Assembly (NCBI GenBank): GCA_016287565.1 | Contig: JAEFAM010000002.1 | Location: 7,648 to 71,647, forward strand | Direction of reading: 5' to 3' | DNA length: 64,000 bases | Source of the DNA: Clostridia bacterium | GTDB lineage: Bacteria > Bacillota > Clostridia > UBA1212 > UBA1255 | Shown: in pieces, positions 1 through 64,000 of the stretch | Layout: every line of letters starts with the position of its first letter | Position numbering within the stretch: position 1 is the first letter of the stretch | Position numbers and translations under genes: made by a program | The notes under the pieces: model-generated | The model's input: only the letters and a program-made list of their open reading frames with translations | Databases searched by the model: none | Told to the model about the DNA's origin: nothing

Positions 1-952
1 CGTCCCGGCGCCGCTCGCGACGCTGTCGTTGACGCCCTTCCCGTCCTGCTCCGAAGCATAACTGCCGTCGCCGGAGAGCGACAGGAGCCGCTTCTCCCAC
101 CGCTTGAATTCGAGCTTTTCGGTCATTGCCCTGAGCTGCGCCGCGTCTCCCCTGCCCAGCTCCAGGGCGTCCACGCCCTTGTCCCCCAGCGAAAGAGGCA
201 CGCCGGTGTCGATCCGGCCCAGGTCCTTGCTGAGGTACGCCAGAGATTTATTGTCGATCAGCTTCTGCCTGAGCCCGGCCTTGGGAATATTGTCCACGTT
301 TTCGTAAACGCCGTCCAGTGAACCGTATTCGGAGATGAGGTCGATGGCGGTCTTGGGACCCACTCCGGGAACGCCCGGGATGTTGTCCGAGCTGTCGCCC
401 TGGAGCGCCTTGAGATCCACCAGCAGGTCGGGAGTCAGTCCACCGTAATTCTCTGCCACGACGGCGGCATCGTAGATCACGTCGGCTTTGTTGCCCGCCA
501 GCACCACGGAAGTATCGTCGCGCACCAACTGCAGCGAATCCCTGTCGCCGGTGAGTATGTACGTGTGGCCGGAAACGGCGCGCTTCGCCTCTCCGAACCG
601 CCTGGACAGCGTGCCCAGTATATCGTCCGCCTCGTAGCCCTCCAGCTCGATCCGGGCAACGCCCATGGCGTCCAGCAGCTCTTTCAGCACCGGCATCTGC
701 GCCGCCAGGTCCTCCGGCATAGGCTTGCGGGTGCCTTTATAGGCGGTGTACATCTTGTGTCTGAAAGTGGGCGCGTGCACGTCGAACGCCACGGCAACGT
801 GTGTGGGTCTCAGCAGGTCAACGTTTTTGAAATATATGGTGAGAAAACCGAATACGGCGCCGGTGGGCAACCCTTCCGCGTTCTTCATAAAGCTGTTCTG
901 CGTGCCGTAAAAAGCACGGTTTATGATACTGTTTCCGTCAATTACGAGGAGC
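1..952 (-). CDS. polA: DNA polymerase I, N-terminal 5'-3' exonuclease (FEN-like) part; gene runs off the window start
   Basis: Minus-strand translation gives VETLLVIDGNSIINRAFYG...GLPTGAVFGF...EADDILGT, the typical Pol I 5'-nuclease motifs. GTG start at 952 with GAGGTGA Shine-Dalgarno and an in-frame TGA just upstream. Not in the ORF track because it is truncated at the window edge. Confidence 0.8.
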
Positions 953-1104
953 GTCTCCACGGTCGTCTCACCTCAGATCCTTTTCTGGGCCAATTTTACC
1001 ACATGCCGTGTCCGGGCGCAACGGGAACGGAGGAAATGATGCGCGGCGAAATGATGGCGCTGCGTCATCATTAGCGCAGCGGCATCCTTAGCGCAGCGTC
1101 ATCA

Positions 1105-1141
1105 TTAAAAAAGCAGGCCTTTTTATCAGCCTGCTTTTTTG
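1105..1141 (-). terminator. Rho-independent terminator hairpin with U-runs on both strands, downstream of the NYN-LOTUS gene
   Basis: AGCAGGC-10 nt loop-GCCTGCT stem flanked by AAAAAA on the left and TTTTTT on the right, between polA start and the stop of the 1167..2765 gene. Confidence 0.6.
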
Positions 1142-1166
1142 AACCGCACGATCTGCTATTGTCAGA

Positions 1167-2765
1167 TCATTCTTTTTTCGTCCGGCGGGAAGAGGTTGTC
1201 CTCTTCTTTGCGCCTGATGCCTTCTCGGGCTGGCCGGAAGCGCCTGCTTCCCCGGCGGTTGTTGCCGGCTGCTCGGGTGCTTTTTCTTTCACGGCCTTTG
1301 CGCTTGCGGACCGGGTCCCTGCAGCGGATCTGCGCCTGGTCTTGGCTTCCGTTTTAGGTTCGGCTTTGACCTCTGGCTTGGCCTCAGGCTCGGCTTTGGT
1401 TTCCGCTTTAAGCTCGGCTTTTTTAGCGCCTGCGCTTCTCCTTGACGAAGATTTTTTGGCGCCGGTCACGGCTTCCTTTTTCCCTTCCGATTTGGCTTCA
1501 GCCTTGATTTCAGCCTTGGCCTCGGGCTTCGTTTCCGCTTTCACTTCCGCTTTTGATTCGACTTTCTGCTCGGCTTTCACTTCCGCTTTCGCTTCGGTTT
1601 TGGGCTCGGATCTTGTCTCGGCCTGGGTCTCGGCCTTAGCCTCTGCAGAGGCCTTGCCTGTCCTGCCGCGCCTTCTGGACGAAGACTTGCGGGTATTTGA
1701 CCCGGACTGTGCAGCAGTTTCGGATGCTGCGTTCTGCTTCTCGGCATTCTGCTTCTCGGCGGGAACGGCAGCGGCGTTGTTGACGGCGTCATCCACCGTT
1801 TTAACGGGCTCGGCGACGGCGGCGGCAACGGCGGCGGTCTTCGATTGACCCTTCTCCGCGTCCAGCCTGCGGCGCTCCTCATACTTAAGTCTCAGGCAAT
1901 AATTGCTGGGCCCTTTCTGTTTGCTCTCGAGAAATCCGAGAGACAGAAAATAAGTGGTCCAGATCTTGCGCTTTCCGGCGAACAGAGGCAGGTCCGCGTA
2001 ATCCTTGATGTCCAGATCCGGGAATTTCTGCATAAGCCGGTTGAGCATGGTGCTGGCGGAGAACCAGCCGTCATCTTCGGTGCATCCGTAAAGGAATTCC
2101 CTGATGGCGTCCCGGAGCTCTCTGTCGCTGAGTACCTTGCGCTTCTCCTCGGCAGGGGCTTCGTTCTGCTCGGGCTCGGCAGCATCGGCGGCCTGCGCAG
2201 GCAGTTCTTCTTCCCCGGCGGGTTTCTCCTCATCGGCCTTTTCAGAGGCGCCATGGGGGAATTTCGCCACGCGAAGGGGCCTGCGGGCAGCGAGCCTCAG
2301 CTTTTTCTGCTCGGTCAGTTCCTCTGCGATCCGTCTCGATTCTCTCAGCACGATGAAATCGGTGCATGCCGCCCGGAAAGCAGCGGGAGCCACGTCGTCT
2401 CCCATTCCGATGACGGTCATTCCGCTCTCTCTTAATCTGAGGGCAAGGCGGGTAAAGTCGCTGTCGTTGGTCACGATGGCGAATCCGTCGACTTTTCCGG
2501 TATATAAAATGTCCATGGCGTCAATGACCATTGCGATGTCAGTGGCGTTCTTGCCTTTTATGTAATTGAACTGCTGCACCGGCGTAAGCGCAAATTCCAC
2601 CAGTTTTTCCTTAAGAGCGCTGCGGTTGTACTCGGCCCAGTTGCCGTAGATGCGCCTGAAGGTGGCGTTGCCCCAAAGAGAAATCTCGCCGAAAATGCGT
2701 TCGAAACGCTCCGGCGAGACGTTGTCCGCGTCGATGAGAACGGCAAACGTTTTTTGATTTTCCAT
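1167..2765 (-). CDS. NYN (PIN-like) domain plus OST-HTH/LOTUS domain protein with a long Lys/Ala/Glu-rich repetitive C-terminal tail
   Basis: N-terminus FAVLIDADNVS...AMVIDAMD...IVTNDSDF matches the NYN/LabA fold. The middle segment LNRLMQKFPDLDIKDYADLPLFAGK is OST-HTH-like. The last ~180 aa are KAE/KTE repeats (AEVKAEQKVESKAEVKAETKPEAKAEIKAEAK). Confidence 0.7.
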   Translation of the reverse strand: MENQKTFAVLIDADNVSPERFERIFGEISLWGNATFRRIYGNWAEYNRSALKEKLVEFALTPVQQFNYIKGKNATDIAMVIDAMDILYTGKVDGFAIVTNDSDFTRLALRLRESGMTVIGMGDDVAPAAFRAACTDFIVLRESRRIAEELTEQKKLRLAARRPLRVAKFPHGASEKADEEKPAGEEELPAQAADAAEPEQNEAPAEEKRKVLSDRELRDAIREFLYGCTEDDGWFSASTMLNRLMQKFPDLDIKDYADLPLFAGKRKIWTTYFLSLGFLESKQKGPSNYCLRLKYEERRRLDAEKGQSKTAAVAAAVAEPVKTVDDAVNNAAAVPAEKQNAEKQNAASETAAQSGSNTRKSSSRRRGRTGKASAEAKAETQAETRSEPKTEAKAEVKAEQKVESKAEVKAETKPEAKAEIKAEAKSEGKKEAVTGAKKSSSRRSAGAKKAELKAETKAEPEAKPEVKAEPKTEAKTRRRSAAGTRSASAKAVKEKAPEQPATTAGEAGASGQPEKASGAKKRTTSSRRTKKE

Positions 2766-2905
2766 ATCGATCTCCTCCTTTCCTGCAGTATTTTGTGGCG
2801 GTCAACGCGGCCGCCCTATATATTGTATCACTTTGTGCGAAAAATAGCAACGAAAAGCGCGCCGTGCCTTAGTGCCTTCCGGACCTCCTGGCGGATGGCG
2901 TCTCT

Positions 2906-3841
2906 TCAGCGGAACCGGGGCTCCGACGTAAAGGTGCGGCGGGGCAGCAGCCCTTCCGGATCCAGTGAGACGCGCTCCTGGTCGAATTCGTATCTGGCGG
3001 CCCAGAGAGCCTGGTATTTAAGCCCCGTAAGGCGGTTCTGAGCCTCCCGGCCGTACTTGCCGTCGCCGGCGACCGGGAAGCCGAGATGAGCCAGATGGGC
3101 GCGGATCTGGTGGGTGCGGCCGGTGACCAGCATTGCCTCCAGGTCAGATATGACGGTGCCTCCCCTGCCTGCGGACCTGCCCTTGAGCCTGAGATGTGTC
3201 TCGATGGGGCGGAAGCCTTCCCTCTCTTCGTCGGACAAGGTCACCAGGCTCTCGCCGGAGCGTTTTCCCAGGAATCCGTAAAAAGGCCTCCAGGAGCCAT
3301 TTAGAGGCAGGATCGCCCCGGCATCCCCGATGACCTTGACCGCGTAGATCTTGCGGTAAAAACGGCCGTTAAGGGCATTTTTTACGGTTTCCGTGCGTTC
3401 GGGCCGCTTGGAGATGAATATAAGGCCTCCGGTGTTCCTGTCCAGCCGGTGGCAAAGCTCGAATTCCGACCTGTCTTCGCCCTTTTCTTCGCCGGCGGCT
3501 CGCACCAGCTCGATCAGGGACGGTTCTCCCGGCCTGGACGGATCCGGTTCGCTGAGGAGCCCCTGAGGCTTCTCGACCAGCATTACGCTGTCGTTCTCGT
3601 ACACGGTGACGATCCTGCCGGAGATCGCGCTCCCCGGGCCGTCCGGGTCGATATATGCGGTCACCACGTCTCCTTCGTGAAGCGCCAGTGCTCCGTCGCC
3701 GGTGCGGACGCCGTTGACCTTCACGTCCCGCTTGCGAAGCGCCCTTCGCAGCACGCCGTAGGGCACGAGAGAATATCTGGAGGCAAATATTTTCTCCAGC
3801 GCCCTGCCGTTTTCTTTTTCATTGACCGTGAATTCTATCAT
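2906..3841 (-). CDS. RluA-family 23S rRNA pseudouridine synthase (S4 domain plus PseudoU_synth_2)
   Basis: HRLDRNTGGLI catalytic Asp motif and GRTHQIRAHLAHLGFPVAGDGKYG motif. Confidence 0.8.
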   Translation of the reverse strand: MIEFTVNEKENGRALEKIFASRYSLVPYGVLRRALRKRDVKVNGVRTGDGALALHEGDVVTAYIDPDGPGSAISGRIVTVYENDSVMLVEKPQGLLSEPDPSRPGEPSLIELVRAAGEEKGEDRSEFELCHRLDRNTGGLIFISKRPERTETVKNALNGRFYRKIYAVKVIGDAGAILPLNGSWRPFYGFLGKRSGESLVTLSDEEREGFRPIETHLRLKGRSAGRGGTVISDLEAMLVTGRTHQIRAHLAHLGFPVAGDGKYGREAQNRLTGLKYQALWAARYEFDQERVSLDPEGLLPRRTFTSEPRFR

Positions 3842-3925
3842 ACCGTGGATCCTGCCGTCCCGTCCCGCCGGGCACCGGCCTGCAGTTTCCCGCCGCCGGT
3901 CTCATCTTTGGCCGCCCTGTCGTCC

Positions 3926-3962
3926 CTTAACAAAATAATAGCGGTCCGTTAGAACCGCTATT
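3926..3962 (-). terminator. Rho-independent terminator of the lipoprotein gene
   Basis: On the minus strand, AATAGCGG-loop-CCGCTATT hairpin followed by ATTTTGTT, immediately after the stop of 3986..4657. Confidence 0.5.
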
Positions 3963-3985
3963 ACCTGATATCTAATTTTGGAAGA

Positions 3986-4657
3986 TCATTTCTCGTCGGA
4001 CTTCTCGAAGCCTTCGAAACCGAAGTCAGCCATCATGTCGTTGAAGGTGCTGAGGTTCTCGTCCCAAACGGTGGTCTTGGCTTCCATGCAGACGAGGAAG
4101 AACCAGGTGTTGTTGCCGGTGGAAACGTAGAACTTGCCCTTCCAGTCCTCGCCTTCTCTTACGAAAGAGTAGTTGGCGGTGTTCCACTGGAAGTGGTTGG
4201 GTTTCTCGGAAGCGGGATCGCTGGTGAATGTGAAGGAGTCTCTGGTGAGCTCTTCCTCAACGAACACGTCGTTGAGATAGTAGTTGGACTCGGGATCCAT
4301 CAGGTTATCGGTAATACCGTTCAGGGTATTCATCATGCTGTTAGTATTGTACTTGTAGATCGTAACAGCGATGTCGCCGTTGTAGCCGGAAGCCTCGGGG
4401 AAGAACTTCGCGCAGAGGTAGCCTTCGGTGTTTCCGCGGGTGCTAAGTTCGGCAATGTGCATATCGTCATCGCCGATGCTGTAAGCCCAGTCATCCGGAT
4501 AACCTTCGCTGTAATAGAAACGCTGGTTGATGTATCTCTTTTCGAAGATATGGCTTACGGTGACCTCCTGATCTTTATTGCAGGAGAACATAGGAAGCGC
4601 CATCGCAATAACAAGGAGAACGGCAACCAGAATCTTTATTCTTGTTAATTTCGTCAT
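3986..4657 (-). CDS. Hypothetical lipoprotein in a low-GC gene
   Basis: Signal peptide with lipobox (LVIAMALPMFSC). Markedly lower GC than its flanks. No recognisable catalytic motif. Confidence 0.55.
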   Translation of the reverse strand: MTKLTRIKILVAVLLVIAMALPMFSCNKDQEVTVSHIFEKRYINQRFYYSEGYPDDWAYSIGDDDMHIAELSTRGNTEGYLCAKFFPEASGYNGDIAVTIYKYNTNSMMNTLNGITDNLMDPESNYYLNDVFVEEELTRDSFTFTSDPASEKPNHFQWNTANYSFVREGEDWKGKFYVSTGNNTWFFLVCMEAKTTVWDENLSTFNDMMADFGFEGFEKSDEK

Positions 4658-4800
4658 TTCTTAAACCTCCAAAGTATGTAATACTTTCATAGACAGGTGG
4701 CATTTTACCATATCGTTTTTAATTAGTCAATAAAAAACTTTTTTGCTGTCCGGATTTTTTTGCGCCGGCTCCGGGAGCCCCTTTTCCGCGGACGGCGTTC

Positions 4801-5786
4801 TCAGCCCCGCTCCCCCACGAACCTGATCTCCGGCTCCAGCATGACGCCAGAATCCGCGAACACCCGCTCTCTTACGGCGTCGACGAGTGCCCGTATGTCT
4901 GCGGCGGTGGCTCCTCCGCGGTTGACGATGAATCCGGCGTGTTTTTCGGACACCTGGGCGCCTCCCACTGCGAAGCCCTTCAGCCCCGACGCCTCGATGA
5001 GCCTTCCGGCGAAATCTCCGGGAGGCCTTTTAAAGGCGCTGCCGGCGCTGGGCAGTTCCAGAGGCTGCTTCTCTCTCCTGCGCCTGTTGAGTTCCCGCAT
5101 CTCGGCGGTGATGTCCATCTTAGAGCGGCCTTTCTTCAGGCGGAAATATGCTCCGGTGACGATAAAGCCGTTGTCCTGGTACGCGGAATGCCTGTACGAG
5201 AAGCCCTGGGCCTCCCCTTCCAGCGCGCCTTCGCGGACCGTCCCCGTGCCGTTGACCTCGTCTTTTACGATCTCGATATAATTGCTTTTTACGACGCACT
5301 GACAGAGTTCTCCGCCGTAGGCTCCGGCGTTCATCAATACTCCGCCGCCCACGGTCCCCGGTATCCCGGAGGCGAATTCCAGGCCGGTCAATCCCCTGTC
5401 GCACGCGAACGAGGCCACCGCGGACAATGCCGTTCCGCCGTACGCGTACACCAGCGCTCCTTCTTCGTCTTCTTCGATCAGTTCGGGTCCCGCGGCGCCC
5501 CGCTTTTCACCGTCGCAGAGCCTGATCACAACGCCCTTGAATCCGGCGTCGTCGAACACCAGGTTGCTGCCTCTTCCTATTACGTAAAAGGGAGCTCCTG
5601 CCCCGGCGGCCGTTTCGAGGGCGGCTTTAAGCGTTTCGGCGTTTCCGGCGTTGACCAGCAGATCCGCGGGTCCTCCCACCTTGAAAGTGGTACAGCGGGA
5701 GAGAGGCGCGTTCTTTTTTACGTTCGACGCGCCGCAGGCCTCCGCCAGTTTTTTGTAAAGTTCGGTGTTGTCCACGTTGTCCATCT
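4801..5786 (-). CDS. murB: UDP-N-acetylenolpyruvoylglucosamine reductase
   Basis: FAD-binding and MurB C-terminal motifs (TTFKVGGPAD...GRGSNL...GGATAADI). The track ORF of 412 aa carries an upstream extension that overlaps hprK. The internal ATG (MDNVDNTELYKK) at 5786 abuts the hprK stop. Confidence 0.85.
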
Positions 5787-5792
5787 CGTCTG

Positions 5793-6827
5793 TCAATAAT
5801 AGGGGCTGAAACCGCTGCCTCCCTCGGGAGCGCCGTTTTCGAATACCCTCTTGTTCAGTTCCTGAGCCGCGTTGTAGCCCATCATCTTCTGGCGGTTGTT
5901 CATGGTCGCCGCCTCGACTATCACTGCCAGATTGCGCCCCGGCATTACCGGTATGGTGACGCAGGGCACCTTGATGCCCAGTATCTCCGTGTAGGTGTCC
6001 TCGAGGCCTACGCGCTCGTATTCCTTGCCCTCCACCCATTTTTCAAGCTGGATCACCAGCTGGATGTTCTCCGTCATCTTGACCGCGCCCACGCCGTAGA
6101 GCCGCTTCACGTCGACGAATCCCACTCCCCGGATCTCGATCAGGTGGCGTATCACGTCGGGAGCGCTGCCTACCAGCGTCTTATGGGACACGCGGCGGAT
6201 CTCCACGATATCGTCCGCCACCAGCCTGTGGCCGCGCTTGATCAGCTCCAGCATGGTCTCGCTCTTGCCCACGCCGCTCTTGCCCCGGATCAGCACGCCT
6301 TCTCCGTATACTTCCACGAGGCCCGCGTGAACGGTCTTTCTTGGGGCAAGCTGCACGCAGAGGTATCTGTTTAGCTCGCTGTACAGCGCGGTGGTGGCAA
6401 TATCCGCTCCCAGCACCGGTATGCCGTGTTTTTCGCCCAGCGAAAGCATCTCCGGGAACGGTTCCAGGGACCGGGCAATTATCAGGCAGGGAAATCCCAT
6501 TTCGAACAGCTTAGCCAGCTTCTGCCTGCGCACGTCCTCGTCAAGGCTCTTCAGGTAGAGCATTTCGGAGTTCCCCATGAGCTGTATCCGGTCCCGGGTG
6601 AAATCTTCCGTGTAGCCGGATATCTCCAGCCCGGGCCTGTTGAGGTCGGGGGTAGATATCAGCACCTGAGAAGTCAGTTCTCCGCCGCAAAGGACGGTGA
6701 GCTGCATCTCGCTGATGATCTTGTCCAGGCTGACGCTGTAGGGCGCTTCCGAGAGCGCGCCTCCTTCGCCGCTGCCGTTATTGTCTTCGATATTGACGCT
6801 GCCGTCCATTTCCTTATCGGGGCTCAT
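5793..6827 (-). CDS. hprK: HPr kinase/phosphorylase
   Basis: Walker A GVLIRGKSGVGKSE and the HprK C-terminal signature LVADD...EIRGVG. Start chosen at ATG (MSPDKEM) rather than the longest ORF. The N-terminus is extended relative to the Bacillus enzyme. Confidence 0.8.
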   Translation of the reverse strand: MSPDKEMDGSVNIEDNNGSGEGGALSEAPYSVSLDKIISEMQLTVLCGGELTSQVLISTPDLNRPGLEISGYTEDFTRDRIQLMGNSEMLYLKSLDEDVRRQKLAKLFEMGFPCLIIARSLEPFPEMLSLGEKHGIPVLGADIATTALYSELNRYLCVQLAPRKTVHAGLVEVYGEGVLIRGKSGVGKSETMLELIKRGHRLVADDIVEIRRVSHKTLVGSAPDVIRHLIEIRGVGFVDVKRLYGVGAVKMTENIQLVIQLEKWVEGKEYERVGLEDTYTEILGIKVPCVTIPVMPGRNLAVIVEAATMNNRQKMMGYNAAQELNKRVFENGAPEGGSGFSPYY

Positions 6828-6900
6828 ATGCGTTTCATCCACTCTCCCGCCTCGTCCTTTCCAAGCTTCCATGCGTTGCCGCGCCGCCCGGTCCGGACCC

Positions 6901-7590
6901 TTAGATTATTATAAATACTATCAGCAGCACCACGGCCACGCCTATCACGACGCCGCCTATCCGCTTGTAAATATCCATATCGTGCCACTCGGGTATCTCG
7001 TCTTCTCCCTTGCGCTTGAAGAAGTGCCACAGTTCCTCCGCAAAGAAGATTATGAGCGCGCCGCCCGCGGCCACCGCCGCCACTATAATGGCCTGGGTCA
7101 CCGTGAGCAGAGGCTTTTTACCGAATATCATCGTGAGGAAAACGTTTTTGCTGAACCGTTCGAAAGGCGCTTCTTCGTAATTATCGTCGAAGCCCTCTAC
7201 AAGTTCGTAATCCACCTGAGCCGTCTTCTTGGTCTCGCCGCTGACGTAGTAGGTATACGCGTAGGGCTCCAGGGTGTAGTCCGGCATCTCGTCGGTCTGG
7301 TCGATGTCGATCTCGCTATCGTCGCGCTCCACGGGGATCCGGATGTTCATCACTATACTGTAAACGCCGTCGTCCGACTGGGTCAGGCGCCCCTCCATCA
7401 CGCGGGTGTCAACGAAATAAAACTCGTAAAGGGTAACGTCGCCGCCGCTGCCGGTGCCGGAATCGCGCACGTAGCGCACGTAATCCACCACGCCGGTGTG
7501 ATTGTCGCCGAAAGTGCGCGTCAGGAGAGTCAGCAGGCTCAAGACCAGCAGACAGACCATCAATATCGCCACGTTGCGTCCTTTGTTCAT
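6901..7590 (-). CDS. Hypothetical membrane protein
   Basis: One N-terminal and two C-terminal hydrophobic helices with an acidic middle region. No known motif. Confidence 0.5.
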   Translation of the reverse strand: MNKGRNVAILMVCLLVLSLLTLLTRTFGDNHTGVVDYVRYVRDSGTGSGGDVTLYEFYFVDTRVMEGRLTQSDDGVYSIVMNIRIPVERDDSEIDIDQTDEMPDYTLEPYAYTYYVSGETKKTAQVDYELVEGFDDNYEEAPFERFSKNVFLTMIFGKKPLLTVTQAIIVAAVAAGGALIIFFAEELWHFFKRKGEDEIPEWHDMDIYKRIGGVVIGVAVVLLIVFIII

Positions 7591-7610
7591 TGTCTCTCCC
7601 GCCGCCGGAC

Positions 7611-8840
7611 TCAGTCCAGCATATTCCTTTCAAGGGCCGATTCGTAAAGGGCCCTGGCCGTTTCCACGCTGTCTTCCCCTGTTTTGTTTTTCAGGGGGGC
7701 AAACTCGTCTTCTCTTCTGACGCGCAGGATGCCCATCTCCGGGTACCTGCAGAAAGCGTCGAATATGAACGCTTCGAACTTGTACGCGTTGGGCTTATCC
7801 GGGACAACGACCTCTCCCGCGCCGTTGACGAACTGCGTCTTCTTCACGGCCACGTGGTAAGGCAGCCCTTCCGCCCCCGCATCTTTCAGCGCGTCAACGC
7901 TGAAAATGTTGCACAGTATGTGCGCGTCTCCATAGATGAAATCGCCCCGGGCGTCCGTGGCCCTGGCCATCTCGTCGGATATTTCCGTATATTCTACTAC
8001 GTATGGCCTTCCGTCCCTGAGGCAGAAGACTCCGGCTTTCTCGTAAGGATCGCGCTTGATGAGGGACTTGCCGGCGCAGGGGTAGCCGTTCAGGGAGGCG
8101 AAGCCGATGAACAGCGGGTCGCAGAGCTTCACCAGCACGTTGTCGATGCCGCCTACGAAAGCGTACCTGATGCCGCGCTTTTCCATATCGCGGATAACGC
8201 CCCGCCTGTCCATTGCCCGGAAGATGCCTCCGTGGCCGTCGGCGCCCATCTTGATGCTGTCCGGCCTGTCCCGGACGATCCTGCCTTCAAAGTCGAGCAT
8301 GGGTAGCATGAACTGGGTGAAGAAAAATACGTTGTCCCTGTCGTAGCCGAAATAAGCGTTGTCCTCGAAGAACCGCCTGGTGGCGCCGTCGTTTTCCTCG
8401 CTGGTCATTATATACCAGGGGATCTGGCGTCCGCCTCCGGATGATGCGGCGCGTCGAAGGAGCCTCGAAGCCTGTATCTCGAACAGGGAATGCTCCCGGA
8501 CGCCCAGGTCGAAGGTGCCTTTGGGGCCCGTGTGGCCCAGCCTGGTGCCCTGGCCCCCTGCCATAGTCACCGAAGCGAAAGCGCCTTCGCGGATGAGCCT
8601 CTCCCCTTCCGCCACGTATTTAGCCCTGACTCCCTTCGGGAGCTCCTCGGCCACCGTGACGGGTATGGGAGTGATGTTGCCCTCGTCCGGACGTGCGCCT
8701 TCTCTGGCAAGGCGGTACAGGCCGGAGACCAGTTCAAGATCGATGCCCGCCAGCTTCTCCGCCGCGTCAACCGTTCCCAGAAGCTGTCCCTGACCTGCCT
8801 CTTCAAGTTCTTTTTTCAGCTTTTCTGTGTCAATGACCAT
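7611..8840 (-). CDS. UDPGP-family sugar-1-phosphate uridylyltransferase (UDP-GlcNAc/UDP-glucose pyrophosphorylase type)
   Basis: MAGGQGTRLG nucleotide-binding signature of the eukaryote-type UDPGP family. Confidence 0.7.
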   Translation of the reverse strand: MVIDTEKLKKELEEAGQGQLLGTVDAAEKLAGIDLELVSGLYRLAREGARPDEGNITPIPVTVAEELPKGVRAKYVAEGERLIREGAFASVTMAGGQGTRLGHTGPKGTFDLGVREHSLFEIQASRLLRRAASSGGGRQIPWYIMTSEENDGATRRFFEDNAYFGYDRDNVFFFTQFMLPMLDFEGRIVRDRPDSIKMGADGHGGIFRAMDRRGVIRDMEKRGIRYAFVGGIDNVLVKLCDPLFIGFASLNGYPCAGKSLIKRDPYEKAGVFCLRDGRPYVVEYTEISDEMARATDARGDFIYGDAHILCNIFSVDALKDAGAEGLPYHVAVKKTQFVNGAGEVVVPDKPNAYKFEAFIFDAFCRYPEMGILRVRREDEFAPLKNKTGEDSVETARALYESALERNMLD

Positions 8841-8845
8841 TCCGC

Positions 8846-10507
8846 TTACCTGTTGATCATGAAAGCTCCCGCGGGGTTGCCCTCGCTGTTGGCCAGGTTG
8901 ATCTCCACGCCGAAGTAGTTCTCGGAAATGGCGTTGTAGGCCAGGCCCTTAAGTTCGTAAGAAGCTTTGACCTCGACCGTGTCCTTGCCGGTGATCTTGG
9001 CGGTGACTTCCTTCTTGTTGAGGGTGTCGTCCGCCACGAGGCCCAGGAAGCCCTTGACGCTGGAATCGCCGTCGATAGTCTTCAGCCCGTCGCCCACGTT
9101 CTTGAACTTCACGGTGGCGGTCTTGCCGTCGGAGCTGTAGGTGATGGATTCGATGATGGGGCCGGTGGCCTTTTCCATCGTCATGCCGCCTTCGCCGTTG
9201 ACCGCCATGGCGATCTTGGCGCCGCGGAGCGCCTGCTCGGCCTTGCAGTTGGGATGGAGGCTGTTCCAGTACGTCTTGTCCGCCCATACGTCGGAAGATA
9301 CGATCTGGTAGCTGTTGGGCAGCTTCGTGACGATCTCGCCCATCTTGGCCCTGATCTTGCCGATGTCCATGTAAGCCCACTGGGAAGCGCCGGTGGTGTT
9401 GGGATAGATGGAGGGGAACTCCACGAAATAAACCGCGAAGTCTTTATTGATGAGGTTGTGGGTGCCGCGCATGTAGTTCATAAGTTCGCAGAACGTCACC
9501 ACGTATTTGGCGGTGAGGGCCTCAGTGAAGTCGCTCTCGCCCTGGTACCAGATAATGCCGGCCATGGCCATGCGCTCGAAGGGGTACATATACTCGTTGT
9601 ACATATATCTGCCCGCGTCCGCGTTGACGCCGGAAGTGACGTAGTATTTCTTCTTGGAGTTGAAGGTGTCGGTCTTGCATTTCTCGGCCACTTCGTTGCT
9701 GACGAAAGCTCCGATGGGAAGGCCGTTGCCGTCGATCTCGATGACGCCTACGGGCACGCCGGTGGCTTTAACGTAATCGGCCGCGAACATATATCCGATG
9801 GCGGTGAAGGGATTGGCGACGGCGGTGGTGGCTTTTCTCCACTTGGAATTGTTGGCCACGTCCTTGTTCACGTCGGTGGTGCCTCTCTTGAGCTTGGTGG
9901 GAGCGCCGGCGGTGTTGTAGTGGAGCCTGATGGGAAGCTCCTTGTCGATGGTCTTCATGCCGTACTTTTCAGCGTCGTTTTTGTCAACGAACTGCCAGTG
10001 GTTGGCCATGCTGTACGCGCAGTTGGACTGGCCGATGCACATGTAAACGTCGCCCACGAGAATGTCTTCAAGGACAACTTCCTTGGTATCCGTGTAGATG
10101 CGCATGTTGTTGCCCGGTTCGGCGTTGGCAGCCAACTTCTTCTTGAAGGTCAGCACCCATTCTCCGTCAACTATCTCGGCTTCGGTGAACATGCCCATGA
10201 ACTCGCCGGAAACTTTTTTACCGTTCTCGCTCTCGTCTGCCCAGCCCCATACTCTGATGTGCTCTCCGCGCTGCACCACCATATCCTTGGTGAACGCCTT
10301 GGCAACGGTGAAGTCCGCGGCGTACTCCAGCGGCAGCGGATCGTCTATGCCTGTTTCGGGCACTTCCGTGGGAGCCTCTGTGGGTTCCTCGGTGGGTTCC
10401 GCAGGCTCGGTGTTCTTTGGCTCATCCGTATTGCCCGTGGAGCAGGCGGCAACGCCCAGCAGCATGGCGACGGCCAGCAGCATACTTAAGATCCTGATCT
10501 TTTTCAT
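8846..10507 (-). CDS. SASA/DUF303-family carbohydrate esterase (sialate-O-acetylesterase-like) lipoprotein
   Basis: Lipoprotein signal (LLGVAACS). GQSN block (CIGQSNCAYSM) and IIWYQGESD block typical of SGNH/SASA esterases. The start ATG overlaps the alr stop (ATGA). Confidence 0.65.
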   Translation of the reverse strand: MKKIRILSMLLAVAMLLGVAACSTGNTDEPKNTEPAEPTEEPTEAPTEVPETGIDDPLPLEYAADFTVAKAFTKDMVVQRGEHIRVWGWADESENGKKVSGEFMGMFTEAEIVDGEWVLTFKKKLAANAEPGNNMRIYTDTKEVVLEDILVGDVYMCIGQSNCAYSMANHWQFVDKNDAEKYGMKTIDKELPIRLHYNTAGAPTKLKRGTTDVNKDVANNSKWRKATTAVANPFTAIGYMFAADYVKATGVPVGVIEIDGNGLPIGAFVSNEVAEKCKTDTFNSKKKYYVTSGVNADAGRYMYNEYMYPFERMAMAGIIWYQGESDFTEALTAKYVVTFCELMNYMRGTHNLINKDFAVYFVEFPSIYPNTTGASQWAYMDIGKIRAKMGEIVTKLPNSYQIVSSDVWADKTYWNSLHPNCKAEQALRGAKIAMAVNGEGGMTMEKATGPIIESITYSSDGKTATVKFKNVGDGLKTIDGDSSVKGFLGLVADDTLNKKEVTAKITGKDTVEVKASYELKGLAYNAISENYFGVEINLANSEGNPAGAFMINR

Positions 10508-11724
10508 TGATTTCGACCTCCTAAAAACAGCAGAACGTTGGACACCTGTGCCTCCGCTCCGTCTTTTATAAACTTTCTGGGGATCCTTTTGCTTAATCCG
10601 CAGATTATTTCGTAATTTATGGTATTTTCCAGTTTCGCCAGTTCTTCGGGAGAAACGGCCTCGTCACCCTGGAAGCCGAAAAGCACCGCCTCGTCTCCGG
10701 CCTTTACGGTCTCGCCCCGGGCGGAAAGTTCCGTCACGTCCGCCAGGCACTGGTCCATGCACACCCGTCCGCGGATGGGCACCCTGGCGCCGTGGATCAG
10801 TATCTCCGCTCTGCCTCCCAGAGATCTGGAATAGCCGTCCGCGTATCCCACGGGCACGGTGGCGATCACCCTGGGCTCTTCGGTCATATAAGTGCAGCCG
10901 TAGCTCAGGAACGTTCCCGCAGGCACTTCCTTCACGGCGGTGATCTTCGCCTTAAAGGACATGGCGGGCCTCAGTTCGAATCCCGGATGCGCCGCCCGGA
11001 CTTCCTGACGGGACACTTCCGAAGGATACAGTCCGTACAATATTATCCCGGCCCTGACCGCGTCAAGATGCATCTCTGGGAACCTCAATATGGCGGCGCT
11101 GTTGGCCGCGTGCCTCAGGGGTATTTTAAGCCCCTTTGCCGCCAGCTCGTCGCACACCTTTGTAAATCCTTCGAACTGGCGCCTGGTATATCCCACGCCG
11201 CTGCCTTCGTCGGAAACAGCGAAGTGCGTGAATATGCCTTCTATTTCAAGATTCGGCAGGGCGGCAATCTCAAGTATGGTATCAACGGTGTCCGGGTCTT
11301 CGCTCCTGAATCCCACGCGGCCCATTCCGCTGTCGATCTTTATATGTACCTTCGCCTTTTTCCCTCGCCTTACCGCCGCGTCTGACACGCTTTTCGCCAT
11401 TTCGGAAGCGAATACGGTCTGAGTTACGGAATAGTCGATCAGTTCCTCCGCCCTTTCCGGCTCCGCGTCGCTTAAGATGAGTATGGGCGCTTCGATCCCG
11501 GCCAGACGGAGCTGCAGCGCCTCGTCGATCTGGGAGACCGCCAGCATGTCGATGCCGTTGTCCAGCAGGCACGCGGCAACTTCCGGCGCCCCGTGGCCGT
11601 AGGCGTCTGCTTTTACTACGCCTATGACGGCGGCTCCGGGGGCGGTGACCCTCCGAACCTCTTTTGCGTTGTGCGCTATGGCGTCAAGATCGATCTCGGC
11701 CCAGGCTCTCGTGTTGTCCAGCAT
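10504..11724 (-). CDS. alr: Alanine racemase
   Basis: PLP-lysine motif VVKADAYGHG, and the overall N-terminal barrel plus C-terminal domain pattern. Confidence 0.85.
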   Translation of the reverse strand: MLDNTRAWAEIDLDAIAHNAKEVRRVTAPGAAVIGVVKADAYGHGAPEVAACLLDNGIDMLAVSQIDEALQLRLAGIEAPILILSDAEPERAEELIDYSVTQTVFASEMAKSVSDAAVRRGKKAKVHIKIDSGMGRVGFRSEDPDTVDTILEIAALPNLEIEGIFTHFAVSDEGSGVGYTRRQFEGFTKVCDELAAKGLKIPLRHAANSAAILRFPEMHLDAVRAGIILYGLYPSEVSRQEVRAAHPGFELRPAMSFKAKITAVKEVPAGTFLSYGCTYMTEEPRVIATVPVGYADGYSRSLGGRAEILIHGARVPIRGRVCMDQCLADVTELSARGETVKAGDEAVLFGFQGDEAVSPEELAKLENTINYEIICGLSKRIPRKFIKDGAEAQVSNVLLFLGGRNQ

Positions 11725-12643
11725 ATCTCTTCAGTTCTCCCAATCCCTTTATAAGGTCGGATGCGGCAATATACCGTTCTCCGTATCTGGCTGCCATTAT
11801 ATCTCCCGAAAGTCCGTGGAGCGCCGCCGCGTATCTCGCCGCGGTCAACGGGTCCTTCGCGCTCACCGATATCGCCCCGGTCATCCCGGACAATACGTCT
11901 CCGCTTCCTCCCGTGCCCATCCCCGGATTTCCGGTGGTGTTCTCGTAAATCTCGTATTTCCCGCCGCTTCGTCCGGCGATCAGCGTCCCGTGCCCTTTCA
12001 GCACCGCCGCGCCTCCGTGAGCGGTCTCCGCCAGCTCCCGGGCGCATTCTTCGCGGTTCTCGTGTACGTATTCCCGCGTCTTCCCCAGCAGCCTGGCGGC
12101 TTCTCCTTCGTGGGGCGTTACGATTAGGCGCCCTTCCAGCTTTTCGGCCGCGGCTCTCAGCAGTTCCGGCTTCCCGGCGAAAGGATACAGCCCGTCCGCG
12201 TCCAGCACCACCGCTTTAGCCCTTTTTCCGAAGTCCTCCTCCAGAAGGAGCTTTTTTACGAATTCTGTCGTGGCCTCGGCTCTGCCCAGTCCCGGCCCGA
12301 TCACGATCGCGTCCGCATCCGCGCACACGCGCGCCAGGGCCTCCGCGTCTTCTGCCGTGAAATGATGCCTGTCCGGGTCTCCCGCCGGGATCTTTACAGC
12401 TTCCGGAAGGTTGGCTTCCAGCGCCGCCAGGCAGCCTCCCGGCACTATGGAATATACAAGCCCCGCGCCGGAACGTATTGCCGCCGAAGCGCACAATACC
12501 GCCGCTCCCGTCATCCCGTAGTTCCCGGCGATCACCGCCACTTTTCCGTTGGCGAACTTGTCCGCCTCACTCGGAAGAGGTGCTGTGAAAAATTCCAGCG
12601 CTTCCGCCACAAACGATTCAGTCATTTTCAAGTCGCTTCTCAT
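11684..12643 (-). CDS. nnrD: ADP-dependent NAD(P)H-hydrate dehydratase (YjeF C-terminal domain)
   Basis: GKVAVIAGN...GPGLG...GTGGSGDVLSG carbohydrate-kinase-like motifs of Nnr. The 3' end overlaps the alr start by 41 nt. Confidence 0.75.
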   Translation of the reverse strand: MRSDLKMTESFVAEALEFFTAPLPSEADKFANGKVAVIAGNYGMTGAAVLCASAAIRSGAGLVYSIVPGGCLAALEANLPEAVKIPAGDPDRHHFTAEDAEALARVCADADAIVIGPGLGRAEATTEFVKKLLLEEDFGKRAKAVVLDADGLYPFAGKPELLRAAAEKLEGRLIVTPHEGEAARLLGKTREYVHENREECARELAETAHGGAAVLKGHGTLIAGRSGGKYEIYENTTGNPGMGTGGSGDVLSGMTGAISVSAKDPLTAARYAAALHGLSGDIMAARYGERYIAASDLIKGLGELKRYAGQHESLGRDRS

Positions 12644-12673
12644 TGGTCTCCCGGTCGTTGCCCCTGCCGCCGC

Positions 12674-13507
12674 TCAGTCCGTTTTGAAGTTTTTGTCGCG
12701 GTTCTTAAAATGCTTCACAATCATTTCCACTATCCCGCTTAAGACGGACAACGCAGCCAGCGCGATGATGACTATCATGATCACGCCGCCAGCGGAAGAA
12801 GTGTTGTTCTTGCCCTCTCCCTCCGGAACTTCGAACTTGATGACGTTGCCGTTGTACGTGGGCACCGGCGTGGCGTTCGGATCCCGCGTGACCTCCGGCG
12901 TCCCGGTCGCATCTGCGTCTTCCGTCGCTTCAGGGTCGATTTCGCCCTTCTCTTCCGGGTCGATCGCGCCCGCTTCTTCCGGGTCAATCGCGCCCGTCGC
13001 TTCCGGGTCCATCGCGCCCGTCTCTTCCAGGTCCATCGCACCCGTCGCTTCCGCCAGATCCGTCAATACGGTCTCCGCCTGCCCCGCCGCATCGAGCGCG
13101 GCAACGTCCGCCATCTCCGCCTCAGCGAGCATGGCAACGTCCGCCTTCTCCGCCTGCTCAGCCTCAGAGAGTGGGGCAACGTCCGCCTTCTCCGCCTCAG
13201 CGAGCATGGCAACGTCCGCCTTCTCCGCCTGCTCAGCCTCAGAGAGTGGGGCAACGTCCGCTATCTCCGCCTGCTCTGCCGCAGAGAGTGGGGCAACGTC
13301 CGCTATCTCCGCCTGCGGGATCTCGCCGGCCTCGGCAAATACAGGCGCGTGAGCGGCGGCGAGGCACAGCACGGCAATGACGATCAGCGCGGCAATAAAT
13401 GCCGCTTTCCTGCTGCCGCAATTTGCTGTTTTCCCGAACCAGCGGTGTTTCATAACAGGCACACACCCCCACGGTGGTATTGTACCATCGAAGGCGTTTT
13501 TTGGCAA
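12674..13507 (-). CDS. Secreted/membrane-anchored acidic tandem-repeat protein
   Basis: Signal-like hydrophobic segment (likely start MKHRWFGK at 13453). Repeats ADVAPLSEAEQAEK/ADVAMLAEAE and a C-terminal TM anchor. The repeats are also visible at the DNA level. Confidence 0.55.
   Translation of the reverse strand: MPKNAFDGTIPPWGCVPVMKHRWFGKTANCGSRKAAFIAALIVIAVLCLAAAHAPVFAEAGEIPQAEIADVAPLSAAEQAEIADVAPLSEAEQAEKADVAMLAEAEKADVAPLSEAEQAEKADVAMLAEAEMADVAALDAAGQAETVLTDLAEATGAMDLEETGAMDPEATGAIDPEEAGAIDPEEKGEIDPEATEDADATGTPEVTRDPNATPVPTYNGNVIKFEVPEGEGKNNTSSAGGVIMIVIIALAALSVLSGIVEMIVKHFKNRDKNFKTD
13100..13320. repeat. In-gene tandem DNA repeats (33 plus 42 bp compound unit) that encode the acidic peptide repeats
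   Basis: GCAACGTCCGCCTTCTCCGCCTCAGCGAGCATG alternating with GCAACGTCCGCCTTCTCCGCCTGCTCAGCCTCAGAGAGTGGG. Confidence 0.7.
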
Positions 13508-13539
13508 GGATAAACAGACGAAGAACGGACGGAATTCCT

Positions 13540-13815
13540 CTGTGCAAAGTGATCTTCGCCTGCGGCGAGTGATCTTCGGCCTGACGGCCGAGTGATATTG
13601 CGCGGGGCGCAGTGATATTCGCCATACGGCGAGTGGTGTTGCGCGGCGCGAGCAGCTAAATTCGACTTCGTCGAGCGAAATTGAACCCTGACTGTTTAGC
13701 GGGGCTTTTCAGGGTTCAGCTAAATGCGACTTCGTCGCGCTAAATTCGTGCTGTCACACGAGCTAAATTCCGCATTGCGAGCAGTGAAATTCGACTTCGT
13801 CGAGGAAAATTGATC
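13540..13815. repeat. Array of mini-hairpins separated by the conserved octamer GTGATATT/GCTAAATT (top-strand orientation)
   Basis: About 12 units of roughly 20 nt. Each is an 11-16 nt palindrome (for example CGCCTGCGGCG, TGCGCGGGGCGCA, CGACTTCGTCG) followed by GTGATCTT, GTGATATT, GCTAAATT or GTGAAATT. Confidence 0.8.
13681..13719. repeat. Conserved hairpin class 2 (TTGAACCCTGA-loop-TCAGGGTTCAG) followed by CTAAAT
   Basis: 10-bp stem with a 19-nt loop. The same stem with a different loop occurs at 21208..21245. Confidence 0.7.
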
Positions 13816-13885
13816 TTCGGTCGGAGGGATTGATCTCTTCCTTCGCTCATACCAAAGGCCTTGCTCTGTCTCCGAGAGGCAGATG

Positions 13886-14142
13886 AACGAAAAACGCCCA
13901 CATTTTACCGCTCCTTTCAAATTTCTGGGCGTTTTGAAGAAGGACGCTCTGTCTATTAGCTTTAAACGAGCGGAAAACGCCCACATTTTACCGTTTCTTT
14001 CGAATTTCCGGGCGTTTTGAAGAAGGTGGCGCTGCCTCTGAAGCTTGAAATGAGCGAGAAACGCCCACATTTTACCGTTTCTTTCGAATTTCTGGGCGTT
14101 TTGAAGAAGGTGGCGCTGCCTCTGAGCTTGAAACGAGCGATA
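13886..14142. repeat. Three tandem copies of an 83-bp unit, each with a 9-bp-stem hairpin AAACGCCCA-25 nt-TGGGCGTTT
   Basis: Unit starts at 13892, 13975 and 14058, nearly identical. The track ORF 13720..14190(-) is a translation artefact of this repeat. Confidence 0.8.
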
Positions 14143-14189
14143 ATATAGCTGGACCCTGACGTGCTCGAGCAAAAAGCCGGAAGGGTCCA

Positions 14190-14644
14190 ATTTAGCCGAA
14201 GCAGCAGGCTTCGATTTAGCTGTGAGCGCCAGCGAACAATTTAACTGAAGGCCGCAGGTTCCATTGTCTCTGAAAGCCTGCGGTCTTCAGTTTCACTCGC
14301 GCGCCAGCGCGAATTTAGCTCGGCCGTCAGGCCGAATTTAACTGCCGCAAAGAGGCAATTTAGCTTGACGAAGTCGAATTTAGCTGCTCGCCTCGCAAGC
14401 AATTTCGCTCGCGCGTCAGCGCGAACATCACTCCGCGAAGCGGAATATCACTTGCCCGCAGGGCAAATATCACTCGCGCGCCAGCGCGAATTTAGCTCGG
14501 CCGTCAGGCCGAATATCCCTCGCCGCAGGCGAATATCACTCGGCTCCAGTCTGACGTCAGGCCGAATATCCCTCGCCGCAGGCGAATATCACTCGGCTCC
14601 AGTCTGACGTCAGGCCGAATATCACCGCGGCTCCCACCTGCTCC
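14190..14644. repeat. Array of mini-hairpins with octamers AATTTAGC/AATATCAC (opposite orientation to 13540..13815), ending in 2.5 copies of a 59-bp unit
   Basis: Units such as CTCGCGCGCCAGCGCG-AATTTAGCT, CGGCCGTCAGGCCG-AATATCCCT and CGCCGCAGGCG-AATATCACT. The 59-bp unit contains the palindrome CTGACGTCAG. The array abuts the GH3 stop codon. Confidence 0.8.
14247..14288. repeat. Conserved hairpin class 1 (GAARRCCGCAGGYT-CCATTGTCTCTGAAA-AGCCTGCGGYYTTC)
   Basis: 14-bp stem. The loop is identical to the copy at 26787..26828 and differs by one nucleotide (CCATTGTCACTGAAA) from the copy at 24584..24625. Stem differences between copies are compensatory. Confidence 0.8.
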
Positions 14645-17152
14645 TCAGGCCGCGTTCTTCGTCAGGTGCTCGAACTCCTTCCTCGGCACGCAGCGGGGTT
14701 CGACGTCGTCGGTAACGGTCAGCACTTCTCTGTTGACGCTGGCGCTGTCCGCAAAAGAGCCACAGGCATTGCCCACGTAAAACACGTACTCGCCCTCCGG
14801 AACGATATACCGGCTGTTGTCCTTGTCGTAGGCCCGAAGCTGCTCCTCGGTCACCGTGACGGTAACCGTCTGAGACTTGCCTGCCTTCAAAGTCTTGGTC
14901 TTGGCGAAGCCGCAGAGCTCGTAGGCGGCCATTTCGAGAGTGCCTTCGGGCTTGGAAACGTAAAACTCCACAACTTCACGGCCCGCGGCCTTGCCCGTAT
15001 TCTTGACCGTGACCTTCAGCTCGTAGGTGCCGTCGCCGTTGTCCTTCACGGAAAAACCGCTGTAGGAGAAGGTGGTGTAGGAAAGGCCGTAGCCGAAGGG
15101 GTACGCGGTCCCGACTTCGAAGGTGGAATAGTACCTGTATCCCACGTAAATGTCCTCGTAGTAGATCACTTTGGAGGAATTGCCCGGGAAATGGCGGAAC
15201 GCGGGAGTGCTCTCGTAGGTCAACGGCCAGGTGATGACGGTCTTGCCGGAGGGATTCACTTTTCCGGACAACACGTCTGCCACCGCTTCTCCGGCTCTTT
15301 CGCCGGGATAGCCGCACCATAGTATGGCGTCGACCGAGTCGCGCCAGGAGATCACTTCTATGGGGTTGCCGGTGTTCAGAACGACGATCACTTTCTTGCC
15401 CGCGGCGTGGAAGGCCTCGGAAGCGTTCCGGATCATCTCTTCCTCGCGTTCATTCAGCAAAAAGCCGCCTTCCTTTTCGGTATTGTCCGCGCCTTCCATA
15501 GAGATGCGGGAGATGACTATCACGGCGGCTCCTGCGCCCTGGGCGCATTCTTCGGCATATTCCCTGCTGACCTGCACGTCTTTGGTGGGATCGGTCTCGG
15601 AATGGGCTTCGCACCAGTTGAAAATGTTGAACGCCTTGTCGTATACGGAAAGGCCGGAAGCCGCGTCGATGCCGTCGATGATGTTGACCGTCTCCACCGG
15701 GTTGACGCCTCCGGAACCTGCTCCGCCGTAGAACGTGCTGAATGCGCCGTTTCCGAATGCCGCCACCACCGTGCCGGACTTCAGAGGCAGCGCAGAACCC
15801 TCGTTCTTAAAGAGCACCATAGTCTCGGCGGCAACTTTTCTGGAGATCTTGGAATGACCGGCGTGATCCACCTCGTGGTTCATCTTGACCCCGTTGTAGG
15901 TGGGAGACGCCAATATAGTGTTCAATATGTGCTCGGCGCACCGGTCAAGCGCCTCCAGATCAACGTTGCCCTCCGAAAGGGCCTCGAGCATCTGCTGCAT
16001 CTCTCCGTAAGATCCCGGCATATCCAGGTCGTTGCCGGCTTTTACCTTATCGGGGATGCTTCCCGCGGCGCCCCAGTCGGACATGACCACTTTCCGGAAG
16101 CCCCATTCGTCGCGCAAAATGCCCGTGAGCAGGTCTTTGGTGATGGAAGTGTGGTTGCCGTTCAGGCAGTTGTACGAAGACATCACTGCCATGGGATCGT
16201 CGTTTTTGACAACGTATTCGAACCCTCTCAGGTATATCTCCCGGAGCGCTCTTTCGGTGACTTCGGAACTGACGGTACCGCGCCAGGTCTCCTGGTTGTT
16301 GACGCAGAAATGCTTGAGGCACGCTCCTGCGCCGGTGGACTGGAGGCCGCGCACGTAGCCTGAGGCGGCAAGCGCGGTGACAAGCGGATCTTCTGAGAAA
16401 TATTCGAAATTCCTGCCTCCCAGCACGTTTTTATGTATGTTCATACCGGGGCCCAGCACGATGTCGATGCCCTGGGCCAGCGAGTCCTCTCCGATGGCCT
16501 TGCCCACTTCATATATGCGGTCCGTGTCCCAGGATGAGGCGAGGTTCATCATCGACGGGTACCAGACGGCATAGCCGTACCGGACACCCGCGGGGCCGTC
16601 GTTGACAGTAATGGTGGGGATGCCGTAGTGATCCAGAGAGAAGGTGCCTCCGGAGGATCCCGGTTTGGCCGGATTGGGTTCACCCATCACCAGATTCGCT
16701 TTTTCCCTGGCGGACATGGCGTGTACGACGCATTTCACTCCGTCATGGGTCAATTGCGGCAGCCTGTCTATAAGTTTCAACTCCGCTCTGCCGTATTCCT
16801 TTCCCTCCAGCGTGTACGAAACGAGCACCGTCAATTCGTCCCAGAGCCTTCCGGGGGAGCATTCCAGCCGCACTTCCTCGGGCGTTTCAGGCAGGTGGTC
16901 TATCTCCGCCCGGTCGATCTCCCCTTTCACGTCAGTAAGAGTCACCGTAACTATGCCGCCCGCGATCTCCTCGGAAGCCACCGATCCGCTCAATTTAAGC
17001 GTGACTGCTCCGTCGGCGGCAGTCATCTCCCATGCGGTGATGGAGGCCCTGGGCCCGTTGTCCTCTTTAGGGCGGCAGGCGCAGAACAGCGCGGCGGCAA
17101 GGACCACCGACCACACCAATAAAAGCGATCTTAACAAAACGGTTCTTTTCAC
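14645..17152 (-). CDS. Glycoside hydrolase family 3 (beta-glucosidase/beta-xylosidase-like), secreted lipoprotein
   Basis: GH3 N-domain motifs KHFCVNNQETWR and VMSDWGA (catalytic Asp), then GH3 C-domain and Fn3-like tail. Signal peptide with Cys (LFCAC). Confidence 0.8.
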   Translation of the reverse strand: MKRTVLLRSLLLVWSVVLAAALFCACRPKEDNGPRASITAWEMTAADGAVTLKLSGSVASEEIAGGIVTVTLTDVKGEIDRAEIDHLPETPEEVRLECSPGRLWDELTVLVSYTLEGKEYGRAELKLIDRLPQLTHDGVKCVVHAMSAREKANLVMGEPNPAKPGSSGGTFSLDHYGIPTITVNDGPAGVRYGYAVWYPSMMNLASSWDTDRIYEVGKAIGEDSLAQGIDIVLGPGMNIHKNVLGGRNFEYFSEDPLVTALAASGYVRGLQSTGAGACLKHFCVNNQETWRGTVSSEVTERALREIYLRGFEYVVKNDDPMAVMSSYNCLNGNHTSITKDLLTGILRDEWGFRKVVMSDWGAAGSIPDKVKAGNDLDMPGSYGEMQQMLEALSEGNVDLEALDRCAEHILNTILASPTYNGVKMNHEVDHAGHSKISRKVAAETMVLFKNEGSALPLKSGTVVAAFGNGAFSTFYGGAGSGGVNPVETVNIIDGIDAASGLSVYDKAFNIFNWCEAHSETDPTKDVQVSREYAEECAQGAGAAVIVISRISMEGADNTEKEGGFLLNEREEEMIRNASEAFHAAGKKVIVVLNTGNPIEVISWRDSVDAILWCGYPGERAGEAVADVLSGKVNPSGKTVITWPLTYESTPAFRHFPGNSSKVIYYEDIYVGYRYYSTFEVGTAYPFGYGLSYTTFSYSGFSVKDNGDGTYELKVTVKNTGKAAGREVVEFYVSKPEGTLEMAAYELCGFAKTKTLKAGKSQTVTVTVTEEQLRAYDKDNSRYIVPEGEYVFYVGNACGSFADSASVNREVLTVTDDVEPRCVPRKEFEHLTKNAA

Positions 17153-17156
17153 TTTA

Positions 17157-19247
17157 TCATCCTTCTTTTTCGATCAGATACTCTGAGAAAGACAGCCTGG
17201 GCGCCGGAACGCGAAGAATGCCGTCCCGTACTATCCCGTCTTCGGCGGGTCCTTCTGTTATCTGCTGATCGTTAAGTCTGTTCATCGAAAGCAGTTCTCC
17301 GCCCTTCAAAATGACGCCCCTGGCGATCCCTTCCCTTATCCCGAAGGCGGAAAGGTCTATCTCCACTTCGTCGTCCTGTTCGGAGCGGTTCAGCACGTTA
17401 AGCACCAGCGCCGAACCGTCCTTGTTTTCGGAAAGCTGCACGCTGACGGGATCCGTGCGCAGGGCGTGGTAGTTTTCGATCTCAATCGTCCTTGCCGCCT
17501 GCGTATTGGCGAAACGGTGCATCATCATTCCCGCGGCGGTAATATAATAGCCTTCCTTGGGCGTCTCCAGCACGGACTGGGAATGGGTATTGGCCAGGTT
17601 GTTGAAATTGATGAAGTCCACAATGTCGCCGTGCCTCTGCCACATCATCATATTGGCCGCGGCGTCCAGGGCGTAGGACCATTTGCTGAAGAGGAAGCAT
17701 TTGTTGTGCCGCATCTCGGAGCGTGGCACCATATTGTACACGTCTGCGCCGTTCAGCGGGAGCCATTCCGTGTTGCAATATTTTAAGTTAGTGCCGTGCT
17801 TTTCGTTGTACGCGCGGAGGATGCCGAGCTTGCGCTCCAGGTCCTTCTCTTCTATGCCCCGGTCGGCAAAAAAGTCGATATATTCTCCCGCTCGTTCCAG
17901 CATCATTTCCAGCGTTTCGTACCCGTGGCAATATGAGATCATTCCGATCTTTATCGTTGGGTCGACCGCCTTCATCGCCTTGGAATACATGACGCAGGTG
18001 TCGGCGTACTCCTCGGCGGAAAACCAGCGGTGTATCTCGTTGTCCATCTCCCAATATTTTACGTTGTATGGCTTTTCCCTGCCGTTGGCCGCGCGCTGCC
18101 TTCCGCCTTCGGTGGTGAGGTCGCCGTTGCAATATTCCACCCAGGCTGCCGCTTCCCTGGCGCCCAGTTCCTTGTCCGCGAACTGTTTGAGGTCGCGTCC
18201 GTGCCTGGCGGCGGGTATGTTTGGATCGTCGGGATCACGGTCGAAATATTCCTGAGGCACGTAGTCGTAGAACCGCTTGAAGGGGTGGAAAAGGTTGACG
18301 CAGATCATGGATTCGCCGCCTACCGCCTCTGCGTAGGAAACCAGCTCGTCGGTGCCTATGTCGTTGTACCTGAAGCCGCCCCAGAAATCCGAATACATGG
18401 GCGTCCTGTTTTTGCCCACGCCGTCGCGCCAGTTGTAGAAGGAGGCGAAGCAGCCTCCCGGCCAGCGTATCACTTTCGGGGCAACGTACCTGCCCGCTTC
18501 CACCGCGCTCTTTTTAAAGCCGCCTATGGCGTCATCCGGCGTCAACGAAAAGTCGTCGCACAGTATTTCGCTCCCTTCCGGCGTCAACAGCGCGAAAGTG
18601 TACCGTCCTTCTTTCGGCACGGCGAGCGAAGCTTTCACTTCGGCGAAATCTCCTTTAACGTCCAGCGGGGCAACGCACACCGGATCCTTTACGGTATTCT
18701 CCCTGTAGAGCGCCGCGAAAAAGCCTCTGCCGGAACTGCCGGGCCGGACAACGTCGATCCTTCCTCTGAAGCTGTAATTGACGCCCGGGAAGCAATATTT
18801 TCCGTCCTGGGCCAGGCCTCCGTCGCCGCCGCAGTTGTTGACAACCCTCATTGCGTGGGTGCCGTTGACGCCTCCCTCTACGATGCCGATGGTGACGTCG
18901 GCGCAGGGCGACTTTTCGATTACGAAGGTGGAATCGTCCCGTATCTCCTGGTATCCGGCAGTGCCCGGGAACGCGAACCAGGCGTTGTGCTCGTAGGAGG
19001 AATGGTACCAGTCGAACACGCGCCAGTCGGTCTCGCACCGGGACTGAAGGTCGTTCTCGTCCTCCAGCAGGTCGAACCAGATCTTGTTGATCATGCGGTA
19101 CGGATAGAAGGGCTCGAAGCTGCGGTTGAAGAACAATTCCGCGGCCATACCTTCCACCTGAAGGCCGTATCCCAGCTCTATAAAGTTGGAAGCCAGCCTG
19201 GGGCTTATGGCTGTGGAATGGTATTTTTGAGTAGCTTTAAGTTTCAT
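17157..19247 (-). CDS. Clan GH-A glycoside hydrolase, GH51-like (putative alpha-L-arabinofuranosidase)
   Basis: IRWPGGCFASFYNWRDGVG resembles the GH51 RYPGGNFVSGYNWEDG block. The NE acid/base region is KYWEMDNEIH. Start placed at ATG 19247 (MKLKAT) with GAGG Shine-Dalgarno; the longest ORF starts with TTG at 19274. Confidence 0.6.
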   Translation of the reverse strand: MKLKATQKYHSTAISPRLASNFIELGYGLQVEGMAAELFFNRSFEPFYPYRMINKIWFDLLEDENDLQSRCETDWRVFDWYHSSYEHNAWFAFPGTAGYQEIRDDSTFVIEKSPCADVTIGIVEGGVNGTHAMRVVNNCGGDGGLAQDGKYCFPGVNYSFRGRIDVVRPGSSGRGFFAALYRENTVKDPVCVAPLDVKGDFAEVKASLAVPKEGRYTFALLTPEGSEILCDDFSLTPDDAIGGFKKSAVEAGRYVAPKVIRWPGGCFASFYNWRDGVGKNRTPMYSDFWGGFRYNDIGTDELVSYAEAVGGESMICVNLFHPFKRFYDYVPQEYFDRDPDDPNIPAARHGRDLKQFADKELGAREAAAWVEYCNGDLTTEGGRQRAANGREKPYNVKYWEMDNEIHRWFSAEEYADTCVMYSKAMKAVDPTIKIGMISYCHGYETLEMMLERAGEYIDFFADRGIEEKDLERKLGILRAYNEKHGTNLKYCNTEWLPLNGADVYNMVPRSEMRHNKCFLFSKWSYALDAAANMMMWQRHGDIVDFINFNNLANTHSQSVLETPKEGYYITAAGMMMHRFANTQAARTIEIENYHALRTDPVSVQLSENKDGSALVLNVLNRSEQDDEVEIDLSAFGIREGIARGVILKGGELLSMNRLNDQQITEGPAEDGIVRDGILRVPAPRLSFSEYLIEKEG

Positions 19248-19319
19248 ATGCAGCCTCGCCGAATCCGTCGTCAATAAAAGTCGTCAAGATATGTCGTCAA
19301 GTAAGTTCGGTATGGCCGG

Positions 19320-21122
19320 TCATTTGTAAAGCGGCCCGAAGTTCTTGCAGGCCCGGAAATCGGCGCCTTCCTTGTCCATGCCGAAAGCGTTCCAGGCGGC
19401 GGGACGGAATATGTCTTTGTCGGGGACGTTGTGCATGCACACGGGTATTCTCAGTATGGAGCAGAGCGTGATCAGATCTGCGCCGATGTGGCCGTAGGAG
19501 ATGGCTCCGTGGTTGGCGCCCCAGTTGTTCATTACACTGTACGCGTCTTCGAAGGGGCTGCCGGACCTGCCGTCGCAGCGTGGCGTGAACCAGGTGCAGG
19601 GCCAGGTAGGATTGGTGCGTTCCATCAATATATCCGTGACTTCGTCGGGCAGTTTTACGGTCCAGCCTTCCGCGATCTGGAGCACGGGGCCCAGGCCTTT
19701 GACCAGGTTAAGGCGGATCATCGTGGCAGGCATTTCGGCCCTGGTGACGAAGTGGCTGGAGAAGCCGCCTCCGCGGAAATTGTCGAAGCCGGCCTCGCAC
19801 CAGACGGTGGCGGCGGTCATCTTTTCGATGTCTTCGTCGTTGACCTCCCACCAGCGTTTCATCAGGTGATTGCCCTCGGCGTCGGTGGCCTCTCCGCAGG
19901 CGTCGAGACAGGCGGCGCCGGAGTTGAGCAGGTGGATTATGCCACCGTTCTCCCTGGCCTTGCCCTGGAATTCGTAATTCGCCACCCGTTTTACGGCGTC
20001 GGGAGACCAGTAGGTGCGCACGTCGGCGAATATCTGGGCGCGGCCGGTGAGCAGCTTCATAAAGAGCATCCCCATGCCGTTCAGGATGTCGTTTTCGGTG
20101 GCAAGCACGTAGGGCTCCCTGGCGCCTTCAAAGTCGAAGGAGGAGTTCAGCAGCGCCTCGGGATAGTCGCAGTTGGGCCAATGGTCTGTCCACTGGCGCT
20201 GTCCCTGGAAGCCGGCGGCGATGGCGTTGTGGCCGGAAGCTTCTTCTTTGAACTGCGGAGGCAGCCGGTCGCTTCCGCCCATGAGGTCGCGGATGATCAG
20301 ATACATTTTTACGGTGAATTCCCACTGTTTTTTCTTCTGTTCGGGAGAGAAACGCACGAAATCCGGGTTGTCGTCCCGGCCTTCCTTACAATGTTCGAAG
20401 GTCCAGGCCAGCGCCCGCTCGTAATCCTCTTTGTTGTATATCCCCTCTTCCATGCGCCTGAGTATCTCAACTTCGTCAACGGATTCCACCCGCATGCCGA
20501 AGTAGTCCTCCATAAACGCCTGGTCCATTATCGACCCGCCGATGCCCATCGTCACCGAGCCGATCTGGAGATACGATTTGCCCCGCATGGACGCCGCGGC
20601 AACGGCTGCCCTGCCGAACCGCAAAAGCTTCGCGGCAACGTCGTCGGGTATCCTGTCCACGTCTCCCACGTCCTGCACTTCGTGCCCGTATATCCCGAAG
20701 GCAGGCAGCCCTTTCTGTGCGTGTGTGGCAAGCACGGATGCCAGATACACCGCTCCGGGCCGCTCCGTGCCGTTGAAGCCCCAGACCGCCTTTATAGTAT
20801 GCGGGTCCATATCCATGGTCTCTGATCCGTAGCACCAGCAGGGCGTCACGGTCAACGTGATGTCCACTCCTGCTTTTCTGAATTTCTCCGCACACGCCGC
20901 GGATTCCGGCACCCGGCCAATGGTCGTGTCCGCCACGATGACCTTCACGGGCTCCCCGTTCGAATAGAAAAGGTTCTCCTCGAACAGCTTCTTCGCCGCC
21001 AGGGCCATGGCCATGGTCTGGTCCTCCAGGCTCTCTCTCAGCCTCATTGGCCCCCGTCTGCCGTCAATAGTCGGTCTGATGCCTATCACCGGTTCTCCGC
21101 CGATAAGTCGCTGCTTTTTCAT
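19320..21122 (-). CDS. fucI: L-fucose isomerase (also acts on D-arabinose)
   Basis: N-terminus [26 protein letters not shown] matches E. coli FucI ([31 protein letters not shown]). About 600 aa, as for FucI. Confidence 0.85.
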
Positions 21123-21205
21123 ATGACACCTCCGGAATGTATTTCGGTTTTTCGTTGGGTCAATTGTACCAAAAAAAGTGGTGGTTGTCCATCGGGAAAA
21201 GCGAA

Positions 21206-21325
21206 TGTTGAACCCTGATATGTTGTCAGAAAATTCAGGGTTCAGCTAAATTCGTCCTGACGAACGAGCGGAATTCGTCCTGGCGGGCGGGCGAAATTGC
21301 TCGCGTGGCGAGCGGCTCTTGTTTA
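21206..21325. repeat. Class-2 hairpin plus a short mini-hairpin/octamer array in the fucI upstream region
   Basis: TTGAACCCTGA-20 nt-TCAGGGTTCAG, then CTAAATT-CGTCCTGACGAACGA-GCGGAATT-CGTCCTGGCGGGCGGGCG-AAATTG-CTCGCGTGGCGAGCGG. Confidence 0.7.
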
Positions 21326-21517
21326 AATCGTTGTATTTCTTTTTGGAACGTCCGCTTCTGACGAATGGGATGAAATCAACAGGTTTGTAAGAAACGCAAG
21401 GCCAAGATCCAGGAATCAAACGCTATTGTCAGCGCTCGATTGACCCTGAACTTGCTTTTCACACCCGCTTGCCGATAAAATATTGACAACGAATGAACGC
21501 GCAGAAAGGGCTCGGAT

Positions 21518-21724
21518 ATGATCAGGAAGATAGACGTGCCCGCAGAGGCCATGGTGGAATTAAAAAGACGCCGAGATCATAATAACCGGATCGATAATCT
21601 ACAGGATCAAAACGTGGATACCACCGTCATTCCGGAAGTATCCGATTCTGTTAAAAACCAGTTGAGAAAAGATTTTAAAAAGGACATGCAAGGATATGCG
21701 ATTTTTTGTCGTCACATTATTTGA
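21518..21724 (+). CDS. Small hypothetical protein (68 aa) in the low-GC leader of the sigma-factor operon
   Basis: ORF only. Weak RBS, no motif. Could be non-coding. Confidence 0.25.
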   Translation: MIRKIDVPAEAMVELKRRRDHNNRIDNLQDQNVDTTVIPEVSDSVKNQLRKDFKKDMQGYAIFCRHII

Positions 21725-21760
21725 AAGGGATCAGGAGACGAAATTATCCAGGGAGAAACA

Positions 21761-22345
21761 ATGACAGGCCTGACAAGTGATATTTACAACAACATAACTG
21801 ACGAAGAGATAATTGCCATGCTCGAGGGACGGGACGAAATGGCAATGGGATTACTGGAATCCAGATTCCGTAATCTTATACGAAGCACTTCTGTCCGGAT
21901 CCTCGGGAATGAGCAGGACGCGGAGGAGTGCGTCAATGATGTGCTGCTGAAGATCTGGAACAGTATTCCGCCGAACAAACCATCGAATTTAAAAGCATAC
22001 GTGGCTGTCGCGGCCAAAAACAACGCGATCGATCGTTATAAAGCGCAGCGGCGCAAGGGCCGGATCCCTCCGGAAAAACTGGAACCGCTGGAAACTGCAG
22101 ACAACATCGGAGTGTTAGATATTGACCGGGATGATAAAGAAACTGTTGCCGCGCTGATAGCCGATTATTTAAACGGAGTCAGCTCTGAAAAAAGAAAGTG
22201 CTTCATTGCCAAATTCTATTTCGGGGCAAAAGATTCCGAGATAGCAAGGAAAGCAGGAGTGCCTGTGGGGACTGTTTCATCGACATTGAGCAGGATGCGT
22301 AAGGAACTGATTAAAAAACTGAAAACGGAAGGAATAAGGTTATGA
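21761..22345 (+). CDS. ECF-subfamily RNA polymerase sigma-70 factor
   Basis: Region 2 (ECVNDVLLKIWNSI) and region 4 HTH (SEIARKAGVPVGTVSSTLSRMRKEL). GGGAGAAACA-ATG ribosome-binding site. Confidence 0.8.
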   Translation: MTGLTSDIYNNITDEEIIAMLEGRDEMAMGLLESRFRNLIRSTSVRILGNEQDAEECVNDVLLKIWNSIPPNKPSNLKAYVAVAAKNNAIDRYKAQRRKGRIPPEKLEPLETADNIGVLDIDRDDKETVAALIADYLNGVSSEKRKCFIAKFYFGAKDSEIARKAGVPVGTVSSTLSRMRKELIKKLKTEGIRL

Positions 22346-24375
22346 AAAACAAAAAGCTGAAAGAATATATGAAATATTTGCCTCAGGAGATGCTGTCTGA
22401 GGCCGAGGAATTTGTTCCGTCCGTCCCAGAAGTGAGTTCTTCATCCGCCGGCAGGGCGAAGAAGTTTTTTGGCTCGACCGCGTTCAGATTTGCTGTCGAA
22501 GCTTTGGTGGTCGCGGCTTCGCTGGCTGCAGGGATAATTATTGCTATCCGGTTAAGTAAACCCGACAGTCAGGATAAAGGAAACGAAACGACGATATCAG
22601 AGGGGACAGAAGCGCCGACGCAGGCCGGGCAGGTTACTGCTGCTCCGACGGAGATTCCGACGATGCTTCCGGCAACACCGGCTGAAACTACTGCCGCCAC
22701 GTCAACGACGACAGTGCCTCCTACCGCGACGCCGACGAAATTGCCTTCTTCGGAGACGCCCGTCGAGGTGGTACCCACTGCGACGTCAACTGTAACAACA
22801 CAGACGACTGTTCCGCCGACAGCGACACCGACAGCCGTACCTCCGACAGCGACATCAACCGCCGCACCGACTGCTTTGCCTCCTACAACTACGCCGACGA
22901 AAGCGCCTTATACCGCTGCTCCGACCGCAGTTCCGCCGACCGCGACCCCGACTGCCGCACCTCCGACGACGGCGCCTGCTACAGTACATCCGGACTGGTT
23001 TTCAGGACCTGAGGCAACGGTAAGGCCAGACCATATTGCCCCGGAAGGAGCAGCGGAATACATTATATTGCCGACGAAAAACACCAGATCGGAGTTGTTC
23101 CCGGATGTTCTTCCGGAATCAGTGAAGCTTGACGGTGACAAAGCATATTTCAACGTCCGCAGCAGGATCGAAACGGTCCTGATAGACGAAACCGGCATGA
23201 TGTACTTTTTAAAAGGCGAAATGTATATCGACCAGATATACCTTTGCGACGTAACGCGGAACGGAAACAGCATAATACTCACAGCGAAAAGCATACATTT
23301 CAGGCTGAAATGCACTTCAAATGAAGATTACAATGCGCTGGTGTTTACGGTAAAATACCAGGAAGACTCAGTGGGCAGTAACGTTCAATGTGTTAAAGAG
23401 TTACTTGCCGGAAAGCTATATTACGATTTCTCCGCAGGAAAATGGAATTCGCTGCTGCTCCCGGGACCGAACGTTGTAAACGAATTGACTCTGAACCTCG
23501 GCGGTACCGAGGGGTATCCTGCCGTAATCGACACCTCGAACGCATCAGGCGGTACATCCTCAATAACCAGCTTCCGTTATGAATTTGACGGTTCCGGAAA
23601 ACTCAGCAGTTATGCTAAAATTTTCGGAGCCTGCAGATATGAGCAATATTTTGAGAACGGGATACTTGTACGCGAATATACGGTGAACAGTTCAGACAGT
23701 TCGACTGAAAAAATATACAATCTGGAAGGGATCGACCTGTATACACGGATCATTAACGGAGACACCGAGACCGTCCGGGAACGGTACAAAGACCGTGCGG
23801 ATCTGGTTTATGAGACAGTCAAGATAAAGAAGAAGGAAAGTGATACCAGATCGACGTATACCGAAAATGTATATTGTTATAAAAACGAGAGCCGTACGGA
23901 AACGTTTCTGTACAAGAATACTGTGACAACGTATTATTCTAACGAATGGCAGACGGTTACAACTAAAACGTATCGTCCTGACGGCCAGGAGCTTAGCAGT
24001 ATTACGGATTTTGGCAACGGGTCGTGTTCCGAGATATTGTATGTGTATCGTGATTCCGGTGTGATCGCAGAAAAAACGACCATAATTACGGAAAACGGCC
24101 TGCGCAATCGGTATACTCTGCTAAGATATAACGAAAAAGGAAAAGCGATCTATTATTTTGATGAGCTTCGATATTCCGACGACGAATTGCACTACTCCGA
24201 AGATCACTATTATGATTCCGGTCGGGCAAGGATCGAAAGAAGATATGCGACCAACGGCGGAATGGATCCGAATGATCCTCCGTACAACTATTACCGTTAT
24301 TATGACGAGGCGGGCAATATAATCAGATCCGGCGTCGTTGCCTACGTCAATGGCGAGTGGATCGAGGATCCGTGA
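22342..24375 (+). CDS. Single-pass membrane protein co-transcribed with the ECF sigma (putative anti-sigma/sensor) with a Pro/Thr-rich linker and an extracytoplasmic YD-repeat (RHS-like) domain
   Basis: ATGA overlap with the sigma gene. One TM helix (FAVEALVVAASLAAGIIIAI). A PT-rich linker of about 170 aa (VPPTATPT repeats). C-terminal YD-type repeats (KTYRPDGQELS, HYYDSGRARIERRY, YRYYDEAGNIIRSG). The second half has lower GC. Confidence 0.65.
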   Translation: MKNKKLKEYMKYLPQEMLSEAEEFVPSVPEVSSSSAGRAKKFFGSTAFRFAVEALVVAASLAAGIIIAIRLSKPDSQDKGNETTISEGTEAPTQAGQVTAAPTEIPTMLPATPAETTAATSTTTVPPTATPTKLPSSETPVEVVPTATSTVTTQTTVPPTATPTAVPPTATSTAAPTALPPTTTPTKAPYTAAPTAVPPTATPTAAPPTTAPATVHPDWFSGPEATVRPDHIAPEGAAEYIILPTKNTRSELFPDVLPESVKLDGDKAYFNVRSRIETVLIDETGMMYFLKGEMYIDQIYLCDVTRNGNSIILTAKSIHFRLKCTSNEDYNALVFTVKYQEDSVGSNVQCVKELLAGKLYYDFSAGKWNSLLLPGPNVVNELTLNLGGTEGYPAVIDTSNASGGTSSITSFRYEFDGSGKLSSYAKIFGACRYEQYFENGILVREYTVNSSDSSTEKIYNLEGIDLYTRIINGDTETVRERYKDRADLVYETVKIKKKESDTRSTYTENVYCYKNESRTETFLYKNTVTTYYSNEWQTVTTKTYRPDGQELSSITDFGNGSCSEILYVYRDSGVIAEKTTIITENGLRNRYTLLRYNEKGKAIYYFDELRYSDDELHYSEDHYYDSGRARIERRYATNGGMDPNDPPYNYYRYYDEAGNIIRSGVVAYVNGEWIEDP

Positions 24376-24469
24376 ATTTGATCTTCTTTCGAGAGGGAAA
24401 CAGCAAATGTTAGTTAAAGGAACAAAAGCGCCGGATCTCACACTTCCGGACCAGAACAAAGTCATTGGT

Positions 24470-24655
24470 ATGCGCGAAGGAAATATTTAGCCGCTCGCCA
24501 CGCGGGCAACATCACTCCGCGAAGCGGAATTTCGCTCGCGCCAAAGCGCGAATTTAGCTGGATCCGCAGGCTTCAATTTAGCTGAAAACCGCAGGCTCCA
24601 TTGTCACTGAAAGCCTGCGGTTTTCAATTTAGCTCGGCATAGAGGGCTATCACTT
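24470..24655. repeat. Mini-hairpin/octamer array plus a class-1 hairpin between convergent genes
   Basis: CCGCTCGCCACGCGGGC-AACATCACT-CCGCGAAGCGG-AATTTCGCT-CGCGCCAAAGCGCG-AATTTAGCT-GGATCCGCAGGCTTC-AATTTAGCT-[class-1 hairpin 24584..24625]-AATTTAGCT. Confidence 0.8.
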
Positions 24656-26329
24656 TTCCCTCTTGTCCTTCTCCCTGATCTCCACGCGGCGGATCTTGCC
24701 GCTGATGGTCTTGGGCAGCTCGTCGACGAATTCCACGACACGGGGGTACTTGTAAGGAGCGGTGGACTTTTTGACGTGGTTCTGCAGCTCCTTCTTAAGC
24801 TCGTCGGAAGCCGTGTAGCCCCTTGCCAGCACCACGGTGGCCTTGACCACCTGGCCCCTGAGTTCGTCGGGGACGCCGGTGATGGCGCATTCCAGCACCG
24901 CGGGGTGGGTCATCAGGGCGGATTCCACTTCGAAGGGGCCGATGCGGTAGCCGGAGCTCTTGATGACGTCGTCCTTGCGGCCAACGTACCAGAAATAGCC
25001 TTCCTCGTCGCGGTAGGCCAGGTCGCAGGTGTGATAATAGCCGTCGTGCCAGACTTCCTCGGTGAGTTCCTTGTCCTTGTAATAGCCCTTGAACATGCCG
25101 ACGGGGCGGCCTTTGGAGGTGTTGATCACGATCTCACCCACTTCGCCGGGATAGCAGGAACGCATATCGTTGTCGACGATATCCACGTCGTAGCAGGGGG
25201 AGGGTTTGCCCATGGAGCCGGGTTTTTTCTTCATCCAGGGGAATGTGCAAACGAGGGCAACGACTTCGGTCTGCCCGTAGCATTCCCGCATCTCGATGCC
25301 GGTGGCCGCCTTGATCTGGTTGAACACTTCCGGATTCAGCGCCTCTCCCGCCACGGTCAATTCCCGGAGCGACGACAGGTCGTAGCTCTTCATATCTTCC
25401 TTCATCATGAAGCGGTACATCGTTGGCGGCGAGCAGAAAGTGGTGAGTTTGTAGTCCTGCATCTTCCGGAGCAGTTTGTTGGGATCGAACTTGTCCATAT
25501 CGTACACGAAAATGGCGGTCTCCCCCAGCCATTGACCGTAAAGCTTGCCCCAGACGGCCTTTGCCCAACCCGTCTCCGCCACCGTCATATGAAGGCCGCC
25601 CTCTTTAACGCTGTGCCAGTAACCGGCGGTGATTATGTGGCCCAGAGGGTAGGCGAAATCGTGTATGACCATCTTGGGATAGCCGGAAGTGCCGGAAGTA
25701 AAATACAGGAGCATGGTGTCGTCGTTGTGCACCGCTTTCTCCCCCTCCGGCCTGGGGAAAACGTCGGAAGCGCTTTCCACGCCCTTGTCGAAATCCAGCC
25801 AGTCGCCTCCCGGGAACTCCCCGTGGCCGCCGGCGGACAATTTAAGCTTCAGCGTGGGCGAGGTCAATTGCGCCTCTTCCACCTGCTTGTAAAAGTCGTG
25901 GTCCGTGGTGGCGATGATCGCCTTCACGTCCGCCCTGTTGAACCTGTAATCCAGGTCCTTCGCCGTCAACAGGTGCGTTGCGGGCACGGCAACGGCTCCG
26001 ATCCTGTGAAGCCCCATCAGCGCGTACCAGAACTGGTAATGGCGCTTCAGCACCAGCACCACGCTGTCGCCCTTCCCGATGCTCAGGCTCGACAGATAAT
26101 TGGCCGCGCGCATCGACAGCTTCGACATCTCGCCAAACGTGAAAGTCCGCTCCGCGCCATGATCGTCGCACCAGACCATTGCCCTGCCGTCCGGATCCTT
26201 CTCCGCCAGCGCGTCCAGCACGTCGTATGCAAAATTAAAATCGTCTGGGACGTTGATCCGCAGATTCGCCTTCATATCCTCGTAAGACGTAAAATCCGCT
26301 CTGTTAACGTACTTCTCAAAAAATGCCAT
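24650..26329 (-). CDS. AMP-forming acyl-CoA synthetase (ACSM/medium-chain fatty-acid-CoA ligase-like)
   Basis: AMP-binding motif YFTSGTSGYPK, YGQTE, and the C-terminal KTISGKIRR lysine motif. Start at ATG 26329 with AGGTGG Shine-Dalgarno. Confidence 0.8.
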   Translation of the reverse strand: MAFFEKYVNRADFTSYEDMKANLRINVPDDFNFAYDVLDALAEKDPDGRAMVWCDDHGAERTFTFGEMSKLSMRAANYLSSLSIGKGDSVVLVLKRHYQFWYALMGLHRIGAVAVPATHLLTAKDLDYRFNRADVKAIIATTDHDFYKQVEEAQLTSPTLKLKLSAGGHGEFPGGDWLDFDKGVESASDVFPRPEGEKAVHNDDTMLLYFTSGTSGYPKMVIHDFAYPLGHIITAGYWHSVKEGGLHMTVAETGWAKAVWGKLYGQWLGETAIFVYDMDKFDPNKLLRKMQDYKLTTFCSPPTMYRFMMKEDMKSYDLSSLRELTVAGEALNPEVFNQIKAATGIEMRECYGQTEVVALVCTFPWMKKKPGSMGKPSPCYDVDIVDNDMRSCYPGEVGEIVINTSKGRPVGMFKGYYKDKELTEEVWHDGYYHTCDLAYRDEEGYFWYVGRKDDVIKSSGYRIGPFEVESALMTHPAVLECAITGVPDELRGQVVKATVVLARGYTASDELKKELQNHVKKSTAPYKYPRVVEFVDELPKTISGKIRRVEIREKDKREK

Positions 26330-26739
26330 CAGAACCACCTTCCATTCCTCGGAGTAAATATGAATCGGACGGAAGTTCCGGGGACAAAAAAACTCGTCTC
26401 AGAAACGAGACGAGGTCAATGACTTCGTTATACCACTCGGAATTCTGTCGGATTCGGTACGCCCCGGCCCTTTTCCTGCTGAGCCTCGCGCACTTAAATC
26501 TTCCGCCTGTCACGGGACGCCCCGGAGCCGCTTACCACCGTCTCCGGCTTCAGCCGCCCGGCTCAGGAGTGATCTGCTTCCGCCCTTCCTCACCGCATTG
26601 CACCAGACTGCGGCTCTCTATAGAGGACAATGGCGGCGCCCGTCTCCGTCAACGCCGTTACGCGAATTATACTCCTCGTTTCCCGGCGGCGCAAGTGGTT
26701 TTTTGCTCGGGACAATACGCGGCGCGCGGAAGGACATGG

Positions 26740-26856
26740 TGCGCATGGCGCGCAGTGATATTGCTCGCGTTGTGAGCAGCGAAATTGAAAACCGCAGGCT
26801 CCATTGTCTCTGAAAGCCTGCGGTTTTCAATTTCACTCGCGCGTCAGCGCGAACGC
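26740..26856. repeat. Class-1 hairpin flanked by inverted octamers, immediately downstream of trkH
   Basis: CAGTGATATTG...GCGAAATT-[GAAAACCGCAGGCT-CCATTGTCTCTGAAA-AGCCTGCGGTTTTC]-AATTTCACT-CGCGCGTCAGCGCG. On the minus strand the hairpin is followed by UUUUC, so it may also act as the trkAH terminator. Confidence 0.75.
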
Positions 26857-28305
26857 TTACTTCCTCCTCCACAGCCCCGGCGACAATGCCAGGATCAGCG
26901 GATATATCTCCAGGCGGCCGAAGAGCATTGACAGAGAAAGCACGATCTTCGAACCCACGGAGTAGAAACTGTAGCCCATATACGGGCCTACCTTGCCCAG
27001 ACCGGGGCCCACGTTGTTGAGGGTGGCCATTGACGCGGTCATATTCGTTATCATGTCGGTATCGGGTTCGAAGAGGCTGAGCAGCAGGAACACGGAGCCC
27101 AGCACGGCGCAATAGAGAACGAAGAAGGAAGTGACGCCGCGGAGGGTGTTGTCGTCCACGCGCCTGCCCTCGAATTTGACCACGCCGACGGAATGAGGAT
27201 GGACCATGTGCCGAAGGTCGCGGCGGATGATCTTGCCCAGCAGTATCACGCGGGAGACCTTGATGCCGCCGGCGGTTGAGCCGGCGCAGCTGCCAACGAA
27301 ATAAAGCATAAACAATACCGCCCTGGAAATGCCGGTCCAGGTGTCGAAATCGGCGGTGGCGAAACCGGTGGTGGTAACGATCGAGGCCACCTGGAAGAAG
27401 GAGGTCCGGAGATTGTCGCCGAAGGTCTGGTACAGGTTATGCATATGTATCGTAATTATTGCCACGCTGCTGCCGATGATGCCCAGATAGAGCCACAGTT
27501 CGCGGCTTTTAAGGGCGGTCCTGATCTTGCCCATTATCACCAGATAGTACAGGTTGAAATTGACGCCGAACATCACCATAAAGATACCTACGACCCACTG
27601 GATATACGGGTTGTAATTCGTGAGGCTGGTGCCGCTGAGGCCGAAGCCGCCGGTACCCGCGGTGCCGAAGGTATATATCAGGCTTTCGAACAGGTCCATG
27701 CCGCCGAAGAGCAGCATTATTGTCTCGACCGCCGACAGGCCTATGTAGAGCAGGTACAGGATCAGGGCGGTCTTTTTGATCTTGGGAACGAACTTGCCGA
27801 AGGTGGGTCCGGGCACTTCCGCTCTCAGGATGTGCACCGAGCCTTCCGTGTCCGAGGGCAGTATGGCCATCATCAGCACGAGAACGCCCATACCTCCGAT
27901 CCAGTGGGTGGCGCTGCGCCAGAACAGCACGCCCTTGCTCATGGTCTCGAATGACGTGACGACGGAGGCGCCGGTGGTGGTAAAACCGCTGGCGGTCTCG
28001 AAAATGGCGTCAATGACTCCCAGTTCCCCAGTAAAAATAAACGGCAGCGCGCCGAACAGCGTCATCGACAGCCAGGCCAGGGCAACGATAACGAACCCTT
28101 CCTTGGCGTATATGGCGCTTCTCCGCTTGCGGCAGATCAGCATCATAAGCGAACCCACGGCGGCGGCAACTGCGGAAGAAAGCAGTATCATCGACGCAGA
28201 CCGCAGCTCGCCGTAGATAAGCGATACTATGGCGGGGATCAGCATCAGCACCGCTTCCGTATCAAGTATCAAACCTAAAGTGTAAAAAACTCTGCGTCTG
28301 TTCAT
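26857..28305 (-). CDS. trkH: Trk/Ktr-type potassium uptake membrane protein
   Basis: Four selectivity-filter-like repeats (GFTTTGA, GTGGFG, TTTGFAT, GGIKV) and multiple TM segments. Confidence 0.85.
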   Translation of the reverse strand: MNRRRVFYTLGLILDTEAVLMLIPAIVSLIYGELRSASMILLSSAVAAAVGSLMMLICRKRRSAIYAKEGFVIVALAWLSMTLFGALPFIFTGELGVIDAIFETASGFTTTGASVVTSFETMSKGVLFWRSATHWIGGMGVLVLMMAILPSDTEGSVHILRAEVPGPTFGKFVPKIKKTALILYLLYIGLSAVETIMLLFGGMDLFESLIYTFGTAGTGGFGLSGTSLTNYNPYIQWVVGIFMVMFGVNFNLYYLVIMGKIRTALKSRELWLYLGIIGSSVAIITIHMHNLYQTFGDNLRTSFFQVASIVTTTGFATADFDTWTGISRAVLFMLYFVGSCAGSTAGGIKVSRVILLGKIIRRDLRHMVHPHSVGVVKFEGRRVDDNTLRGVTSFFVLYCAVLGSVFLLLSLFEPDTDMITNMTASMATLNNVGPGLGKVGPYMGYSFYSVGSKIVLSLSMLFGRLEIYPLILALSPGLWRRK

Positions 28306-28327
28306 AACTCAAACGGGCCTGCTCCGG

Positions 28328-29686
28328 TCATGCCAGGATATCGGCAATATCCTCGAAACGCACTCCGCTGCCTATGACCACTACGTTGTCGTCCGCCAGG
28401 ATCATATCGTCGCCGGAAGGTATGATGGCCTTGCGTTGACGGATGATGCCCGCCACCAGCGTGTTCTTCTTGAATTTCATCTCTTTGAGCGGCATGCCGA
28501 TCACCGGAGAACCTGCGTTGACGTGGAACTCCAGCGCCTCGGCGCTGCCGTCCATCAGGTGGTAAAGCGTCTCGATGTTGCTGCCTTCGGAATTCCGAAG
28601 CGCCCTGGCGTACCTGACGATGATGTCGGACACGATCTTCCTGGGCGACACGATTGTGTCAAGGGACAGCTTCTCCGCGAGCCTTGCCATCTCTTCCCTG
28701 TTGACTTTGGAAATGACTTTGGGGACTTTATGGTTCGAGGCGAATATGGACATCAATATGTTTTCCTCGTCCATACCGGTGAGGGCAACGAAGGCGTCCT
28801 GCTGCTCCAGGCCCTCTTCCATCAATATCTCCTGCTGGGCTCCGTCTCCCTGAAGGACAACGGCTTTGGGAAGCGAGTCGCAAAGCTCCCGGCAGATCTC
28901 CCTGTCCTGCTCGATTATCTTGACCTGGTTGCCGGAAGCCAGCAGCATCTTCGCCAGATAAAACGCGGTGCGGCTGCCTCCCAGTATCATGACGTTTCTG
29001 GCCTGCTTCTGCATTGCCCCCAGGTTTTTTAGCAGCCTGGCGATCTCGCTCCTGGTGGCGGTGATGCCTATCCTGTCTCCCGCCCGAAGTGTAAAACTGC
29101 CGTCGGGTATGAACGCTTCGTCGCCGCGCTGCACGGCGCAGACCAGATACTGGCCTTTGTATTTCTGGCGCATCTCGAACAGCTTCATTCCGTCCAGAGG
29201 GGTGTCTGGCCTCAGCTTCAGCTCCGCCATCTCGAAATTGCGTCGGGAAAAAGTCTCCACCTTGGCGGCGGAGGGAAATTTCAGCAAGGTGTAGATCTCT
29301 TCGGCGGCCAGCAGCTCGGGGTTTATTGCCATAGAAAGATTCAGCTGCTCTTTGAAGAAACCCAGGCTGGAGTCGTTGTACTCCGGGTTCCTGATGCGCG
29401 CGATGGTATGACGGGCTCCCAGCTTTTTTGCCATGAAGCAGGTAAGCATGTTCTTCTCGTCCGAATCCGTGACGGAGGCCACGAGTTCCGATTGCTCGGC
29501 TCCCGCTTCCACAAGGGTCTCCCAGTCGGCGCCGTTGCCGCATACCGCCATTACGTCGTACTGATTCGTTATCTCGTCGATGACCTTCACGGAATTGTCC
29601 ACGACCACCACGTCGTGCCCTTCCCGGACAAGGCTCTCCACGATAAACTTGCCGATCTTACCTGAACCGACAACAATTACTTTCAT
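28328..29686 (-). CDS. trkA: Trk system NAD-binding regulatory protein
   Basis: Two Rossmann TrkA-N domains (MKVIVVGSGKIGK..., NVMILGGSRTAFYLAK) each followed by a TrkA-C domain. Confidence 0.85.
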   Translation of the reverse strand: MKVIVVGSGKIGKFIVESLVREGHDVVVVDNSVKVIDEITNQYDVMAVCGNGADWETLVEAGAEQSELVASVTDSDEKNMLTCFMAKKLGARHTIARIRNPEYNDSSLGFFKEQLNLSMAINPELLAAEEIYTLLKFPSAAKVETFSRRNFEMAELKLRPDTPLDGMKLFEMRQKYKGQYLVCAVQRGDEAFIPDGSFTLRAGDRIGITATRSEIARLLKNLGAMQKQARNVMILGGSRTAFYLAKMLLASGNQVKIIEQDREICRELCDSLPKAVVLQGDGAQQEILMEEGLEQQDAFVALTGMDEENILMSIFASNHKVPKVISKVNREEMARLAEKLSLDTIVSPRKIVSDIIVRYARALRNSEGSNIETLYHLMDGSAEALEFHVNAGSPVIGMPLKEMKFKKNTLVAGIIRQRKAIIPSGDDMILADDNVVVIGSGVRFEDIADILA

Positions 29687-29710
29687 TTAACAAACACCTG
29701 ATCTCCCGTA

Positions 29711-31471
29711 TCAGTTGGACGGCCTCTCGATACCGACTCTTACCGTCTTTATGAACTCTTCGTTGCTCTGGGTCTTGAGCATCTTGCTTACGATCATTTC
29801 CGTAACGTCCGCGCCTCCGGCATTGGCAATGGCCTTGCGGATGGAATACACCGCGTTCATTGCCGCCTCGGAAAGCAGCAGTTCTTCTTTACGCGTACCG
29901 GATTTGTTGATGTCGATGGCGGGGAACACGCGCTTTTCGGAAAGCTTCCGGTCAAGATGGAGCTCCATATTGCCCGTGCCCTTGAATTCCTCGAATATCA
30001 CGTCATCCATCTTGGATCCGGTGTCGATCAGCGCGGTGGCAACGATGGTGAGGCTGCCTCCTCCCCTGATGTTTCTGGCGGCGCCGAAGAATTTCTTGGG
30101 GTTGTACATGGCGCCCGGATCGAGACCGCCGGACAGCGACCTGCCCGTGGGAGTTATGGTGATGTTGTACGCTCTGGCAAGCCTGGTGAGGCTGTCCATA
30201 AGTATGACCACGTCGTACCCGAATTCCACCAGCCGCCTTGACCGCTCGAATACCATTTCGGCCACTTTTATGTGGCGCTCCGGCATCTCGTCGAAAGTGG
30301 AGGAGACCACTTCGCCTTCGATGGACTCTCTCATATCCGTCACTTCCTCGGGCCGCTCGTCTATCAGCAGCACGATCAGTTTGACTTCGGGGTAATTTGC
30401 GGTGATGGCGTTGGCGATCTTCTTAAGGAGCACCGTTTTACCGGCTTTGGGAGGCGACACGATCATGCCGCGCTGGCCTTTTCCGATCGGGGCAATGAGA
30501 TCGATGAGGCGGGTGGACAATTCTCCGGGCACCGTTTCCAGCTTCAGCTGCTCGTCCGGATATATGGGCGTCAACGACTCGAAGGAGGCTCTGTTCATGG
30601 CCTGGTCCGGAGATTTGCCGTTGATGGAGGTGATGTAGAACAGCGCCTGGTACTTGTCGTTGTCACGCTGGGGGCGGCTGCGTCCGGACAATTCGTCTCC
30701 TGTCCTGAGGCCGTATTTGCGTATGAAATTCGGGGCAACGAAAACGTCCTTGTTTCCCGTGTAATACTTGTTGGTCCTGAGGAATCCGTACCCTTCCTGC
30801 ATCACGTCCAGAAGGCCCGTGACTTCTTCCGAATTCTCCTGGAATTCAAGTTTGCGGCCGCCGTTCTGCTCTTCTTCCTGGCGCTCTTTCGCCTCGGGCT
30901 CGCAGGGAGCGGAGGCGGGAACCGCGGGAGCAGGTGCCGCGGCTGCGGCTGCCGGAGCGGCTTCCTGAACGTTCTCGCTTTCTTTCGCCGGGGCTTTTCC
31001 GGCATTTTCCAGCGCTTTTAAAGCGTTGGGCTTTCTGCCTCTGCGCCCCTTCTGAGGAGCGGTCTTTCCTGCGGCGGCATCGTTTCCGGACGCTTCCGTT
31101 TTGGGAGCCTCGGCCGCGGTCTCTGCGGCTTTCCCTGCGCCCTTTTCAGGAACCTTTTCGGGAGCTTTCTCGGGAGCCTTTTCGGGAACATTTTCCGCGG
31201 AGGCCTCGGGAGTCGCCGCGCTGCCGTTTTCGGCAGCTTTCCCGGCGTTCTCCAGCGCTTTTAACGCGTTAGGCTTTCTGCCTCTGCGGCTCTTCGGAGG
31301 CGTCTCGGGCGCTGCCGAGAGCGTTTCCTTGGTCTCCCATTGCTGACTGTCACCGACGATCATCTTTATCAATTTTGCCTTAGTGCATTTTTCAGGCACC
31401 AGCAGCCCCAGCAAGTTCGCGATGGTCTTAAGATCGTCAACGCTTTTGTTTTGGATAGTTTCCAGATCCAT
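29711..31471 (-). CDS. rho: Transcription termination factor Rho with a long duplicated N-terminal insertion
   Basis: Rho N-terminal motif ([11 protein letters not shown]), then about 190 aa of Ala/Pro/Lys-rich insertion containing two copies of [18 protein letters not shown]. The CSD-like RNA-binding domain and the RecA-type ATPase follow (Walker A GKTVLL, Q and R loops). Confidence 0.85.
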
Positions 31472-31503
31472 GAATTCACCAGCCTGTAAAAAAAATTATG
31501 ATA

Positions 31504-32568
31504 TTATGATCGGTCCGAACCGATCCGCATAAGTCTTATATCGTCTCCGAGAAGCCGGACGTTGACCGAGTTTTTCAGATCGATAAATCTCGACGCCAGG
31601 CGCTCGCCGTATACTTCCTTTATTTCCCTGAGCCCCAGGTTGGAAGTGATCACCGTCTTCCTGCCGGAATCGGTGCGTTTGTCCAGAAGCGTTATGAGAT
31701 TCTCGAAGCGCCTCTCGGTGACGTTTTCCACGCCCAGGTCGTCTATTATGAGCAAGTCGCAGTTTTCGATATATTCCCGCCGATTTTCGTACGTTTCCCG
31801 CTCTTCGTCGGAATTGAATATCCTGTTCTGGATGGCGTCGAGAATGACGGAAATGCTGCCGTAGCGCACGAAAAGGCATTGACGGGCGGCGGCGGTGGCC
31901 ATACAGCAGGCGAGATGGGTCTTGCCCACTCCCACACGGCCGGTTATGAACATTTTCGTTTTCGAAGAGGGAGAACGGTCTGACACGAAATCCATTGCGG
32001 CCCTGTAAGCGGCCACGGCGGTCTTTTCGGGGCTCTCTTCGCTGCCGTACCTGGCTTTGTCCGCCACAGGCGAGTAGATGCCTTTCTCAGGCGGCTCCGG
32101 TTCGAACCGTCCCTCGGGTATCCCGGAGGCTTCCAGTATGAATCCTGACAAAATCTCGTTGAAGCACCGGCAGCGTCTTGCGTTTCCCGCTCCGTCTTCC
32201 AGATATCCCTTGTCAAGGCACAGGGGGCAATAATATTTTCGCGCTTCCGGGGCTTTGTTTTCCGCTTCCAGCTTTTCAGTCAATGCCTCCAGCCTCTCTT
32301 TTTCGGCCAGCAGCGCATCCCTTCTCATAGCGAAAACGTCCGCGTACCTTTCCCCGGCGGTGCCTGCCACCCGGGCGGAAACTTTCTTTCCGATCTCGAT
32401 GTTGTCAAGGCAGCTGTACACGTATCCCAGCCTGGTCCTGGCCTCCGAAAGTTCGGGCAACGACAAAAGCCGCGACAGTTCCGCCTTTCTGGCCTCAGCC
32501 GCAAAAGCTCTTGCCCGGCCTGACAGCTCGTCGCCTGCCAGAGATATGATCCGTTCTCTTTCCGTCAT
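31504..32568 (-). CDS. DnaC/DnaI-family helicase-loader ATPase with an N-terminal Cys cluster
   Basis: Walker A GRVGVGKTHLA, Walker B LLIIDDLG, and the upstream motif CPLC...CRC. Confidence 0.7.
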   Translation of the reverse strand: MTERERIISLAGDELSGRARAFAAEARKAELSRLLSLPELSEARTRLGYVYSCLDNIEIGKKVSARVAGTAGERYADVFAMRRDALLAEKERLEALTEKLEAENKAPEARKYYCPLCLDKGYLEDGAGNARRCRCFNEILSGFILEASGIPEGRFEPEPPEKGIYSPVADKARYGSEESPEKTAVAAYRAAMDFVSDRSPSSKTKMFITGRVGVGKTHLACCMATAAARQCLFVRYGSISVILDAIQNRIFNSDEERETYENRREYIENCDLLIIDDLGVENVTERRFENLITLLDKRTDSGRKTVITSNLGLREIKEVYGERLASRFIDLKNSVNVRLLGDDIRLMRIGSDRS

Positions 32569-33539
32569 TTTCCGTCACCGTAGATGCTGTCGTAAAAATC
32601 CTGTGAATAGTCCCGTTGGTCGTAATTGCCAGAGGGCTTCTTCCCGGTACCCTTGCTGTTGCCCGAAGCGTTTCCGGAAGCTTTTTTTCTGGAATTTACG
32701 TACGCCTTAACCGCCTCCGCCGTTTCAAGGCCGTTGTCGTGCCAGTTGGTCAGCATGGCGTCGTAAAGGTTGAAGGAAGGCCTGTTCATTCCGGCGGCTT
32801 CTTTCAGGGCAATATCGATCACGTCAAAGCCGTAACCGTACTCGTAAAACCATTTTTCTATGTATTTTTCCTGATAGACGGTCAACGGGTCAATCTTAAG
32901 GTTGGAGGCCACCCGGGACCGCACTTTCACGTATACTTCGCGGCGCTGGAGCCAGTTGTTCATCTGCTCTACCGTGTGGATGCCGCGCTCGCCGTAGGCT
33001 TCCATGACTTTTTTCATATAGGGGCGGCTATAGGGCTTGTCCTTGTTCTGCTGGAAGATCATAAATACCACTTCGTCGCAGAAGTCGTAGGTGTTGGCCC
33101 AGAGCACGATGTCGTTGTACCAGGACTGGGACATCTGGCCTCCGAAGAAACGGTCGCTGATGGCTCTCAACAAGTGGGTGCGGTCGGGAGCGTCTCCCGA
33201 TTCGGAATTGTCCGGACGCGGCGCGGTGCGGGGAGCGTAATTGTCCCGGATATGCTTTTCCACCAGGTCCTGGAGCACCAGTTCATTGCCCTCGCGGGAG
33301 ATCAGGCCCTTGGACTCCAGCTCGATGAGCCCTGCGCTGACGTAGGAAAGGTCCATACCCAGGTTGTTGGCCACGGACTGCTCGTCAGCTTTGGCGCCGA
33401 TCTTGGCGTAGTAGAGCAGCAGCACGTATATCTTCAGCGCGTTGCCGCCTATGCCCGGCATATATTCCGTCACGAACAGGTTGCTGAGATTTACGGTGCC
33501 GTATTTTTTGTTGTATTCGCCTGTGATTTTGTAAGCCAT
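32565..33539 (-). CDS. DnaD-domain replication initiation/helicase-loading protein
   Basis: N-terminal winged-helix portion and a C-terminal DnaD-like segment (YMKKVMEAYGERGIHTVEQMNNWL). 4-nt overlap with the DnaC-like gene. Confidence 0.6.
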   Translation of the reverse strand: MAYKITGEYNKKYGTVNLSNLFVTEYMPGIGGNALKIYVLLLYYAKIGAKADEQSVANNLGMDLSYVSAGLIELESKGLISREGNELVLQDLVEKHIRDNYAPRTAPRPDNSESGDAPDRTHLLRAISDRFFGGQMSQSWYNDIVLWANTYDFCDEVVFMIFQQNKDKPYSRPYMKKVMEAYGERGIHTVEQMNNWLQRREVYVKVRSRVASNLKIDPLTVYQEKYIEKWFYEYGYGFDVIDIALKEAAGMNRPSFNLYDAMLTNWHDNGLETAEAVKAYVNSRKKASGNASGNSKGTGKKPSGNYDQRDYSQDFYDSIYGDGK

Positions 33540-33569
33540 AAAAATCGATCACCCGGAAGACCGCGAAGG

Positions 33570-34622
33570 TCAAAGCATCGGAGAAGATCCGACTTTCACC
33601 GCGTGGACCACCAGCCGCCCGTCGGCGCCGTGATACAGCCTGTAGCAGGTGGAAAGGGTCAACACGTCGTCGGTCTTCACCAGGTTTACGTCGGATTTAT
33701 ACATTGACGAATCATTCAGGCCGTTTATGAACGCCAGATAGTCGGTGGGAGACCTGAAATAGGTCTCGATATAATATTCGTCGATGGTGGTTATGTACAC
33801 GGAGAACACCTTCCACATGGTAACGCTGTCAAGCGAAAGCGTATAGAAATACCTGTGGGAGTTGTAATAATCTTCCTCCAGGTAGTCCCGGAGCTCTCCG
33901 AAAATACTTATGTCGTTCATGGTGTGGCCGTAAATGATAGTATGGCCGGACATGGTGGCGGGGTCGCACCTGTAATCCAGGAACAGGCAGCCGGAGCGGT
34001 TGTAATTCCTGAATATATCGGCTCTCAGGTAGGTCTCGTTGGTCTCTCCCTGGAGCACGTAATAGCTGATCTCCGAATCGGGCAGGTAGAGCCAGAACTG
34101 GAAATCTTCGTTGATGTTCTTATATACCAGCAGGTCTTCCCTGGTCTTGGGAAGCGATTCCGCAGGATATTCTATGCGCTTGGGAGTCTCCATAGGATAT
34201 TCAGGCACTTCCCTGTCTGGAGTGGCGTAGACCACGGGATCTGAGGTGTGTCCCGTCAATTCCCTCACCGCCTGATGGTGTTCCCGTCCGGCAACGTTGC
34301 TCTTGTAGTTCTCGCCGATCTTTGCGATGGCAAACAGCATCACCGCCGTGAGGACCGACTGCACGGCGATATATATGATCTTGTTCCGGCGTTTTTTCTT
34401 CTCTCTGGCGGCCACTTTCCTGCGGTGCTTTTCCGGGTCCACTTCCTTGAACCCTTCCAGCTTTTTGATGCCCAGCACTTCGCTGCTGAGGTCCCTGCCG
34501 TACTTTTCGGACCAGCCCTCTTTAAGGCCCAGCGCTCCCCTGTCGTTGCCGGGGCGCAGGGAAACGGCGGAATAAGCCGGTTTGTCCTTTATGAGTTTTA
34601 AAGTCTTTTTATCTCTTTCCAT
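33570..34622 (-). CDS. Class B-like sortase (membrane-anchored transpeptidase)
   Basis: N-terminal TM. Catalytic His region IIYGH and the TLSTC active-site Cys motif. Confidence 0.7.
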   Translation of the reverse strand: MERDKKTLKLIKDKPAYSAVSLRPGNDRGALGLKEGWSEKYGRDLSSEVLGIKKLEGFKEVDPEKHRRKVAAREKKKRRNKIIYIAVQSVLTAVMLFAIAKIGENYKSNVAGREHHQAVRELTGHTSDPVVYATPDREVPEYPMETPKRIEYPAESLPKTREDLLVYKNINEDFQFWLYLPDSEISYYVLQGETNETYLRADIFRNYNRSGCLFLDYRCDPATMSGHTIIYGHTMNDISIFGELRDYLEEDYYNSHRYFYTLSLDSVTMWKVFSVYITTIDEYYIETYFRSPTDYLAFINGLNDSSMYKSDVNLVKTDDVLTLSTCYRLYHGADGRLVVHAVKVGSSPML

Positions 34623-34650
34623 ATCTTCTTCCTCGATGTTGCCTCCGCCG

Positions 34651-36183
34651 TCAGTTCGTAGATACTACCGGAGTAACGTAAGTGTAGAGTTTATCGGCGT
34701 ACCTGTTGACCACCAGGAGCGTCAGTTTTTCGCTGTAGCATTCGCAGGAGTAAAGGTGTTTTATGTTGCGCAGGTCCAGCATCTGTATCAGCGTATTGCT
34801 GAGCCTGAGATAGGTGAGCGCGGTGTTTTCCGGAACTATGAGGTTGCTCACGGACGTATCGGATATGTCGATGCTCTCCAGCGCCATGAACGAGGGTAAC
34901 TTCAGCCCCCGGAGCCCCGGATTTTCGGAAGCGATGAGCGTCTTAAGTGCGGGACAATTATCGCCGGATACTTCGTCTTCGTCAAGTTCCGTGCGCGATA
35001 CGTCCAAATATTCGAGATACGGGAGCTCCTCTTTCGGGAACTTCCCTACCGGCGATCCGGCAAGAATCAGGACTCTCAGCTGGCCGTTCTTGCTGAGGTC
35101 CAGGGAGCGGAGCCGGGTGTTTTCCAGGGAGAGGCGCATGAGGGACGTGCAGCCTGAAATATCCAGAGAAGCCAGAGGAGTGTTGTTGACCTCCAGATCC
35201 GTCAGCGCGGGATGGTCCGCCAGATTGAGCAGCGTCACGTCGGAATCGTTTATCTTGAGCGACTCCAGGTTGGAGAGCTTTGCCAGATCCGCGTTCAGAT
35301 CGCCTTTTATTATGGCTCCGCTGAGGTCGAGGGCCCTCACGGCGCCCAGGTCGGAGTTCTTGACGCGGCTTGAGGCGGTATATGAATCGTAGAAGCCGTT
35401 TTCGTTGTGCTCCATCAGATATTTTACGGCTTCCTGGCGCACGACGTCGTTGGAGAACACCGCGTCGTCCTGGCTGTTCATTACCGTGTAGTATCCGGAG
35501 AATCTGATCTCGCGGTAGGTCACGCATTCTCCCGAGGTGGAATCCGAGAGCACCTGGCCGAATACGTAAGTGTTGTCGTATCTTACTTCGGCGTAGGGAG
35601 CCAGCAGCGTGCCCGTGAGCACCGCGCCGCCGAGATCGACGGTCTTTGCTTCGTAGCAGTTGATGAGCACTCTGGAGGCGTACATGTATCCGCTTTCCCG
35701 GGCAAGTATGTAATATCCGGACAGGTCCACGTTTTCGCCCGCCAGGTTTACAACCACGTAAAAGCCGTCGTCTTCGGAGTTCAGCCACATGTACCTGAAG
35801 TCGCTCAGTTTATAGTCTCCGCCGCAGAGGGCGTCGCTGTCCGTGTCGTAGATGCAGAAACGGAGATTGTCCCGGGAGATGAAATAGAGGCCGCTTTCCT
35901 TGCCCTCTTCCACGTCGGCGGCGTCGGTCCATTCGATGCAGGTGGAACCGAGGGTGGTGTAGTTGTAGGAAAGCTCTTTATAGCTGATGACGGGAGACGT
36001 GTTGTCGCCCGATGAAGAGGACCCGCCGGACAGGACAACGGAATTGCCGTACGACGTAACGCCGTCGTAGGCCTTCACGGCATTGACGCAGAAAACTATC
36101 CCCGTTACCGCGAGGGCAACGGCGATGACGGTCAATATAATACCTTTCGCGCTGAAAAGATATTTCAATTCCCTGTTTTCCAT
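34651..36183 (-). CDS. Membrane-anchored protein with a leucine-rich-repeat C-terminal domain
   Basis: N-terminal TM. C-terminal repeats LxxLxLxxN (LSNLESLKIN, LTDLEVNNTPLASLDISGCTSLMRLSLENTRLRSLDLS...). No LPXTG motif. Confidence 0.55.
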   Translation of the reverse strand: MENRELKYLFSAKGIILTVIAVALAVTGIVFCVNAVKAYDGVTSYGNSVVLSGGSSSSGDNTSPVISYKELSYNYTTLGSTCIEWTDAADVEEGKESGLYFISRDNLRFCIYDTDSDALCGGDYKLSDFRYMWLNSEDDGFYVVVNLAGENVDLSGYYILARESGYMYASRVLINCYEAKTVDLGGAVLTGTLLAPYAEVRYDNTYVFGQVLSDSTSGECVTYREIRFSGYYTVMNSQDDAVFSNDVVRQEAVKYLMEHNENGFYDSYTASSRVKNSDLGAVRALDLSGAIIKGDLNADLAKLSNLESLKINDSDVTLLNLADHPALTDLEVNNTPLASLDISGCTSLMRLSLENTRLRSLDLSKNGQLRVLILAGSPVGKFPKEELPYLEYLDVSRTELDEDEVSGDNCPALKTLIASENPGLRGLKLPSFMALESIDISDTSVSNLIVPENTALTYLRLSNTLIQMLDLRNIKHLYSCECYSEKLTLLVVNRYADKLYTYVTPVVSTN

Positions 36184-36199
36184 CTGTCTGCTCTTTTCT

Positions 36200-36937
36200 T
36201 CAGATTTGTCGATCCTTACCCAGAAGCGAATACTGACGCTCCTCTATGGCGTCGAATATTTCAGACGAGAACTTCTTCGAGACCGCTTTCTTCAGTTCCG
36301 GAAGGGTCTCTCCCAGATCGGGCGCCCTATGCCGCGCTCCGTGGCAGTCGCTGGCCCAGAACACGGTCTTCCCGCGCTTGATAAGTGAGTACATATATTT
36401 CAGGGCTTTCCTGTTTTTGAAGGCGTCCGAATTAAACTGGAACGCCGCCCTGGGAACTTCTTCCAGCTCCTCGAGGTCACCGCTCCGGAGCATTCCCAGA
36501 TACCTGTCTATATGGGCGAAGACAGGCCGTCCGCCGGCTTTTCCCGCCACCAGATCCACCAGCCGGGGCATCCAGCCGTGAAATCCCGAGAACGGCAGTT
36601 CGAACAGCATCAGGTCGCTGCCTGATATTTTAAGCAGCTCCGGATCGCTCACGTTTTCGAGGCTGTTCACCAGATATATCTCTGCTCCAAAACGCATCTC
36701 CGGCAGCCGCGCGTCTTCTCCGTGCGTCTCCTGCCAGGCCTCCAGGAACCGTCTGTAAGCGCCCTTCGCCTTCTCGGCGTGCTCTGCGGGAGAACAGTCC
36801 AGGCAATAATAGTGCGGCGTCGCCACAACGGTGTCAACGTTCTGGGCGATCATCATTTCCATCATTTCAACGGATATCCCGGAGTCGGGCGATCCGTCGT
36901 CAATGCCCGGAAGTATGTGAGTGTGAAGATCGATCAT
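36200..36937 (-). CDS. CpsB/YwqE-type PHP-family protein-tyrosine phosphatase
   Basis: N-terminal signature MIDLHTHILPGIDDG. Confidence 0.8.
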   Translation of the reverse strand: MIDLHTHILPGIDDGSPDSGISVEMMEMMIAQNVDTVVATPHYYCLDCSPAEHAEKAKGAYRRFLEAWQETHGEDARLPEMRFGAEIYLVNSLENVSDPELLKISGSDLMLFELPFSGFHGWMPRLVDLVAGKAGGRPVFAHIDRYLGMLRSGDLEELEEVPRAAFQFNSDAFKNRKALKYMYSLIKRGKTVFWASDCHGARHRAPDLGETLPELKKAVSKKFSSEIFDAIEERQYSLLGKDRQI

Positions 36938-36985
36938 ATTGTCCGGTCGCTGTCCCTGTCGATTTGCCCGTCGCCGCGTTCCCGG

Positions 36986-37750
36986 TCAATTCCGGTGGGC
37001 GCGGTATTCGTAACTGTAGCTGCTCCCGTACTTGTAATACTTCTTGTAGTATCCCTTGTGCTCGCTCTTGACGGCGATCATGGAGAATCCGATGATGTTG
37101 GCGCCTGCCATATCAAGCTGGTTTTTGACTTTCATAAAGTCGTCGCGGCGGGTGGTTCCGTAGTGGACCACAACGAGCACGCCGGAAACGTACTTGGAAA
37201 GCACGGCGGCGTCGATGACCATTCCTACGGGAGGAGTATCGAGTATGATGTAGTTGTAATATTCTTCGACTTTGTCAAGGAACACTTTCATCCTGTTGCT
37301 GCCCAGAAGCTCCGAGGGGTTGGGAGGGATGACTCCCGCGGGCATAAGGTCAAGGTTCTTTATCTCAGTGTGCACCAGCGTTTCGTTGAGCGGTTCCTGC
37401 CCCACCAGGAAGCGGGAGAGTCCGTGAACGTAATCCACTCCGAAGAATTTGTGGAGCTTCGGCTTTCTCATATCGCAGTCGATCAGGAGCACCTTGTATC
37501 CGCTCTGGGCCAGCGCCGCCGCCAGGTTCACGGCTGTGGTGCTTTTACCTTCGGACTGGTTCGCCGACGTGATCAGCAGTTTCTTTCCGTTGGTGGGAGC
37601 CAGCGCGAAAAGCACGTTGGAGCGCAGTGTGTTGAACGCTTCGCGGATATTGAACGGAGTGTTCTCGTCCACCAGATACTCGCTCTCCATCTCTTCTTCT
37701 CCGGCGTTGTTCTTTTTCTTAAATTTCAAAAAGTTCAGATTTAACTTCAT
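36986..37750 (-). CDS. CpsD/YwqD-type BY-kinase (protein-tyrosine kinase), with a C-terminal Tyr cluster
   Basis: Walker A SANQSEGKSTT, Walker B ILDTPP, and a Tyr-rich tail YYKKYYKYGSSYSYEY. Confidence 0.8.
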   Translation of the reverse strand: MKLNLNFLKFKKKNNAGEEEMESEYLVDENTPFNIREAFNTLRSNVLFALAPTNGKKLLITSANQSEGKSTTAVNLAAALAQSGYKVLLIDCDMRKPKLHKFFGVDYVHGLSRFLVGQEPLNETLVHTEIKNLDLMPAGVIPPNPSELLGSNRMKVFLDKVEEYYNYIILDTPPVGMVIDAAVLSKYVSGVLVVVHYGTTRRDDFMKVKNQLDMAGANIIGFSMIAVKSEHKGYYKKYYKYGSSYSYEYRAHRN

Positions 37751-37843
37751 TTCGGGAAAACCTCTGCGCCTTTATCCGGCGCCTTATGCCTTATGTATTC
37801 GATACCGTCTGCGTTGCCGCCTGTCTATGCGCTTCGCGCGCCG

Positions 37844-38626
37844 TCAGGTCGTCGAGGTGCCGCTGCTTCCGTAGCCCCTCTGGTATTCGTATTTGCCGCC
37901 TTTAAACGATTCGTGGATATCCGGAATGTCGCCCAGATAACGGACGCCGCTGATATTTGCCAGATCCTCGCCGCTCTTCAGGGATGTGTCAAGCATATAG
38001 ATGGCAAGTATCACCGCCACGCTGGCAACCAGTCCGATCAGGCCTCCGATCAGGCCGTTCCTCACCGCGTTGGATTTGTCCGCGCTCCTGGCTCTTGAGG
38101 CGTGGTTGAACACGTCAACGGTGCAGCCGATATACGCGTCTTTTACCATCGTTCCGGCATCTTCCCCTACTATCTCGCAGATGGCGTAGGACAGATCCGG
38201 ATCGTAGGTGGTTGCCTTAACGTGTATGATCTCCGAAGCGTCGGAGTCCGTGGATACTCTAAGGTATTTGCTCAGCTGTGTAGCCGTGACGCCGGCGTAC
38301 TTCTCGTCCTGGGCCCTGAGCTTTTCGGCCATGGACCTGAGGCTGTCGGACTTTTTGATCGCCTTTACGTACAGCGCCGCTACGTTTCGCCTTATATTGA
38401 TCTGCGAGGTGGTGACGGTGGCTTGAGATGACTCGTCGTCCGCCGACTTCATTATCGTATAGAGCTGGATCTCAGAGGTGTAAGTGGGTTTCCAGGTCAG
38501 GCGCGTGACAAGATACGCCGCCAGGGCAAGAACGAACGCGCTCAGGATGACCCAGATGATATTGTTCCAGACTACGAGCAATAACTTACCGAGATCGATA
38601 GCCGAATCTTTCGATTTTTCTTCCAT
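37844..38626 (-). CDS. CpsC/YwqC-type Wzz-domain modulator (transmembrane activator of the BY-kinase)
   Basis: Two TM helices flanking a periplasmic-type Wzz segment; position immediately upstream of the kinase. Confidence 0.7.
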   Translation of the reverse strand: MEEKSKDSAIDLGKLLLVVWNNIIWVILSAFVLALAAYLVTRLTWKPTYTSEIQLYTIMKSADDESSQATVTTSQINIRRNVAALYVKAIKKSDSLRSMAEKLRAQDEKYAGVTATQLSKYLRVSTDSDASEIIHVKATTYDPDLSYAICEIVGEDAGTMVKDAYIGCTVDVFNHASRARSADKSNAVRNGLIGGLIGLVASVAVILAIYMLDTSLKSGEDLANISGVRYLGDIPDIHESFKGGKYEYQRGYGSSGTSTT

Positions 38627-38749
38627 TACTCTTCTCCGATTTTAAAAACATTAAAAAAGCGATGGCATAAAACCACGGATAGGATTTTACCACATTCAGG
38701 GAGGTAAAACAACCCTTTTTTCAATTTGAAAAACCGGCAGATTTGTGCT

Positions 38750-39275
38750 AAATTTAGGGGCGGGGCGCAGTGATATTCTGCTTCGCAGAGTGATATTGCG
38801 CGGGGCGCAGTGATATTGTGCTTCGCACAGCTAAATTACTCGCTTGCGCTCGCAGCTAAATTGCGTGCAGGGCACGCAGCTAAATCGAAGCCGTCCGGCT
38901 TCGGCTAAATTGACCTTCGGTCAGCTAAGCTCGGTTGCGGCGAGTGATATTGCGCGAAGCGCAGTGATATTCTGCTTCGCAGAGTGATATTGCGCGGGGC
39001 GCAGTGATATTCTGCTTCGCAGAGTGATATTGCGCGGGGCACAGTGATATTGTGCTTCGCACAGCTAAATTACTCGCTTGCGCTCGCAGCTAAATTGCGT
39101 GCAGGGCAAATTAAGCTGTTCGCGCCAGCGAACGATATCACTCGGCGAAGCCGAACATCACTCGCACGCAAGTGCGAATATCACTGCGAGTGTTAACGAG
39201 CAATATCACTTGGCGTAGCCGAACATCACTCGCACGCCGGTGCGAATATCACTGCTCATACCAGCGAGCAACAGG
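38750..39275. repeat. Large mini-hairpin/octamer array that switches orientation near 39115 (GTGATATT/GCTAAATT units, then GATATCACT/GAACATCACT units)
   Basis: Units of about 20 nt: TGCGCGGGGCGCA-GTGATATT, CTGCTTCGCAG-A-GTGATATT, GTGCTTCGCAC-AGCTAAATT and so on. A 150-bp block (38760-38910) is duplicated at 38950-39110. The right arm reads CGGCGAAGCCG-AACATCACT, CGCACGCAAGTGCG-AATATCACT. Confidence 0.8.
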
Positions 39276-39288
39276 AGGCGCATGATAA

Positions 39289-39948
39289 TTGGAGCCGATC
39301 TGCTTTTCGAATAGAGATCTTGAGAGCATAGAACGCTCCGCGGCGCCTGGTGATTCGGGCGCCGAAGGGCTGCTTATTGCCGTTTTGGATAACGTGAAGC
39401 AGAAGATCCGCTCCGGCTCCCCTTTCGAGGAGGAGCCCCATATATTGCTGCGGGAGACCGGCGGGAAAGTCTCGCTGTATACAAATTATTTCCTCCGGAA
39501 TCAGGCTGCAGGCGGAGGCTTTGCGGACCTGGTCTTTTCTGATGAGTTTCTTGCCGGACTGGCGGAAGAGATATGCGACCGTTCGTTGACGGAACGGGAG
39601 CCGGAGCAGGGCGCAGGAGCGGGAACTGCAGAAGGAGAGCTGCCGGACGAAGATATTGCCGCATACGCGGGAAGGATTGCCGCAAAAGTGGCGGAAAAAG
39701 AGCGTGAGCAGGAAGCCGCGGAGAGCGCCGGAGGTTTGAGCCGGACGGGCCGCAATATAATGCTCAGGATGATACATTTTTGCGCCGGGAGCGGCGGAAG
39801 AGGCGATAAAAAAGGAAAGCTCCTTTCGAAGCTTTCCGTTAACGTTATTGACATGGCCGTGTCCGGATGTTCCGGCGCCCGGTCGAAGGAAGATCTGTCA
39901 GTGCTGGACGCCGCGGGTCATTTTCTCGGCATCGTCACCCGTTCATAA
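39289..39948 (+). CDS. Hypothetical protein (Ala/Glu/Gly-rich)
   Basis: ORF only. The only start in frame is TTG. No motif. Low-complexity middle region. Confidence 0.3.
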   Translation: MEPICFSNRDLESIERSAAPGDSGAEGLLIAVLDNVKQKIRSGSPFEEEPHILLRETGGKVSLYTNYFLRNQAAGGGFADLVFSDEFLAGLAEEICDRSLTEREPEQGAGAGTAEGELPDEDIAAYAGRIAAKVAEKEREQEAAESAGGLSRTGRNIMLRMIHFCAGSGGRGDKKGKLLSKLSVNVIDMAVSGCSGARSKEDLSVLDAAGHFLGIVTRS

Positions 39949-39991
39949 TTTCAGGATCACCTGAAGGATCCGCGGGACCGTCCGTTGTTCT

Positions 39992-40621
39992 TTATTTCGT
40001 GCCGAACAGCCTGTCTCCGGCGTCTCCGAGGCCCGGAACTATATAGGCGTGGTCGTTAAGTCTCTCGTCGATGGCGGCGCAGAAGATGTCCACGTCGGGA
40101 TGATCCTGGAGCACTCTCTGGATGCCCTCGGGAGCGGCGATCAGGTTCATAAGTTTGATCCTGGTGGCGCCTCTGGCCTTAATGAAATTGATGGCCGCGG
40201 AAGCGCTGCCGCCGGTGGCGAGCATGGGATCGAGCACTACCACTTCCCTTTCCGGAATGTCCGGAGGAAGCTTGCAGTAATATTCTACGGGCTCGAAGGT
40301 CTGGGGGTCGCGGTACAGGCCGATGTGGCCTACCTTGGCCATAGGAATGAGTTTAAGCACTCCGTCCACCATTCCGAGACCGGCGCGAAGGACCGGTACG
40401 AAGCAGATGTCTTTTCCGTCGAGAACCTTGCAATGAGCCGTTCCCACGGGAGTCTCGACTTCTTTGTCCACAGTCTTAAGTTTGCGCGTGACCTCGTAAC
40501 ACATAAGCATGGCTATTTCAGAGACCAGATCCCTGAAATCCTTAGTGTTCGTGTTCTTGTCTCTCAGCATTGCGATCTTGTGCTGGATCAGCGGATGATC
40601 ATATGCCAAAACCTGTCCCAT
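39992..40621 (-). CDS. upp: Uracil phosphoribosyltransferase
   Basis: PRPP-binding motif [13 protein letters not shown] and the C-terminal [15 protein letters not shown]. Start at ATG 40621 with GGGAGG Shine-Dalgarno. The track's TTG start lies inside the SD. Confidence 0.85.
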
Positions 40622-40705
40622 AAAACTACCTCCCAAAAATGAATGAATATATTTGTACAGCGTAAAATACTTTTTTGCGGACCGCGCCCGGCAATGCGCA
40701 GCGGC

Positions 40706-41776
40706 TCACCCGAACGCCTTCTCCGTCTTTCCTCCCGCAGCTCTGAACATCCTGTTCATCACGGCGTCGTCAACGCCCTCGCACCCGGTGGATTCGGCGA
40801 ATATCACGTCAACGCCCCTCGCGTCGAACTGCCTGAGCGAATCGAACAGCGCCCTGGCGTGCTCCGCGCCGTCTTTCGCGGGCCCTAAAGACAGCACCGC
40901 GTCAGCGTCCTTATAATAGCAAATATGTTCCTGGGTTGCAAGAACTCCCACCCGTTTTCCCAGGGATTTTTCTTCCGAGATACGGTGCCTGATCGTCCCG
41001 GCCACGTCGTCCGCGTTGCCCTCGTAAAGTATCATCTCGGCGCCGGGAGCGTAGTGCCTGTATTTCATGCCGGGGCTGGGAGGCCGGTCAACGGCGCCTT
41101 CGTTAAAGCGCCAGTCGAACTCGCCGCATTGTCCCGCCACCCGGGCAATATCTTCCTTCGTCACGAATCCAGGCCGCAGCACCACCGGCTCCGTACCGCA
41201 CAGATCCACTACCGTGGATTCCACTCCCACTTCGCAGTCTCCTCCGTCAATTATGACGTCAACTCTACCCTTCATATCTTCGATTACGTGCGATGCCCTG
41301 GTTGGACTGGGACGCCCGGAGAGGTTGGCGCTGGGAGCGGCAATCGGCACCCCGGCCCGGAGTATGAGCTCCCGGGCAACTTTATTAGCAGGCATGCGTA
41401 TTCCTACGGTCTCCAGACCGCAGGTGACGCGGTAAGGCACGATATCCTTCCTGTGTATGATCATTGTGAGAGGCCCGGGCCAGAATCTGGCGCCCAGGGC
41501 GTAAAACAGTTCCTGCTGATGCTCGGACGAGAAACGACCCGCCCGGAGCGCGGTCTCGTAATTGGCCACGTGAACGATGAGAGGATTGTCCCCGGGGCGC
41601 CCCTTGGCCTCGAAGATATTGCCCACGGATTTGGCGTCGAAGGCGTTGGCCCCCAGCCCGTACACGGTCTCGGTAGGGAAAGCCACCAGGCCGCCGTAAC
41701 GTATCACGGCGCCGCAATATTCCATTTTTTCCGGCTCCGGCCTTGCCGGGTCTATCTTTACGATCTCGGTCTTCAT
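40706..41776 (-). CDS. tsaC: L-threonylcarbamoyladenylate synthase (Sua5/YwlC type with C-terminal Sua5 domain)
   Basis: YrdC fold motifs (VAFPTETVYGLGANA...PSAN) plus a C-terminal extension of about 130 aa. Confidence 0.8.
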   Translation of the reverse strand: MKTEIVKIDPARPEPEKMEYCGAVIRYGGLVAFPTETVYGLGANAFDAKSVGNIFEAKGRPGDNPLIVHVANYETALRAGRFSSEHQQELFYALGARFWPGPLTMIIHRKDIVPYRVTCGLETVGIRMPANKVARELILRAGVPIAAPSANLSGRPSPTRASHVIEDMKGRVDVIIDGGDCEVGVESTVVDLCGTEPVVLRPGFVTKEDIARVAGQCGEFDWRFNEGAVDRPPSPGMKYRHYAPGAEMILYEGNADDVAGTIRHRISEEKSLGKRVGVLATQEHICYYKDADAVLSLGPAKDGAEHARALFDSLRQFDARGVDVIFAESTGCEGVDDAVMNRMFRAAGGKTEKAFG

Positions 41777-41836
41777 ATCTTCTCGGTCTTCATATCTTCC
41801 CGGCCTTGATATCTTCCCGGCCTTCTTTGTTTCAGA

Positions 41837-42919
41837 TCATTCTTCCCCCGCGTTGGCGAGCGTCCTCGCCCGGTCGTCCGTGATAAGGGCGTCGATGATC
41901 TCGTCCAGATCTCCGTTCAGCACCGATTCCAGCTTGTACAGCGTGAGGTCGATGCGGTGATCCGTAACTCTGTTCTGGGGGTAGTTGTAGGTCCTTATGC
42001 GTTCGCTCCTGTCCCCCGTTCCCACCTGGGAGCGCCTCTCTTTCGAAAGCGCCTCGTCCTTGGCGGCGGCCTCCATCTCGTACAGCCTGGAATACAGCAC
42101 TTTGAAAGCCTTTTCCTTGTTCTTGAGCTGGGACCGCTGGTCCTGGCATGTCACCACTATGCCCGTGGGCTTGTGGGTCAGGCGGATGGCGGAATCGGTC
42201 TTGTTAATGTGCTGGCCTCCTGCGCCGGAAGAGCGGAAAATGTCGATCTCCACGTCGTCCGGGTCAATGGTCACGGAAGCCTCCTCCGCTTCGGGCAGCA
42301 CAGCAACGGTGGCCGTAGAAGTATGTATGCGGCCGGAGGATTCGGTGGAAGGCACCCGCTGCACCCGGTGCACTCCGCTCTCGTATTTAAGCCGGGAGTA
42401 CGCGCCTTTTCCGTCAACGGAAAACACGATCTCTTTTATGCCTCCAAGTTCCGTTTCGCTGATATCCACCAGGTCAACGCTCCAGCCGCGCCCTTCCGCG
42501 TAATGTGTGTACATCCGGTACAGCACTGCTCCGAACAGCGCGGCTTCCTCTCCCCCGGCGCCTGCCCTGATCTCCATAAAAACGTTCTTGGAATCGTTGG
42601 GGTCTTGGGGCGTCAGCAATAGTTTCAGCCGGTCTTCCAGTTCCTCCGCCTCCCGGGTCTTCTCATCGAATTCCGTCTTTAAAAGCTCCCGGAACTCCGG
42701 ATCCGAGGCTCCCGGACCGTTCAGTTCCGAAAGCGCCTCGTCACGCTCCGCCACCGCCTTCTTGTATTGCCGGAATACCGTCACGATCTCTTCCAGGTCG
42801 GAATGCTCCGAAAGCAGCGAGGCGTAAAGCGCCCTGTTGCCGATGGTCCCGGGTTCGCTAAGGCGCATATTCAGTTCTTCGTACCGGTTTTCGGCCGCGG
42901 CTAATTTTTCCAGCATCAT
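41837..42919 (-). CDS. prfA: Peptide chain release factor 1
   Basis: GGQ motif ([11 protein letters not shown]) and the RF1-type PST tripeptide ([10 protein letters not shown]). Confidence 0.85.
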
Positions 42920-42961
42920 TTGGGCAGGATATTGACGGCTCCGAAGCGCCGTTGAAAGGGA

Positions 42962-44158
42962 TCAGAGCCAGTAAAGTTCTTCGAATATGGACATTGCGTA
43001 GGCGTCGGTCATGCCGGCTATGTAGTCGACGGTGATCTGTTCCGGAAGCGTTCCGGGCTCATACGCTTTTTCCTGTATGTACTTGATAAGGCGGGTGTCC
43101 AGGCGGTCGGGACCGTCGATGGAAGACATATCGAGGGCGCCGTATGAATCGACCTTGTCCTCCGCCTTGCCGAGCAGAGCGCAGACGCGGTTGTAGACCG
43201 CTTCGAAAAGGCCTTCTACGATGTTGTTGGTATTGGCCTCGTACCGCTTGATCATATCGGACTTGTATATCTTTTTGTAGTTCAGCTCGATCATCTCGCG
43301 CAGTGCCTGGCCGCACTCGTCGCTGAGGCGGATCTCGTCACGCTGGTAGCTGTTCTCCAGAAGGTCCTCCACCAGGGTGTTGATCATCTGGCCGTTGGTG
43401 GCGCCCAGCGTGGAACGGATGTCCTCCGGAATGCCGCTGTAGTCCATCATCTTGGCCCTGATGGCGTCTTCGATGTCCCGGCCCACGTAGGCTATCTTAT
43501 CCACCAGCCTCACCACACAGCCCTCCATAGTGGCAGGCATCTCCACGCGGTGCTCGCAGGTGTATATCTTCGACGGATCCTTTTTTCTGTTGGGCCGCAG
43601 GATGTATTCGTCAACGTTCTCGCCGCAGTGGCTCACGATGCCGTCCCGCACTTCGTACGTCAGGTTCAGGCCGCACTTGGACAATATCTTCTCCTGCGAT
43701 ATGCGGGTGGAAAGGCGGTCAACGACTCTCAGGCTGTGATATTCATGGCGGAACCGCAGCGCCGGATTGACCTTGTTCAGGCACTGATCCAGCTTTCTCT
43801 CGCCGCTGTGGCCGAAAGGCGCGTGGCCTATGTCGTGGCCCAGGGCAATGGCGGAGATCAGATCCTGGTTCAGCCCGAGAGTCCTGCCTATGGTGGTGGA
43901 TATGGAATTCACATACAGGACGTGCTCCATGCGGGTGCACACGTGGTCGTTCTTGGCGTTGAAGAACACCTGCGTCTTGTGCCTCAGCCGCCTGAAATCC
44001 TCCGAGTAGAGGATCCTGTTGGCGTCACGCTCGAATATTGACCGAACGTGGCATTCGGGCTCGTCGCTGAGGCGGCCCTTGCTGTCTCTGGCCCTGGTGG
44101 CCAGGGGGCTCAGCGTTTCTTCCTGTTTTAATCTTATCTCGCGCCAGGTCTCCGGCAT
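42962..44158 (-). CDS. dGTPase-like HD-domain deoxynucleoside triphosphate triphosphohydrolase
   Basis: HD motif ALGHDIGHAPFGH and overall dGTPase architecture. Start at ATG 44158 (MPETW) with AGGAGG Shine-Dalgarno. Confidence 0.75.
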   Translation of the reverse strand: MPETWREIRLKQEETLSPLATRARDSKGRLSDEPECHVRSIFERDANRILYSEDFRRLRHKTQVFFNAKNDHVCTRMEHVLYVNSISTTIGRTLGLNQDLISAIALGHDIGHAPFGHSGERKLDQCLNKVNPALRFRHEYHSLRVVDRLSTRISQEKILSKCGLNLTYEVRDGIVSHCGENVDEYILRPNRKKDPSKIYTCEHRVEMPATMEGCVVRLVDKIAYVGRDIEDAIRAKMMDYSGIPEDIRSTLGATNGQMINTLVEDLLENSYQRDEIRLSDECGQALREMIELNYKKIYKSDMIKRYEANTNNIVEGLFEAVYNRVCALLGKAEDKVDSYGALDMSSIDGPDRLDTRLIKYIQEKAYEPGTLPEQITVDYIAGMTDAYAMSIFEELYWL

Positions 44159-44169
44159 TGGCGACACCT

Positions 44170-44640
44170 CCTGTTGTTAGTGGGAAACGGGAAATGGCAA
44201 GTGGCAAATGGCAAGTGGGAAATGGAAAATGGCAAATGGCAAGTGGGAAATGGAAAATTATATTTTCCTCATTTTCAATCTGCACTTCTCGCTTTGCGTT
44301 TTTCAATTTCCGATTTGCAATTTCCAATTTGCAATTCTCAACTGGCAAGTGGGAAATGGCAAGTGGCAAATGGCAAATGGGAAATGATAATATCCTTTTC
44401 TCCTTTTCGATTTTCAACTATTCACTTGCAATTTGCAATTTCCAATTTGCAATTTTCTATCTTCCCCTTTTAATTTGCAATTTGCAATTTCCAATTTGCA
44501 ATTTTCAATTTGCAATTTCCAATTGTCACTTCGCAACTTTTAATTTGCAATTTGCCATTTGCAATTTGCAATTTTCAATTTGCAATTCTCCATTTGCCAT
44601 TTGCCATTTGCCATTTGCAATTTGCAATTTGCAACTAATC
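44170..44640. repeat. 470-bp intergenic block of heptanucleotide tandem repeats G[CG]AA[AG]TG alternating with complementary-orientation blocks CAATTT[GC]/CATTTGC
   Basis: Block 44175-44265 is (GCAAGTG/GCAAATG/GGAAATG/GAAAATG)n. Block 44300-44335 is (CAATTTC/CAATTTG)n. Block 44336-44385 is again (GSAARTG)n. Block 44420-44640 is (CAATTTG/CCATTTG)n. The track ORFs here (44025..44417, 44158..44679, 44174..44473, 44559..44771) are repeat translations. Confidence 0.85.
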
Positions 44641-44641
44641 C

Positions 44642-45607
44642 TCACGCCCACCACATCTCTCCCGCCTGCTCGAATATGAGCACTTCCTTCAGGAATTCGA
44701 TGGCTTTGTTGAGGCCTTCTTTGGGAGACATCAGCGAATCTTCGTGCTCGATGCTCACCACGTCGTCGTAGCCCACTTTCTTGAGCATGCTGACGATCTC
44801 TTTCCAGGTGGCAAGGTCGTGGCCGTAGCCCATTGTGCGGAACACCCAGGCGCGGTGGAGCACGTCGCCGTAATGCTTGGTGTCCAGCACGCCGTTCTTA
44901 GCTACGTTGGCGTCGTCCAGCTTAACGTCTTTGCCGTGGAAATAATATACGGCGTCGCCCAGTTCGCGGATGGCTTCCACCGGATCCATCCCCTGCCAGA
45001 ACAGGTGGCTGGGATCCACGTTGGCGCCGATCATATCTCCTACCGCCGCTCTCAGTTTAAGCAGCGTTTCGGGGTTGTACACGCAGAATCCGGGGTGCAT
45101 CTCGAATGCGATCTTCTCGATACCGTGGGCAGCGGCAAATTCGGCGGTCTTCTTCCAGTAAGGGATCAACACTTCGTTCCACTGGTAGTCCAGTATCTTC
45201 AGGAAATCGTCGGGCCAGGGGCAGGTCACCCAGTTGGGATATTTGGAATCGGGGCAATCTCCGGGGCAGCCCGAGAAGCCTACGATGCGCTTTACTCCAA
45301 GCTTTTCCGCCAGCAGTATGGCGTCGATGAAATCCTCGTGGAAGGCCGAAGCCACTTTCTTATCCGGATGCACGGGGTTGCCGTGGCAGGAAAGCGCGGA
45401 GATCTCCAGGCCGTTGCCGCAGATGGCGGCCTTGAACTCGTCGAGCTTTTTGGGATCGGAAAGCAGGACCTTGGGGTCCGCGTGAGCCTTGCCCGGGAAG
45501 CCGCCGCAGCCTATCTCTACGCACTGCACTCCCTGGCCTGCCAGGTATTTCATGGCGTCCGCCAGTTTCATCTCGCCTAAAACTACGTTAAAAACTCCTA
45601 ATTTCAT
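44642..45607 (-). CDS. Xylose-isomerase-like TIM-barrel sugar phosphate isomerase/epimerase
   Basis: AP-endonuclease-2/xylose-isomerase fold pattern (IEHED, metal-binding His/Glu/Asp positions). Confidence 0.6.
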   Translation of the reverse strand: MKLGVFNVVLGEMKLADAMKYLAGQGVQCVEIGCGGFPGKAHADPKVLLSDPKKLDEFKAAICGNGLEISALSCHGNPVHPDKKVASAFHEDFIDAILLAEKLGVKRIVGFSGCPGDCPDSKYPNWVTCPWPDDFLKILDYQWNEVLIPYWKKTAEFAAAHGIEKIAFEMHPGFCVYNPETLLKLRAAVGDMIGANVDPSHLFWQGMDPVEAIRELGDAVYYFHGKDVKLDDANVAKNGVLDTKHYGDVLHRAWVFRTMGYGHDLATWKEIVSMLKKVGYDDVVSIEHEDSLMSPKEGLNKAIEFLKEVLIFEQAGEMWWA

Positions 45608-45619
45608 ATGGCACCGTCC

Positions 45620-46733
45620 TTATTTGTTTTTATTGAATTCCGCCGCTAAATAAGCGTTTATAAATCCGTCGATATGGCCGTTCATGACCCTGTCCACCAT
45701 CGTTTCTTCGTAGGAAGTGCGGTGGTCTTTCACCAGCGTGTACGGACAAAATACGTAGGAGCGTATCTGGCTGCCCCAGGCGATCTCCATCTGGACGCCT
45801 TTCAGGTCTTCGATGCGGGCAACGTTTTCACGCTGCTTGATCTCGAACAGCTTGGACCTCAGCATGCGCATGGCGGTCTCCCTGTTCTGGACCTGGGAAC
45901 GCTCGGTCTGGCAGGCAACGGTGATGCCGGTGGGCTTGTGGGTGATGCGCACCGCGGAGTCGGTCTTGTTGACCTTCTGGCCGCCGGCGCCGGATGAGCG
46001 GTACGTGCCCACGTCCAGGTCTTCGGGACGGATGTCGATCTCGATGGTGTCGTCGATCTCGGGCATGACTTCCACGGAGGCGAAAGAGGTGTGTCGCCTT
46101 CCCGCGGCGTCGAAGGGAGATATGCGCACCAGCCGGTGCACGCCGTGCTCCGACTTCAAAAAGCCGTAGGCGTTGTCCCCGTTGAACTGCACCACCGCGC
46201 TCTTCAGGCCAGCCTCGTCGCCGTCAAGATAGTCCACTACCTTGACCTCGAAGCCGTGGTCCTCTCCCCAGCGGCAATACATCCTGAACAACATGGAGCC
46301 CCAGTCCTGAGACTCGGTGCCTCCCGCGCCGGGATGTATGGTGAGGATGGCGTTGTTGGCGTCGTACTCTCCGGTGAGCAGCGTCTCCAGACGCAGCATC
46401 TCGAATTCTTCGTTATATTTCTCGATGGTCTCCGCCACCTGGGCAGGCATCGATTCGTCGTTTTCCTCGTTGCCCAGCATGATCATCAGCTGGATCTCCT
46501 CCAGCATCGATTCCAGATGCTGGAATTTTCCGAGTTTGGTCTTGAGCACTTTAAGGTGCTTCAAAGTGGCCTGGGAATTTTCCTGATCGTTCCAGAAATC
46601 CGGCTCGGAAGCCTTATTTTCCAGCTCTTCGATCAGATTTGACATGCCCTCCGTGTCAAAGTGAATCCCTCAGATCATATAAATTTTTCTGGAGCCCGTC
46701 GATGGCCTGGGCGTATTGATCCAGTTCAAACAT
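45620..46733 (-). CDS. prfB: Peptide chain release factor 2, expressed through a programmed +1 frameshift
   Basis: SPF tripeptide and GGQ motif. ORF0 is ATG(46733)...LRDSL then CTT-TGA-C at about 46655-46661, after which the +1 frame continues DTEGMSNLIEEL. A partial Shine-Dalgarno (AGGGAT) lies upstream of the shift site. Confidence 0.85.
46650..46665 (-). other. prfB +1 ribosomal frameshift site (CUU UGA C) with upstream internal SD-like AGGGAU
   Basis: Reverse complement of 46640-46675 reads ...AGGGATTCACTTTGACACGGAGGGCATG. Confidence 0.8.
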
Positions 46734-46890
46734 TTTATATCATCTCCTTTGCGGCCTTGCCGCTCATAAAATTATTATATTGCCGGCCGCCCGGTGAAGG
46801 CGCGCCGCGTCGGTTCTCTGATTTCGGTTCGGCGTGTTTTACGGCCCTTTCCGGAGGGCCTCTCCCCGCTTCTCTGATTTTATCATATTT

Positions 46891-48657
46891 TCATCCGAAT
46901 TGAAACTGTATGCGGCCTGTTTTTTCGTCGGACGAGGCTATCACGACTTCCACCCTGTCGCCGTATCTGAAAGTCCTGCCGGTGAACCGCCCCTTGGCGA
47001 TGAGCCGCTTGGGGTCGAAGACCATCTGGTCGGGCATATCGGCGTAAAAGAGCAATCCTTCAGCGGAATTGTCCAGCGTGATAAAGAGTCCGAAAGACGT
47101 CATGCCGGAAACGGTGCCGACGAATGATTCTCCCAGGAAACCCGCCATGTATTTCGCGGCAAGCTTGTCCGTGTACAGCCGTTCCGCCCTTTCCGCTTCC
47201 CGCTCGGCGTCCGATGACGCTTCCGCCGCTTCTTCCGCGTCGGGGAATCTTTCCCTGAGCGTGGCGGGCCTGGCGCCGTAGATCGATTCTTTTATCACCC
47301 TGTGTATGTACAGATCGGGATACCGCCGTATCGGCGACGTGAAGTGTGTGTACTTCTCGGAGGCCAGGCCGAAATGGCCGCGGCACTCGGATGAATAAAC
47401 GGCTTTTCCCATCGACGTCAGCGCCAGCGTCTGGATCAGGCGGCCGGACTTCGACTCTTTGGTAGAGTCGATCATATCGGAGATCGATCCGGGTATCAGT
47501 TCCCCCCTGCGGGTCAATAGCGTGTACCCGAACCGGCGGACGGTGGCGTCAAGTTCCTCCAGCTTTTCTCTGGTAGGCGCGGGATGGTTCCGGTATATGA
47601 ACGGGACTCCCAGCGCTTCGAAATGGGCGGCAACGGTCTCGTTGGCCAGCAGCATGAATTCTTCGATGACTCCGTTGGCGAAAGTGAGTTCCGCGGGATA
47701 CACACCGTCGGGCTCCCCGTTCTGGCCTATGGAGATCTTGGTCTCGGGAAATTCGAAATCCAGCGCTCCCCGCTTCTTCCTGATGGCGCGCCGGAGCTCA
47801 GCCAGGGCCTTCATATCGGTGAGCATGTCTATATATGGCGAATAGGCCTTCCGGAGCTCCCGGCAGCGTGGCTCCGGCCCTTCGAACAGGTCGTAATATT
47901 GCTCGTAGGTGATCTTGTAGCGCACGTTCACGACGCTCTCGAATATCTCGTGGGAGACCACTTCTCCCGAAGGGTCCAGCTCCATCGACACGGAGAGCGC
48001 GAACCTGTCCTCCCCCACGTTCAGGCTGCAGATGCCGTTGGACAGCTCTTTAGGCAGCATGGGAAGGACCTTGTCCGGGAAATAGACGCTGGTGCCACGG
48101 CGGTAAGCTTCGTTGTCCAGGGGGCTGTACTTTTTTACGTAATGGGCAACGTCGGCGATGTGCACGCCAAGGAGCCACCCGCCGTTGTCCGTCCGTTCCA
48201 GCGAAACGCCGTCGTCAACGTCCCGGGTGTCCGCTCCGTCGATGGTCACGATCACCTTGTCCCGGAGGTCCCGCCTTCCCTTCGCCAGCTCCGCCGCGAT
48301 CTTCTCCTCCGTCAATACCTGAGGTATGGCCATGGCTTCCGCCGCTGCCTTTTCGGGGAACTCCCTCCTGGAATAGAGCAGCTCCTCAAGCTCCGCCAGA
48401 GGATCCGCAGCCTGGCCCGAACGTTCCCTGCCCGCCGTAATACCGGCGCCGGAAACAGGCCTTGCCCCGGATGCCCTCGCCGCACCGCTGCCGTAAGCCG
48501 CACCCTTGCCGGACCGGCCAGCAACGAAACCGCGGCCGCTGCTCCGGCGGCTGCCCCCCGAGCCCGTGCTGCTTCTAGCTTTATGCGCCACCCGCCTGCC
48601 CGAAGCCGCAGGTCCCCGGGAACCGGAACGTTTCTTTCCGTAATTTGTCTTCTTCAT
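46891..48657 (-). CDS. rnr: RNase II/R-family 3'-5' exoribonuclease (RNB plus S1 domains) with an Arg/Gly/Ser-rich N-terminal tail in place of cold-shock domains
   Basis: RNB motif VIVTIDGADTRDVDDGVSL, and a C-terminal S1 domain (GTVSGMTSFGLFITL). The first 90 aa are low-complexity RGS-rich. Confidence 0.75.
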   Translation of the reverse strand: MKKTNYGKKRSGSRGPAASGRRVAHKARSSTGSGGSRRSSGRGFVAGRSGKGAAYGSGAARASGARPVSGAGITAGRERSGQAADPLAELEELLYSRREFPEKAAAEAMAIPQVLTEEKIAAELAKGRRDLRDKVIVTIDGADTRDVDDGVSLERTDNGGWLLGVHIADVAHYVKKYSPLDNEAYRRGTSVYFPDKVLPMLPKELSNGICSLNVGEDRFALSVSMELDPSGEVVSHEIFESVVNVRYKITYEQYYDLFEGPEPRCRELRKAYSPYIDMLTDMKALAELRRAIRKKRGALDFEFPETKISIGQNGEPDGVYPAELTFANGVIEEFMLLANETVAAHFEALGVPFIYRNHPAPTREKLEELDATVRRFGYTLLTRRGELIPGSISDMIDSTKESKSGRLIQTLALTSMGKAVYSSECRGHFGLASEKYTHFTSPIRRYPDLYIHRVIKESIYGARPATLRERFPDAEEAAEASSDAEREAERAERLYTDKLAAKYMAGFLGESFVGTVSGMTSFGLFITLDNSAEGLLFYADMPDQMVFDPKRLIAKGRFTGRTFRYGDRVEVVIASSDEKTGRIQFQFG

Positions 48658-48765
48658 TTCAAACGCCCCTCCTTAGAACTCATTATCCCGGGAACAGAAA
48701 AAAGCCGTGACTGAAAACTGAGCCACGGCCGGTGATTTTAACGTTACGGATGAGCCGGTATTCTT

Positions 48766-49029
48766 TCAGATACCGCCCAGAGCGCGGATGAGCACGCTCA
48801 TGACCACGGCGATGACCGCGAAGCTGACGCCCAGAACTATGGTAAGTCTGGCGAGGAACTTGTCCTTGCTGAGATTTCCGCCGCTCTTGGAATAGAAAGA
48901 ATCGGTGCTCTGTCCGGTAATGGCGCCGCTGAGTCCGTCTTCCTTGGACTTCTGCAAAAGGATAATTACCACCAGGCCGACGCTGATGAGCAGAAAGAGT
49001 ATACCTAAAATCGTAATTAAAGCTTTCAT
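48766..49029 (-). CDS. secG: Preprotein translocase subunit SecG
   Basis: Two TM helices with a Gly/Ser-rich loop (LLQKSKEDGLSGAITGQS). Start at ATG 49029 with GGAGGTG Shine-Dalgarno. The track's TTG start lies within the SD. Confidence 0.75.
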   Translation of the reverse strand: MKALITILGILFLLISVGLVVIILLQKSKEDGLSGAITGQSTDSFYSKSGGNLSKDKFLARLTIVLGVSFAVIAVVMSVLIRALGGI

Positions 49030-49113
49030 TAGTTGCTGCACCTCCAAAAGTGAAACATAGGAATTTTACTCACGAAGAGCAGGTATGTCAAGCACTTTTT
49101 TGCCGTTGTTCGA

Positions 49114-49142
49114 TTGAATTTTTTAAATTATTGTTTTATAAT
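49114..49142 (+). promoter_or_regulatory. Sigma-70-type promoter TTGAAT-N17-TATAAT upstream of 49208..50077
   Basis: TTGAAT at 49114-49119 and TATAAT at 49137-49142. Confidence 0.5.
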
Positions 49143-49207
49143 GTGTGCGCGAATGAGGCCGGGCCTGTCCGGCGCCTCGAAACGGTAGAGACAGCTGGGA
49201 AGATAAT

Positions 49208-50077
49208 ATGTTTGCCAACCGGAAAATTGCCCGCGTAAACGGGAACGAAAACAGAAGATTCGGTACGGTATGCCGCCGGACCTTATTAGTATTGTCCTCG
49301 CTGCTGCTTTTAGCCGCGTTCTTTGCCGCGCCGTTCACGTCGAACGTTATGGCGGACAATAAAAAGAAGATCGATTTCTGCGACGGCACGATGCAGAGCA
49401 ATCCCCGGCCTTTCAACTACTACGGGAGCGTGGGATTCAGGTTCGAAATACCGGAAGGATTCAAGCTGGATCAGTTCGACCTCCTTGCCTGCCCCACGTG
49501 GGGAGAACGGGCCAACGCCGGATTCACGGCGGATATCTACCCCTGGAAGGGCTCCTATAAAGAATCCGTCACCGGCTACCCTCTGGACAGCTGCGTCATT
49601 ACACAGCACAGGGACAATGCCGGCATAACGCTCACTTACGACTACGTTCCCGCCGGCGAATACCTCATCCACATCTACAAATTTACAGATACGATCGGGA
49701 CCTGGGAATTCGTGGCGCTCCCCGAACAATACGCTTCCACATGGGCCTACTACCAGGACGGCGTCGAGGAGATCGAATACCTCCCGGGGACCAGCATGGT
49801 CGTCAGTTTCGATAAGAACCCTCACGAGGTCTATCCCCGGACTCCGGCGCCCACCGAAGAACCTGCAGGCGACGGCGCTGAAGATGAGCAGGCTACCGAC
49901 GTACCGGTACATACCAGGGAAAGGATAACCGAGGAGCCGAAGGAAGCGGCAGATGAGAAGCGCTCCGGCGCGGGAGGCATCATAGCGGGAACGGCGGTGG
50001 CGCTGCTGGCCGTGGCGGCGACGCTCGTAACGATCGGAATTATTGTCCGCAAAGATAAAAAAGACGCGAACGTTTAA
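49208..50077 (+). CDS. Surface-anchored protein of a local paralogous family (signal peptide, conserved about 110 aa domain, acidic linker, C-terminal TM anchor)
   Basis: Domain FNYYGSVGFRFEIPEGFKLDQF...YDYVPAGEYLIHIYKFTDTIGTW is homologous to the second domain of 50120..51394. C-terminal TM IIAGTAVALLAVAATLVTIGIIV. Confidence 0.6.
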   Translation: MFANRKIARVNGNENRRFGTVCRRTLLVLSSLLLLAAFFAAPFTSNVMADNKKKIDFCDGTMQSNPRPFNYYGSVGFRFEIPEGFKLDQFDLLACPTWGERANAGFTADIYPWKGSYKESVTGYPLDSCVITQHRDNAGITLTYDYVPAGEYLIHIYKFTDTIGTWEFVALPEQYASTWAYYQDGVEEIEYLPGTSMVVSFDKNPHEVYPRTPAPTEEPAGDGAEDEQATDVPVHTRERITEEPKEAADEKRSGAGGIIAGTAVALLAVAATLVTIGIIVRKDKKDANV

Positions 50078-50119
50078 TAGTTTAATAGTAATTCGAATAA
50101 AAGGAAGGAAGAACGAAAA

Positions 50120-51394
50120 ATGAAAAAAATCTGTGCGATCATTGTCGCGGCAGCGATCCTGCTGGGCCTCTTCGGAGCTGTAAACGCAGGGGCAGCCTCT
50201 TCGTACGTCAGCCAGGACGATTTCGACGGTACCATCCGCGGACAGGCGCTGGACATCATCAGAGGCGACGGCGTGGATCTCTACACGCCCGGCCAGACCG
50301 GCGACTACCTCGTCAGCACGAAGAACACTATTTACGGACCTTACCAGACCGTTACCATGCGCGGCTGGATCGGCGTTGAAGATACCGAGATCAAGCAGTT
50401 CGGATACGTCATCGGCGACGGCGAGCCCGTGTTCAGCGACGATTTCTTCACCGAGACCGAAGCCGCGGTGCTTGGAGCCGGCGGCGACTACGCGCTGCGT
50501 TATATGGTGACCATGGACGTTTCCGGCCTGGGAGAAGAAGAGACGCTGCTCATGCCCGTAGTCAAACTTGAAGACGGCACCGTTCTGGCAGTCACCTTCA
50601 ACCAGATCAAGTACACCACCAAGCCCGAGCCCGTAGAAGAAAAGCCCGTCATCATGCAGCTGAACAACGGCAACACCAGCACGCCCTTCAACTTCAGCGG
50701 CCATATAAGCGTAGGTTACAGATTCACCATTCCCGAGGGATACAAGCTCGATACCTTCACCGTGGTGCAGTCCCCCACCTGGAACGGCCCCAACACCGGC
50801 ATCGGCCTGATCGCCTCCATTTACAGATGGGTCAACGACGATTATGAAGACACCATCGACCAGGATCCCCTCGGCGTATTCGAAGAAGAGGATCACAAGG
50901 ACAACGCCAACCTGATCGTTTCCTACGACTACATCCCCGCCGGCGAGTACCTCATCGAACTCACCGAATTCACGGGCAACATCGGCGGCTGGATGGCTGC
51001 CCAGAAGACCGCCGAATACGAGGATATGTTCCACGCCTACGTTGACGAAGAAGAAGTGGACGACTGCGTGCTCGTCAAGATGTCCATAGTGGTGGACAAC
51101 GATCCTCCGGCTCCCACGGAAGTTCCCACCGAGAAACCCACCCAGGCGCCTACCGAAGTTCCCACCGAAGATCCCGCCACCGAGGCTCCCACGGATGCTC
51201 CCGCCACCGAAGAACCCGCCACCGACGCTCCCGTTGCCACCGAGAAGGCCGACGACGATACGGGCGACAAGGACAATAAAGACGAGACCAAGTCCGGCGC
51301 CAATACCGGCCTGATCATCGGCATCATCGCGGCACTAGTCGTAGTGGCAGCCGTCGCGGCAATCATTATCATCTCCAAGAAGAAAAAGAAATGA
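50120..51394 (+). CDS. Surface-anchored two-domain protein of the same paralogous family
   Basis: Signal peptide. Domain A (QTVTMRGWIGVEDTEIKQFGYVIGDGEPVF) resembles 58942..60186. Domain B (FNFSGHISVGYRFTIPEGYKLDTF...YDYIPAGEYLIELTEFTGNIGGW) resembles 49208..50077. PT/E-rich linker and C-terminal TM plus KKKKK. Confidence 0.6.
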   Translation: MKKICAIIVAAAILLGLFGAVNAGAASSYVSQDDFDGTIRGQALDIIRGDGVDLYTPGQTGDYLVSTKNTIYGPYQTVTMRGWIGVEDTEIKQFGYVIGDGEPVFSDDFFTETEAAVLGAGGDYALRYMVTMDVSGLGEEETLLMPVVKLEDGTVLAVTFNQIKYTTKPEPVEEKPVIMQLNNGNTSTPFNFSGHISVGYRFTIPEGYKLDTFTVVQSPTWNGPNTGIGLIASIYRWVNDDYEDTIDQDPLGVFEEEDHKDNANLIVSYDYIPAGEYLIELTEFTGNIGGWMAAQKTAEYEDMFHAYVDEEEVDDCVLVKMSIVVDNDPPAPTEVPTEKPTQAPTEVPTEDPATEAPTDAPATEEPATDAPVATEKADDDTGDKDNKDETKSGANTGLIIGIIAALVVVAAVAAIIIISKKKKK

Positions 51395-51420
51395 TAGATC
51401 TTTTTAAGATCTGAAAACGG

Positions 51421-51456
51421 AAAGAGCCGCGGGTCCTGCTCACGGCTCTTTTTTGT
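51421..51456 (+). terminator. Rho-independent terminator after 50120..51394
   Basis: AGAGCCG-13 nt-CGGCTCT followed by TTTTTTGTGTTT. Confidence 0.65.
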
Positions 51457-51792
51457 GTTTGTTCCAGCTGCACGAGCAGTGTCTTCGTGAGGCCCGTGCC
51501 GCTGCTCAAAAACAGATTGTTTTTAAATCGCGCGAATGTTAAAATCGCAAGCGTAAGAACGTTAATAAAATGCGCACCAATAATTGATATTGGGCTTCTG
51601 TATTATTTTGGTATTGTTAAAGAGGTTGGAGTTGAACCGAATTATTATGATAGTGATACGATTTACTTTGCTGTAACGATAGTGTACTGATGCCTTCAGA
51701 AATAGTATAGCATGTTATCGAACGAAGCGAAATGGTTACAAAGGTTTCACAACACAATCGACAGACATTCGCAGAAAGGTTGGGGTATAATA

Positions 51793-52134
51793 ATGAAAAA
51801 AATAGTATTAGCAGGATTTATTTTTATAGTACTCATATCTCTGCTTCTCATATTTGTCCTGATAAAAAGCGATAAGAAAGGTAATATAATGAATATGAAA
51901 GAGTACTATAGTATGGAAGATTTTGATTCAATTATCATAAAAAAATCCACATATAAAGATGTCTTTGAAATTGCCCCTATTGATTCAATGCAAATAACAT
52001 CATATGGAGGATTTTGCATATTTCCAAAGAAGGATGGGGGTTACATTCGAATCGATTTCGTGGGAAATGATTTGATTGTGATCAATATTACGGAAGTAAA
52101 TAGTGACTGCCCAATAACGAAAAGCATCAATTAA
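51793..52134 (+). CDS. Small hypothetical membrane-anchored protein inside an AT-rich island
   Basis: MKKIVLAGFIFIVLISLLLIFVLI N-terminal TM. About 30% GC against roughly 60% for the window. Confidence 0.45.
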   Translation: MKKIVLAGFIFIVLISLLLIFVLIKSDKKGNIMNMKEYYSMEDFDSIIIKKSTYKDVFEIAPIDSMQITSYGGFCIFPKKDGGYIRIDFVGNDLIVINITEVNSDCPITKSIN

Positions 52135-52441
52135 GTATTGCAAAATATGTGGATATCGGATCTATATAGGAGTTCTCTCATTTCAAGTTGTCTTCACATT
52201 ACTTTATTACCAATGGTTAATGCGCGTTACATTAAAGAACCCGTTATCTGCAAGATTGTCTTCCTATCGATTTGATGTCACTTCGGCGGCATAAACTAAT
52301 CTCAAGCGATGATTCACGCCAAGATTTACGCGCTGGATAGGAGAATGTATTATATTTTTCAACGAGTATATGATCGAACTATCACTATGAAGTCGCCGTT
52401 TTTTGACACGAACGACACCGGATTGATGATGCCGGAGGCGC

Positions 52442-53974
52442 TTACGGAAACGTCATCTGCTCCATGAAGGCGTTGACGAAGAAGCTGTCGGTGGAAAGCT
52501 CCAGGACGTTGACCCGGTCGGTGAAAGCGCGGATCTCGTCCCGGGCGGCAGCCGAGAGCAGGAGCATCACGGCGCCGGCAAGGGCGGCATTGCCCGAAAC
52601 GTGCACTTTACGCACGAGCGCTTCAGGTATCAGGCCTATCTTTCCGGCGTTTTCGACGTTCAGGAAGCTGCCGAAACCTCCGGCTATATGGAATATTTCC
52701 ACCTCTTCGAGCCCGGTGAGCGCGGCGTGGAGCAGCGACAAAACTCCCGCGTGGATGGCGCTTTTGGCCAGCTGCACGGCCCGTATATCCTTCCGCGTAA
52801 GGCAAACCCCTCCGCCGATTTCGGCGCTCTCTTCTTCCATATATCCCGTCTCGTCGACGAGCTCCAGTTCCCTCAGGCAGCTCACCGCGTCCACCAGTCC
52901 GCTTCCGCAGATGCCTTTCGCCGTAGCTCCCCTCTCCTGGCCTATCACGTGGACTTGAATGGCGCCGCTCCCGTCGACCGCTGCCCGGTCGATGGCTCCG
53001 TCGAAGCCTCCCATGCCCGAGCTGATACCGGCTCCTTCAAATGCCGGTCCCGCTGCGGTAGAGCAGGCAAAAAGTTCCCCTCCCGCGCAAAGCACCATCT
53101 CTCCGTTGGTGCCAATATCGGTGAGCAGTTCGCATACCGCGCCGTTCTTCCCCAGATCCGCTAAGGACGCGCACATAACGTCTGCGCCTATAAAGGCAGC
53201 GGCGCAGGGAGGCAGATAAATATCCGTATCAGGCTCCAGGCAGGTCAATTCCAGCTGCCTTGCCGCATATGTTTTTCCAAACAGTTCTTTCGGCAGGAAC
53301 GGAGCGTGAGTGAGAGGTTCCGTGTCAACGCCCGCAAAAAAGCTCAGCATCACCGTGTTGCCCGTAACCACCGCGCCGTCAATATCCCGGCTGTCGATGC
53401 CGGCCTTGTCCGCCAGCTCTCTCACCAGCCCGTCGACCGCATTGCGGATGGCCTCCGTCAATTCCTCTCCCGCTCCTTTAAGGGCCGCTTCCATCCTGGA
53501 CACCACGTCCGCGCCGTAGCTCGTCTGGGGATTTGAAGCGCCTCCGGAAGCGGCAACGGTCCCGTCCGGACGGCATATCACCGCCGCCAGAGTGGTGGTC
53601 CCTATATCCACCGCCGCGCCGTACTTTTTAAAGACCGGAGCGCGCTCGAACTCGGGAAGCTCTCCGGATATGCGTATGACTTCCCCTTTGCCGCGGCCGG
53701 ACCTGGTCGCTACGGCGCAGTCGCCCGTAGCCCTCGTGAGGCAGGCCAGCCGGACTCCCTGCTCCAGCTCGTCGGCGGAGAGAAGTTTCCGCTCCTCTTC
53801 CGTAACGGGAGAAATGTCGCCTTCAGTCACTATGATCCTGCATTTTCCGCACTTGCCGTGACCGCCGCAGGCAAAAACCGGAGCGGCTTCCGGGCAGCGC
53901 TCTCGCAGCACGTCTCCCAGTTTCCGATCCGGTTCGCACAAATATTCAGTTCCGTCGATCTTGATCCTGATCAT
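52442..53974 (-). CDS. RACo-type reductive activator of corrinoid proteins (N-terminal 2Fe-2S ferredoxin plus ASKHA ATPase domain)
   Basis: Plant-type ferredoxin Cys pattern (CGGHGKCGKC ... C) followed by ASKHA phosphate motifs (AVDIGTTT, DIGTNGE, AGGFG). Confidence 0.75.
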   Translation of the reverse strand: MIRIKIDGTEYLCEPDRKLGDVLRERCPEAAPVFACGGHGKCGKCRIIVTEGDISPVTEEERKLLSADELEQGVRLACLTRATGDCAVATRSGRGKGEVIRISGELPEFERAPVFKKYGAAVDIGTTTLAAVICRPDGTVAASGGASNPQTSYGADVVSRMEAALKGAGEELTEAIRNAVDGLVRELADKAGIDSRDIDGAVVTGNTVMLSFFAGVDTEPLTHAPFLPKELFGKTYAARQLELTCLEPDTDIYLPPCAAAFIGADVMCASLADLGKNGAVCELLTDIGTNGEMVLCAGGELFACSTAAGPAFEGAGISSGMGGFDGAIDRAAVDGSGAIQVHVIGQERGATAKGICGSGLVDAVSCLRELELVDETGYMEEESAEIGGGVCLTRKDIRAVQLAKSAIHAGVLSLLHAALTGLEEVEIFHIAGGFGSFLNVENAGKIGLIPEALVRKVHVSGNAALAGAVMLLLSAAARDEIRAFTDRVNVLELSTDSFFVNAFMEQMTFP

Positions 53975-54531
53975 ATATCGAACAGCACGCCGCTGAAATA
54001 AGTGACCGTATTCTGACCGTTGATATATTTCATCCCGGCCGCAGCGGCCAGTTTAGAAACGTTGACGCCGTACGTCTCGAGAGAAGCCATTGCCAGGTCA
54101 GGATGGCGGCAGGGCTCGTCCGTCTTCTTTGCGCAGACTTCGCAGACGCGGCAGCCTCCGGCGCACAGAAACAGCTTCCGGTTCACGTTCAGCTTCTCCG
54201 TCAGCGCCTTTCTCACATTTTGAGTGAGTTCGTTGTGGTACACAGAAGCGGCCATCATACCCTCGATGTCGAAGCTGTCTTCCAGCTCGTTCACCGACTG
54301 GTACACCAGAATATAGCTGTAAGACCTGAGTCTCTCTATGAGCACGTCGATGTCGCCGGCATCGGGAGGACACATCCAGCACCTGCCGTAGTTGCCGCAG
54401 GTGTTCATGGCGCAAAGGTCCCTGAAAGAGCGGTCCGTTTCAACGTCTGAGACAGGTATCACCGAGGCCCGGAACGCTCCCAGTTCAAGCGTCAAGTCGC
54501 ATATCTTCTTGAATATACCCTCGTTTTTCAT
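53971..54531 (-). CDS. Cys-rich predicted metal-binding protein (DUF2284-like), commonly found beside corrinoid methyltransferase genes
   Basis: Cys clusters CGNYGRCWMCPP and CAGGCRVCEVC. Overlaps both neighbouring genes by 4 nt. Confidence 0.5.
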   Translation of the reverse strand: MKNEGIFKKICDLTLELGAFRASVIPVSDVETDRSFRDLCAMNTCGNYGRCWMCPPDAGDIDVLIERLRSYSYILVYQSVNELEDSFDIEGMMAASVYHNELTQNVRKALTEKLNVNRKLFLCAGGCRVCEVCAKKTDEPCRHPDLAMASLETYGVNVSKLAAAAGMKYINGQNTVTYFSGVLFDI

Positions 54532-55169
54532 GCGGTAAGGAAGGATTTGGCCACGTCCGCGGCGCTGGCGGCGTCGGGAGTGTACGCGTCGGCTCCGATC
54601 TTCTTGCAGAAGGCGTCGTCAACAGGAGCGCCGCCGATCATGATCTTGACCTTGTCTCTGATTCCGGCTTCCTCCGCCTTCTTGACCACTTCTTCCATCA
54701 CGCCCATGGTGGTGGTGAGCAGCGCGGACAGGCAGATAAGCTGGCAATCCTGCTCGATGGCGGTGTTGATGAACGTCTCCGGCGCCACGTCGGTGCCCAG
54801 GTCGATGACTTCGATGCCCTTGCCTTCCAGCATCATCTTGACCAGGTTCTTGCCGATGTCGTGGAGGTCGCCCTGCACGGTGCCCAGGCAGGCACGGCCG
54901 ATGGACTGGACGCCGGCTTCTTCGAGGTAGGGTTTCAGCATCTGGGCGCCCTGGTTCATTGCCCTGGCGGCGATCAATACTTCGGGCACGTACACTTCTC
55001 CGGCCTTGAATTTGCCGCCAACAATGTTCATGCCGTCCAGCAGTCCCTCGTTCAGTATGGTCTCGGGAGAGATACCCTCGTCCAGCGCCTGCTGTACCAG
55101 TTCCTTTACGAGCTTCGCTCTGCCTTTCTGAAGGTTCTCAGAGATGTTTTTTAAAAGTTCGGTATTCAT
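54528..55169 (-). CDS. Cobalamin-binding corrinoid protein (MtaC/MtbC/MttC type)
   Basis: B12-binding DxHxxG motif (GDLHDIGKN) in a Rossmann domain preceded by a helical cap. Confidence 0.8.
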   Translation of the reverse strand: MNTELLKNISENLQKGRAKLVKELVQQALDEGISPETILNEGLLDGMNIVGGKFKAGEVYVPEVLIAARAMNQGAQMLKPYLEEAGVQSIGRACLGTVQGDLHDIGKNLVKMMLEGKGIEVIDLGTDVAPETFINTAIEQDCQLICLSALLTTTMGVMEEVVKKAEEAGIRDKVKIMIGGAPVDDAFCKKIGADAYTPDAASAADVAKSFLTA

Positions 55170-55201
55170 GGTCAGTCTCCTTTATAGTGTCGATACCGTA
55201 T

Positions 55202-56320
55202 TTAAATGCGTATTTTCTTGATCTCTTCGGCGTAGTATTGCACCAGCTCGAATTTCGTTCCCGGCATGAGCCTGTGGTCGGGGCAGGGTATGAAGCCTCC
55301 CAGCGCCGTCAGGCGTTTCATCCGCTCTATCTCGGCGTCCACCGCAGCCTTGTCACGGCGAAGCGCCGTCTTGTCCATGCCTCCCACGCCCAGCACTTCG
55401 TTGCCGAACTGTTTGCGGGCGGGTTCGAACTGATCTCCCCAGACGCCCACTTCTATGGGGAACATGGTGTTGACGCCGTTGCCGACCCACGTGGGCAGCA
55501 GTTTCCCCACCACTCCGTCGCAGTCGAGGGATATGATGTCTATCCCGTACTGATGGCAAAGATCGTTGCGCTTTTTATAATGTTTGGCGCAGAGTTCATC
55601 GAACAGTTCCGGCGCGATCAGCGGCCCGTTCTTGAAGCATATGTCCTCCCAGTAATGAGCGAAATCGAACTTTGCTCCCGTCTCCAGGATGGCTTTGGCG
55701 CACTGGTACTGCATCTCGGCGTAGGTGTCGACGATATCCGCGAACAGGTCCTCGTCTTCGTCGTACATCAGGTAGCTCATGCCGACCACGGTGCAGATGT
55801 TCCTGATATTGCCCATGACGGAGCCCAGATGGAGTCCCAGGGGCCTGTCGTAAGGCCGCTCGTCGTTGAGCTTTCTGAACCAGTCCAGGTTGACGCGCTC
55901 GGGTTTGAATTCCATGCGGTGCCTGTACTGGGTCTCGAAGGTCTCTCTGTCTTTCAGCAGGTAGTCGTCTTCTGAGGGGATCGAAGTGATGCCGGGTTTT
56001 ACACGCTCGATGTTGCCGTCGCCGTTCTGCACACGCACGGTGCCGTCGGGAAGCGTCTCCACGACCTTGCACTCGAAGGGAGGCATCAGGTGGTTGGCGG
56101 GGCCGGCCATATTCTGCCAGTTAAAATCCCAGCCTATGAGCCGCTCGAGCTCCCGGTCCTTCTCGCTGCCGTCGTAATTGCCCTCGGCCAGTTCCGCAGG
56201 TATCTTGCCCTGCTCCGCCCATTCTTTCAATAGCTCGGGCCAATAGCCGAAATGCACCGCCGGAAGCCTGTCCACCGGTTTAAAATGAAGTATATTCAGA
56301 GCGCGTTCCCTGTTGGTCAT
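55202..56320 (-). CDS. Uroporphyrinogen-decarboxylase (UroD/MtaA)-family methyltransferase
   Basis: UroD-like TIM-barrel pattern. N-terminus MTNRERALNILHFKPVDRLP is paralogous to the next gene. Confidence 0.7.
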   Translation of the reverse strand: MTNRERALNILHFKPVDRLPAVHFGYWPELLKEWAEQGKIPAELAEGNYDGSEKDRELERLIGWDFNWQNMAGPANHLMPPFECKVVETLPDGTVRVQNGDGNIERVKPGITSIPSEDDYLLKDRETFETQYRHRMEFKPERVNLDWFRKLNDERPYDRPLGLHLGSVMGNIRNICTVVGMSYLMYDEDEDLFADIVDTYAEMQYQCAKAILETGAKFDFAHYWEDICFKNGPLIAPELFDELCAKHYKKRNDLCHQYGIDIISLDCDGVVGKLLPTWVGNGVNTMFPIEVGVWGDQFEPARKQFGNEVLGVGGMDKTALRRDKAAVDAEIERMKRLTALGGFIPCPDHRLMPGTKFELVQYYAEEIKKIRI

Positions 56321-56356
56321 ATCTCACCACACTCTTTCCGGGTCAACGTTCCCGGC

Positions 56357-57358
56357 TCAGCCCAGCACGGCCTTCCTGCCGTACTCTTTCAGCATATCGA
56401 CGTATTTATGGTATCGCTCCAGCGGGCAATCCGGCGGCGTCTGGTGATCGACGCTGGGCACGAATCCGCCTGTCTTCATAACGGGCAGAAGCCGCTCGAA
56501 CTCCTGCCGCATGGCCTCGTCGCTCTCGCGCATGGTCATCTTGTCGAAGGCGCCGATGAACAGGAAATCCGGATGGGCTTCCCGAAGGGCCGCCACGTCC
56601 ACTCCCGCCTTGCGCTCCAGGGGCAACACTCCCTGTATCCCCGCGCGTTTCAGCCAGGGTATCATCTTGGAGATGTCGCCGTCGGAGTCGACAATGACTT
56701 TCGTCCCGTGTTCTCTTATGTACGGCACTATCTTGTTGTAGTACGGAAGCAGGAACTCGTCAAAGCTGTCTTCCGAGATCATCGGCCCGTTGTTGTAGCT
56801 CATATCCTCGCCGAAAGTCATGAATTCCGGCGTCAGCACGGAGTACAGTTTCTCCAGCGTCCTCATCTGGAATTCCGCCAGATCGTCGAGTATCCGGTGG
56901 TACAGCTCCGGCTGGTCGTAGAACGAATAAAGGTGGTTCTCGATGCCCAGGATCGTCCTGGGGAACCAGAAGCCGCCGTCAAGAGAGAACCAGATTGGAA
57001 ACTCTCCTGCGTCGTGCCTGCCCTTTAAAGTGCGTATAAATTCGATGATTCCGTCGATATCCTTGTCGGGATACAGGTACGGCAACAACTGCTCGTACCC
57101 TTCCTCGTCTTCGGCAATAGGTCCTCCGAAGGACGCAGGCTGGGGGCAATCGGCGTTTCTGTGCGGGAACCAGAACTGGTAATGCTGATCAAGCCCGAGG
57201 TACGGCGCGATCTCGTGGAACCCAAGTCCCGCGGGGAATCCCTGTCCGACCCACGCCTGGATCGTATCGCCCCACCAGGACGCCCACTCGACTGCCGGCA
57301 GCCTGTCGTCCGGCTTCTCGAAATTTAATACCGCCTGAAAACGTTCTCTGTTAGTCAA
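56357..57358 (-). CDS. UroD/MtaA-family methyltransferase, second paralogue; TTG start
   Basis: MTNRERFQAVLNFEKPDDRLP. Start codon TTG preceded by AGGGGGG Shine-Dalgarno. Confidence 0.65.
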   Translation of the reverse strand: MTNRERFQAVLNFEKPDDRLPAVEWASWWGDTIQAWVGQGFPAGLGFHEIAPYLGLDQHYQFWFPHRNADCPQPASFGGPIAEDEEGYEQLLPYLYPDKDIDGIIEFIRTLKGRHDAGEFPIWFSLDGGFWFPRTILGIENHLYSFYDQPELYHRILDDLAEFQMRTLEKLYSVLTPEFMTFGEDMSYNNGPMISEDSFDEFLLPYYNKIVPYIREHGTKVIVDSDGDISKMIPWLKRAGIQGVLPLERKAGVDVAALREAHPDFLFIGAFDKMTMRESDEAMRQEFERLLPVMKTGGFVPSVDHQTPPDCPLERYHKYVDMLKEYGRKAVLG

Positions 57359-57567
57359 CCGCGTTTCCCCCCTGTCGAACCGACGTTGCTTACTGTAAAA
57401 TTTTAGCGGTTCGGGCGGGCAAAGTCAAGGGAAAAGTCCGGGTTTTGAACAGTGGATAAAGGGTCAAACCGTGACGAAATAACCTTTTCGTCGCAGCGGC
57501 GTAACAAAACAACCGAAAGAATTTCTTCACGAAACTCTCAGAAGATCGAATAAGATCGAAAAAGATG

Positions 57568-57596
57568 TTGACACGGAATAGTTAATATAATATAAT
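57568..57596 (+). promoter_or_regulatory. Consensus sigma-70 promoter TTGACA-N17-TATAAT for tRNA-Ser
   Basis: TTGACA at 57568-57573 and TATAAT at 57591-57596. The tRNA begins 12 nt downstream. Confidence 0.7.
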
Positions 57597-57608
57597 CACT
57601 CCCGGCCT

Positions 57609-57697
57609 GGAGAAATCGCGTAGTTGGTCGAGCGCGCACGACTGGAAATCGTGTAACCGTCAGAAGCGGTTCGAGGGTTCGAATCCCTCTTTCTCCG
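57609..57697 (+). tRNA. tRNA-Ser (anticodon GGA)
   Basis: Acceptor GGAGAAA/TTTCTCC, anticodon stem CACGA/TCGTG with loop CTGGAAA, long variable arm ACCGTCAGAAGCGGT, T-arm GAGGG-TTCGAAT-CCCTC, discriminator G, no encoded CCA. Confidence 0.9.
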
Positions 57698-57700
57698 TAC

Positions 57701-57736
57701 GAAAAAACACCACCCAACCGGGTGGTGTTTTTTCGT
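57701..57736 (+). terminator. Rho-independent terminator of tRNA-Ser
   Basis: AAAAAACACCACCC-AACC-GGGTGGTGTTTTTT perfect hairpin with a U-run. Confidence 0.85.
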
Positions 57737-57842
57737 ACAACCGAGGGGATTCGAACCGTCCCTTCTTCCCCTTGTTGCCGCCCCGTTCTTTCCCGCCTCT
57801 CTCCCCGCTTCTTGCCATCTCCCCCTCCGCCATGCTATAATA

Positions 57843-58739
57843 TTGACCGACGAGAACGCACAAAGGCTCACACAGACGCAAGGCATACCCGCTCGGGAAA
57901 GGAGGGACGGCGCAGTGTATCATATGTTTTACGGGATATTGACCATCCTGAACCCGGTCACCGTGATCATTTTCGGCACAAAGGTAAAAGACATCGACTT
58001 CTACGAAAAAGCGTACGCGTTTCCTAAAAAGGAGAAGCTGCAGATCGCGTGCTTCGTATCGATGATATTGACCATGACCATCCCCTTCTTAATCCTCCCG
58101 CTCATACTGGCCCTCCTTTCGTCCGCAGAAGATTCGTCGGTCCACCCCGACACGGCGCTCATCCTGGTCACCGGAGCCATATTGTTGTCCGTGGCGCTGC
58201 CGTTCATTGCCGCCGCCATCGCCGAATCCATCATCTTCATAGGCTGGACAAAAGGCTACAAAAAATACATGCCCTGGCTGATGGCAGGGATCGACTACGT
58301 AATGATGTTCCTGAGCATGCTCTTGACGCTGCTCGTACTGTCGCTGTTCCTGGGCGAAAAGGCGGTGACCCTCGACATAGCCGCCGCGGCCCGCAGGGCG
58401 CCGATCAATATTTCAGATTACACGCTGGTATTCCTGTCGATCGCCATGATGCAGACCGTATCGTTCCTGCTGCTGGCGCTGAAAGAACTGATCAACGGGC
58501 TCCTCTTCCGCTGCAGGATCGGCCGGATCATAAAAGAGCTGATCATGGCCGGAGTCAATCTCATCCTGGCCGCCCTTATTTATCTGATCGGGGCAATGCT
58601 GGAGCCTGAGCTGCCGGAGGCGCTGGTCTCGTTCATACTTCTCGCGGGCGTCAACGTCGCCTGCACGATCATCCTGTACCGCCTCATCCGCCATGGCCGC
58701 CTGGGAGCCGCCCGGGAAACAACTCAGAAAGCCCTTTAA
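57843..58739 (+). CDS. Hypothetical polytopic membrane protein (about 8 TM helices)
   Basis: Hydrophobic helices throughout, no motif. Likely start at MFYGIL (57919). Confidence 0.5.
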   Translation: MTDENAQRLTQTQGIPARERRDGAVYHMFYGILTILNPVTVIIFGTKVKDIDFYEKAYAFPKKEKLQIACFVSMILTMTIPFLILPLILALLSSAEDSSVHPDTALILVTGAILLSVALPFIAAAIAESIIFIGWTKGYKKYMPWLMAGIDYVMMFLSMLLTLLVLSLFLGEKAVTLDIAAAARRAPINISDYTLVFLSIAMMQTVSFLLLALKELINGLLFRCRIGRIIKELIMAGVNLILAALIYLIGAMLEPELPEALVSFILLAGVNVACTIILYRLIRHGRLGAARETTQKAL

Positions 58740-58941
58740 AGGCACGGTCAACGCAGGAGGCATCACGACACCCTCATTGCCGGAAAACCGCTTAAAAGCC
58801 GTTCCAGAGGCCTCAGGAAGCGTCCCGCAAAGAGGTCGCGGTCACGAGCTTCATAATGACTCCAAATAACAAAAAAATATGCCCTGCAGGACCGCTCCCG
58901 CAGGGCATCTTGCTCAAAGGGCCATTGCCCTTTTCACGTTA

Positions 58942-60186
58942 TCAATAAGCGAAATACTCGTGGATCCCCAGATCTTTGCAGAACCAGCTGGAACCGGGAG
59001 CCTCGGACTGGTTGGTGAATCCTTCTCCGCCGCCCAGCACCGCGAACATGCCGTAGTACAGTTTCTCCACGCCGTACTCGAACTCGGCCGCGTCAGCCAC
59101 GTCGGTAACTTTGAAGAAGTCGACGGGCAGCTTGAACTCTGCGGTAAACGTGGTACCGTCAACCACTACTTTGTACTCGATAGATTCGGTGATATCCACG
59201 CCGGCGGCGCTGTCGTCATCCTTCAGGGCAGTCTTGTGGTTGTGCTGCAGGAACGTGAGGCTGTCGCCCAGGACTACGGTGAGGAACAGTCCGGGAACTT
59301 CTTCGAGGCGGGCGCCGGGGTTGAAGTTCAACTGCACCATCTCGCCCGCGTTGAGGCCGGTGCCGACGAAACCAACGTACAGGCCGTCTTCCTTCTGGCT
59401 CATATAGTAAGTGATCGTCCGCTTGGCCATCTTGGAACCGGTCCAGGTCTTGGCGTTGTTCTTGTCCATCGTGAAGCAGGTATTGTACTCGCCTACGCCG
59501 ATAGTGCCGTCGATGGCGGCTTCAGCGGCTTCGGGGCCGTCGTAGAACAGCACGAAGGGCGCCGTTTCAAGGTTCAGATAATAAAGTCCGCTCTCGACCT
59601 TGGCAACGATCTTGAGCTCGTGCTGAGCTCCGGCCAGGTGCGACACGGGAATGTCTACGCTGAAGCGCTGGGCAAATTCGCCGCCCGCAGCCTTGACTTC
59701 GGGCTGAGTGGTCTCAAAGAAAGAGGTGCTGAGCACTACGGGGCCCTGATCGATCTGGTAACCGATGGAGAGCAGTTCTTCTTCTATGAAGCCGAGCCAG
59801 CCGCGCATAGTGACGGTATTGGTCTTGCCGTCTTTGCCGTCGATGGTGTCTTCTATGTCAAGCCTGTAGGAACTGACTGTACCGTCGGCAAGGATCTTGC
59901 CGTTCTGCTTGATCGTATCGAAGGAGACTGCCTTTATCTCGGCTTCTTCCTGGTCGAGTATCTCGTATCTGTAAGGATCCGGATAGGGCTCGGGAGTGGG
60001 TTCGGGCGTAGGAGTGGGAGCTTCCGTGGCGGGCGCTTCCGTAACAACCGGCGCTTCGGTGGCGGCTGGAGCTTCGGTAGCCGGGACTTCGGTAGGCTGA
60101 GCGTCTTCCTGAGGCGCCTTGGCGCAGCCTGCGAACAGAGCGGCGGCCAGTGCCAGTGACAACACTATGGCTATGATCTTTTTCAT
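58942..60186 (-). CDS. Lipoprotein of the same paralogous surface-protein family (domain A homologue)
   Basis: Lipobox LFAGC. PT/E-rich linker (TEAPATEAPTPTPEPTPEP). NTVTMRGWLGFIEEELLSIGYQIDQGPVVL resembles domain A of 50120..51394. Start at ATG 60186 with GGAGG Shine-Dalgarno. Confidence 0.6.
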   Translation of the reverse strand: MKKIIAIVLSLALAAALFAGCAKAPQEDAQPTEVPATEAPAATEAPVVTEAPATEAPTPTPEPTPEPYPDPYRYEILDQEEAEIKAVSFDTIKQNGKILADGTVSSYRLDIEDTIDGKDGKTNTVTMRGWLGFIEEELLSIGYQIDQGPVVLSTSFFETTQPEVKAAGGEFAQRFSVDIPVSHLAGAQHELKIVAKVESGLYYLNLETAPFVLFYDGPEAAEAAIDGTIGVGEYNTCFTMDKNNAKTWTGSKMAKRTITYYMSQKEDGLYVGFVGTGLNAGEMVQLNFNPGARLEEVPGLFLTVVLGDSLTFLQHNHKTALKDDDSAAGVDITESIEYKVVVDGTTFTAEFKLPVDFFKVTDVADAAEFEYGVEKLYYGMFAVLGGGEGFTNQSEAPGSSWFCKDLGIHEYFAY

Positions 60187-60413
60187 GATTTTTTCCTCCA
60201 AAACATTGATTTTTGGTTTGTTCCGGTCAATTATACACCATATTTTCCCTGCGTACAATATATTTATCCGCACGTTTACCGTTCCGTCACCGCGATTCAG
60301 CCTCGATCTGCCGTTGACGCCGTCTTTACTCCGCCTCGCTTTTTTGCTAAAATACGCCTGCCAACGGGGCGCGGCGGCGACCCGCGCACGTCAACGGTCG
60401 GAGGCCTGTCTTA

Positions 60414-61523
60414 ATGAAAAAACGCGTCATAATAACATTGTCACTGCTTCTTGCCGCCGGGATATGCGTCGGACTGCTGTTCCTGTCGAGACTCGCTCCG
60501 GAATTTGTCACCAACTTCTACACCAGAAACGTTTTCAGATATATATCGCTGCCAATAAAATGGCTGGTGAACCTGGTCCCCTTCTCGGTGGCCGAGATAC
60601 TGCTCATAATTGCCGCGGTGGCGCTGCCGGTGGTCCTCATAATCACCGTGATACGGTGCTTCTACTACAGATCCGCCAGGCCCGCCGCCAAATACGGGCT
60701 CCATCTGGTATCCCTTGCCTCGGTCATACTTATTATGTACGTGCTGTTCGGCGGGTTCAACTACAACGCGTTGACCTTTGCCCGGAGGTACGGGTACGAC
60801 GTAAGGGAGTCGACGGTGCAGGAACTCATGGACCTGTGCGTCTGTCTCAATGAAAAAGCCGCGGAATGCAGGAACGACCTGGCCACAGACGAGAACGGCG
60901 TCGTGACCACCGATATGACGGTATACGAGATGATAGAGAAAGCCGGGGCCGGTTACGAAGCCATCAGCGGCCGTTTCCCCGAATTCGGCAGCTTTTATCC
61001 CAAGGCAAAGCCCGCGATCCTTTCCGAGGGGATGTGCTACCTGATGATCTCGGGGATCTACCCTTACATAATCCCGGAAGCGGTGGTCAATTACAAGACT
61101 CCCTCTGCGGAACTGCCCCACACCATCTGCCACGAAATGGCCCATCAGCGGGGCGTGGCGAGGGAGGACGAGGCCAACTACGTAGGCTATCTTGCGGCGG
61201 TCAACAACCCGGACGTTTTCTTCCGCTATTCCGGCTATATGGAAGCGCTTTCATACTGCCTCAGCGCCCTCGGAAGAGCCAGTTCCGTGGCATACGATCA
61301 GGTCCGTCCCCTGATCCATAAAGGGATCATGAAAGACCTCTCCGCGGCAAGCGCTTTCTGGAGCAGTTTCGAAGAAAAAAACGAACTGCCGGCGAAGATA
61401 TCGGCGGCAGTCAATGATACGTATTTACAGATCCAGAACATTCCGGACGGCACCAGGAGCTACGGCAGAGTGGTGGACCTGCTGCTGGCGGAATACCGGG
61501 CGGAGTTGTCCGGCGATTCCTAA
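60414..61523 (+). CDS. DUF3810-family membrane protein with a HExxH zinc-metalloprotease-like motif
   Basis: N-terminal TM helices, HEMAHQRG motif, size and layout typical of DUF3810. Confidence 0.6.
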   Translation: MKKRVIITLSLLLAAGICVGLLFLSRLAPEFVTNFYTRNVFRYISLPIKWLVNLVPFSVAEILLIIAAVALPVVLIITVIRCFYYRSARPAAKYGLHLVSLASVILIMYVLFGGFNYNALTFARRYGYDVRESTVQELMDLCVCLNEKAAECRNDLATDENGVVTTDMTVYEMIEKAGAGYEAISGRFPEFGSFYPKAKPAILSEGMCYLMISGIYPYIIPEAVVNYKTPSAELPHTICHEMAHQRGVAREDEANYVGYLAAVNNPDVFFRYSGYMEALSYCLSALGRASSVAYDQVRPLIHKGIMKDLSAASAFWSSFEEKNELPAKISAAVNDTYLQIQNIPDGTRSYGRVVDLLLAEYRAELSGDS

Positions 61524-61562
61524 AGCTCTAAAAACTCCTGATCATCTGATACTCTTTTATTT

Positions 61563-62921
61563 TTATCCCCCGTACAGCACTTGCCATTTCTCGTTGCACT
61601 GCTGCTCGATCTTGGCCAGCGTGTCGCGGTAATCGGCTCTGCCCGAGAAATAGAGCGTGAACACGGAGCCGATCTGGTTCCTGATTATCGAGGCGATGTC
61701 CGCAGGCATCAGGCACTCGAACTTGCCGACAACGTCGTTGTCCGGGTAGCTGACGAAGGCGTCGTAGTTGGTGTCGTCCTTGCCGCCCACGCGCCAGAAG
61801 CTGTCGAGAGCCAGGGACCTGACGTTGGGCACCGAGCCGCCTATCTGGCCGTTGTACGCGATCTGTCCCTCTTCGGTATAGAAGAACAGCGCCAGCGCGG
61901 CCGCGGCGTCGGGATTGTTGGTCCTGTTGTAGACTCCGAATCCGGTGGCTCCGGCGCCTACCGCATGGACGGGATATGCGTAATAATCCGCCACGTTCCA
62001 GTCGACGTTGTAGCTCTCGTATTCTTTGGCCCTGTTGGCCACCTCGGGGAACACGCAGGTGTTGAAGACGCAGCGGATGGTGTTGTTGGCCACCCTGCTG
62101 TAACGGGAAGCGATCTCTCCGGTGGCGCCGGTGGGAATGATATATCCCTTCTCCATCAGGCCGATTATCTCGCCGATGCCCTCGATCACCTCGTCGGAAG
62201 TAAGGTTGATCTTTTTATTGACCGTATCCACCCATTTGCCGCCCCAGCCCTGAAGCACGGGGATGATGGTGGGACCGTAGCTGAAATCGATCTGGGCGCC
62301 TACCTGCTCGTAGTAGCCGTCGTCGCCGATTATTGTCAGTTTTTCGCAATAATCCTTGAAGTCGTCCCAGGTCCAGCCCTTCGGAGGATCGGTCAAACCG
62401 GCGGAGGTCAATGCGTCGCGGTTGTATATCAGCGTCAGGTGCGTGTGGTCCCTGGCCACCATATAGATGTTGCCGTCAACTCTTCCCAGGTCCATCGTGC
62501 CGGAGTAGATGTTGCCGATGTCGATGCCCAGAGGATCCAGGTACTGGGTCAGATTCATCAGGGCGTTGTTGGATACGGCGTAGCTGTAGGTGTCTTCCTC
62601 CCAGAAGAAGAACACGTCGCCGATGTCGCCGGAAGCGATCCTGTTGGCGGTGCTGCCCTGGTCCGTGATAGTGATGTCCACGTTGACCTTCGTGCCCGGA
62701 TAATGGCTCTCGAAAGCCGCGGCCAGCGCCCTTATGGACGTCTTGCCCTCTTCGCCGGCGGAATTGTACGCGGAAATGGTCAACGTGCCCTTGACCGTCG
62801 GAACGTAATCCTTTTCGAGTATGCCCGTCTGCACGACTTCGGTCCTGCAGGAGACGCACGAAAACAGAGCCGCGGCGGCAAGGAGCAGCAGCAAAACGAT
62901 CTTGCATTTTTTCATATGCAT
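61563..62921 (-). CDS. ABC transporter extracellular solute-binding lipoprotein (family 1, carbohydrate type)
   Basis: Lipobox (LFSCVSC) and a periplasmic-binding-protein fold pattern of about 430 aa. Confidence 0.65.
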   Translation of the reverse strand: MHMKKCKIVLLLLLAAAALFSCVSCRTEVVQTGILEKDYVPTVKGTLTISAYNSAGEEGKTSIRALAAAFESHYPGTKVNVDITITDQGSTANRIASGDIGDVFFFWEEDTYSYAVSNNALMNLTQYLDPLGIDIGNIYSGTMDLGRVDGNIYMVARDHTHLTLIYNRDALTSAGLTDPPKGWTWDDFKDYCEKLTIIGDDGYYEQVGAQIDFSYGPTIIPVLQGWGGKWVDTVNKKINLTSDEVIEGIGEIIGLMEKGYIIPTGATGEIASRYSRVANNTIRCVFNTCVFPEVANRAKEYESYNVDWNVADYYAYPVHAVGAGATGFGVYNRTNNPDAAAALALFFYTEEGQIAYNGQIGGSVPNVRSLALDSFWRVGGKDDTNYDAFVSYPDNDVVGKFECLMPADIASIIRNQIGSVFTLYFSGRADYRDTLAKIEQQCNEKWQVLYGG

Positions 62922-62971
62922 ATCAGACCTTTCGTTTTAAGAATCAAGGAAGGTCAGGATTTCAAAAAAGG

Positions 62972-64000
62972 TCAATTGAACACGTCCGGAAGGTAATCCA
63001 TGGGATCCCTGGTCTCGCCGTCGATACGGATCTCGAAGTGAAGGTGAGGTCCGGTGGAAACGCCGGTGGAACCGACAAGGGCAATCCTCTGCCCGCGATC
63101 TACGTAATCTCCTTTTTTAACCAGGAGTTTGGAGCAATGGCCGTAAAGCGTGGTCATTCCGTCGCCGTGATAAATAAGTACGTACCAGCCGTACGAATCG
63201 TTCCATTCGGCCTTGGTAACGGTGCCGCTGAGGGCAGCCACGATATCCGTGCCTTCGTCAGCAGCAATGTCGATGCCGTTGTGGAATTTTCTGGTCTTAT
63301 ATATGGGATGGATCCTCCATCCGTAAGGAGAACTGATCCTGCGCCCCTTCACGGCCGGGAACACCATTTTGGATTCGTCTTCGGGCACCCGGGAATTGAG
63401 TTCCTCCTGCCTGGCCCTTTCGGCCTCTTCTCTGGCACGGCGCTCTTCTTCCTCTTTCTGCCTGCGCTGCTCTTCGAGGATCCTGTCGTATTCGGCCCTT
63501 AAAGCCTTGATCTCCCTGGTGAGTTTTTCGGATTCCTGCTCCAGCTGGGATTCCTGGACTTCCAGGGCCTCGATGGCACTCCTGCTGGCGATCATATCTT
63601 CTTCCAGTATCTCCTGGTTCTGCCTGATCTTTTCGATGATGGCTTCCTTTTCGGCTATGGCGGCTTCCATATCCACGGTCATCGCTTCAGCCATTGCTTT
63701 CTTGGTCTCCAGGTCCTTCTTCATAAGGACGAGGCGCTCCATCTCGGCCTTGTCGCATTCGAGCATGTTGGACACGAGCCTGGTGAGGTCGGTGTATGTG
63801 AAAATGCTCTTGGCTTCGGTGAACAGTTTCAAAGCGCTGTATCCGGAATATCTGCTGGTGACGGCGGCTCTCTTGTAGAACAATGCCAGCGCTTCGTCAT
63901 ACTCCGCCTGGGTGTCCTCTATGACTTTCTGAAGGGAAAGGATCGATTCGTACATATCTTCCAGATCGTCGATCTGAGCCTGGAGCTCGTCGGCGTTCCG
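62972..64000 (-). CDS. M23-family metallopeptidase with an N-terminal coiled coil (EnvC-like); N-terminus lies beyond the window end
   Basis: LytM motifs HNGIDIAA, HLHFE, and the long EEQRRQKEEEERRAREEAE coiled coil. The reading frame is open through position 64000. Confidence 0.75.
   Translation of the reverse strand, partial: RNADELQAQIDDLEDMYESILSLQKVIEDTQAEYDEALALFYKRAAVTSRYSGYSALKLFTEAKSIFTYTDLTRLVSNMLECDKAEMERLVLMKKDLETKKAMAEAMTVDMEAAIAEKEAIIEKIRQNQEILEEDMIASRSAIEALEVQESQLEQESEKLTREIKALRAEYDRILEEQRRQKEEEERRAREEAERARQEELNSRVPEDESKMVFPAVKGRRISSPYGWRIHPIYKTRKFHNGIDIAADEGTDIVAALSGTVTKAEWNDSYGWYVLIYHGDGMTTLYGHCSKLLVKKGDYVDRGQRIALVGSTGVSTGPHLHFEIRIDGETRDPMDYLPDVFN

Follow-up and report, generated by a model that had tools for sequence, protein, structure and literature searches.

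The 1.1-kb element between a GH3 glycosidase gene and the gene of a repeat-rich protein belongs, with near certainty, to a family of interspersed repeats from uncultured gut Clostridia and is an expanded copy; one arm of the family is modelled by Rfam RF01706 ("Gut-1 RNA"). It is new that Gut-1 covers just one arm of a two-armed module. The family was detected at six loci of the window (the whole 64-kb stretch of DNA analyzed here), all of them intergenic, and at no fewer than 69 verified loci in dozens of other genomes, which bears out the dispersed repeat family proposed by the first-pass annotation.

Gut-1 was published in 2010 without a function (Weinberg et al., 2010, Genome Biol 11:R31; PMC2864571). 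It was described as a 77-nt sRNA candidate from human-gut metagenomes only, with no organism named, and both that study and Rfam class it as a probable non-coding RNA on covariation (Rfam type 'Gene; sRNA') (PMC2864571). In the searchable literature the original paper alone mentions the family, and a literature search for the octamers returned nothing relevant. With the Rfam gathering score of 50 bits, covariance-model matches above threshold were obtained at 14397-14475 (minus strand, 66.1 bits), 38922-38995 (54.2 bits) and 38768-38841 (51.5 bits). Nine more matches below threshold (36-48 bits) were spread over the two arms and loci C and D; those of the right arm included 14528-14627 (40.4 bits) and 14234-14344 (36.2 bits), both on the minus strand, while the left-arm matches were all sub-threshold and on the plus strand (13610-13686, 13737-13815 and 13527-13603). 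The first-pass annotation had noted that no annotated gene explains the element; it is catalogued, since Gut-1 matches both arms. The only other RNA families detected in the window by Rfam were one tRNA and a weak T-box leader, and the arrays contained no tRNA-like units.

The element and the described Gut-1 belong to one sequence family, and the three covariation-backed hairpins with GUGAAAU-type single-stranded linkers are present here. Compared with the described Gut-1, however, they form one arm of a two-armed module that occurs at many loci, with up to 31 units plus a central tandem repeat, in ruminant and human gut MAGs, and that behaves as a dispersed repeat and not as a gene. A tRNA 3' end and a terminator can already be recognized in the 2010 seed sequences, together with CAGUUAUAUUCGCC and the central GCGAAUAUAAUAUCAC. 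Thus an 'sRNA' orphaned in Rfam since 2010, without organism, context or follow-up, is now given hosts (Oscillospiraceae, Acutalibacteraceae, Christensenellaceae and other uncultured gut Clostridia), an anatomy (two convergent arms, a conserved centre and long-range pairing) and a genomic rule, namely an expandable dispersed repeat between the end of a gene or tRNA and the next promoter. RF01706 matches should accordingly be annotated as pieces of repeat arrays, not as genes. In these organisms, which abound in the gut, short-read assemblies probably break at the arrays, whose variable unit and repeat numbers could act as strain markers.

Anatomy of the element

On the minus strand, which is that of the flanking genes, the order is GH3 stop, 19 units, three terminator-like repeats, 12 reversed units, 41 nt, promoter and next gene. 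The composite of two opposed mini-hairpin arrays around a tandem repeat had been recognized correctly, but the period of the tandem repeat is 84 bp and not 83. The features are as follows.

14645-17152, minus strand: GH3 glycosidase gene (Pfam Glyco_hydro_3 N and C domains, Fn3-like)
14645..14647, minus strand: GH3 stop codon TGA, with the first right-arm head 19 nt downstream on the same strand
14142..14632, minus strand: right arm, 19 head+hairpin units (unit table; Rfam Gut-1 matches)
14502..14623, no strand: two-unit (53-bp) tandem duplication inside the right arm (TRF score 244; 2.3 copies, 100% identical)
13875..14140, no strand: central tandem repeat, 84 bp x3 (TRF: period 84, 3.0 copies, 88% matches at 13888-14140)
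13891..13935, no strand: terminator-like inverted repeat AAAACGCCCA...TGGGCGTTTT in repeat copy 1 (sequence; its arms pair in the predicted RNA fold of the minus strand)
13974..14018, no strand: inverted repeat of the same type in repeat copy 2 (sequence; predicted minus-strand RNA fold)
14059..14102, no strand: inverted repeat of the same type in repeat copy 3 (sequence; predicted minus-strand RNA fold)
13549..13830, plus strand: left arm, 12 head+hairpin units (unit table; sub-threshold Rfam Gut-1 matches)
13479..13507, minus strand: sigma-70-type promoter (TTGCCA, 17 nt, TG-n-TACAAT) that serves the downstream repeat-protein gene, separated from the last left-arm unit by 41 nt
13451..13453, minus strand: probable start codon of the downstream gene (gene call in contig L001 mapped onto the window)

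The right-arm heads read GTGATATT, GCTAAATT or GTTAAATT on the minus strand, the sense strand of both flanking genes, and AATATCAC or AATTTAGC on the plus strand. The GTGATATT types adjoin the GH3 gene and the GCTAAATT types lie farther in. No terminator was found between the GH3 stop codon (14645..14647) and the first right-arm head. The left-arm heads (GTGATCTT, GTGATATT, GCTAAATT or GTGAAATT) are on the plus strand, antisense to the flanking genes; GTGATCTT and GTGATATT were each counted twice, followed by GTGGTGTT and then by GCTAAATT, GCGAAATT and GTGAAATT types, with the GTGAT types outermost and the GCTAA types inward. The earlier description of the arms as trains of units of about 20 nt stands for most units, which have a period of 20-24 nt, but omits a few long hairpins of 35-45 nt (14151-14188 and 14246-14291 in the right arm, 13683-13717 in the left). 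Nested inverted repeats connect the two arms (13548-13599 with 14489-14540, 88%; 13643-13683 with 14356-14396, 90%).

The central 84-bp unit was not found elsewhere in the window. Each central inverted repeat has an A-run before it, a T-run after it and a loop of about 25 nt, and was missed by a simple terminator scan because the loop is too long. From their sequence, these repeats could work as bidirectional terminators. Only the central units carry hairpins flanked in this way; the same scan found no site in either arm with a GC-rich hairpin and an immediate U-tract.

The downstream gene (12674-13453) encodes a 259-aa repeat-rich protein without a Pfam family. It begins at the ATG at 13453 and not, as annotated at first pass, at 13507, the interval 13479-13507 being its promoter. 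A homologous promoter is conserved in the relative L119. The 7-mer TATTGTA at 13478-13484 shows the -10 symmetry known from bidirectional promoters (preprint 10.1101/2020.01.31.928960), and we infer from this geometry that the promoter may also fire divergently, toward the left arm. A protein-coding reading of the element was rejected: the ORF at 13720-14190 (minus strand) just spans repeats, and the gene caller found nothing between the GH3 gene and the next gene in L001.

This contig (L001), from an independent NCBI MAG (GCA_016295045.1), was identical over 14.4 kb except in the central repeat, which has 4.1 copies there and 3.0 here. The difference in 84-bp copy number could be due to assembly collapse, and would fit a pattern arising from chance, low complexity or misassembly. 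However, the arms are identical in the independent MAG, the octamer enrichment and hairpin excess given below are large, and the family occurs in dozens of genomes and in the 2010 Rfam seed. Chance, low complexity or an artefact therefore has a probability close to nil, and for the arms this reading is already refuted.

The 53-bp two-unit duplication (14502..14623) is recent; it is 100% identical and also occurs in L001. Another duplication, of 40 bp, is 95% identical, multi-unit blocks are common to both arms and to different loci, and the central repeat varies in copy number as given above, all of which speaks for turnover. A relative with the same gene pair has no array, although it is distant (GH3 69% identity). 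Since this is the nearest GH3 homologue, one empty site was obtained in place of a graded evolutionary series at the locus. The arrays would grow and shrink by slippage or unequal recombination, and multi-unit blocks may be copied between arms and loci by recombination or by a putative trans-acting enzyme.

Repeat units and their distribution

Each unit consists of an AT-rich head of 8-9 nt (GTGATATT, GCTAAATT or GTGAAATT) and a GC-rich hairpin of 4-7 bp, closed by C-G with a TNC or TNNC loop and followed by AGUGAUAUU or AGCUAAAUU. Units joined head-to-tail form an arm, and two arms face each other with their heads pointing inward. The head is the conserved part, while the stems vary from unit to unit (CGCC/GGCG, CGGCC/GGCCG, GCGC/GCGC and CGAC/GTCG, for example). 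In the window, AATATCAC occurs 24 times and AATTTAGC 18 times against about 1.2 expected for each, an enrichment of about 15- to 20-fold that no shuffle came near (maximum 4). At least four perfect pairs counted from the ends were present in 25 of 29 inter-head segments, whereas shuffled segment interiors gave a mean of 1.3 and a maximum of 7 among 29 (2000 trials), in agreement with the conserved linker and variable self-complementary stems first noted. Among 622 pooled units the hairpin potential was 71%, compared with 2% in the control.

The stems are about 98.5% Watson-Crick, as expected if both strands are constrained. Just 1-1.6% or so of cells are G.U pairs, and by module strand G.T (14) is not commoner than A.C (8). 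A wobble-pair strand test gave no usable asymmetry, with G.T:A.C at 16:20 when units were flipped to head orientation and 14:8 by module strand. The loops are polar: TNC or TNNC on the head strand corresponds to GNA or GNNA on the other, and triloops were counted at 63/137 versus 1/137. C-GNA-G is a classic extra-stable DNA mini-hairpin. The cUUCGg tetraloops sought as a sign of RNA were absent, the loops being TTC-type triloops.

The other loci of the window are listed below.

21210..21320, plus strand: locus B, a long hairpin and 3-4 units, 88 nt upstream of the start of a fucose-isomerase gene (19320-21122, minus strand)
24484..24640, minus strand: locus C, 6-7 units in a single arm (Rfam Gut-1 45.8 bits at 24480-24560, minus strand)
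26740..26856, no strand: locus E, a mini-module with, on the minus strand, 1 unit, a 42-nt long hairpin and 2 reversed units
38747..39105, plus strand: locus D, left arm of about 17 units (Rfam Gut-1 54.2, 51.5 and 48 bits)
39109..39271, minus strand: locus D, right arm of 7 units

Recurrence in the window had thus been seen correctly, although with five further loci and not four; the hundreds of genome-wide copies implied at first pass are an extrapolation. The loci have 3 to 31 units in both orientations, often in the 3' UTR position of unrelated genes, and three arrays begin 4-19 nt after stop codons. The heads of locus B are directed away from the fucose-isomerase gene. At locus C, between convergent genes, the first head follows the stop of an AMP-binding-enzyme gene (24650) by 16 nt. 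The TrkH stop (26857) precedes locus E by 4 nt, and a T-box-like leader lies downstream of the locus, which holds a 71-nt block 90% identical to 14243-14313. The left arm of locus D has internal duplications of 40 nt and 115 nt, and its right arm converges on it without a central repeat.

In other genomes, a stereotyped module with 4+4 units was found at about 50 loci of gut Clostridia MAGs, directly behind tRNA or tmRNA gene terminators and directly ahead of the following promoter, and it retains position-specific hairpins across bacterial families. Of the 27 related loci scanned for tRNAs, 13 had a co-oriented tmRNA or final tRNA gene whose terminator the module follows. A bidirectional terminator marks the end of the stereotyped module, and in the best-conserved class a consensus extended -10 promoter follows; a symmetric -10 beside the module (TATACTA or TATAATA) was read by eye in 7 of 9 cases. 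No consistent promoter was found ahead of either arm. The module ends are inverted heads (AGTTATATTC...GAATATCACT). Head families beyond the Gut-1 type share the same architecture (heads include GTGATATT, GCTAAATT, GTATGTAATC, ACGATG and ATGATATAC), several unrelated head sequences coexist within one genome, and in some families no U-rich tail follows the hairpins.

Covariation was strong. Across 39 aligned modules of other genomes, 91.6% of cells pair, against 34-48% in slid controls, and 24 pairs show double-sided changes; none of 500 shuffles reached the observed values. The first head also forms a conserved 12-bp pairing with the module centre, with compensatory changes. A four-way-junction ladder, in which left-arm heads would pair with right-arm heads, was rejected. 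The 4+4 unit numbers match, but position variants are uncompensated and the first head AGTTATATT faces AATATCACT; as a main fold it is further contradicted by the asymmetric locus D and by RNAfold, which favours local hairpins plus the head-to-centre helix.

Arm pairs were convergent in 33 cases and divergent in one, and modules were co-directional with their neighbours at 33:11 on the left and 32:8 on the right (75-80%). The first-pass annotation had taken the presence of both orientations to exclude a transcript-level signal. This argument fails because orientation obeys a rule: behind the upstream stop comes the arm that has GTGATATT on the gene strand, and ahead of the next promoter comes the other arm. 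A fixed convergent layout of this kind is exactly what the arrays would require in order to act at the transcript level on RNAs arriving from the two flanks.

Several other candidates were discarded. For a phage origin, 103 pattern matches in IMG/VR included none with hairpins or the centre signature, and for a plasmid origin there was no blastn match in PLSDB. Cargo between separated arms consisted of housekeeping genes at L042 and a small HTH gene at L095, neither with a transposase. Recurring neighbours (ABC transporter, AraC and SDR genes) reflected orthologous contexts. The scan hits L022, L032, L098 and L117 were chance matches to unrelated tandem repeats.

Possible functions

The module fills the gap between the end of one transcription unit and the next promoter. 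We tentatively favour, with less than even confidence, the view that the repeat punctuates intergenic DNA in the manner of REP/BIME elements and folds within transcripts arriving from either flank. Transcription would enter from the upstream flank as gene read-through (arrays 4-19 nt after stops) and from the other flank by divergent transcription from the downstream promoter. Either transcript would read its near arm in the GUGAUAUU orientation and fold co-transcriptionally into stable mini-hairpins, which may act as a barrier to 3'-5' exonucleases and slow or halt RNA polymerase on its way to the central terminator-like hairpins or upon reaching them. As a result, transcript 3' ends would be defined and neighbouring units insulated. 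To let the DNA fold whichever way it is read, the stems would be kept strictly Watson-Crick. Folding in RNA and the barrier role are inferred. In favour of this reading are the hairpin excess and covariation, the converging arms with their fixed placement and co-direction with neighbouring genes, the modules behind tRNA and tmRNA terminators, and L095, where an array lies between a stop codon and a canonical terminator.

Several observations argue against punctuation. In AT-richer relatives a canonical terminator precedes the module, so the first arm would rarely be transcribed from the upstream side. For a simple hairpin barrier, the heads show too much conservation and differ too much from family to family, and the absence of U-rich tails in some families indicates that units are not ordinary intrinsic terminators. 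Rare G.U pairs are atypical of a selected RNA structure, the polar loops point to single-stranded DNA rather than RNA, and the 12-bp head-to-centre pairing has no role in this model. The gene co-orientation would also follow from a replication-strand rule in Firmicutes.

The main rival, which we consider somewhat unlikely, is a selfish single-stranded DNA element of REP/REPIN type, in which head and hairpin are the substrate of a trans-acting HUH/Y1 enzyme encoded once elsewhere; the enzyme would copy units and blocks between sites, with secondary effects on transcription. It is favoured by the loop polarity, as C-GNA-G and C-GNNA-G on one strand are the most stable DNA mini-hairpins, and by the strictly Watson-Crick stems. 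The head also resembles what we take to be HUH nick or target sites, CAACTTG^ATATT of phiX174 and TTGAT of ISDra2. Blocks common to different loci and the relative with an empty site are in line with such movement, and the orientation bias is as lagging-strand targeting would give. A head with a GC-rich hairpin and a TTC-type loop is the published REP layout (PMC2817692), several head families per genome recall REP families with their own RAYTs, and Group 1 RAYTs occur in Clostridia (PMC5581495).

However, a RAYT/IS200 or orphan transposase gene, as suggested at first pass, was not recovered. No RAYT, IS200, Y1/HUH, transposase or integrase gene was present among the 49 window ORFs, no transposase-like ORF recurred within about 8 kb of the arrays at 117 related loci, and tblastn of 910 kb with an IS200 TnpA query, a weak test, gave nothing. 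Published RAYT genes are always flanked by their REPs (PMC2817692), and some would therefore be expected in the sample. Moreover, stems differ within one array, unlike those of REPs, and no consistent target-site duplication emerged: the 5' half of the terminator and the right flank have an 8-nt AACTCTTG match in one flank class only, and it is missing at other loci. The position-specific hairpins shared across families look like long vertical conservation under selection and not like recent transposition. If a REP-like system with its own enzyme does exist in Clostridia, REP/RAYT biology extends well beyond Proteobacteria.

It is quite unlikely that the module acts as a double-stranded or supercoil-dependent element, whose heads would be sites of a nucleoid-associated, gyrase-like or partition-like protein, or would melt under negative supercoiling while the GC palindromes extrude as cruciforms; in both cases supercoils between strongly transcribed units would be buffered by the arrays. 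The 20-24 bp period (about two helical turns) would suit this reading, as would the place of modules behind the genes with the heaviest transcription (tRNA, tmRNA, 5S) and ahead of promoters. AT-rich heads surround GC-rich palindromes, an arrangement that favours cruciform extrusion, and Watson-Crick-only stems let both strands fold. BIMEs bind gyrase and IHF. Protein binding is also noted among REP roles (PMC2817692). Nevertheless, the period is variable (20-25 nt plus long hairpins) and leaves the sites unphased, several unrelated heads per genome would require several proteins, and for a cruciform, 4-7 bp is a very short stem. A double-stranded site would not call for loop polarity, and compensatory stem changes indicate selection on intrastrand pairing and not on a duplex motif.

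A discrete trans-acting sRNA gene, for example a CsrB/CsrA-like sponge offering single-stranded GUGAUAUU sites to an RNA-binding protein, appears very unlikely. It accords with the classification by Rfam and by Weinberg et al. (PMC2864571), with a repeated motif that is single-stranded between hairpins and varies in number between genomes, and with the bidirectional terminator end and the symmetric -10 promoter on the two sides of the module. Against it are the lack of a consistent promoter before either arm, the near absence of G.U pairs, an Rfam model that spans only three hairpins of one arm, and the dispersed-repeat behaviour of the six window loci.

On a broader and rather unlikely reading, Gut-1 may be the most visible member of a sequence-variable class of modules in gut Clostridia defined by architecture: two convergent arms bounded by the next promoter and by a terminator, which often belongs to a tRNA, tmRNA or rRNA operon. 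Heads would be free to vary from module to module while always agreeing between its two arms, and a long-range pairing would close one arm, a design that would imply dedicated machinery or a folded state. If true, a new family of enzymes recognizing single-stranded DNA or RNA hairpins, or a multi-junction nucleic-acid structure, would be candidates, with a possible role in separating transcription units or in chromosome organization. In any case, a motif that could not be interpreted now leads to testable hypotheses, transcript punctuation or insulation versus an HUH-driven single-stranded DNA element.

Comparison with known repeat systems

REP and BIME sequences are extragenic palindromes at gene ends that have been proposed to act in termination, to stabilize mRNA and to bind proteins (PMC2817692), and their published layout is, for example, GTAG-GTCGGCC-TTC-AGGCCGAC (PMC2817692). 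The element is REP/BIME-like in position and unit layout, as proposed at first pass. It is an extragenic, high-copy short palindrome at gene ends (six loci in 64 kb), typically just 3' of genes, with a short conserved 5' head and a GC-rich hairpin in clustered arrays, and its palindromy is preserved by complementary mutations. However, a REP family conserves the palindrome itself, while here the head is conserved and the stems vary. The head is GTGATATT or GCTAAATT and not the GT(A/G)G of REPs (PMC2817692). BIME units alternate in orientation, whereas units here are direct within an arm with one inversion at the centre, and, unlike in REP/RAYT systems, the searches of the 49 window ORFs and 117 related loci gave no RAYT. 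A MITE, the other kind of element named at first pass, would have terminal inverted repeats, a target-site duplication, and filled and empty sites in close relatives; here the module ends are inverted heads, the 8-nt match is confined to one flank class, and the one empty site belongs to a distant relative.

The regular alternation of conserved and variable segments with a period of tens of bases recalls CRISPR arrays. Those have conserved repeats of 25-40 nt, unique non-palindromic spacers and usually cas genes next to them. As the first-pass annotation had concluded, the element is not one: conservation is confined to a non-palindromic linker of 8-9 nt, variation falls in self-complementary hairpins of 11-17 nt, the arms are inverted, and no cas genes or domains were found among the 49 window ORFs. 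In the Firmicute Streptococcus pneumoniae, the BOX element (boxA-boxB(n)-boxC) is a repeat built of modules between genes; the number of its internal units varies, its secondary structure is predicted to be stable, and it carries no transposase. The modular intergenic character and variable unit number are common to both; BOX modules are, however, conserved sequences of 45-60 nt and not 20-nt head+hairpin units, lack the two-armed convergent layout and have no sequence similarity to the element.

Compared with tandem or bidirectional intrinsic terminators, the units have no proper U-tract, and relatives already carry a canonical terminator ahead of the module. Like such terminators, the arrays place GC-rich hairpins directly after genes with stems that must work on both strands, and the central 84-bp units have the order A-run, hairpin and T-run.

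Anatomy and identity of the intergenic element

The element lies between the GH3 gene (14645-17152) and the gene for a 259-aa repeat protein, both encoded on the - strand, which is probably the leading strand as judged by GC skew. Two facing arms of head-to-tail units, each unit an AT-rich head of 8-9 nt followed by a short GC-rich hairpin, enclose a central tandem repeat.

Features of the element and the adjoining promoter
13549-13830, +, left arm: 12 heads, GTGATCTT twice, GTGATATT twice, GTGGTGTT, then GCTAAATT, GCGAAATT and GTGAAATT types
13888-14140, central tandem repeat: period 84, 3.0 copies, 88% matches
14142-14632, -, right arm: 19 heads, reading on the - strand as the left-arm heads do on the +
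13507-13479, -, promoter of the downstream gene: TTGCCA-17-TG-n-TACAAT

On the - strand, the GH3 stop at 14645 is followed by 19 nt, 19 units in head orientation, three 84-bp units, 12 reversed units, 41 nt, the promoter and the ATG at 13453. The first-pass annotation had described the centre as a threefold repeat of 83 bp; the measured period is 84. Each 84-bp unit contains an inverted repeat of A-run, hairpin and T-run (AAAACGCCCA...TGGGCGTTTT), and the unit was not found elsewhere in the window. Both arms display the same gradient of heads, from GTGATATT-type near the genes to GCTAAATT-type near the centre. Multi-unit blocks of 52 nt (88% identical) and 41 nt (90%) are common to the two arms, nested as inverted repeats.

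The trains of octamers and self-complementary palindromes noticed from the sequence alone were far above chance. The window contains 24 copies of AATATCAC and 18 of AATTTAGC, with about 1.2 of each expected and never more than four in shuffles. At least four perfect pairs from the segment ends were present in 25 of 29 inter-head segments, while shuffled interiors gave a mean of 1.3 and a maximum of 7 (2000 trials). An assembly artefact, a concern raised with the original observation, was dismissed because an independent NCBI MAG contig (L001, GCA_016295045.1) is identical over 14.4 kb, arrays included, except for one extra 84-bp copy. The copy numbers (3.0 in the window, 13875-14140, versus 4.1 in L001, 9013-9354) reflect either a true variable-number repeat or an assembly collapse.

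Scanning the window against Rfam gave three matches to RF01706, "Gut-1 RNA", above the gathering score of 50 bits: one at 14397-14475 (-, 66.1 bits) and two at 38.8-39.0 kb. Nine further matches of 36-48 bits were distributed over both arms and two other array loci (C and D). The assignment of the element to the Gut-1 family is secure. Gut-1 was graded as a probable non-coding RNA by Weinberg et al. (2010; PMC2864571), and no other mention was found in the literature searched. Since the Rfam model spans 77 nt with three hairpins and GUGAAAU linkers, it represents a piece of one arm. The REP/BIME-like character proposed earlier holds in the sense of a dispersed hairpin array, and Gut-1 is better seen as such an array than as a small-RNA gene. 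The motif itself has been catalogued in Rfam since 2010, and the find is thus not new in kind. The literature searched contains no description of the convergent architecture with two arms, of the pairing between head and centre, of the placement from tRNA/tmRNA terminator to promoter, of the host range, of the parallel head families or of growth to 31 units around a variable central repeat.

The 259-aa protein encoded downstream (12674-13453, -) matched no Pfam family, and its DNA consists of 24-, 33-, 42- and 75-nt tandem repeats (12922-13316). On a related contig (L119), the corresponding gene encodes a membrane-anchored repeat protein rich in Pro and Thr. Tandem repeats of 12, 24 and 36 nt (1479-1609) were also found in a gene (1167-2765, -) whose 532-aa product has an NYN nuclease domain at its N-terminus.

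Recurrence in the window and in other genomes

The family recurs in the window as first reported, at five further loci rather than four; the last two are described together as locus D.

Further arrays in the window
21210-21320 (locus B): single arm upstream of a gene start, directed away from the gene
24484-24640 (locus C): single arm between convergent genes, first head 16 nt past a stop codon
26740-26856 (locus E): mini-module starting 4 nt past the TrkH stop, upstream of a T-box-like leader
38747-39105 and 39109-39271 (locus D, 38.7-39.3 kb): the same two arms, without the centre

A 71-nt block of the right arm (14243-14313) is 90% identical to 26783-26853, and tandem duplications of 53 bp (2.3 copies at 100%) and 40 bp (three copies at 95%) were detected. 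The leader directly downstream of locus E (26403-26661, -) scored 66.5 bits, below the Rfam T-box threshold of 93 (E = 3e-12); it precedes an AMP-binding-enzyme gene (24650-26338) and has a terminator-like hairpin and T-run at about 26385-26425. A second intergenic repeat system (44181-44634) was located between an HD-domain gene (42962-44167) and an AP_endonuc_2 gene (44642-45607). It comprises TGGCAAA/TGGGAAA heptamers (44181-44258, 44343-44386) and opposing TTGCAAT/TTTCCAA heptamers (44300-44336 and 44426-44634, the latter with about 30 copies), reminiscent of cyanobacterial STRR heptamer repeats and, like the hairpin arrays, set in opposing blocks.

The octamers, which the first-pass annotation had suggested seeking in related genomes, were present there. 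A scan for three consecutive heads, with one genome per species, detected at least 117 loci; among the matches listed, 69 of 117 passed a strict two-hairpin test. These matches were overwhelmingly MAGs of uncultured gut Clostridia from human and ruminant, assigned to Oscillospiraceae, Acutalibacteraceae, Christensenellaceae and "Eubacteriales". None of 103 pattern matches in viral contigs passed the strict test, and PLSDB plasmids gave no match. Two contigs binned as "Akkermansia sp." (L003, 2250-3400, and L097) carry GTGAAATT-type arrays within a unit of about 440 bp in about 2.5 tandem copies; they represent either mis-binned Clostridia or the family outside Bacillota.

At least about 50 loci among the matches listed displayed a stereotyped module of about 170 nt, and the window element is this architecture with more units.

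The stereotyped module, in order on the upstream-gene strand
1, terminator hairpin
2, C-AGTTATATT, then four units with stems CGCC/GGCG, GC/GC, CGGC/GCCG and GCCC/GGGC
3, centre GGCGAATATAATATCACT
4, three hairpins with AATATCACT between them
5, in the best-conserved class only, TTGCAC-N17-TGcTATACT, Shine-Dalgarno and ATG

At 13 of 27 tRNA-scanned loci the upstream gene was the final tRNA in its cluster or, in one contig (L101), tmRNA, always on the same strand and about 35 nt away; in another (L023) the module follows the end of a 5S/tRNA operon. The same tRNA context is present in the 2010 Gut-1 seed sequences, though it was not described. At tRNA-less sites, a conserved segment of roughly 50 nt takes the tRNA's place just outside the module-side terminator (L011; L034, ~3030-3090; L088, two sites; L111; L112). 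Its module-strand sequence is ...GAAAAyCyyGGTTTTC-N-CCAGwTCTTTTTCGGACACGAATGrCA, then the terminator; it matched no Rfam family at gathering threshold and possibly forms the 3' end of a structured RNA that has yet to be annotated.

Modules with other heads kept the two convergent arms, the hairpins, the loop polarity and the same terminator-to-promoter kind of site.

Other head families
L104, 900-1310, -: GTATGTAATC / GATTACATAC, after tRNA-Cys
L088, 5780-6010: ACGATG / CATCGT
L034, 2900-3020: ATGATATAC
Several loci: GTGAAATT

The head was common to both arms in every module, and head families occurred side by side within one genome; the L104, L088 and L034 genomes also carry GTGATATT-type modules. 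The array can be absent: in a relative whose GH3 is 69% identical, the same gene pair and promoter are separated by 200 nt without it. Another contig (L120, GH3 homologue 57% identical) has an RVT_1 reverse-transcriptase gene (1251-2510) two genes upstream of GH3 and several copies of an unrelated short dispersed repeat, AAAATCGTTGAAC(T), at 7560-7830.

Structural constraint and readings of function

Covariation was assessed on 39 aligned modules, for a structure of seven hairpin helices and one long-range helix. This structure was paired in 91.6% of cells, versus 34-48% with slid partners; 24 pairs showed two-sided changes, and none of 500 shuffles matched any measure. The module structure is under selection. 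In the long-range helix, the first head together with the first stem's 5' half (GTT[A/T/C]TATTCGCC) pairs with the centre (GGCGAATA[T/A/G]AAT). One base pair of this helix is AU in 25 sequences, UA in 8 and CG in 5, and the GCTAAATT subfamily retained an equivalent pairing.

We tentatively favour transcript punctuation or insulation as the role of the arrays. RNA entering from either flank would meet the near arm in head (GUGAUAUU) orientation, the central terminator-like hairpins could act in both directions, and folding needed in both reading directions would give strictly Watson-Crick stems. The arms are placed accordingly, and arm pairs among the matches listed were convergent in 33 cases and divergent in one. 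In this genome arrays start right behind stop codons, no other terminator intervening, and thus must belong to 3' UTRs. The left-arm promoter has a symmetric -10 layout (TATTGTA), which accompanies divergent transcription (preprint 10.1101/2020.01.31.928960), and from its sequence may fire divergently. Modules among the matches listed were co-directional with protein-coding neighbours (33:11 left, 32:8 right); with gene co-orientation at 75-80%, however, a transcription rule and a replication rule are inseparable in Firmicutes.

Other features fit punctuation less well. In AT-richer relatives the module comes after a canonical terminator, certain head families have no U-rich tail, and heads are conserved far beyond a barrier's needs. 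G.U pairs are almost absent: stems were about 98.5% Watson-Crick, and G.T (14) was no commoner than A.C (8), so that neither strand shows RNA-typical wobble tolerance.

Loop sequences also weigh against punctuation. The closing pair was C-G in 85% of hairpins, and head-strand loops were TNC in 46% of triloops and TNNC in 66% of tetraloops, equal to GNA/GNNA on the opposite strand; head-strand GNA triloops numbered 1 of 137 and array hairpins contained no cUUCGg tetraloop. GNA/GNNA loops with C-G closure are a hallmark of very stable DNA mini-hairpins. The main rival is a single-stranded DNA element served by an HUH/Y1 enzyme, which we consider rather unlikely. The RAYT/IS200-like or orphan transposase sought at the first annotation's suggestion did not appear: the 49 window ORFs were housekeeping (GH3, fucose isomerase, Rho, TrkAH, RF1/RF2, an RNase R-like protein, capsule genes and others) and included no transposase, HUH enzyme, integrase or cas gene; no transposase-like family recurred near the arrays across 117 loci among the matches listed; and tblastn with an approximate IS200 TnpA sequence found no match in 910 kb. 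These negatives are weak, since any RAYT-like gene would exist in a single copy. Published RAYT genes, however, always have REPs on their flanks (PMC2817692). A double-stranded protein-binding or supercoil-buffering role is improbable, and a discrete sRNA or sponge very doubtful.

Another contig (L095, 4040-4990) contains two same-orientation arrays with GTGATAT[T/G] heads, each ended by a strong intrinsic terminator and together flanking a small Xre-type HTH gene and an ORF of about 28 aa. This layout indicates that arrays can sit in a 3' UTR, between stop codon and terminator.

Follow-up and report, generated by a model that had tools for sequence, protein, structure and literature searches.

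Tandem 83/84-bp units between converging Gut-1 hairpin arrays: a possible core of a dispersed composite repeat in Clostridia

The 64,000 nucleotides of DNA analysed here (the window) are an ordinary chromosome segment from an uncultured gut lineage of Clostridia. The genes on it include alanine racemase, MurB, Rho, TrkAH and upp, together with capsule genes and glycosidases. In one intergenic spacer of this segment, two arrays of short hairpins converge on a block of three tandem repeats. What is this block, and how does it vary? From the sequence alone, it had been read as a possible cargo, or as a replication or recombination site, of a non-autonomous mobile element (the sequence-only reading).

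We put the probability at about 0.5 that the triplet is the copy-number-variable core of a dispersed, non-coding composite repeat, similar to REP/BIME or foldback elements, which is built on arms of the Gut-1 motif. The parts of this explanation differ in strength. The identity of the block and its mode of variation can be stated with considerable confidence. That cores spread by recombination rather than by transposition is a tentative conclusion which falls a little short of an even bet, and a terminator-like effect of the units, which their sequence might suggest, appears doubtful.

Anatomy of the block and its arms

The locus (locus A) is a spacer of 1.19 kb that runs from the stop codon of a GH3 gene (14645, -) to the promoter of the next gene, which encodes a secreted repeat protein (TTGCCA-17-TACAAT, 13507-13479, -). 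The block occupies 13875-14141 and consists of three tandem units of 83, 84 and 84 bp, followed by a partial fourth (Table 1). Tandem Repeats Finder reported 3.0 copies with a period of 84 and 88% matches at 13888-14140, and a repeat search gave in-register copies at 13875-13958, 13958-14041 and 14042-14125, with a spacing of 83 and 84. With three units in register and stems of 9-10 bp, the triplicated, hairpin-carrying repeat of about 83 bp described in the sequence-only reading was recovered. A 52-nt core of the unit is matched three times with up to 3 mismatches and nowhere else in the window; shuffled sequences are expected to give 0 matches.

Each unit comprises, in this order, an A-tract (A4-5 in the window), a stem of 9-10 bp, a T-rich loop of 25 nt, the second stem arm and a T-tract. 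In unit 1, the arm AAAACGCCCA pairs with TGGGCGTTTT. The loop measures 25 nt in all three units of the window and TGAAGAAGG comes next in all three, as had been proposed; the proposed 3' arm does not hold throughout, since in unit 2 it begins with C and not with T. Extended by the A at 14125 and by the beginning of the following linker, which overlaps it, the stub of the fourth unit reads AGCTTGAAACGAGCGATAA.

Table 1. Coordinates of the array and core features (positions in the window unless the contig L060 of the sister lineage is named)
Feature	Position	Strand	Description
Left arm (arm 1)	13548-13811	+	12 nine-nt linkers of AGTGATATT / AGCTAAATT types, short GC-rich hairpins between them
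Long hairpin L1, left arm	13683-13718	+	
Arm-to-core junction	13812-13874	+	hairpin GATCTTCGGTC, degenerate linker GGAGGGATT, spacer with small hairpin CTGTCTC-CGA-GAGGCAG
Unit 1	13875-13957	+	83 bp, most divergent; stem 13891-13900 / 13926-13935, loop 13901-13925
Unit 2	13958-14041	+	84 bp; stem 13974-13983 / 14009-14018; C at 14009 gives an A.C mismatch at the loop end
Unit 3	14042-14125	+	84 bp, canonical; stem 14059-14067 / 14093-14101
Truncated fourth unit	14126-14141	+	GCTTGAAACGAGCGAT, conserved core end; repeat search gives 19 nt, 14125-14143
Right arm (arm 2)	14142-14626	-	19 linkers, sense on - strand; from segmentation, Tandem Repeats Finder and Gut-1 match
Long hairpin L1', right arm	14151-14189		
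Long hairpin L2, right arm	14247-14292		
Locus B left arm	21211-21320	+	L1 and 3 linkers, inverted copy of the locus B right arm
Locus B right arm	24480-24640	-	L2 and 7 linkers
Locus C	26745-26860		minimal two-armed array around hairpin L2 (26787-26829)
Locus D	38746-39262		two-armed, 17 linkers on +, 7 on -, without core
Sister locus B core	L060 5439-5599	+	2 units; spacer between fucI and AMP-binding-enzyme gene; inverted relative to locus A
Sister locus C core	L060 2361-2606	-	3 units; spacer between TrkH and AMP-binding-enzyme gene

The arms consist of hairpin units of ~21 nt and were segmented by cutting the sequence at 9-nt linkers of two types. Together with a spacer of ~60 nt on its left, the block fills the gap between the converging arms, so that its suggested position at the symmetry centre of inverted arrays was confirmed (12 linkers on the + strand to the left, 19 on the - strand to the right). 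The right arm begins 18 nt past the GH3 stop codon. The two arms are inverted copies of each other, with 52 nt at 88% complementarity. Over all arrays of the window, end-anchored stems of at least 4 bp were found in 40 of 55 short inter-linker segments (2 expected), with 41 distinct sequences, and the hairpins are thus retained while their sequence changes. Arms, spacer, tandem core and long hairpins amount to the modular, hierarchical organisation that had been postulated. The arms grow by segmental tandem duplication. A perfect internal duplication of 53 bp (x 2.3) is present in the right arm at 14502-14623, and in the strain L002 a stretch of 129 bp with five hairpin units is duplicated, inserted after position 13657 of the window.

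A segment of the right arm, 14397-14475 (-), matches the Rfam model of Gut-1 (RF01706) with 66.1 bits, compared with a gathering score of 50. Five further segments of locus A give sub-threshold matches; those left of the repeat (13527-13603, 13610-13686 and 13737-13815) lie on the + strand and those right of it on the - strand. Other arm segments score 24-48 bits. Inside 13875-14141, the Gut-1 model gave no match at E values up to 10. Five array loci lie within 26 kb of the window. Hairpins recur among them, L1 and L2 being common to several loci. The arms of locus B align in inverted orientation over their inner ~90 nt, of which the innermost ~22 nt are nearly identical, and locus D contains two Gut-1 matches above the gathering score (54.2 and 51.5 bits). 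No arrays or units were found in the 8.8 kb to the left of the window.

Folding energies of the unit hairpin range from -12 to -14 kcal/mol for both strands. When one unit was shuffled, 13 of 3000 permutations gave a perfect stem of 9 bp or more, a frequency that holds for a single unit as the three copies are not independent, and single whole units fold no better than shuffles (z -1.8 to +0.5). When 16 units were compared, 94.4% of the stem cells were paired, with nine cells unpaired. Six of the ten stem pairs never vary, and one pair is G-C in 9 units, A-U in 3 and A.C in 4. Covariation is weak: the paired percentage was exceeded by 2 of 500 shuffles, and the number of changes on both sides was reached by 64 of 500. 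Wobble pairs give conflicting indications of the strand of a putative RNA, with G.U on the + strand at the outermost pair and on the - strand at the inner variable pair. Conserved parts of the unit are A3-5, the stem CGCCCA/TGGGCG, the 25-nt T-rich loop, T4 and GAAGAAG; the A tract, the T tract and GAAGAAG are invariant over the 16 units. The loop drifts in sequence at a constant length of 25 nt (23 in one unit). Stem arms and GAAGAAG together show about half the diversity of the remaining unit, a degree of conservation equalled by 427 of 5000 random blocks.

In the unit, A/T content is most strongly periodic at 10.5 bp (8th harmonic), a strength reached by 25 of 5000 shuffles of a single consensus, and the unit length of 83-84 bp corresponds to 8 helical turns. 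In the arms of the array loci the A/T period is ~21 bp, while linkers are most often spaced at 20 bp rather than 21. Judging from these periods, the AT-rich patches in unit and arms would lie roughly on one face of the helix.

Unit number and core content in related genomes

Contigs carrying identical flanking proteins represent near-identical strains, of which L001-L003 and L017 are 99.8-99.97% identical to the window over ~21 kb. The window, L003 and L017 have three units and L001/L016 and L002 have four, a difference to be read with the proviso that short-read assembly may have collapsed the most similar units; the extra unit of the four-unit strains carries two private SNPs. The remaining large indels among these strains are the 129-bp duplication in the left arm of L002 and a 75-bp unit in the repeat-protein gene, and every one of the large indels falls in tandem repeats. 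Within the ~73 kb of the window's genome that were examined, a single core was seen in its own lineage.

A sister lineage was reached via a GH3 variant of the same 90% cluster. It is represented by a contig of 87.6 kb (L059, L060), whose flanking genes share 89.6-98% nucleotide identity with those of the window. In the sister lineage, locus A (L059) is built in the same way: its arms comprise 15 and 16 linkers, its core 7 units, and five of the six periods are 83 bp; the internal order of the sister arrays rests on one assembly, and metagenome contigs can mis-join repeats. With a profile of the unit, two more cores were found on this contig, each between converging arms (Table 1). The sequence-only reading had expected that unit number would vary between strains and that further genomic copies would exist. 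Both proved to be so: the assemblies carry 3, 4 or 7 units, and the two additional cores, one of them inverted, are likewise intergenic.

The same sites are occupied in both lineages, but their content differs, with three cores in the sister lineage. At loci B and C, flanks that are 96-98% identical enclose an inner 0.75-3.3 kb that has been replaced. At locus B, the window has a sigma/anti-sigma cassette of 3.2 kb where the sister lineage has 754 bp of arms with a 2-unit core and no cassette; at locus C, a mini-array of 88 bp in the window compares with 749 bp of arms and a 3-unit core. In all four cores (locus A of the window and loci A, B and C of the sister lineage) the order is fixed, i.e. 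sense arm, GAYCTTCGGTC hairpin, conserved spacer and units in one direction. The arm-to-core junction and the junction at the core end are also conserved in all four. Relative to the host genes the cores lie in either orientation, whereas their polarity relative to arm 1 is constant.

Similarity among units follows their place within the core rather than the locus they come from. The first units from A, B and C resemble one another at 86-93% and make up a separate subtype; for the last units of B and C the figure is 85%. This position-wise clustering shows that whole cores were copied, i.e. that they are paralogous. Between unit 3 of the window and unit 5 of the sister lineage the identity is 99%, compared with differences of 7-10% in the flanking genes. 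The identity between the window and L060 is mosaic, with 89.6% to the left of locus A, 92.7% from GH3 to fucI and 96-98% around B and C, a pattern that suggests recombination between the lineages.

In a relative with 69% protein identity, the orthologous spacer is ~200 bp long, with a conserved promoter and no arrays. When the unit was compared with this empty spacer, only a 12-mer in inverted orientation was shared (E 0.18, not significant). Relatives at ~55% identity yielded 35 kb without Gut-1, with synteny held on one side only. The exact 19-mer of the unit, searched in GTDB species genomes, JGI metagenome contigs and IMG/VR, gave five chance matches in unrelated genes; these collections did not return the locus itself, and this search is therefore silent on copies in the source genome. 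A blastn search of plasmids and phages with the whole locus gave no match, which rules out that the block derives from either.

Competing explanations of the block

The recurrence of the same core at other intergenic sites of the sister lineage, in either orientation and in 2-7 copies, identifies the block as the centre piece of a composite and not as a one-off repeat. We picture an element that consists of a sense Gut-1 arm, a spacer of ~60-75 nt, n units, an end junction and an arm in the opposite orientation. Its unit number would change by slipped-strand mispairing or unequal crossing-over. Homologous recombination (gene conversion) via the arms would be the main route by which cores pass from one array site to another or are replaced; the arms can align in either orientation because they are inverted copies of the same short units. 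Recombination or gene conversion best fits the observation of identical sites with different content, either orientation and fixed polarity. Since the block is integral to the composite and its polarity is fixed relative to one arm, "cargo" is the wrong word for it. A replication site also finds no support: the cumulative GC skew declines steadily throughout the window without turning at the locus, and thus gives no origin signal there.

Parallels of such a composite are found among extragenic palindromes. The REP elements and BIMEs of Enterobacteria are short extragenic hairpins in mosaic clusters that occupy spacers behind genes, in which a distinct central motif lies between inverted hairpins and whose content varies between strains. 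Common to both are clustered, extragenic, imperfect palindromes in mosaic arrays, with modules that recur at many intergenic loci. The arrays described here differ by their ~21-nt units, in which the linkers stay constant and the stems vary greatly, by a centre that is an 84-bp tandem array, and by hairpins that are co-oriented within an arm instead of alternating. Their linkers are of the AGTGATATT / AGCTAAATT types with no GTAG motif, and no gene for a RAYT (Y1 HUH transposase) was present among the 20 window proteins scanned.

It is somewhat unlikely that the block is simply a neutral minisatellite, in which a piece of the ancestral spacer was amplified by slippage and hitch-hikes in a recombination-prone repeat cluster. 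Such an origin would agree with the presence or absence of the block in close lineages whose flanking housekeeping genes are unchanged, with edge units that are the most diverged, as unequal crossing-over predicts, and with the thermodynamically unremarkable folding of single units. However, the canonical unit is 99% identical across lineages in spite of the divergence of the flanking genes, core polarity and junctions are fixed, and the lower diversity of stem arms and GAAGAAG also argues against neutrality, to the extent that the random blocks quoted above allow. MIRU VNTRs (mycobacterial interspersed repetitive units) are comparable in that they are tandem intergenic units of 40-100 bp at several loci with copy-number polymorphism (here 2, 3, 4 or 7 units at three loci). 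They differ in that MIRUs lie inside operons and carry small ORFs that overlap their neighbours; the present block is embedded in hairpin arrays, contains no ORF because a period of 83 bp, which is not a multiple of 3, breaks the frame, and shows no coupling either to the stop of GH3 or to the start of the gene that follows.

A non-autonomous element of the MITE or foldback type, with the arms as terminal inverted repeats, a transposase encoded elsewhere and the core carried along, seems unlikely to us. The transposase might possibly resemble the REP-associated tyrosine (RAYT) enzymes and act on single-stranded DNA hairpins. The earlier proposal of a mobile element stands insofar as further cores exist in the sister lineage and were copied whole: complete composites are found at three of its sites in both orientations, an empty site is seen in the relative with 69% identity and nowhere else, near-identical two-armed copies occur at several human-gut loci in the Gut-1 seed alignment, and the arms of locus B are mutually inverted copies. 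As in Drosophila FB and the Neisseria Correia elements, inverted arms of short tandem subrepeats, which form terminal inverted repeats, surround a variable centre, and the elements are non-coding and dispersed in either orientation. What finds no support is the mechanism. Target-site duplications, anticipated at the outer borders (about 13540 and 14644), were absent there; the best shared word is a 5-mer that does not adjoin the ends and is at chance level (903 of 2000 shuffles). The terminal sequence is not consistent across loci and no defined termini can be given, the 20 window proteins scanned include no transposase, recombinase or RAYT, and the arms vary by internal duplication (129 bp in L002, the perfect 53-bp repeat). 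Moreover, the two lineages agree in which sites are occupied and differ only in what occupies them, which is better accounted for by recombination between arrays than by fresh transposition.

What the units might do for the host is a separate matter, with a hairpin that acts as a transcription barrier, a bent DNA-protein site, or no effect as candidates. With less support than the steps given above, the conserved hairpin may act as a symmetric barrier to transcripts that arrive from either arm, in the form of a weak bidirectional terminator or a 3'-end hairpin. The symmetric succession of A-tract, GC-rich stem and T-tract, and the position of the block at the meeting point of the converging arms, are reminiscent of bidirectional intrinsic terminators. 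In contrast to these, the unit has a loop of 25 nt, only 5 G-C pairs and a T run of 4-5, compared with loops of 3-8 nt and U-tracts of at least 5-6 in intrinsic terminators, and a terminator scan of the window called none at the unit hairpins; the clear terminators of the window have 4-nt loops and T6-7.

The constant loop length, the conserved stem arms and the 10.5-bp periodicity fit a role at the DNA level at least as well as an RNA hairpin. In that case AAAACGCC and GGCGTTTT would be inverted half-sites at a fixed spacing and the phased T-tracts would bend the DNA, possibly for a dimeric or nucleoid-associated protein, by analogy with the IHF- and gyrase-binding centres of E. coli BIMEs. 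This would explain why the stem arms are conserved in sequence rather than covarying, why loop length is fixed (25 nt, 23 once) while loop sequence drifts, and why a 10.5-bp A/T periodicity dominates in a unit of eight helical turns with arms of ~21 bp. Against it stand the lack of a candidate protein, the commonest linker spacing of 20 bp, the fact that tandem arrays homogenise their sequence anyway, and the derivation of the periodicity from a single consensus; we regard such a site as improbable.

Returning to the composite repeat with a variable core, a bolder version would take the Gut-1 arrays to be the arms of a new class of bacterial foldback-like element, not small-RNA genes, with quasi-palindromic arms that turn the centre into a "landing pad" for recombination. 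This landing pad would hold nothing at D, a single hairpin at C, the tandem 84-bp core at A and a gene cassette at B. We consider this version a long shot; if true, the element would swap intergenic content, even genes, between sites and lineages.

That the units are tandem small-RNA genes, each with its own promoter and terminator, is very improbable: every unit ends in a hairpin and a U-tract and Rfam lists Gut-1 as an sRNA, but no promoter-like site was found on either strand within the block, Rfam searches of the 83/84-bp units (13875-14141) returned no family above noise, only snoRNA and IRE noise matches, and the orientation to host genes varies. A coding repeat with a 28-residue peptide per unit (SEKRPHFTVSFEFLGVLKKVALPLKLEM) is effectively refuted, since a period of 83 bp, which applies to the first repeat interval of the window and to five of six in the sister lineage, breaks the frame. 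This frame is open across units 2-3, for 43 aa in the window and for 71 aa in L002, with the 71-aa ORF called in one assembly, and the two SNPs of the extra unit are synonymous in it; besides, there are 18 non-synonymous and 9 synonymous differences with no third-position excess, no ribosome-binding site is present, and 5.8 billion protein clusters contained no match to the translation of either strand.

Gut-1 arrays elsewhere and further features of the window

Gut-1 was published as a 77-nt window with three hairpins that occurs in human-gut sequences, with nothing further and with neither function nor context described (Weinberg et al. 2010, PMC2864571). We found no literature on the motif after this discovery paper, and Rfam files it as an sRNA. 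Its seed alignment contains several near-identical human-gut loci in which a sense array is followed by an inverted array, the same arrangement as here, and the right arm at locus A and the two matches at locus D place our arrays in this family. They differ by having up to 19 units in converging pairs and an 83/84-bp core that is absent from the Rfam model.

An orphan motif since 2010, Gut-1 thereby obtains an anatomy of long converging arms, a conserved spacer and a variable tandem core. It also obtains a dynamics, in which sites shared by lineages that are 90-98% identical differ in content and, at one of them, a sigma/anti-sigma cassette takes the place of the core. This raises testable questions, i.e. 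whether the core is a transcript end or protein-bound bent DNA and whether the arms are substrates of recombination. The repeat family probably breaks short-read assemblies of rumen and gut Clostridia, and even with no benefit to the host the element is a useful high-resolution strain marker (VNTR). The related contigs come from sample sets of ruminant-gut metagenome surveys.

A scan of IMG/VR for three consecutive linkers gave 38 matches, 37 of which were ordinary tandem repeats and one a genuine two-armed array. The latter lies at 1375-1559 of a phage-like contig of 4.2 kb (L020, UViG_3300018495_002688) and has a central hairpin TTATTCGCT...AGCGAATAA. The ORF directly before it resembles, by eye, a head-tail connector gene.

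Several features of the arrays in the window may be recorded. Linkers of the form AATATCACT, e.g. at 14444-14452, contain the heptad WATCACW, and a second linker class, AATTTAGCT, is devoid of it. WATCACW repeats are the binding sites of the omega repressor encoded by inc18 plasmids, which may offer a lead for the AATATCACT linkers. Directly before the sense arm of locus D lies a promoter-like sequence, TTGAAA-17-TAAATT with an upstream TG (38726-38754, +), whose -10 element is the linker motif GCTAAATT. Weaker promoter-like matches occur in the hairpins L1 (21223-21252, +) and L2 (24627-24600, - and 26830-26803, -). The arms of locus B enclose a cassette of 3.2 kb (~21330-24480; segment 21206-24493) with a GC content of 0.46-0.54, compared with ~0.58. 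Its products are a protein of 68 aa, an ECF sigma factor (21761-22345) and a 677-aa membrane protein that resembles anti-sigma factors and contains a Pro/Thr-rich linker.

Among the neighbouring genes, that for the secreted acidic protein next to locus A (12674-13453, -) contains tandem repeats of 24, 33, 42 and 75 nt (12922-13316), and assemblies differ in the length of its product, which is 259 aa, 234 aa (L017, L058) or, in the sister lineage, 187 aa. The sole tRNA of the window is tRNA-Ser (GGA) at 57608-57698 (+). A T-box leader at 26403-26661 (-) reaches 66.5 bits where the Rfam gathering score is 93, and includes a canonical terminator (26414-26393). The gene downstream of this leader encodes an AMP-binding enzyme (24650-26338) and not an aminoacyl-tRNA synthetase.

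Follow-up and report, generated by a model that had tools for sequence, protein, structure and literature searches.

The closest described counterpart of the hairpin arrays considered here is Gut-1 (Rfam RF01706), which Weinberg et al. reported in 2010: from human-gut metagenomes they proposed a 77-nt small RNA with three hairpins and no known function, which they rated as an RNA on the basis of covariation (PMC2864571). Tandem short GC-rich hairpins with GUGAAAU-like linkers are common to Gut-1 and to the present arrays. Nevertheless, Gut-1 was described as a three-hairpin RNA of the human gut, whereas at this locus it corresponds to a slice of far longer arrays in a rumen Clostridia-like organism, and neither the hairpin that is the subject of this report (class 2) nor the linker GCTAAAT is present in the Gut-1 seed alignment or its flanks, in which GAACCCUG, CAGGGUUC, GCUAAAU and AUUUAGC are all lacking. 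Judged on sequence, class 2 is thus a lineage-specific extra module outside the Gut-1 family consensus, and a new module variant of a known, uncharacterised motif. The second point of comparison is the REP/BIME/REPIN group of elements, high-copy short palindromes that are intergenic only and often lie right past stop codons, as is found here, and that form mosaic clusters with conserved linker motifs, inverted arrangements and strain variation. The differences are as follows: in REP elements the stem sequence is conserved and a GTAG stands at the 5' end, whereas the linkers here are GTGATAT, GCTAAAT and GCGAAAT and only the long modules are stem-conserved; REP units alternate in orientation within a cluster, whereas the units here run head-to-tail within an arm and are joined by a 7-mer linker; and REP elements are linked to RAYT transposases, whereas no RAYT gene was seen in the ~120 kb considered here. 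Finally, the BOX elements of Streptococcus pneumoniae and the STAR and MIRU-type elements resemble the present arrays in being intergenic and modular, with internal units that vary in number and a predicted stable secondary structure. The BOX modules A, B and C, however, each have a set sequence of 45-60 nt where the present arrays have palindromes of 13-19 nt, and they have no sequence similarity to the modules described below.

The DNA analysed is a window of 64,000 nucleotides from a Clostridia bacterium. A rumen Clostridia-like Firmicute of 56% GC is indicated by the closest named homologs of fucI, which belong to 'Clostridia bacterium' MAGs, by a T-box leader and by genes of the HPr kinase and DnaB_2/DnaI types; near-identical contigs are present in NCBI metagenome assemblies (e.g. 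JAEEGI010000398.1), and relatives were found in cattle and ruminant gut metagenomes. The 121 modules parsed from the window and three related contigs share one grammar, in which the array unit consists of a 7-nt linker (GTGATAT, GCTAAAT, GCGAAAT or a close variant) and a palindrome whose first base is T and whose last base is A, repeated with a period of 20-25 nt. In most modules the palindrome is 13-19 nt in length (chiefly 13, 15 or 16), and in a few it is long, at 36-44 nt. Conservation of the linkers is far above that of the intervening short stems, which vary freely. Given that every class-2 copy lies in register between two linkers, class 2 is one of the long module types, another being the class-1 hairpin TGAAAACCGCAGGC…GCCTGCGGTTTTCA that had been noted earlier at this locus. 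The original prediction presented class 2 as an independent second element beside the arrays; this separation was not borne out, and the class-2 hairpin is very probably a 'long module' of a modular tandem array of the Gut-1 type.

Overall, 188 modules are distributed over 11 islands in ~120 kb, nine of them two-armed and two of them single arms, and none of the modules lies inside a gene. The islands sit at gene ends; those of the window are listed in Table 1. A two-armed island is composed of an arm with top-strand linkers, a centre and an arm with bottom-strand linkers, and both arms point inward in all nine cases. The gene context of the islands is convergent in contigs L008 and L014, tandem for the 13.5-14.6 kb island of the window and for the intervals from TrkH to the AMP-binding gene and from the AMP-binding gene to fucI in L023, and divergent on one side for the 38.7 kb island of the window. 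The centre holds one to ~8 copies of an 84-nt unit containing a hairpin AAAACGCCCA…TGGGCGTTTT, a long palindrome, or nothing. The number of 84-nt units was three in the window, four in L003 and ~8 in L023 (16920-17560), and both orientations of the unit are seen at island centres. Just before the 84-nt units, arms have the motif RGGNRGATTTGATYT in common at their inner ends (window 13826-13845, L008 ~903-915, L010 ~10655-10670); this motif may represent a conserved module that terminates an arm. A 'zipper', with linkers of one arm pairing to those of the other across the island, was considered and rejected, as neither arm lengths nor the order of linker types is mirrored.

Table 1. Coordinates of class-2 modules, array arms and associated features in the window
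Feature	Position	Strand	Remarks
Left arm, 13.5-14.6 kb island	13549..13803	+	Tandem linker + palindrome units; 11 modules
Class-2 long module c1	13682..13718	+	Seventh module of the 11-module left arm, 13.5-14.6 kb island; 63.5 bits
Island centre	13888..14140	.	Three 84-nt units, each with a AAAACGCCCA…TGGGCGTTTT hairpin resembling a bidirectional terminator
Right arm, 13.5-14.6 kb island	14143..14625	-	20 modules; starts 20 nt past the GH3 stop codon
Class-2 long module c3	14150..14189	-	Innermost (last) module of the right arm; compensatory A-T -> G-C; 52.0 bits
Sigma-70-like promoter match for fucI	21163..21191	-	TGGACA-17-TG-TACAAT; consensus match only
Class-2 long module c2	21209..21244	+	First of a 4-module arm pointing away from fucI; 55.3 bits
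Three short modules 3' of c2	21245..21314	+	Linkers GCTAAAT, GCGGAAT, GCGAAAT; T-rich tail after the last hairpin
Single arm directly past the AMP-binding gene stop codon	24485..24633	-	Class-1 hairpin at 24583-24626
Mini-island past the TrkH stop codon	26740..26853	-	Class-1 hairpin 26786-26829, exactly at the flip in linker orientation
Left arm, 38.7-39.3 kb island	38747..39108	+	17 modules; Gut-1 matches of 54.2 and 51.5 bits
Right arm, 38.7-39.3 kb island	39117..39252	-	Directly past the stop codon of ORF 39256-39777(-)

The two class-2 copies on which the original prediction was based were recovered with the exact pattern TTGAACCCTGA-N10-30-TCAGGGTTCA, which matches the window at 13681-13718 (c1) and 21208-21244 (c2), both on the plus strand; no match is expected by chance, and none was given by any of 100 dinucleotide-preserving shuffles. 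The shared stem and the trailing CTAAAT also proved correct: both copies have a stem of 10 Watson-Crick pairs with a terminal T·G and are followed directly by GCTAAAT, and the sequences on their 5' sides are similar (AGCGAAAT and AGCGAATG, with AGCGAA- in common). The loops, given at first as 19-20 nt, are corrected to an unpaired interior of 17 nt in c1 and 16 nt in c2. As RNA, c2 folds at -19.4 kcal/mol (z = -5.4), and a terminator-like match lies at the end of its arm (21297-21315); c1 sits at the point where linkers of the GTGATAT type change to linkers of the GCTAAAT type. A third, diverged copy, c3, reads GCTAAAT-TGGACCCT…AGGGTCCA-GCTATAT on the minus strand. The placement of class 2 at the edge of the arrays holds for c2, the first of four modules, and for c3, the last of its arm, but not for c1 within its arm of 11; across the family the place of a copy within the arm may be first, middle or last.

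A covariance model (R1), built from an alignment (A1) of 12 copies from the window, L008, L010 and L014, gives class-2 copies 52-78 bits and finds only c1, c2 and c3 in the window, where the best other match is a different hairpin class at 39.3 bits. No further copy was found by R1 in the 16 kb of the contig beyond the window. A metagenome scan with the pattern TAGCTGRACCCT-N10-34-AGGGTYCAA, which spans all three window copies, returned four genuine matches in JAEEG* contigs, equivalent to three distinct loci, as L009 repeats L008; L008, L010 and L014 belong to the same NCBI metagenome series as the window. Reading of these three loci identified variants outside the scan pattern, namely TGAACACTGA…TCAGTGTTCA (two copies), TGAACCCTGCC…GGCAGGGTTCA followed by GCGAAAT (two copies) and two further eroded copies. 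Together with three copies in L023, a sister strain, the nine copies in the same-series contigs and the three in the window bring the family to 15 members, so that the possibility of only two copies existing falls away and a recurrent hairpin class with a conserved stem is confirmed. The stem sequence TGAACCCT/AGGGTTCA is kept in nine of the 15. Since two of the L023 copies have GTGATAT linkers on their flanks, class 2 is not bound to the GCTAAAT linker type. Six further metagenome matches to the class-2 pattern (Ga0* contigs) have no array context and were rejected as chance, as were two matches without linker context, in Muribaculaceae and Oscillospiraceae MAGs, from a scan of a collection of one genome per species in which the source genome is absent.

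Comparison with the Gut-1 covariance model, for which the gathering score is 50 bits, identified matches in the window at 66.1 bits (14397-14475) and, within the arm at 38747-39108, at 54.2 and 51.5 bits. A match at 41.1 bits (13610-13686), below the threshold, ends five bases into the 5' arm of module c1, and the mini-arm of c2 scores only 22.4 bits, also below the threshold. Among the related contigs, L008 matches at 537-612 with 69.1 bits and L010 at 10127-10202 with 66.2 bits; in L023, where the highest score is 75.5 bits, two matches (9184-9284 at 60.6 bits and 6700-6800 at 59.8 bits) span class-2 copies as an insertion. The arrays around all three window copies thus match the model, several of them above the gathering score, and by score arrays that contain or adjoin class-2 copies belong to Gut-1. 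No family besides Gut-1 matched in an Rfam scan of the c2 region.

The class-2 stem is maintained by compensatory changes. In A1, 86% of the cells of a 12-pair stem are paired, a level that none of 500 shuffles reached, and pairing falls to 44-48% when the 3' partner is slid by one column. Changes on both sides were identified at four pairs (9/48, 11/46, 14/43 and 21/39), and one pair forms a stepwise series, with A-T in the canonical copies, G-C in c3 of the window and, between the two, G·T in the c3 ortholog of L023. The module is 36-40 nt in length (36-37 nt in 13 of 15 copies) with an interior of 16-24 nt, and the interiors have GTT(T)A…GAAAT in common and pair into an inner helix. Class 2 is a near-palindrome with a possible stem of 10-16 bp and a 5-nt apical loop, the longest helix being a 16-bp stem under the loop AAACG in L008a and L023a. 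The earlier impression that the loops are unrelated arose because the interiors of c1 and c2 are the two most diverged of the family; the interiors are in fact homologous.

Given the identity of class 2 as an array module, the explanation judged best as a whole, at about even confidence, is that of a REP/BIME-like hairpin-forming module, in which this identity is combined with a mechanism at the level of DNA. The mechanistic part, that the islands behave as REP/BIME-type repetitive palindromic DNA, is put forward tentatively, with the balance slightly towards doubt. Under this mechanism each module would fold on itself in single-stranded or negatively supercoiled DNA, the arrays would grow and shrink through block duplication of units, and the complementarity of the stem arms would be maintained throughout. 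The long modules, with stems conserved in sequence, would be the likeliest parts for recognition by a protein or for the seeding of an arm. On this view the form that matters would be the hairpin in DNA, and a protein partner is likewise putative: among the Pfam lists and the genes of the ~120 kb of annotated context there is no gene of the HUH/RAYT type and no other candidate partner.

That the module probably acts at the DNA level is suggested by the loops of the short modules. The linker strand has cT(N1-2)Cg, and the opposite strand accordingly cG(N1-2)Ag, in 50 (56%) of 89 unique short modules with loops of 3-4 nt; in only four is the cG..Ag form on the linker strand itself. This set was drawn from window positions 13549-14625, 21245-21314, 24485-24633, 26740-26853 and 38747-39252 and from L008, L010, L014 and L023, and human-gut Gut-1 seeds share both the loop bias and the reversal of orientation inside a single intergenic region. 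GCGNAGC and GCGNNAGC are known as extraordinarily stable DNA mini-hairpins for which the C-G closing pair matters (PMC13037366, PMC3201870), and the short modules resemble d(GCGNAGC) and d(GCGNNAGC) in that, on the strand opposite the linker, 56% of them have a 3-4 nt loop of the G…A type closed by a C-G pair. Given that most module tetraloops (GTCA, GCCA, GTTA) are not GNRA, this loop rule suits DNA better than RNA. However, the known natural cases of such mini-hairpins are single hairpins at sites of single-strand replication or priming in phages and plasmids, whereas here there are chromosomal arrays of dozens of units, and the apical loop of class 2 (AAACG or AAGCG) does not follow the rule. 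The bias could also have been inherited from a few ancestral units instead of having been selected.

The main alternative to a DNA-level role is that transcription of the upstream gene runs on into the arrays as its 3' flank, where a cluster of stem-loops would end transcription, block 3' exonucleases, or both. This is a serious possibility, although an unlikely one. It would account for the position of about 11 arms, which start 0-20 nt past the stop codon of a co-oriented gene with terminator-like hairpins thereafter, and for the class-2 module of L014 whose first three bases are the stop codon TGA. It also agrees with the proposal that hairpins clustered at spacings under 15 nt, no more than 80 nt from a stop codon, act as termination units (PMC8355165), with the classification of Gut-1 as an RNA by its discoverers (PMC2864571) and with the G·T intermediate in the ortholog of c3, which is on the linker strand. 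About half of the arms, however, are partner arms with neither a co-oriented gene upstream nor a clear promoter. Furthermore, the linker-strand loops would as RNA be cUNCg and cUNNCg, which are not known as stabilising RNA loops, while their complements are known stabilising DNA loops. Nor is G·U in excess over A·C: in the short modules there are 12 G·T vs 13 A·C mismatches, and in class 2 the numbers are 13 vs 9, which gives no sign of an RNA-specific wobble tolerance and leaves the mismatch test uninformative on RNA versus DNA. The class-2 hairpin itself is called as an intrinsic terminator in none of its copies, each of which is followed by a linker (GCTAAAT, GCGAAAT or GTGATAT) and not by a U-tract.

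Two further observations stand against transcription as a 3' flank. The first is that arrays in other taxa lie downstream of strong intrinsic terminators: this arrangement is seen in some human-gut Gut-1 seeds and in viral contig L054. Small mirror islands with GTGATAT or GCTAAAT linkers occur in three lower-GC IMG/VR viral contigs, L027 (1477-1600), L049 (10245-10330) and L054 (260-330). In L049 and L054 the array lies directly past an intrinsic terminator, which in L054 is preceded by a tRNA gene, and the remaining viral array is directly past a phage-like gene. None of the three holds a class-2 module. These were the only true hairpin arrays among the viral contigs matched by linker-triplet scans, most matches being ordinary coding sequence or AT-rich tandem repeats; a BLAST of the array against plasmids gave no match. 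The second is that array content is not conserved between strains of ~95% identity.

This second observation comes from L023, a rumen strain whose flanking genes are 93-96% identical (~95%) to those of the window and which was found through a 99% homolog of fucI. Islands are present at the same sites in both strains and differ in content and size: the island past TrkH, for example, spans ~114 bp in the window (26740-26853) vs ~750 bp in L023 (6143-6895), where it contains 84-nt units and a class-2 copy. Only c3 has an ortholog in L023, while a counterpart of c1 is absent. At the c2 site, the two strains align up to window position 21205, three bases short of the hairpin, and in place of c2 L023 has GTGATAT units in the same orientation; the small ORF, the sigma-factor gene and the gene for a 677-aa protein that follow in the window are also missing, with an island centre of 84-nt units there instead. 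The arrays thus turn over quickly between strains that are ~95% identical. Arrays are entirely lacking at the loci of two fucI homologs with 93% and 91% identity, which for that reason provide no test of conservation; the 99% homolog in L023 served instead. A syntenic relative at the level of the family (58-92% protein identity) also has no arrays at these sites; this relative, L018, has terminator-like repeats of ~84 nt at 2600-2850, with a different sequence.

Such turnover also weighs against the arrays being small RNAs in their own right that would sequester a protein or scaffold it, with the single-stranded linkers as binding sites and the class-2 stem as a second site. This is improbable, even though it would explain why the linkers are far better conserved than the stems and why the class-2 stem is conserved in sequence as well as in pairing, and even though an arm may possess its own promoter, as in the match TTGAAA-17-TAAATT before 38747. 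Mirror-image arms would yield two different RNAs, class-2 copies take no fixed place in the arm, and there is neither a candidate binding protein nor a conserved frame of promoter and terminator. As an observation apart, the GCTAAATT linkers in general provide a -10-like hexamer.

The comparison with L023 bears most directly on the position of c2 between fucI and the operon of the small ORF and sigma factor, which had been noted as the 5' region of both the fucI operon and the sigma operon. A gene-specific cis-regulator of either, whether an operator, an attenuator or a promoter element, is very improbable. The hairpin does lie 17 nt upstream of the promoter-like -35 hexamer for fucI, and its loop with the following linker gives a sigma-70-like promoter match on the plus strand (TTGTCA, 18 nt, TAAATT; 21223-21252). 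However, given that the fucI promoter match stands between the hairpin and the gene, c2 is upstream of that promoter match and outside the fucI leader, and L023 retains the fucI promoter region up to window position 21205 in the absence of c2 and of any sigma operon. The other 14 copies lie beside unrelated genes, mostly past stop codons, the spacing from arm to arm is variable, and there is no U-tract after the hairpin. A transcription-factor operator agrees no better with an interior that varies between 16 and 24 nt. In annotation of the window, the hairpin should therefore not be taken as a regulator of the fucose/arabinofuranosidase or sigma operon. TTGAAC was also considered as a -35 element and rejected, as its spacing to a -10-like hexamer fits in c2 only. 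The operon on the far side of c2 (21518-24375, plus strand) encodes a sigma factor of the ECF type together with the small ORF, of 68 aa, and the 677-aa protein; for this last there are only three matches among 5.8 billion proteins.

The weakest alternative, a guide-like or CRISPR-like element whose variable loop specifies a target, was prompted by two window copies with the same stem and different loops and is exceedingly unlikely, since the loops are homologous and internally paired across the family, match only themselves at up to 4 mismatches in 101 kb of the organism's DNA (the check that had been proposed for a guide or target-site function), and stand in arrays whose 'spacers' are palindromes with a period of 20-25 nt and whose annotated context holds no cas-like or other effector genes; a scan of viral contigs with the class-2 pattern gave no match.

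Returning to the REP/BIME-like reading, it may be extended to Gut-1 as a whole, and this extension is distinctly unlikely as it stands: Gut-1-type arrays would not be small RNAs, but a hitherto unrecognised class of chromosomal and phage-borne arrays of DNA mini-hairpins (cGNAg/cGNNAg), arranged as mirror islands at gene ends, with class-2-like sites of recognition or seeding for a candidate hairpin-specific enzyme, together forming a REP/RAYT-like system in gut and rumen Firmicutes. Rfam has listed Gut-1 since 2010 as a small RNA found only in the gut, and at this locus it is seen as a slice of long, mirror-oriented arrays with several types of module. If the DNA-level reading is true, Gut-1 would have to be reclassified as a repetitive DNA element, the Firmicute counterpart of REP/BIME, and the arrays could help to tell strains apart in metagenomes of rumen and gut and offer a test case for the origin and spread of hairpin repeats.

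The lineage is unusually rich in intergenic tandem repeats. Tracts of heptamer repeats lie between genes both in the window (44181-44634; TGGCAAA / TTGCAAT) and in the family-level relative L018 (2880-3050 and 5110-5260; AAGTGGC / AAGTGAT / AAGTTGA). Repeats also occur within a gene of the window (12673-13452, minus strand), which has internal tandem repeats of 24, 33, 42 and 75 nt and no Pfam match, and the length of which differs by 75 nt among near-identical strains, the product having 259 aa in L003 but 234 aa in both L004 and L005. Upstream of the AMP-binding gene (24650-26338), a match to the T-box leader was identified at 26403-26661 on the minus strand, with 66.5 bits against a gathering score of 93 (E = 3e-14); this leader has a terminator at its end and is conserved in both L023 and L018.
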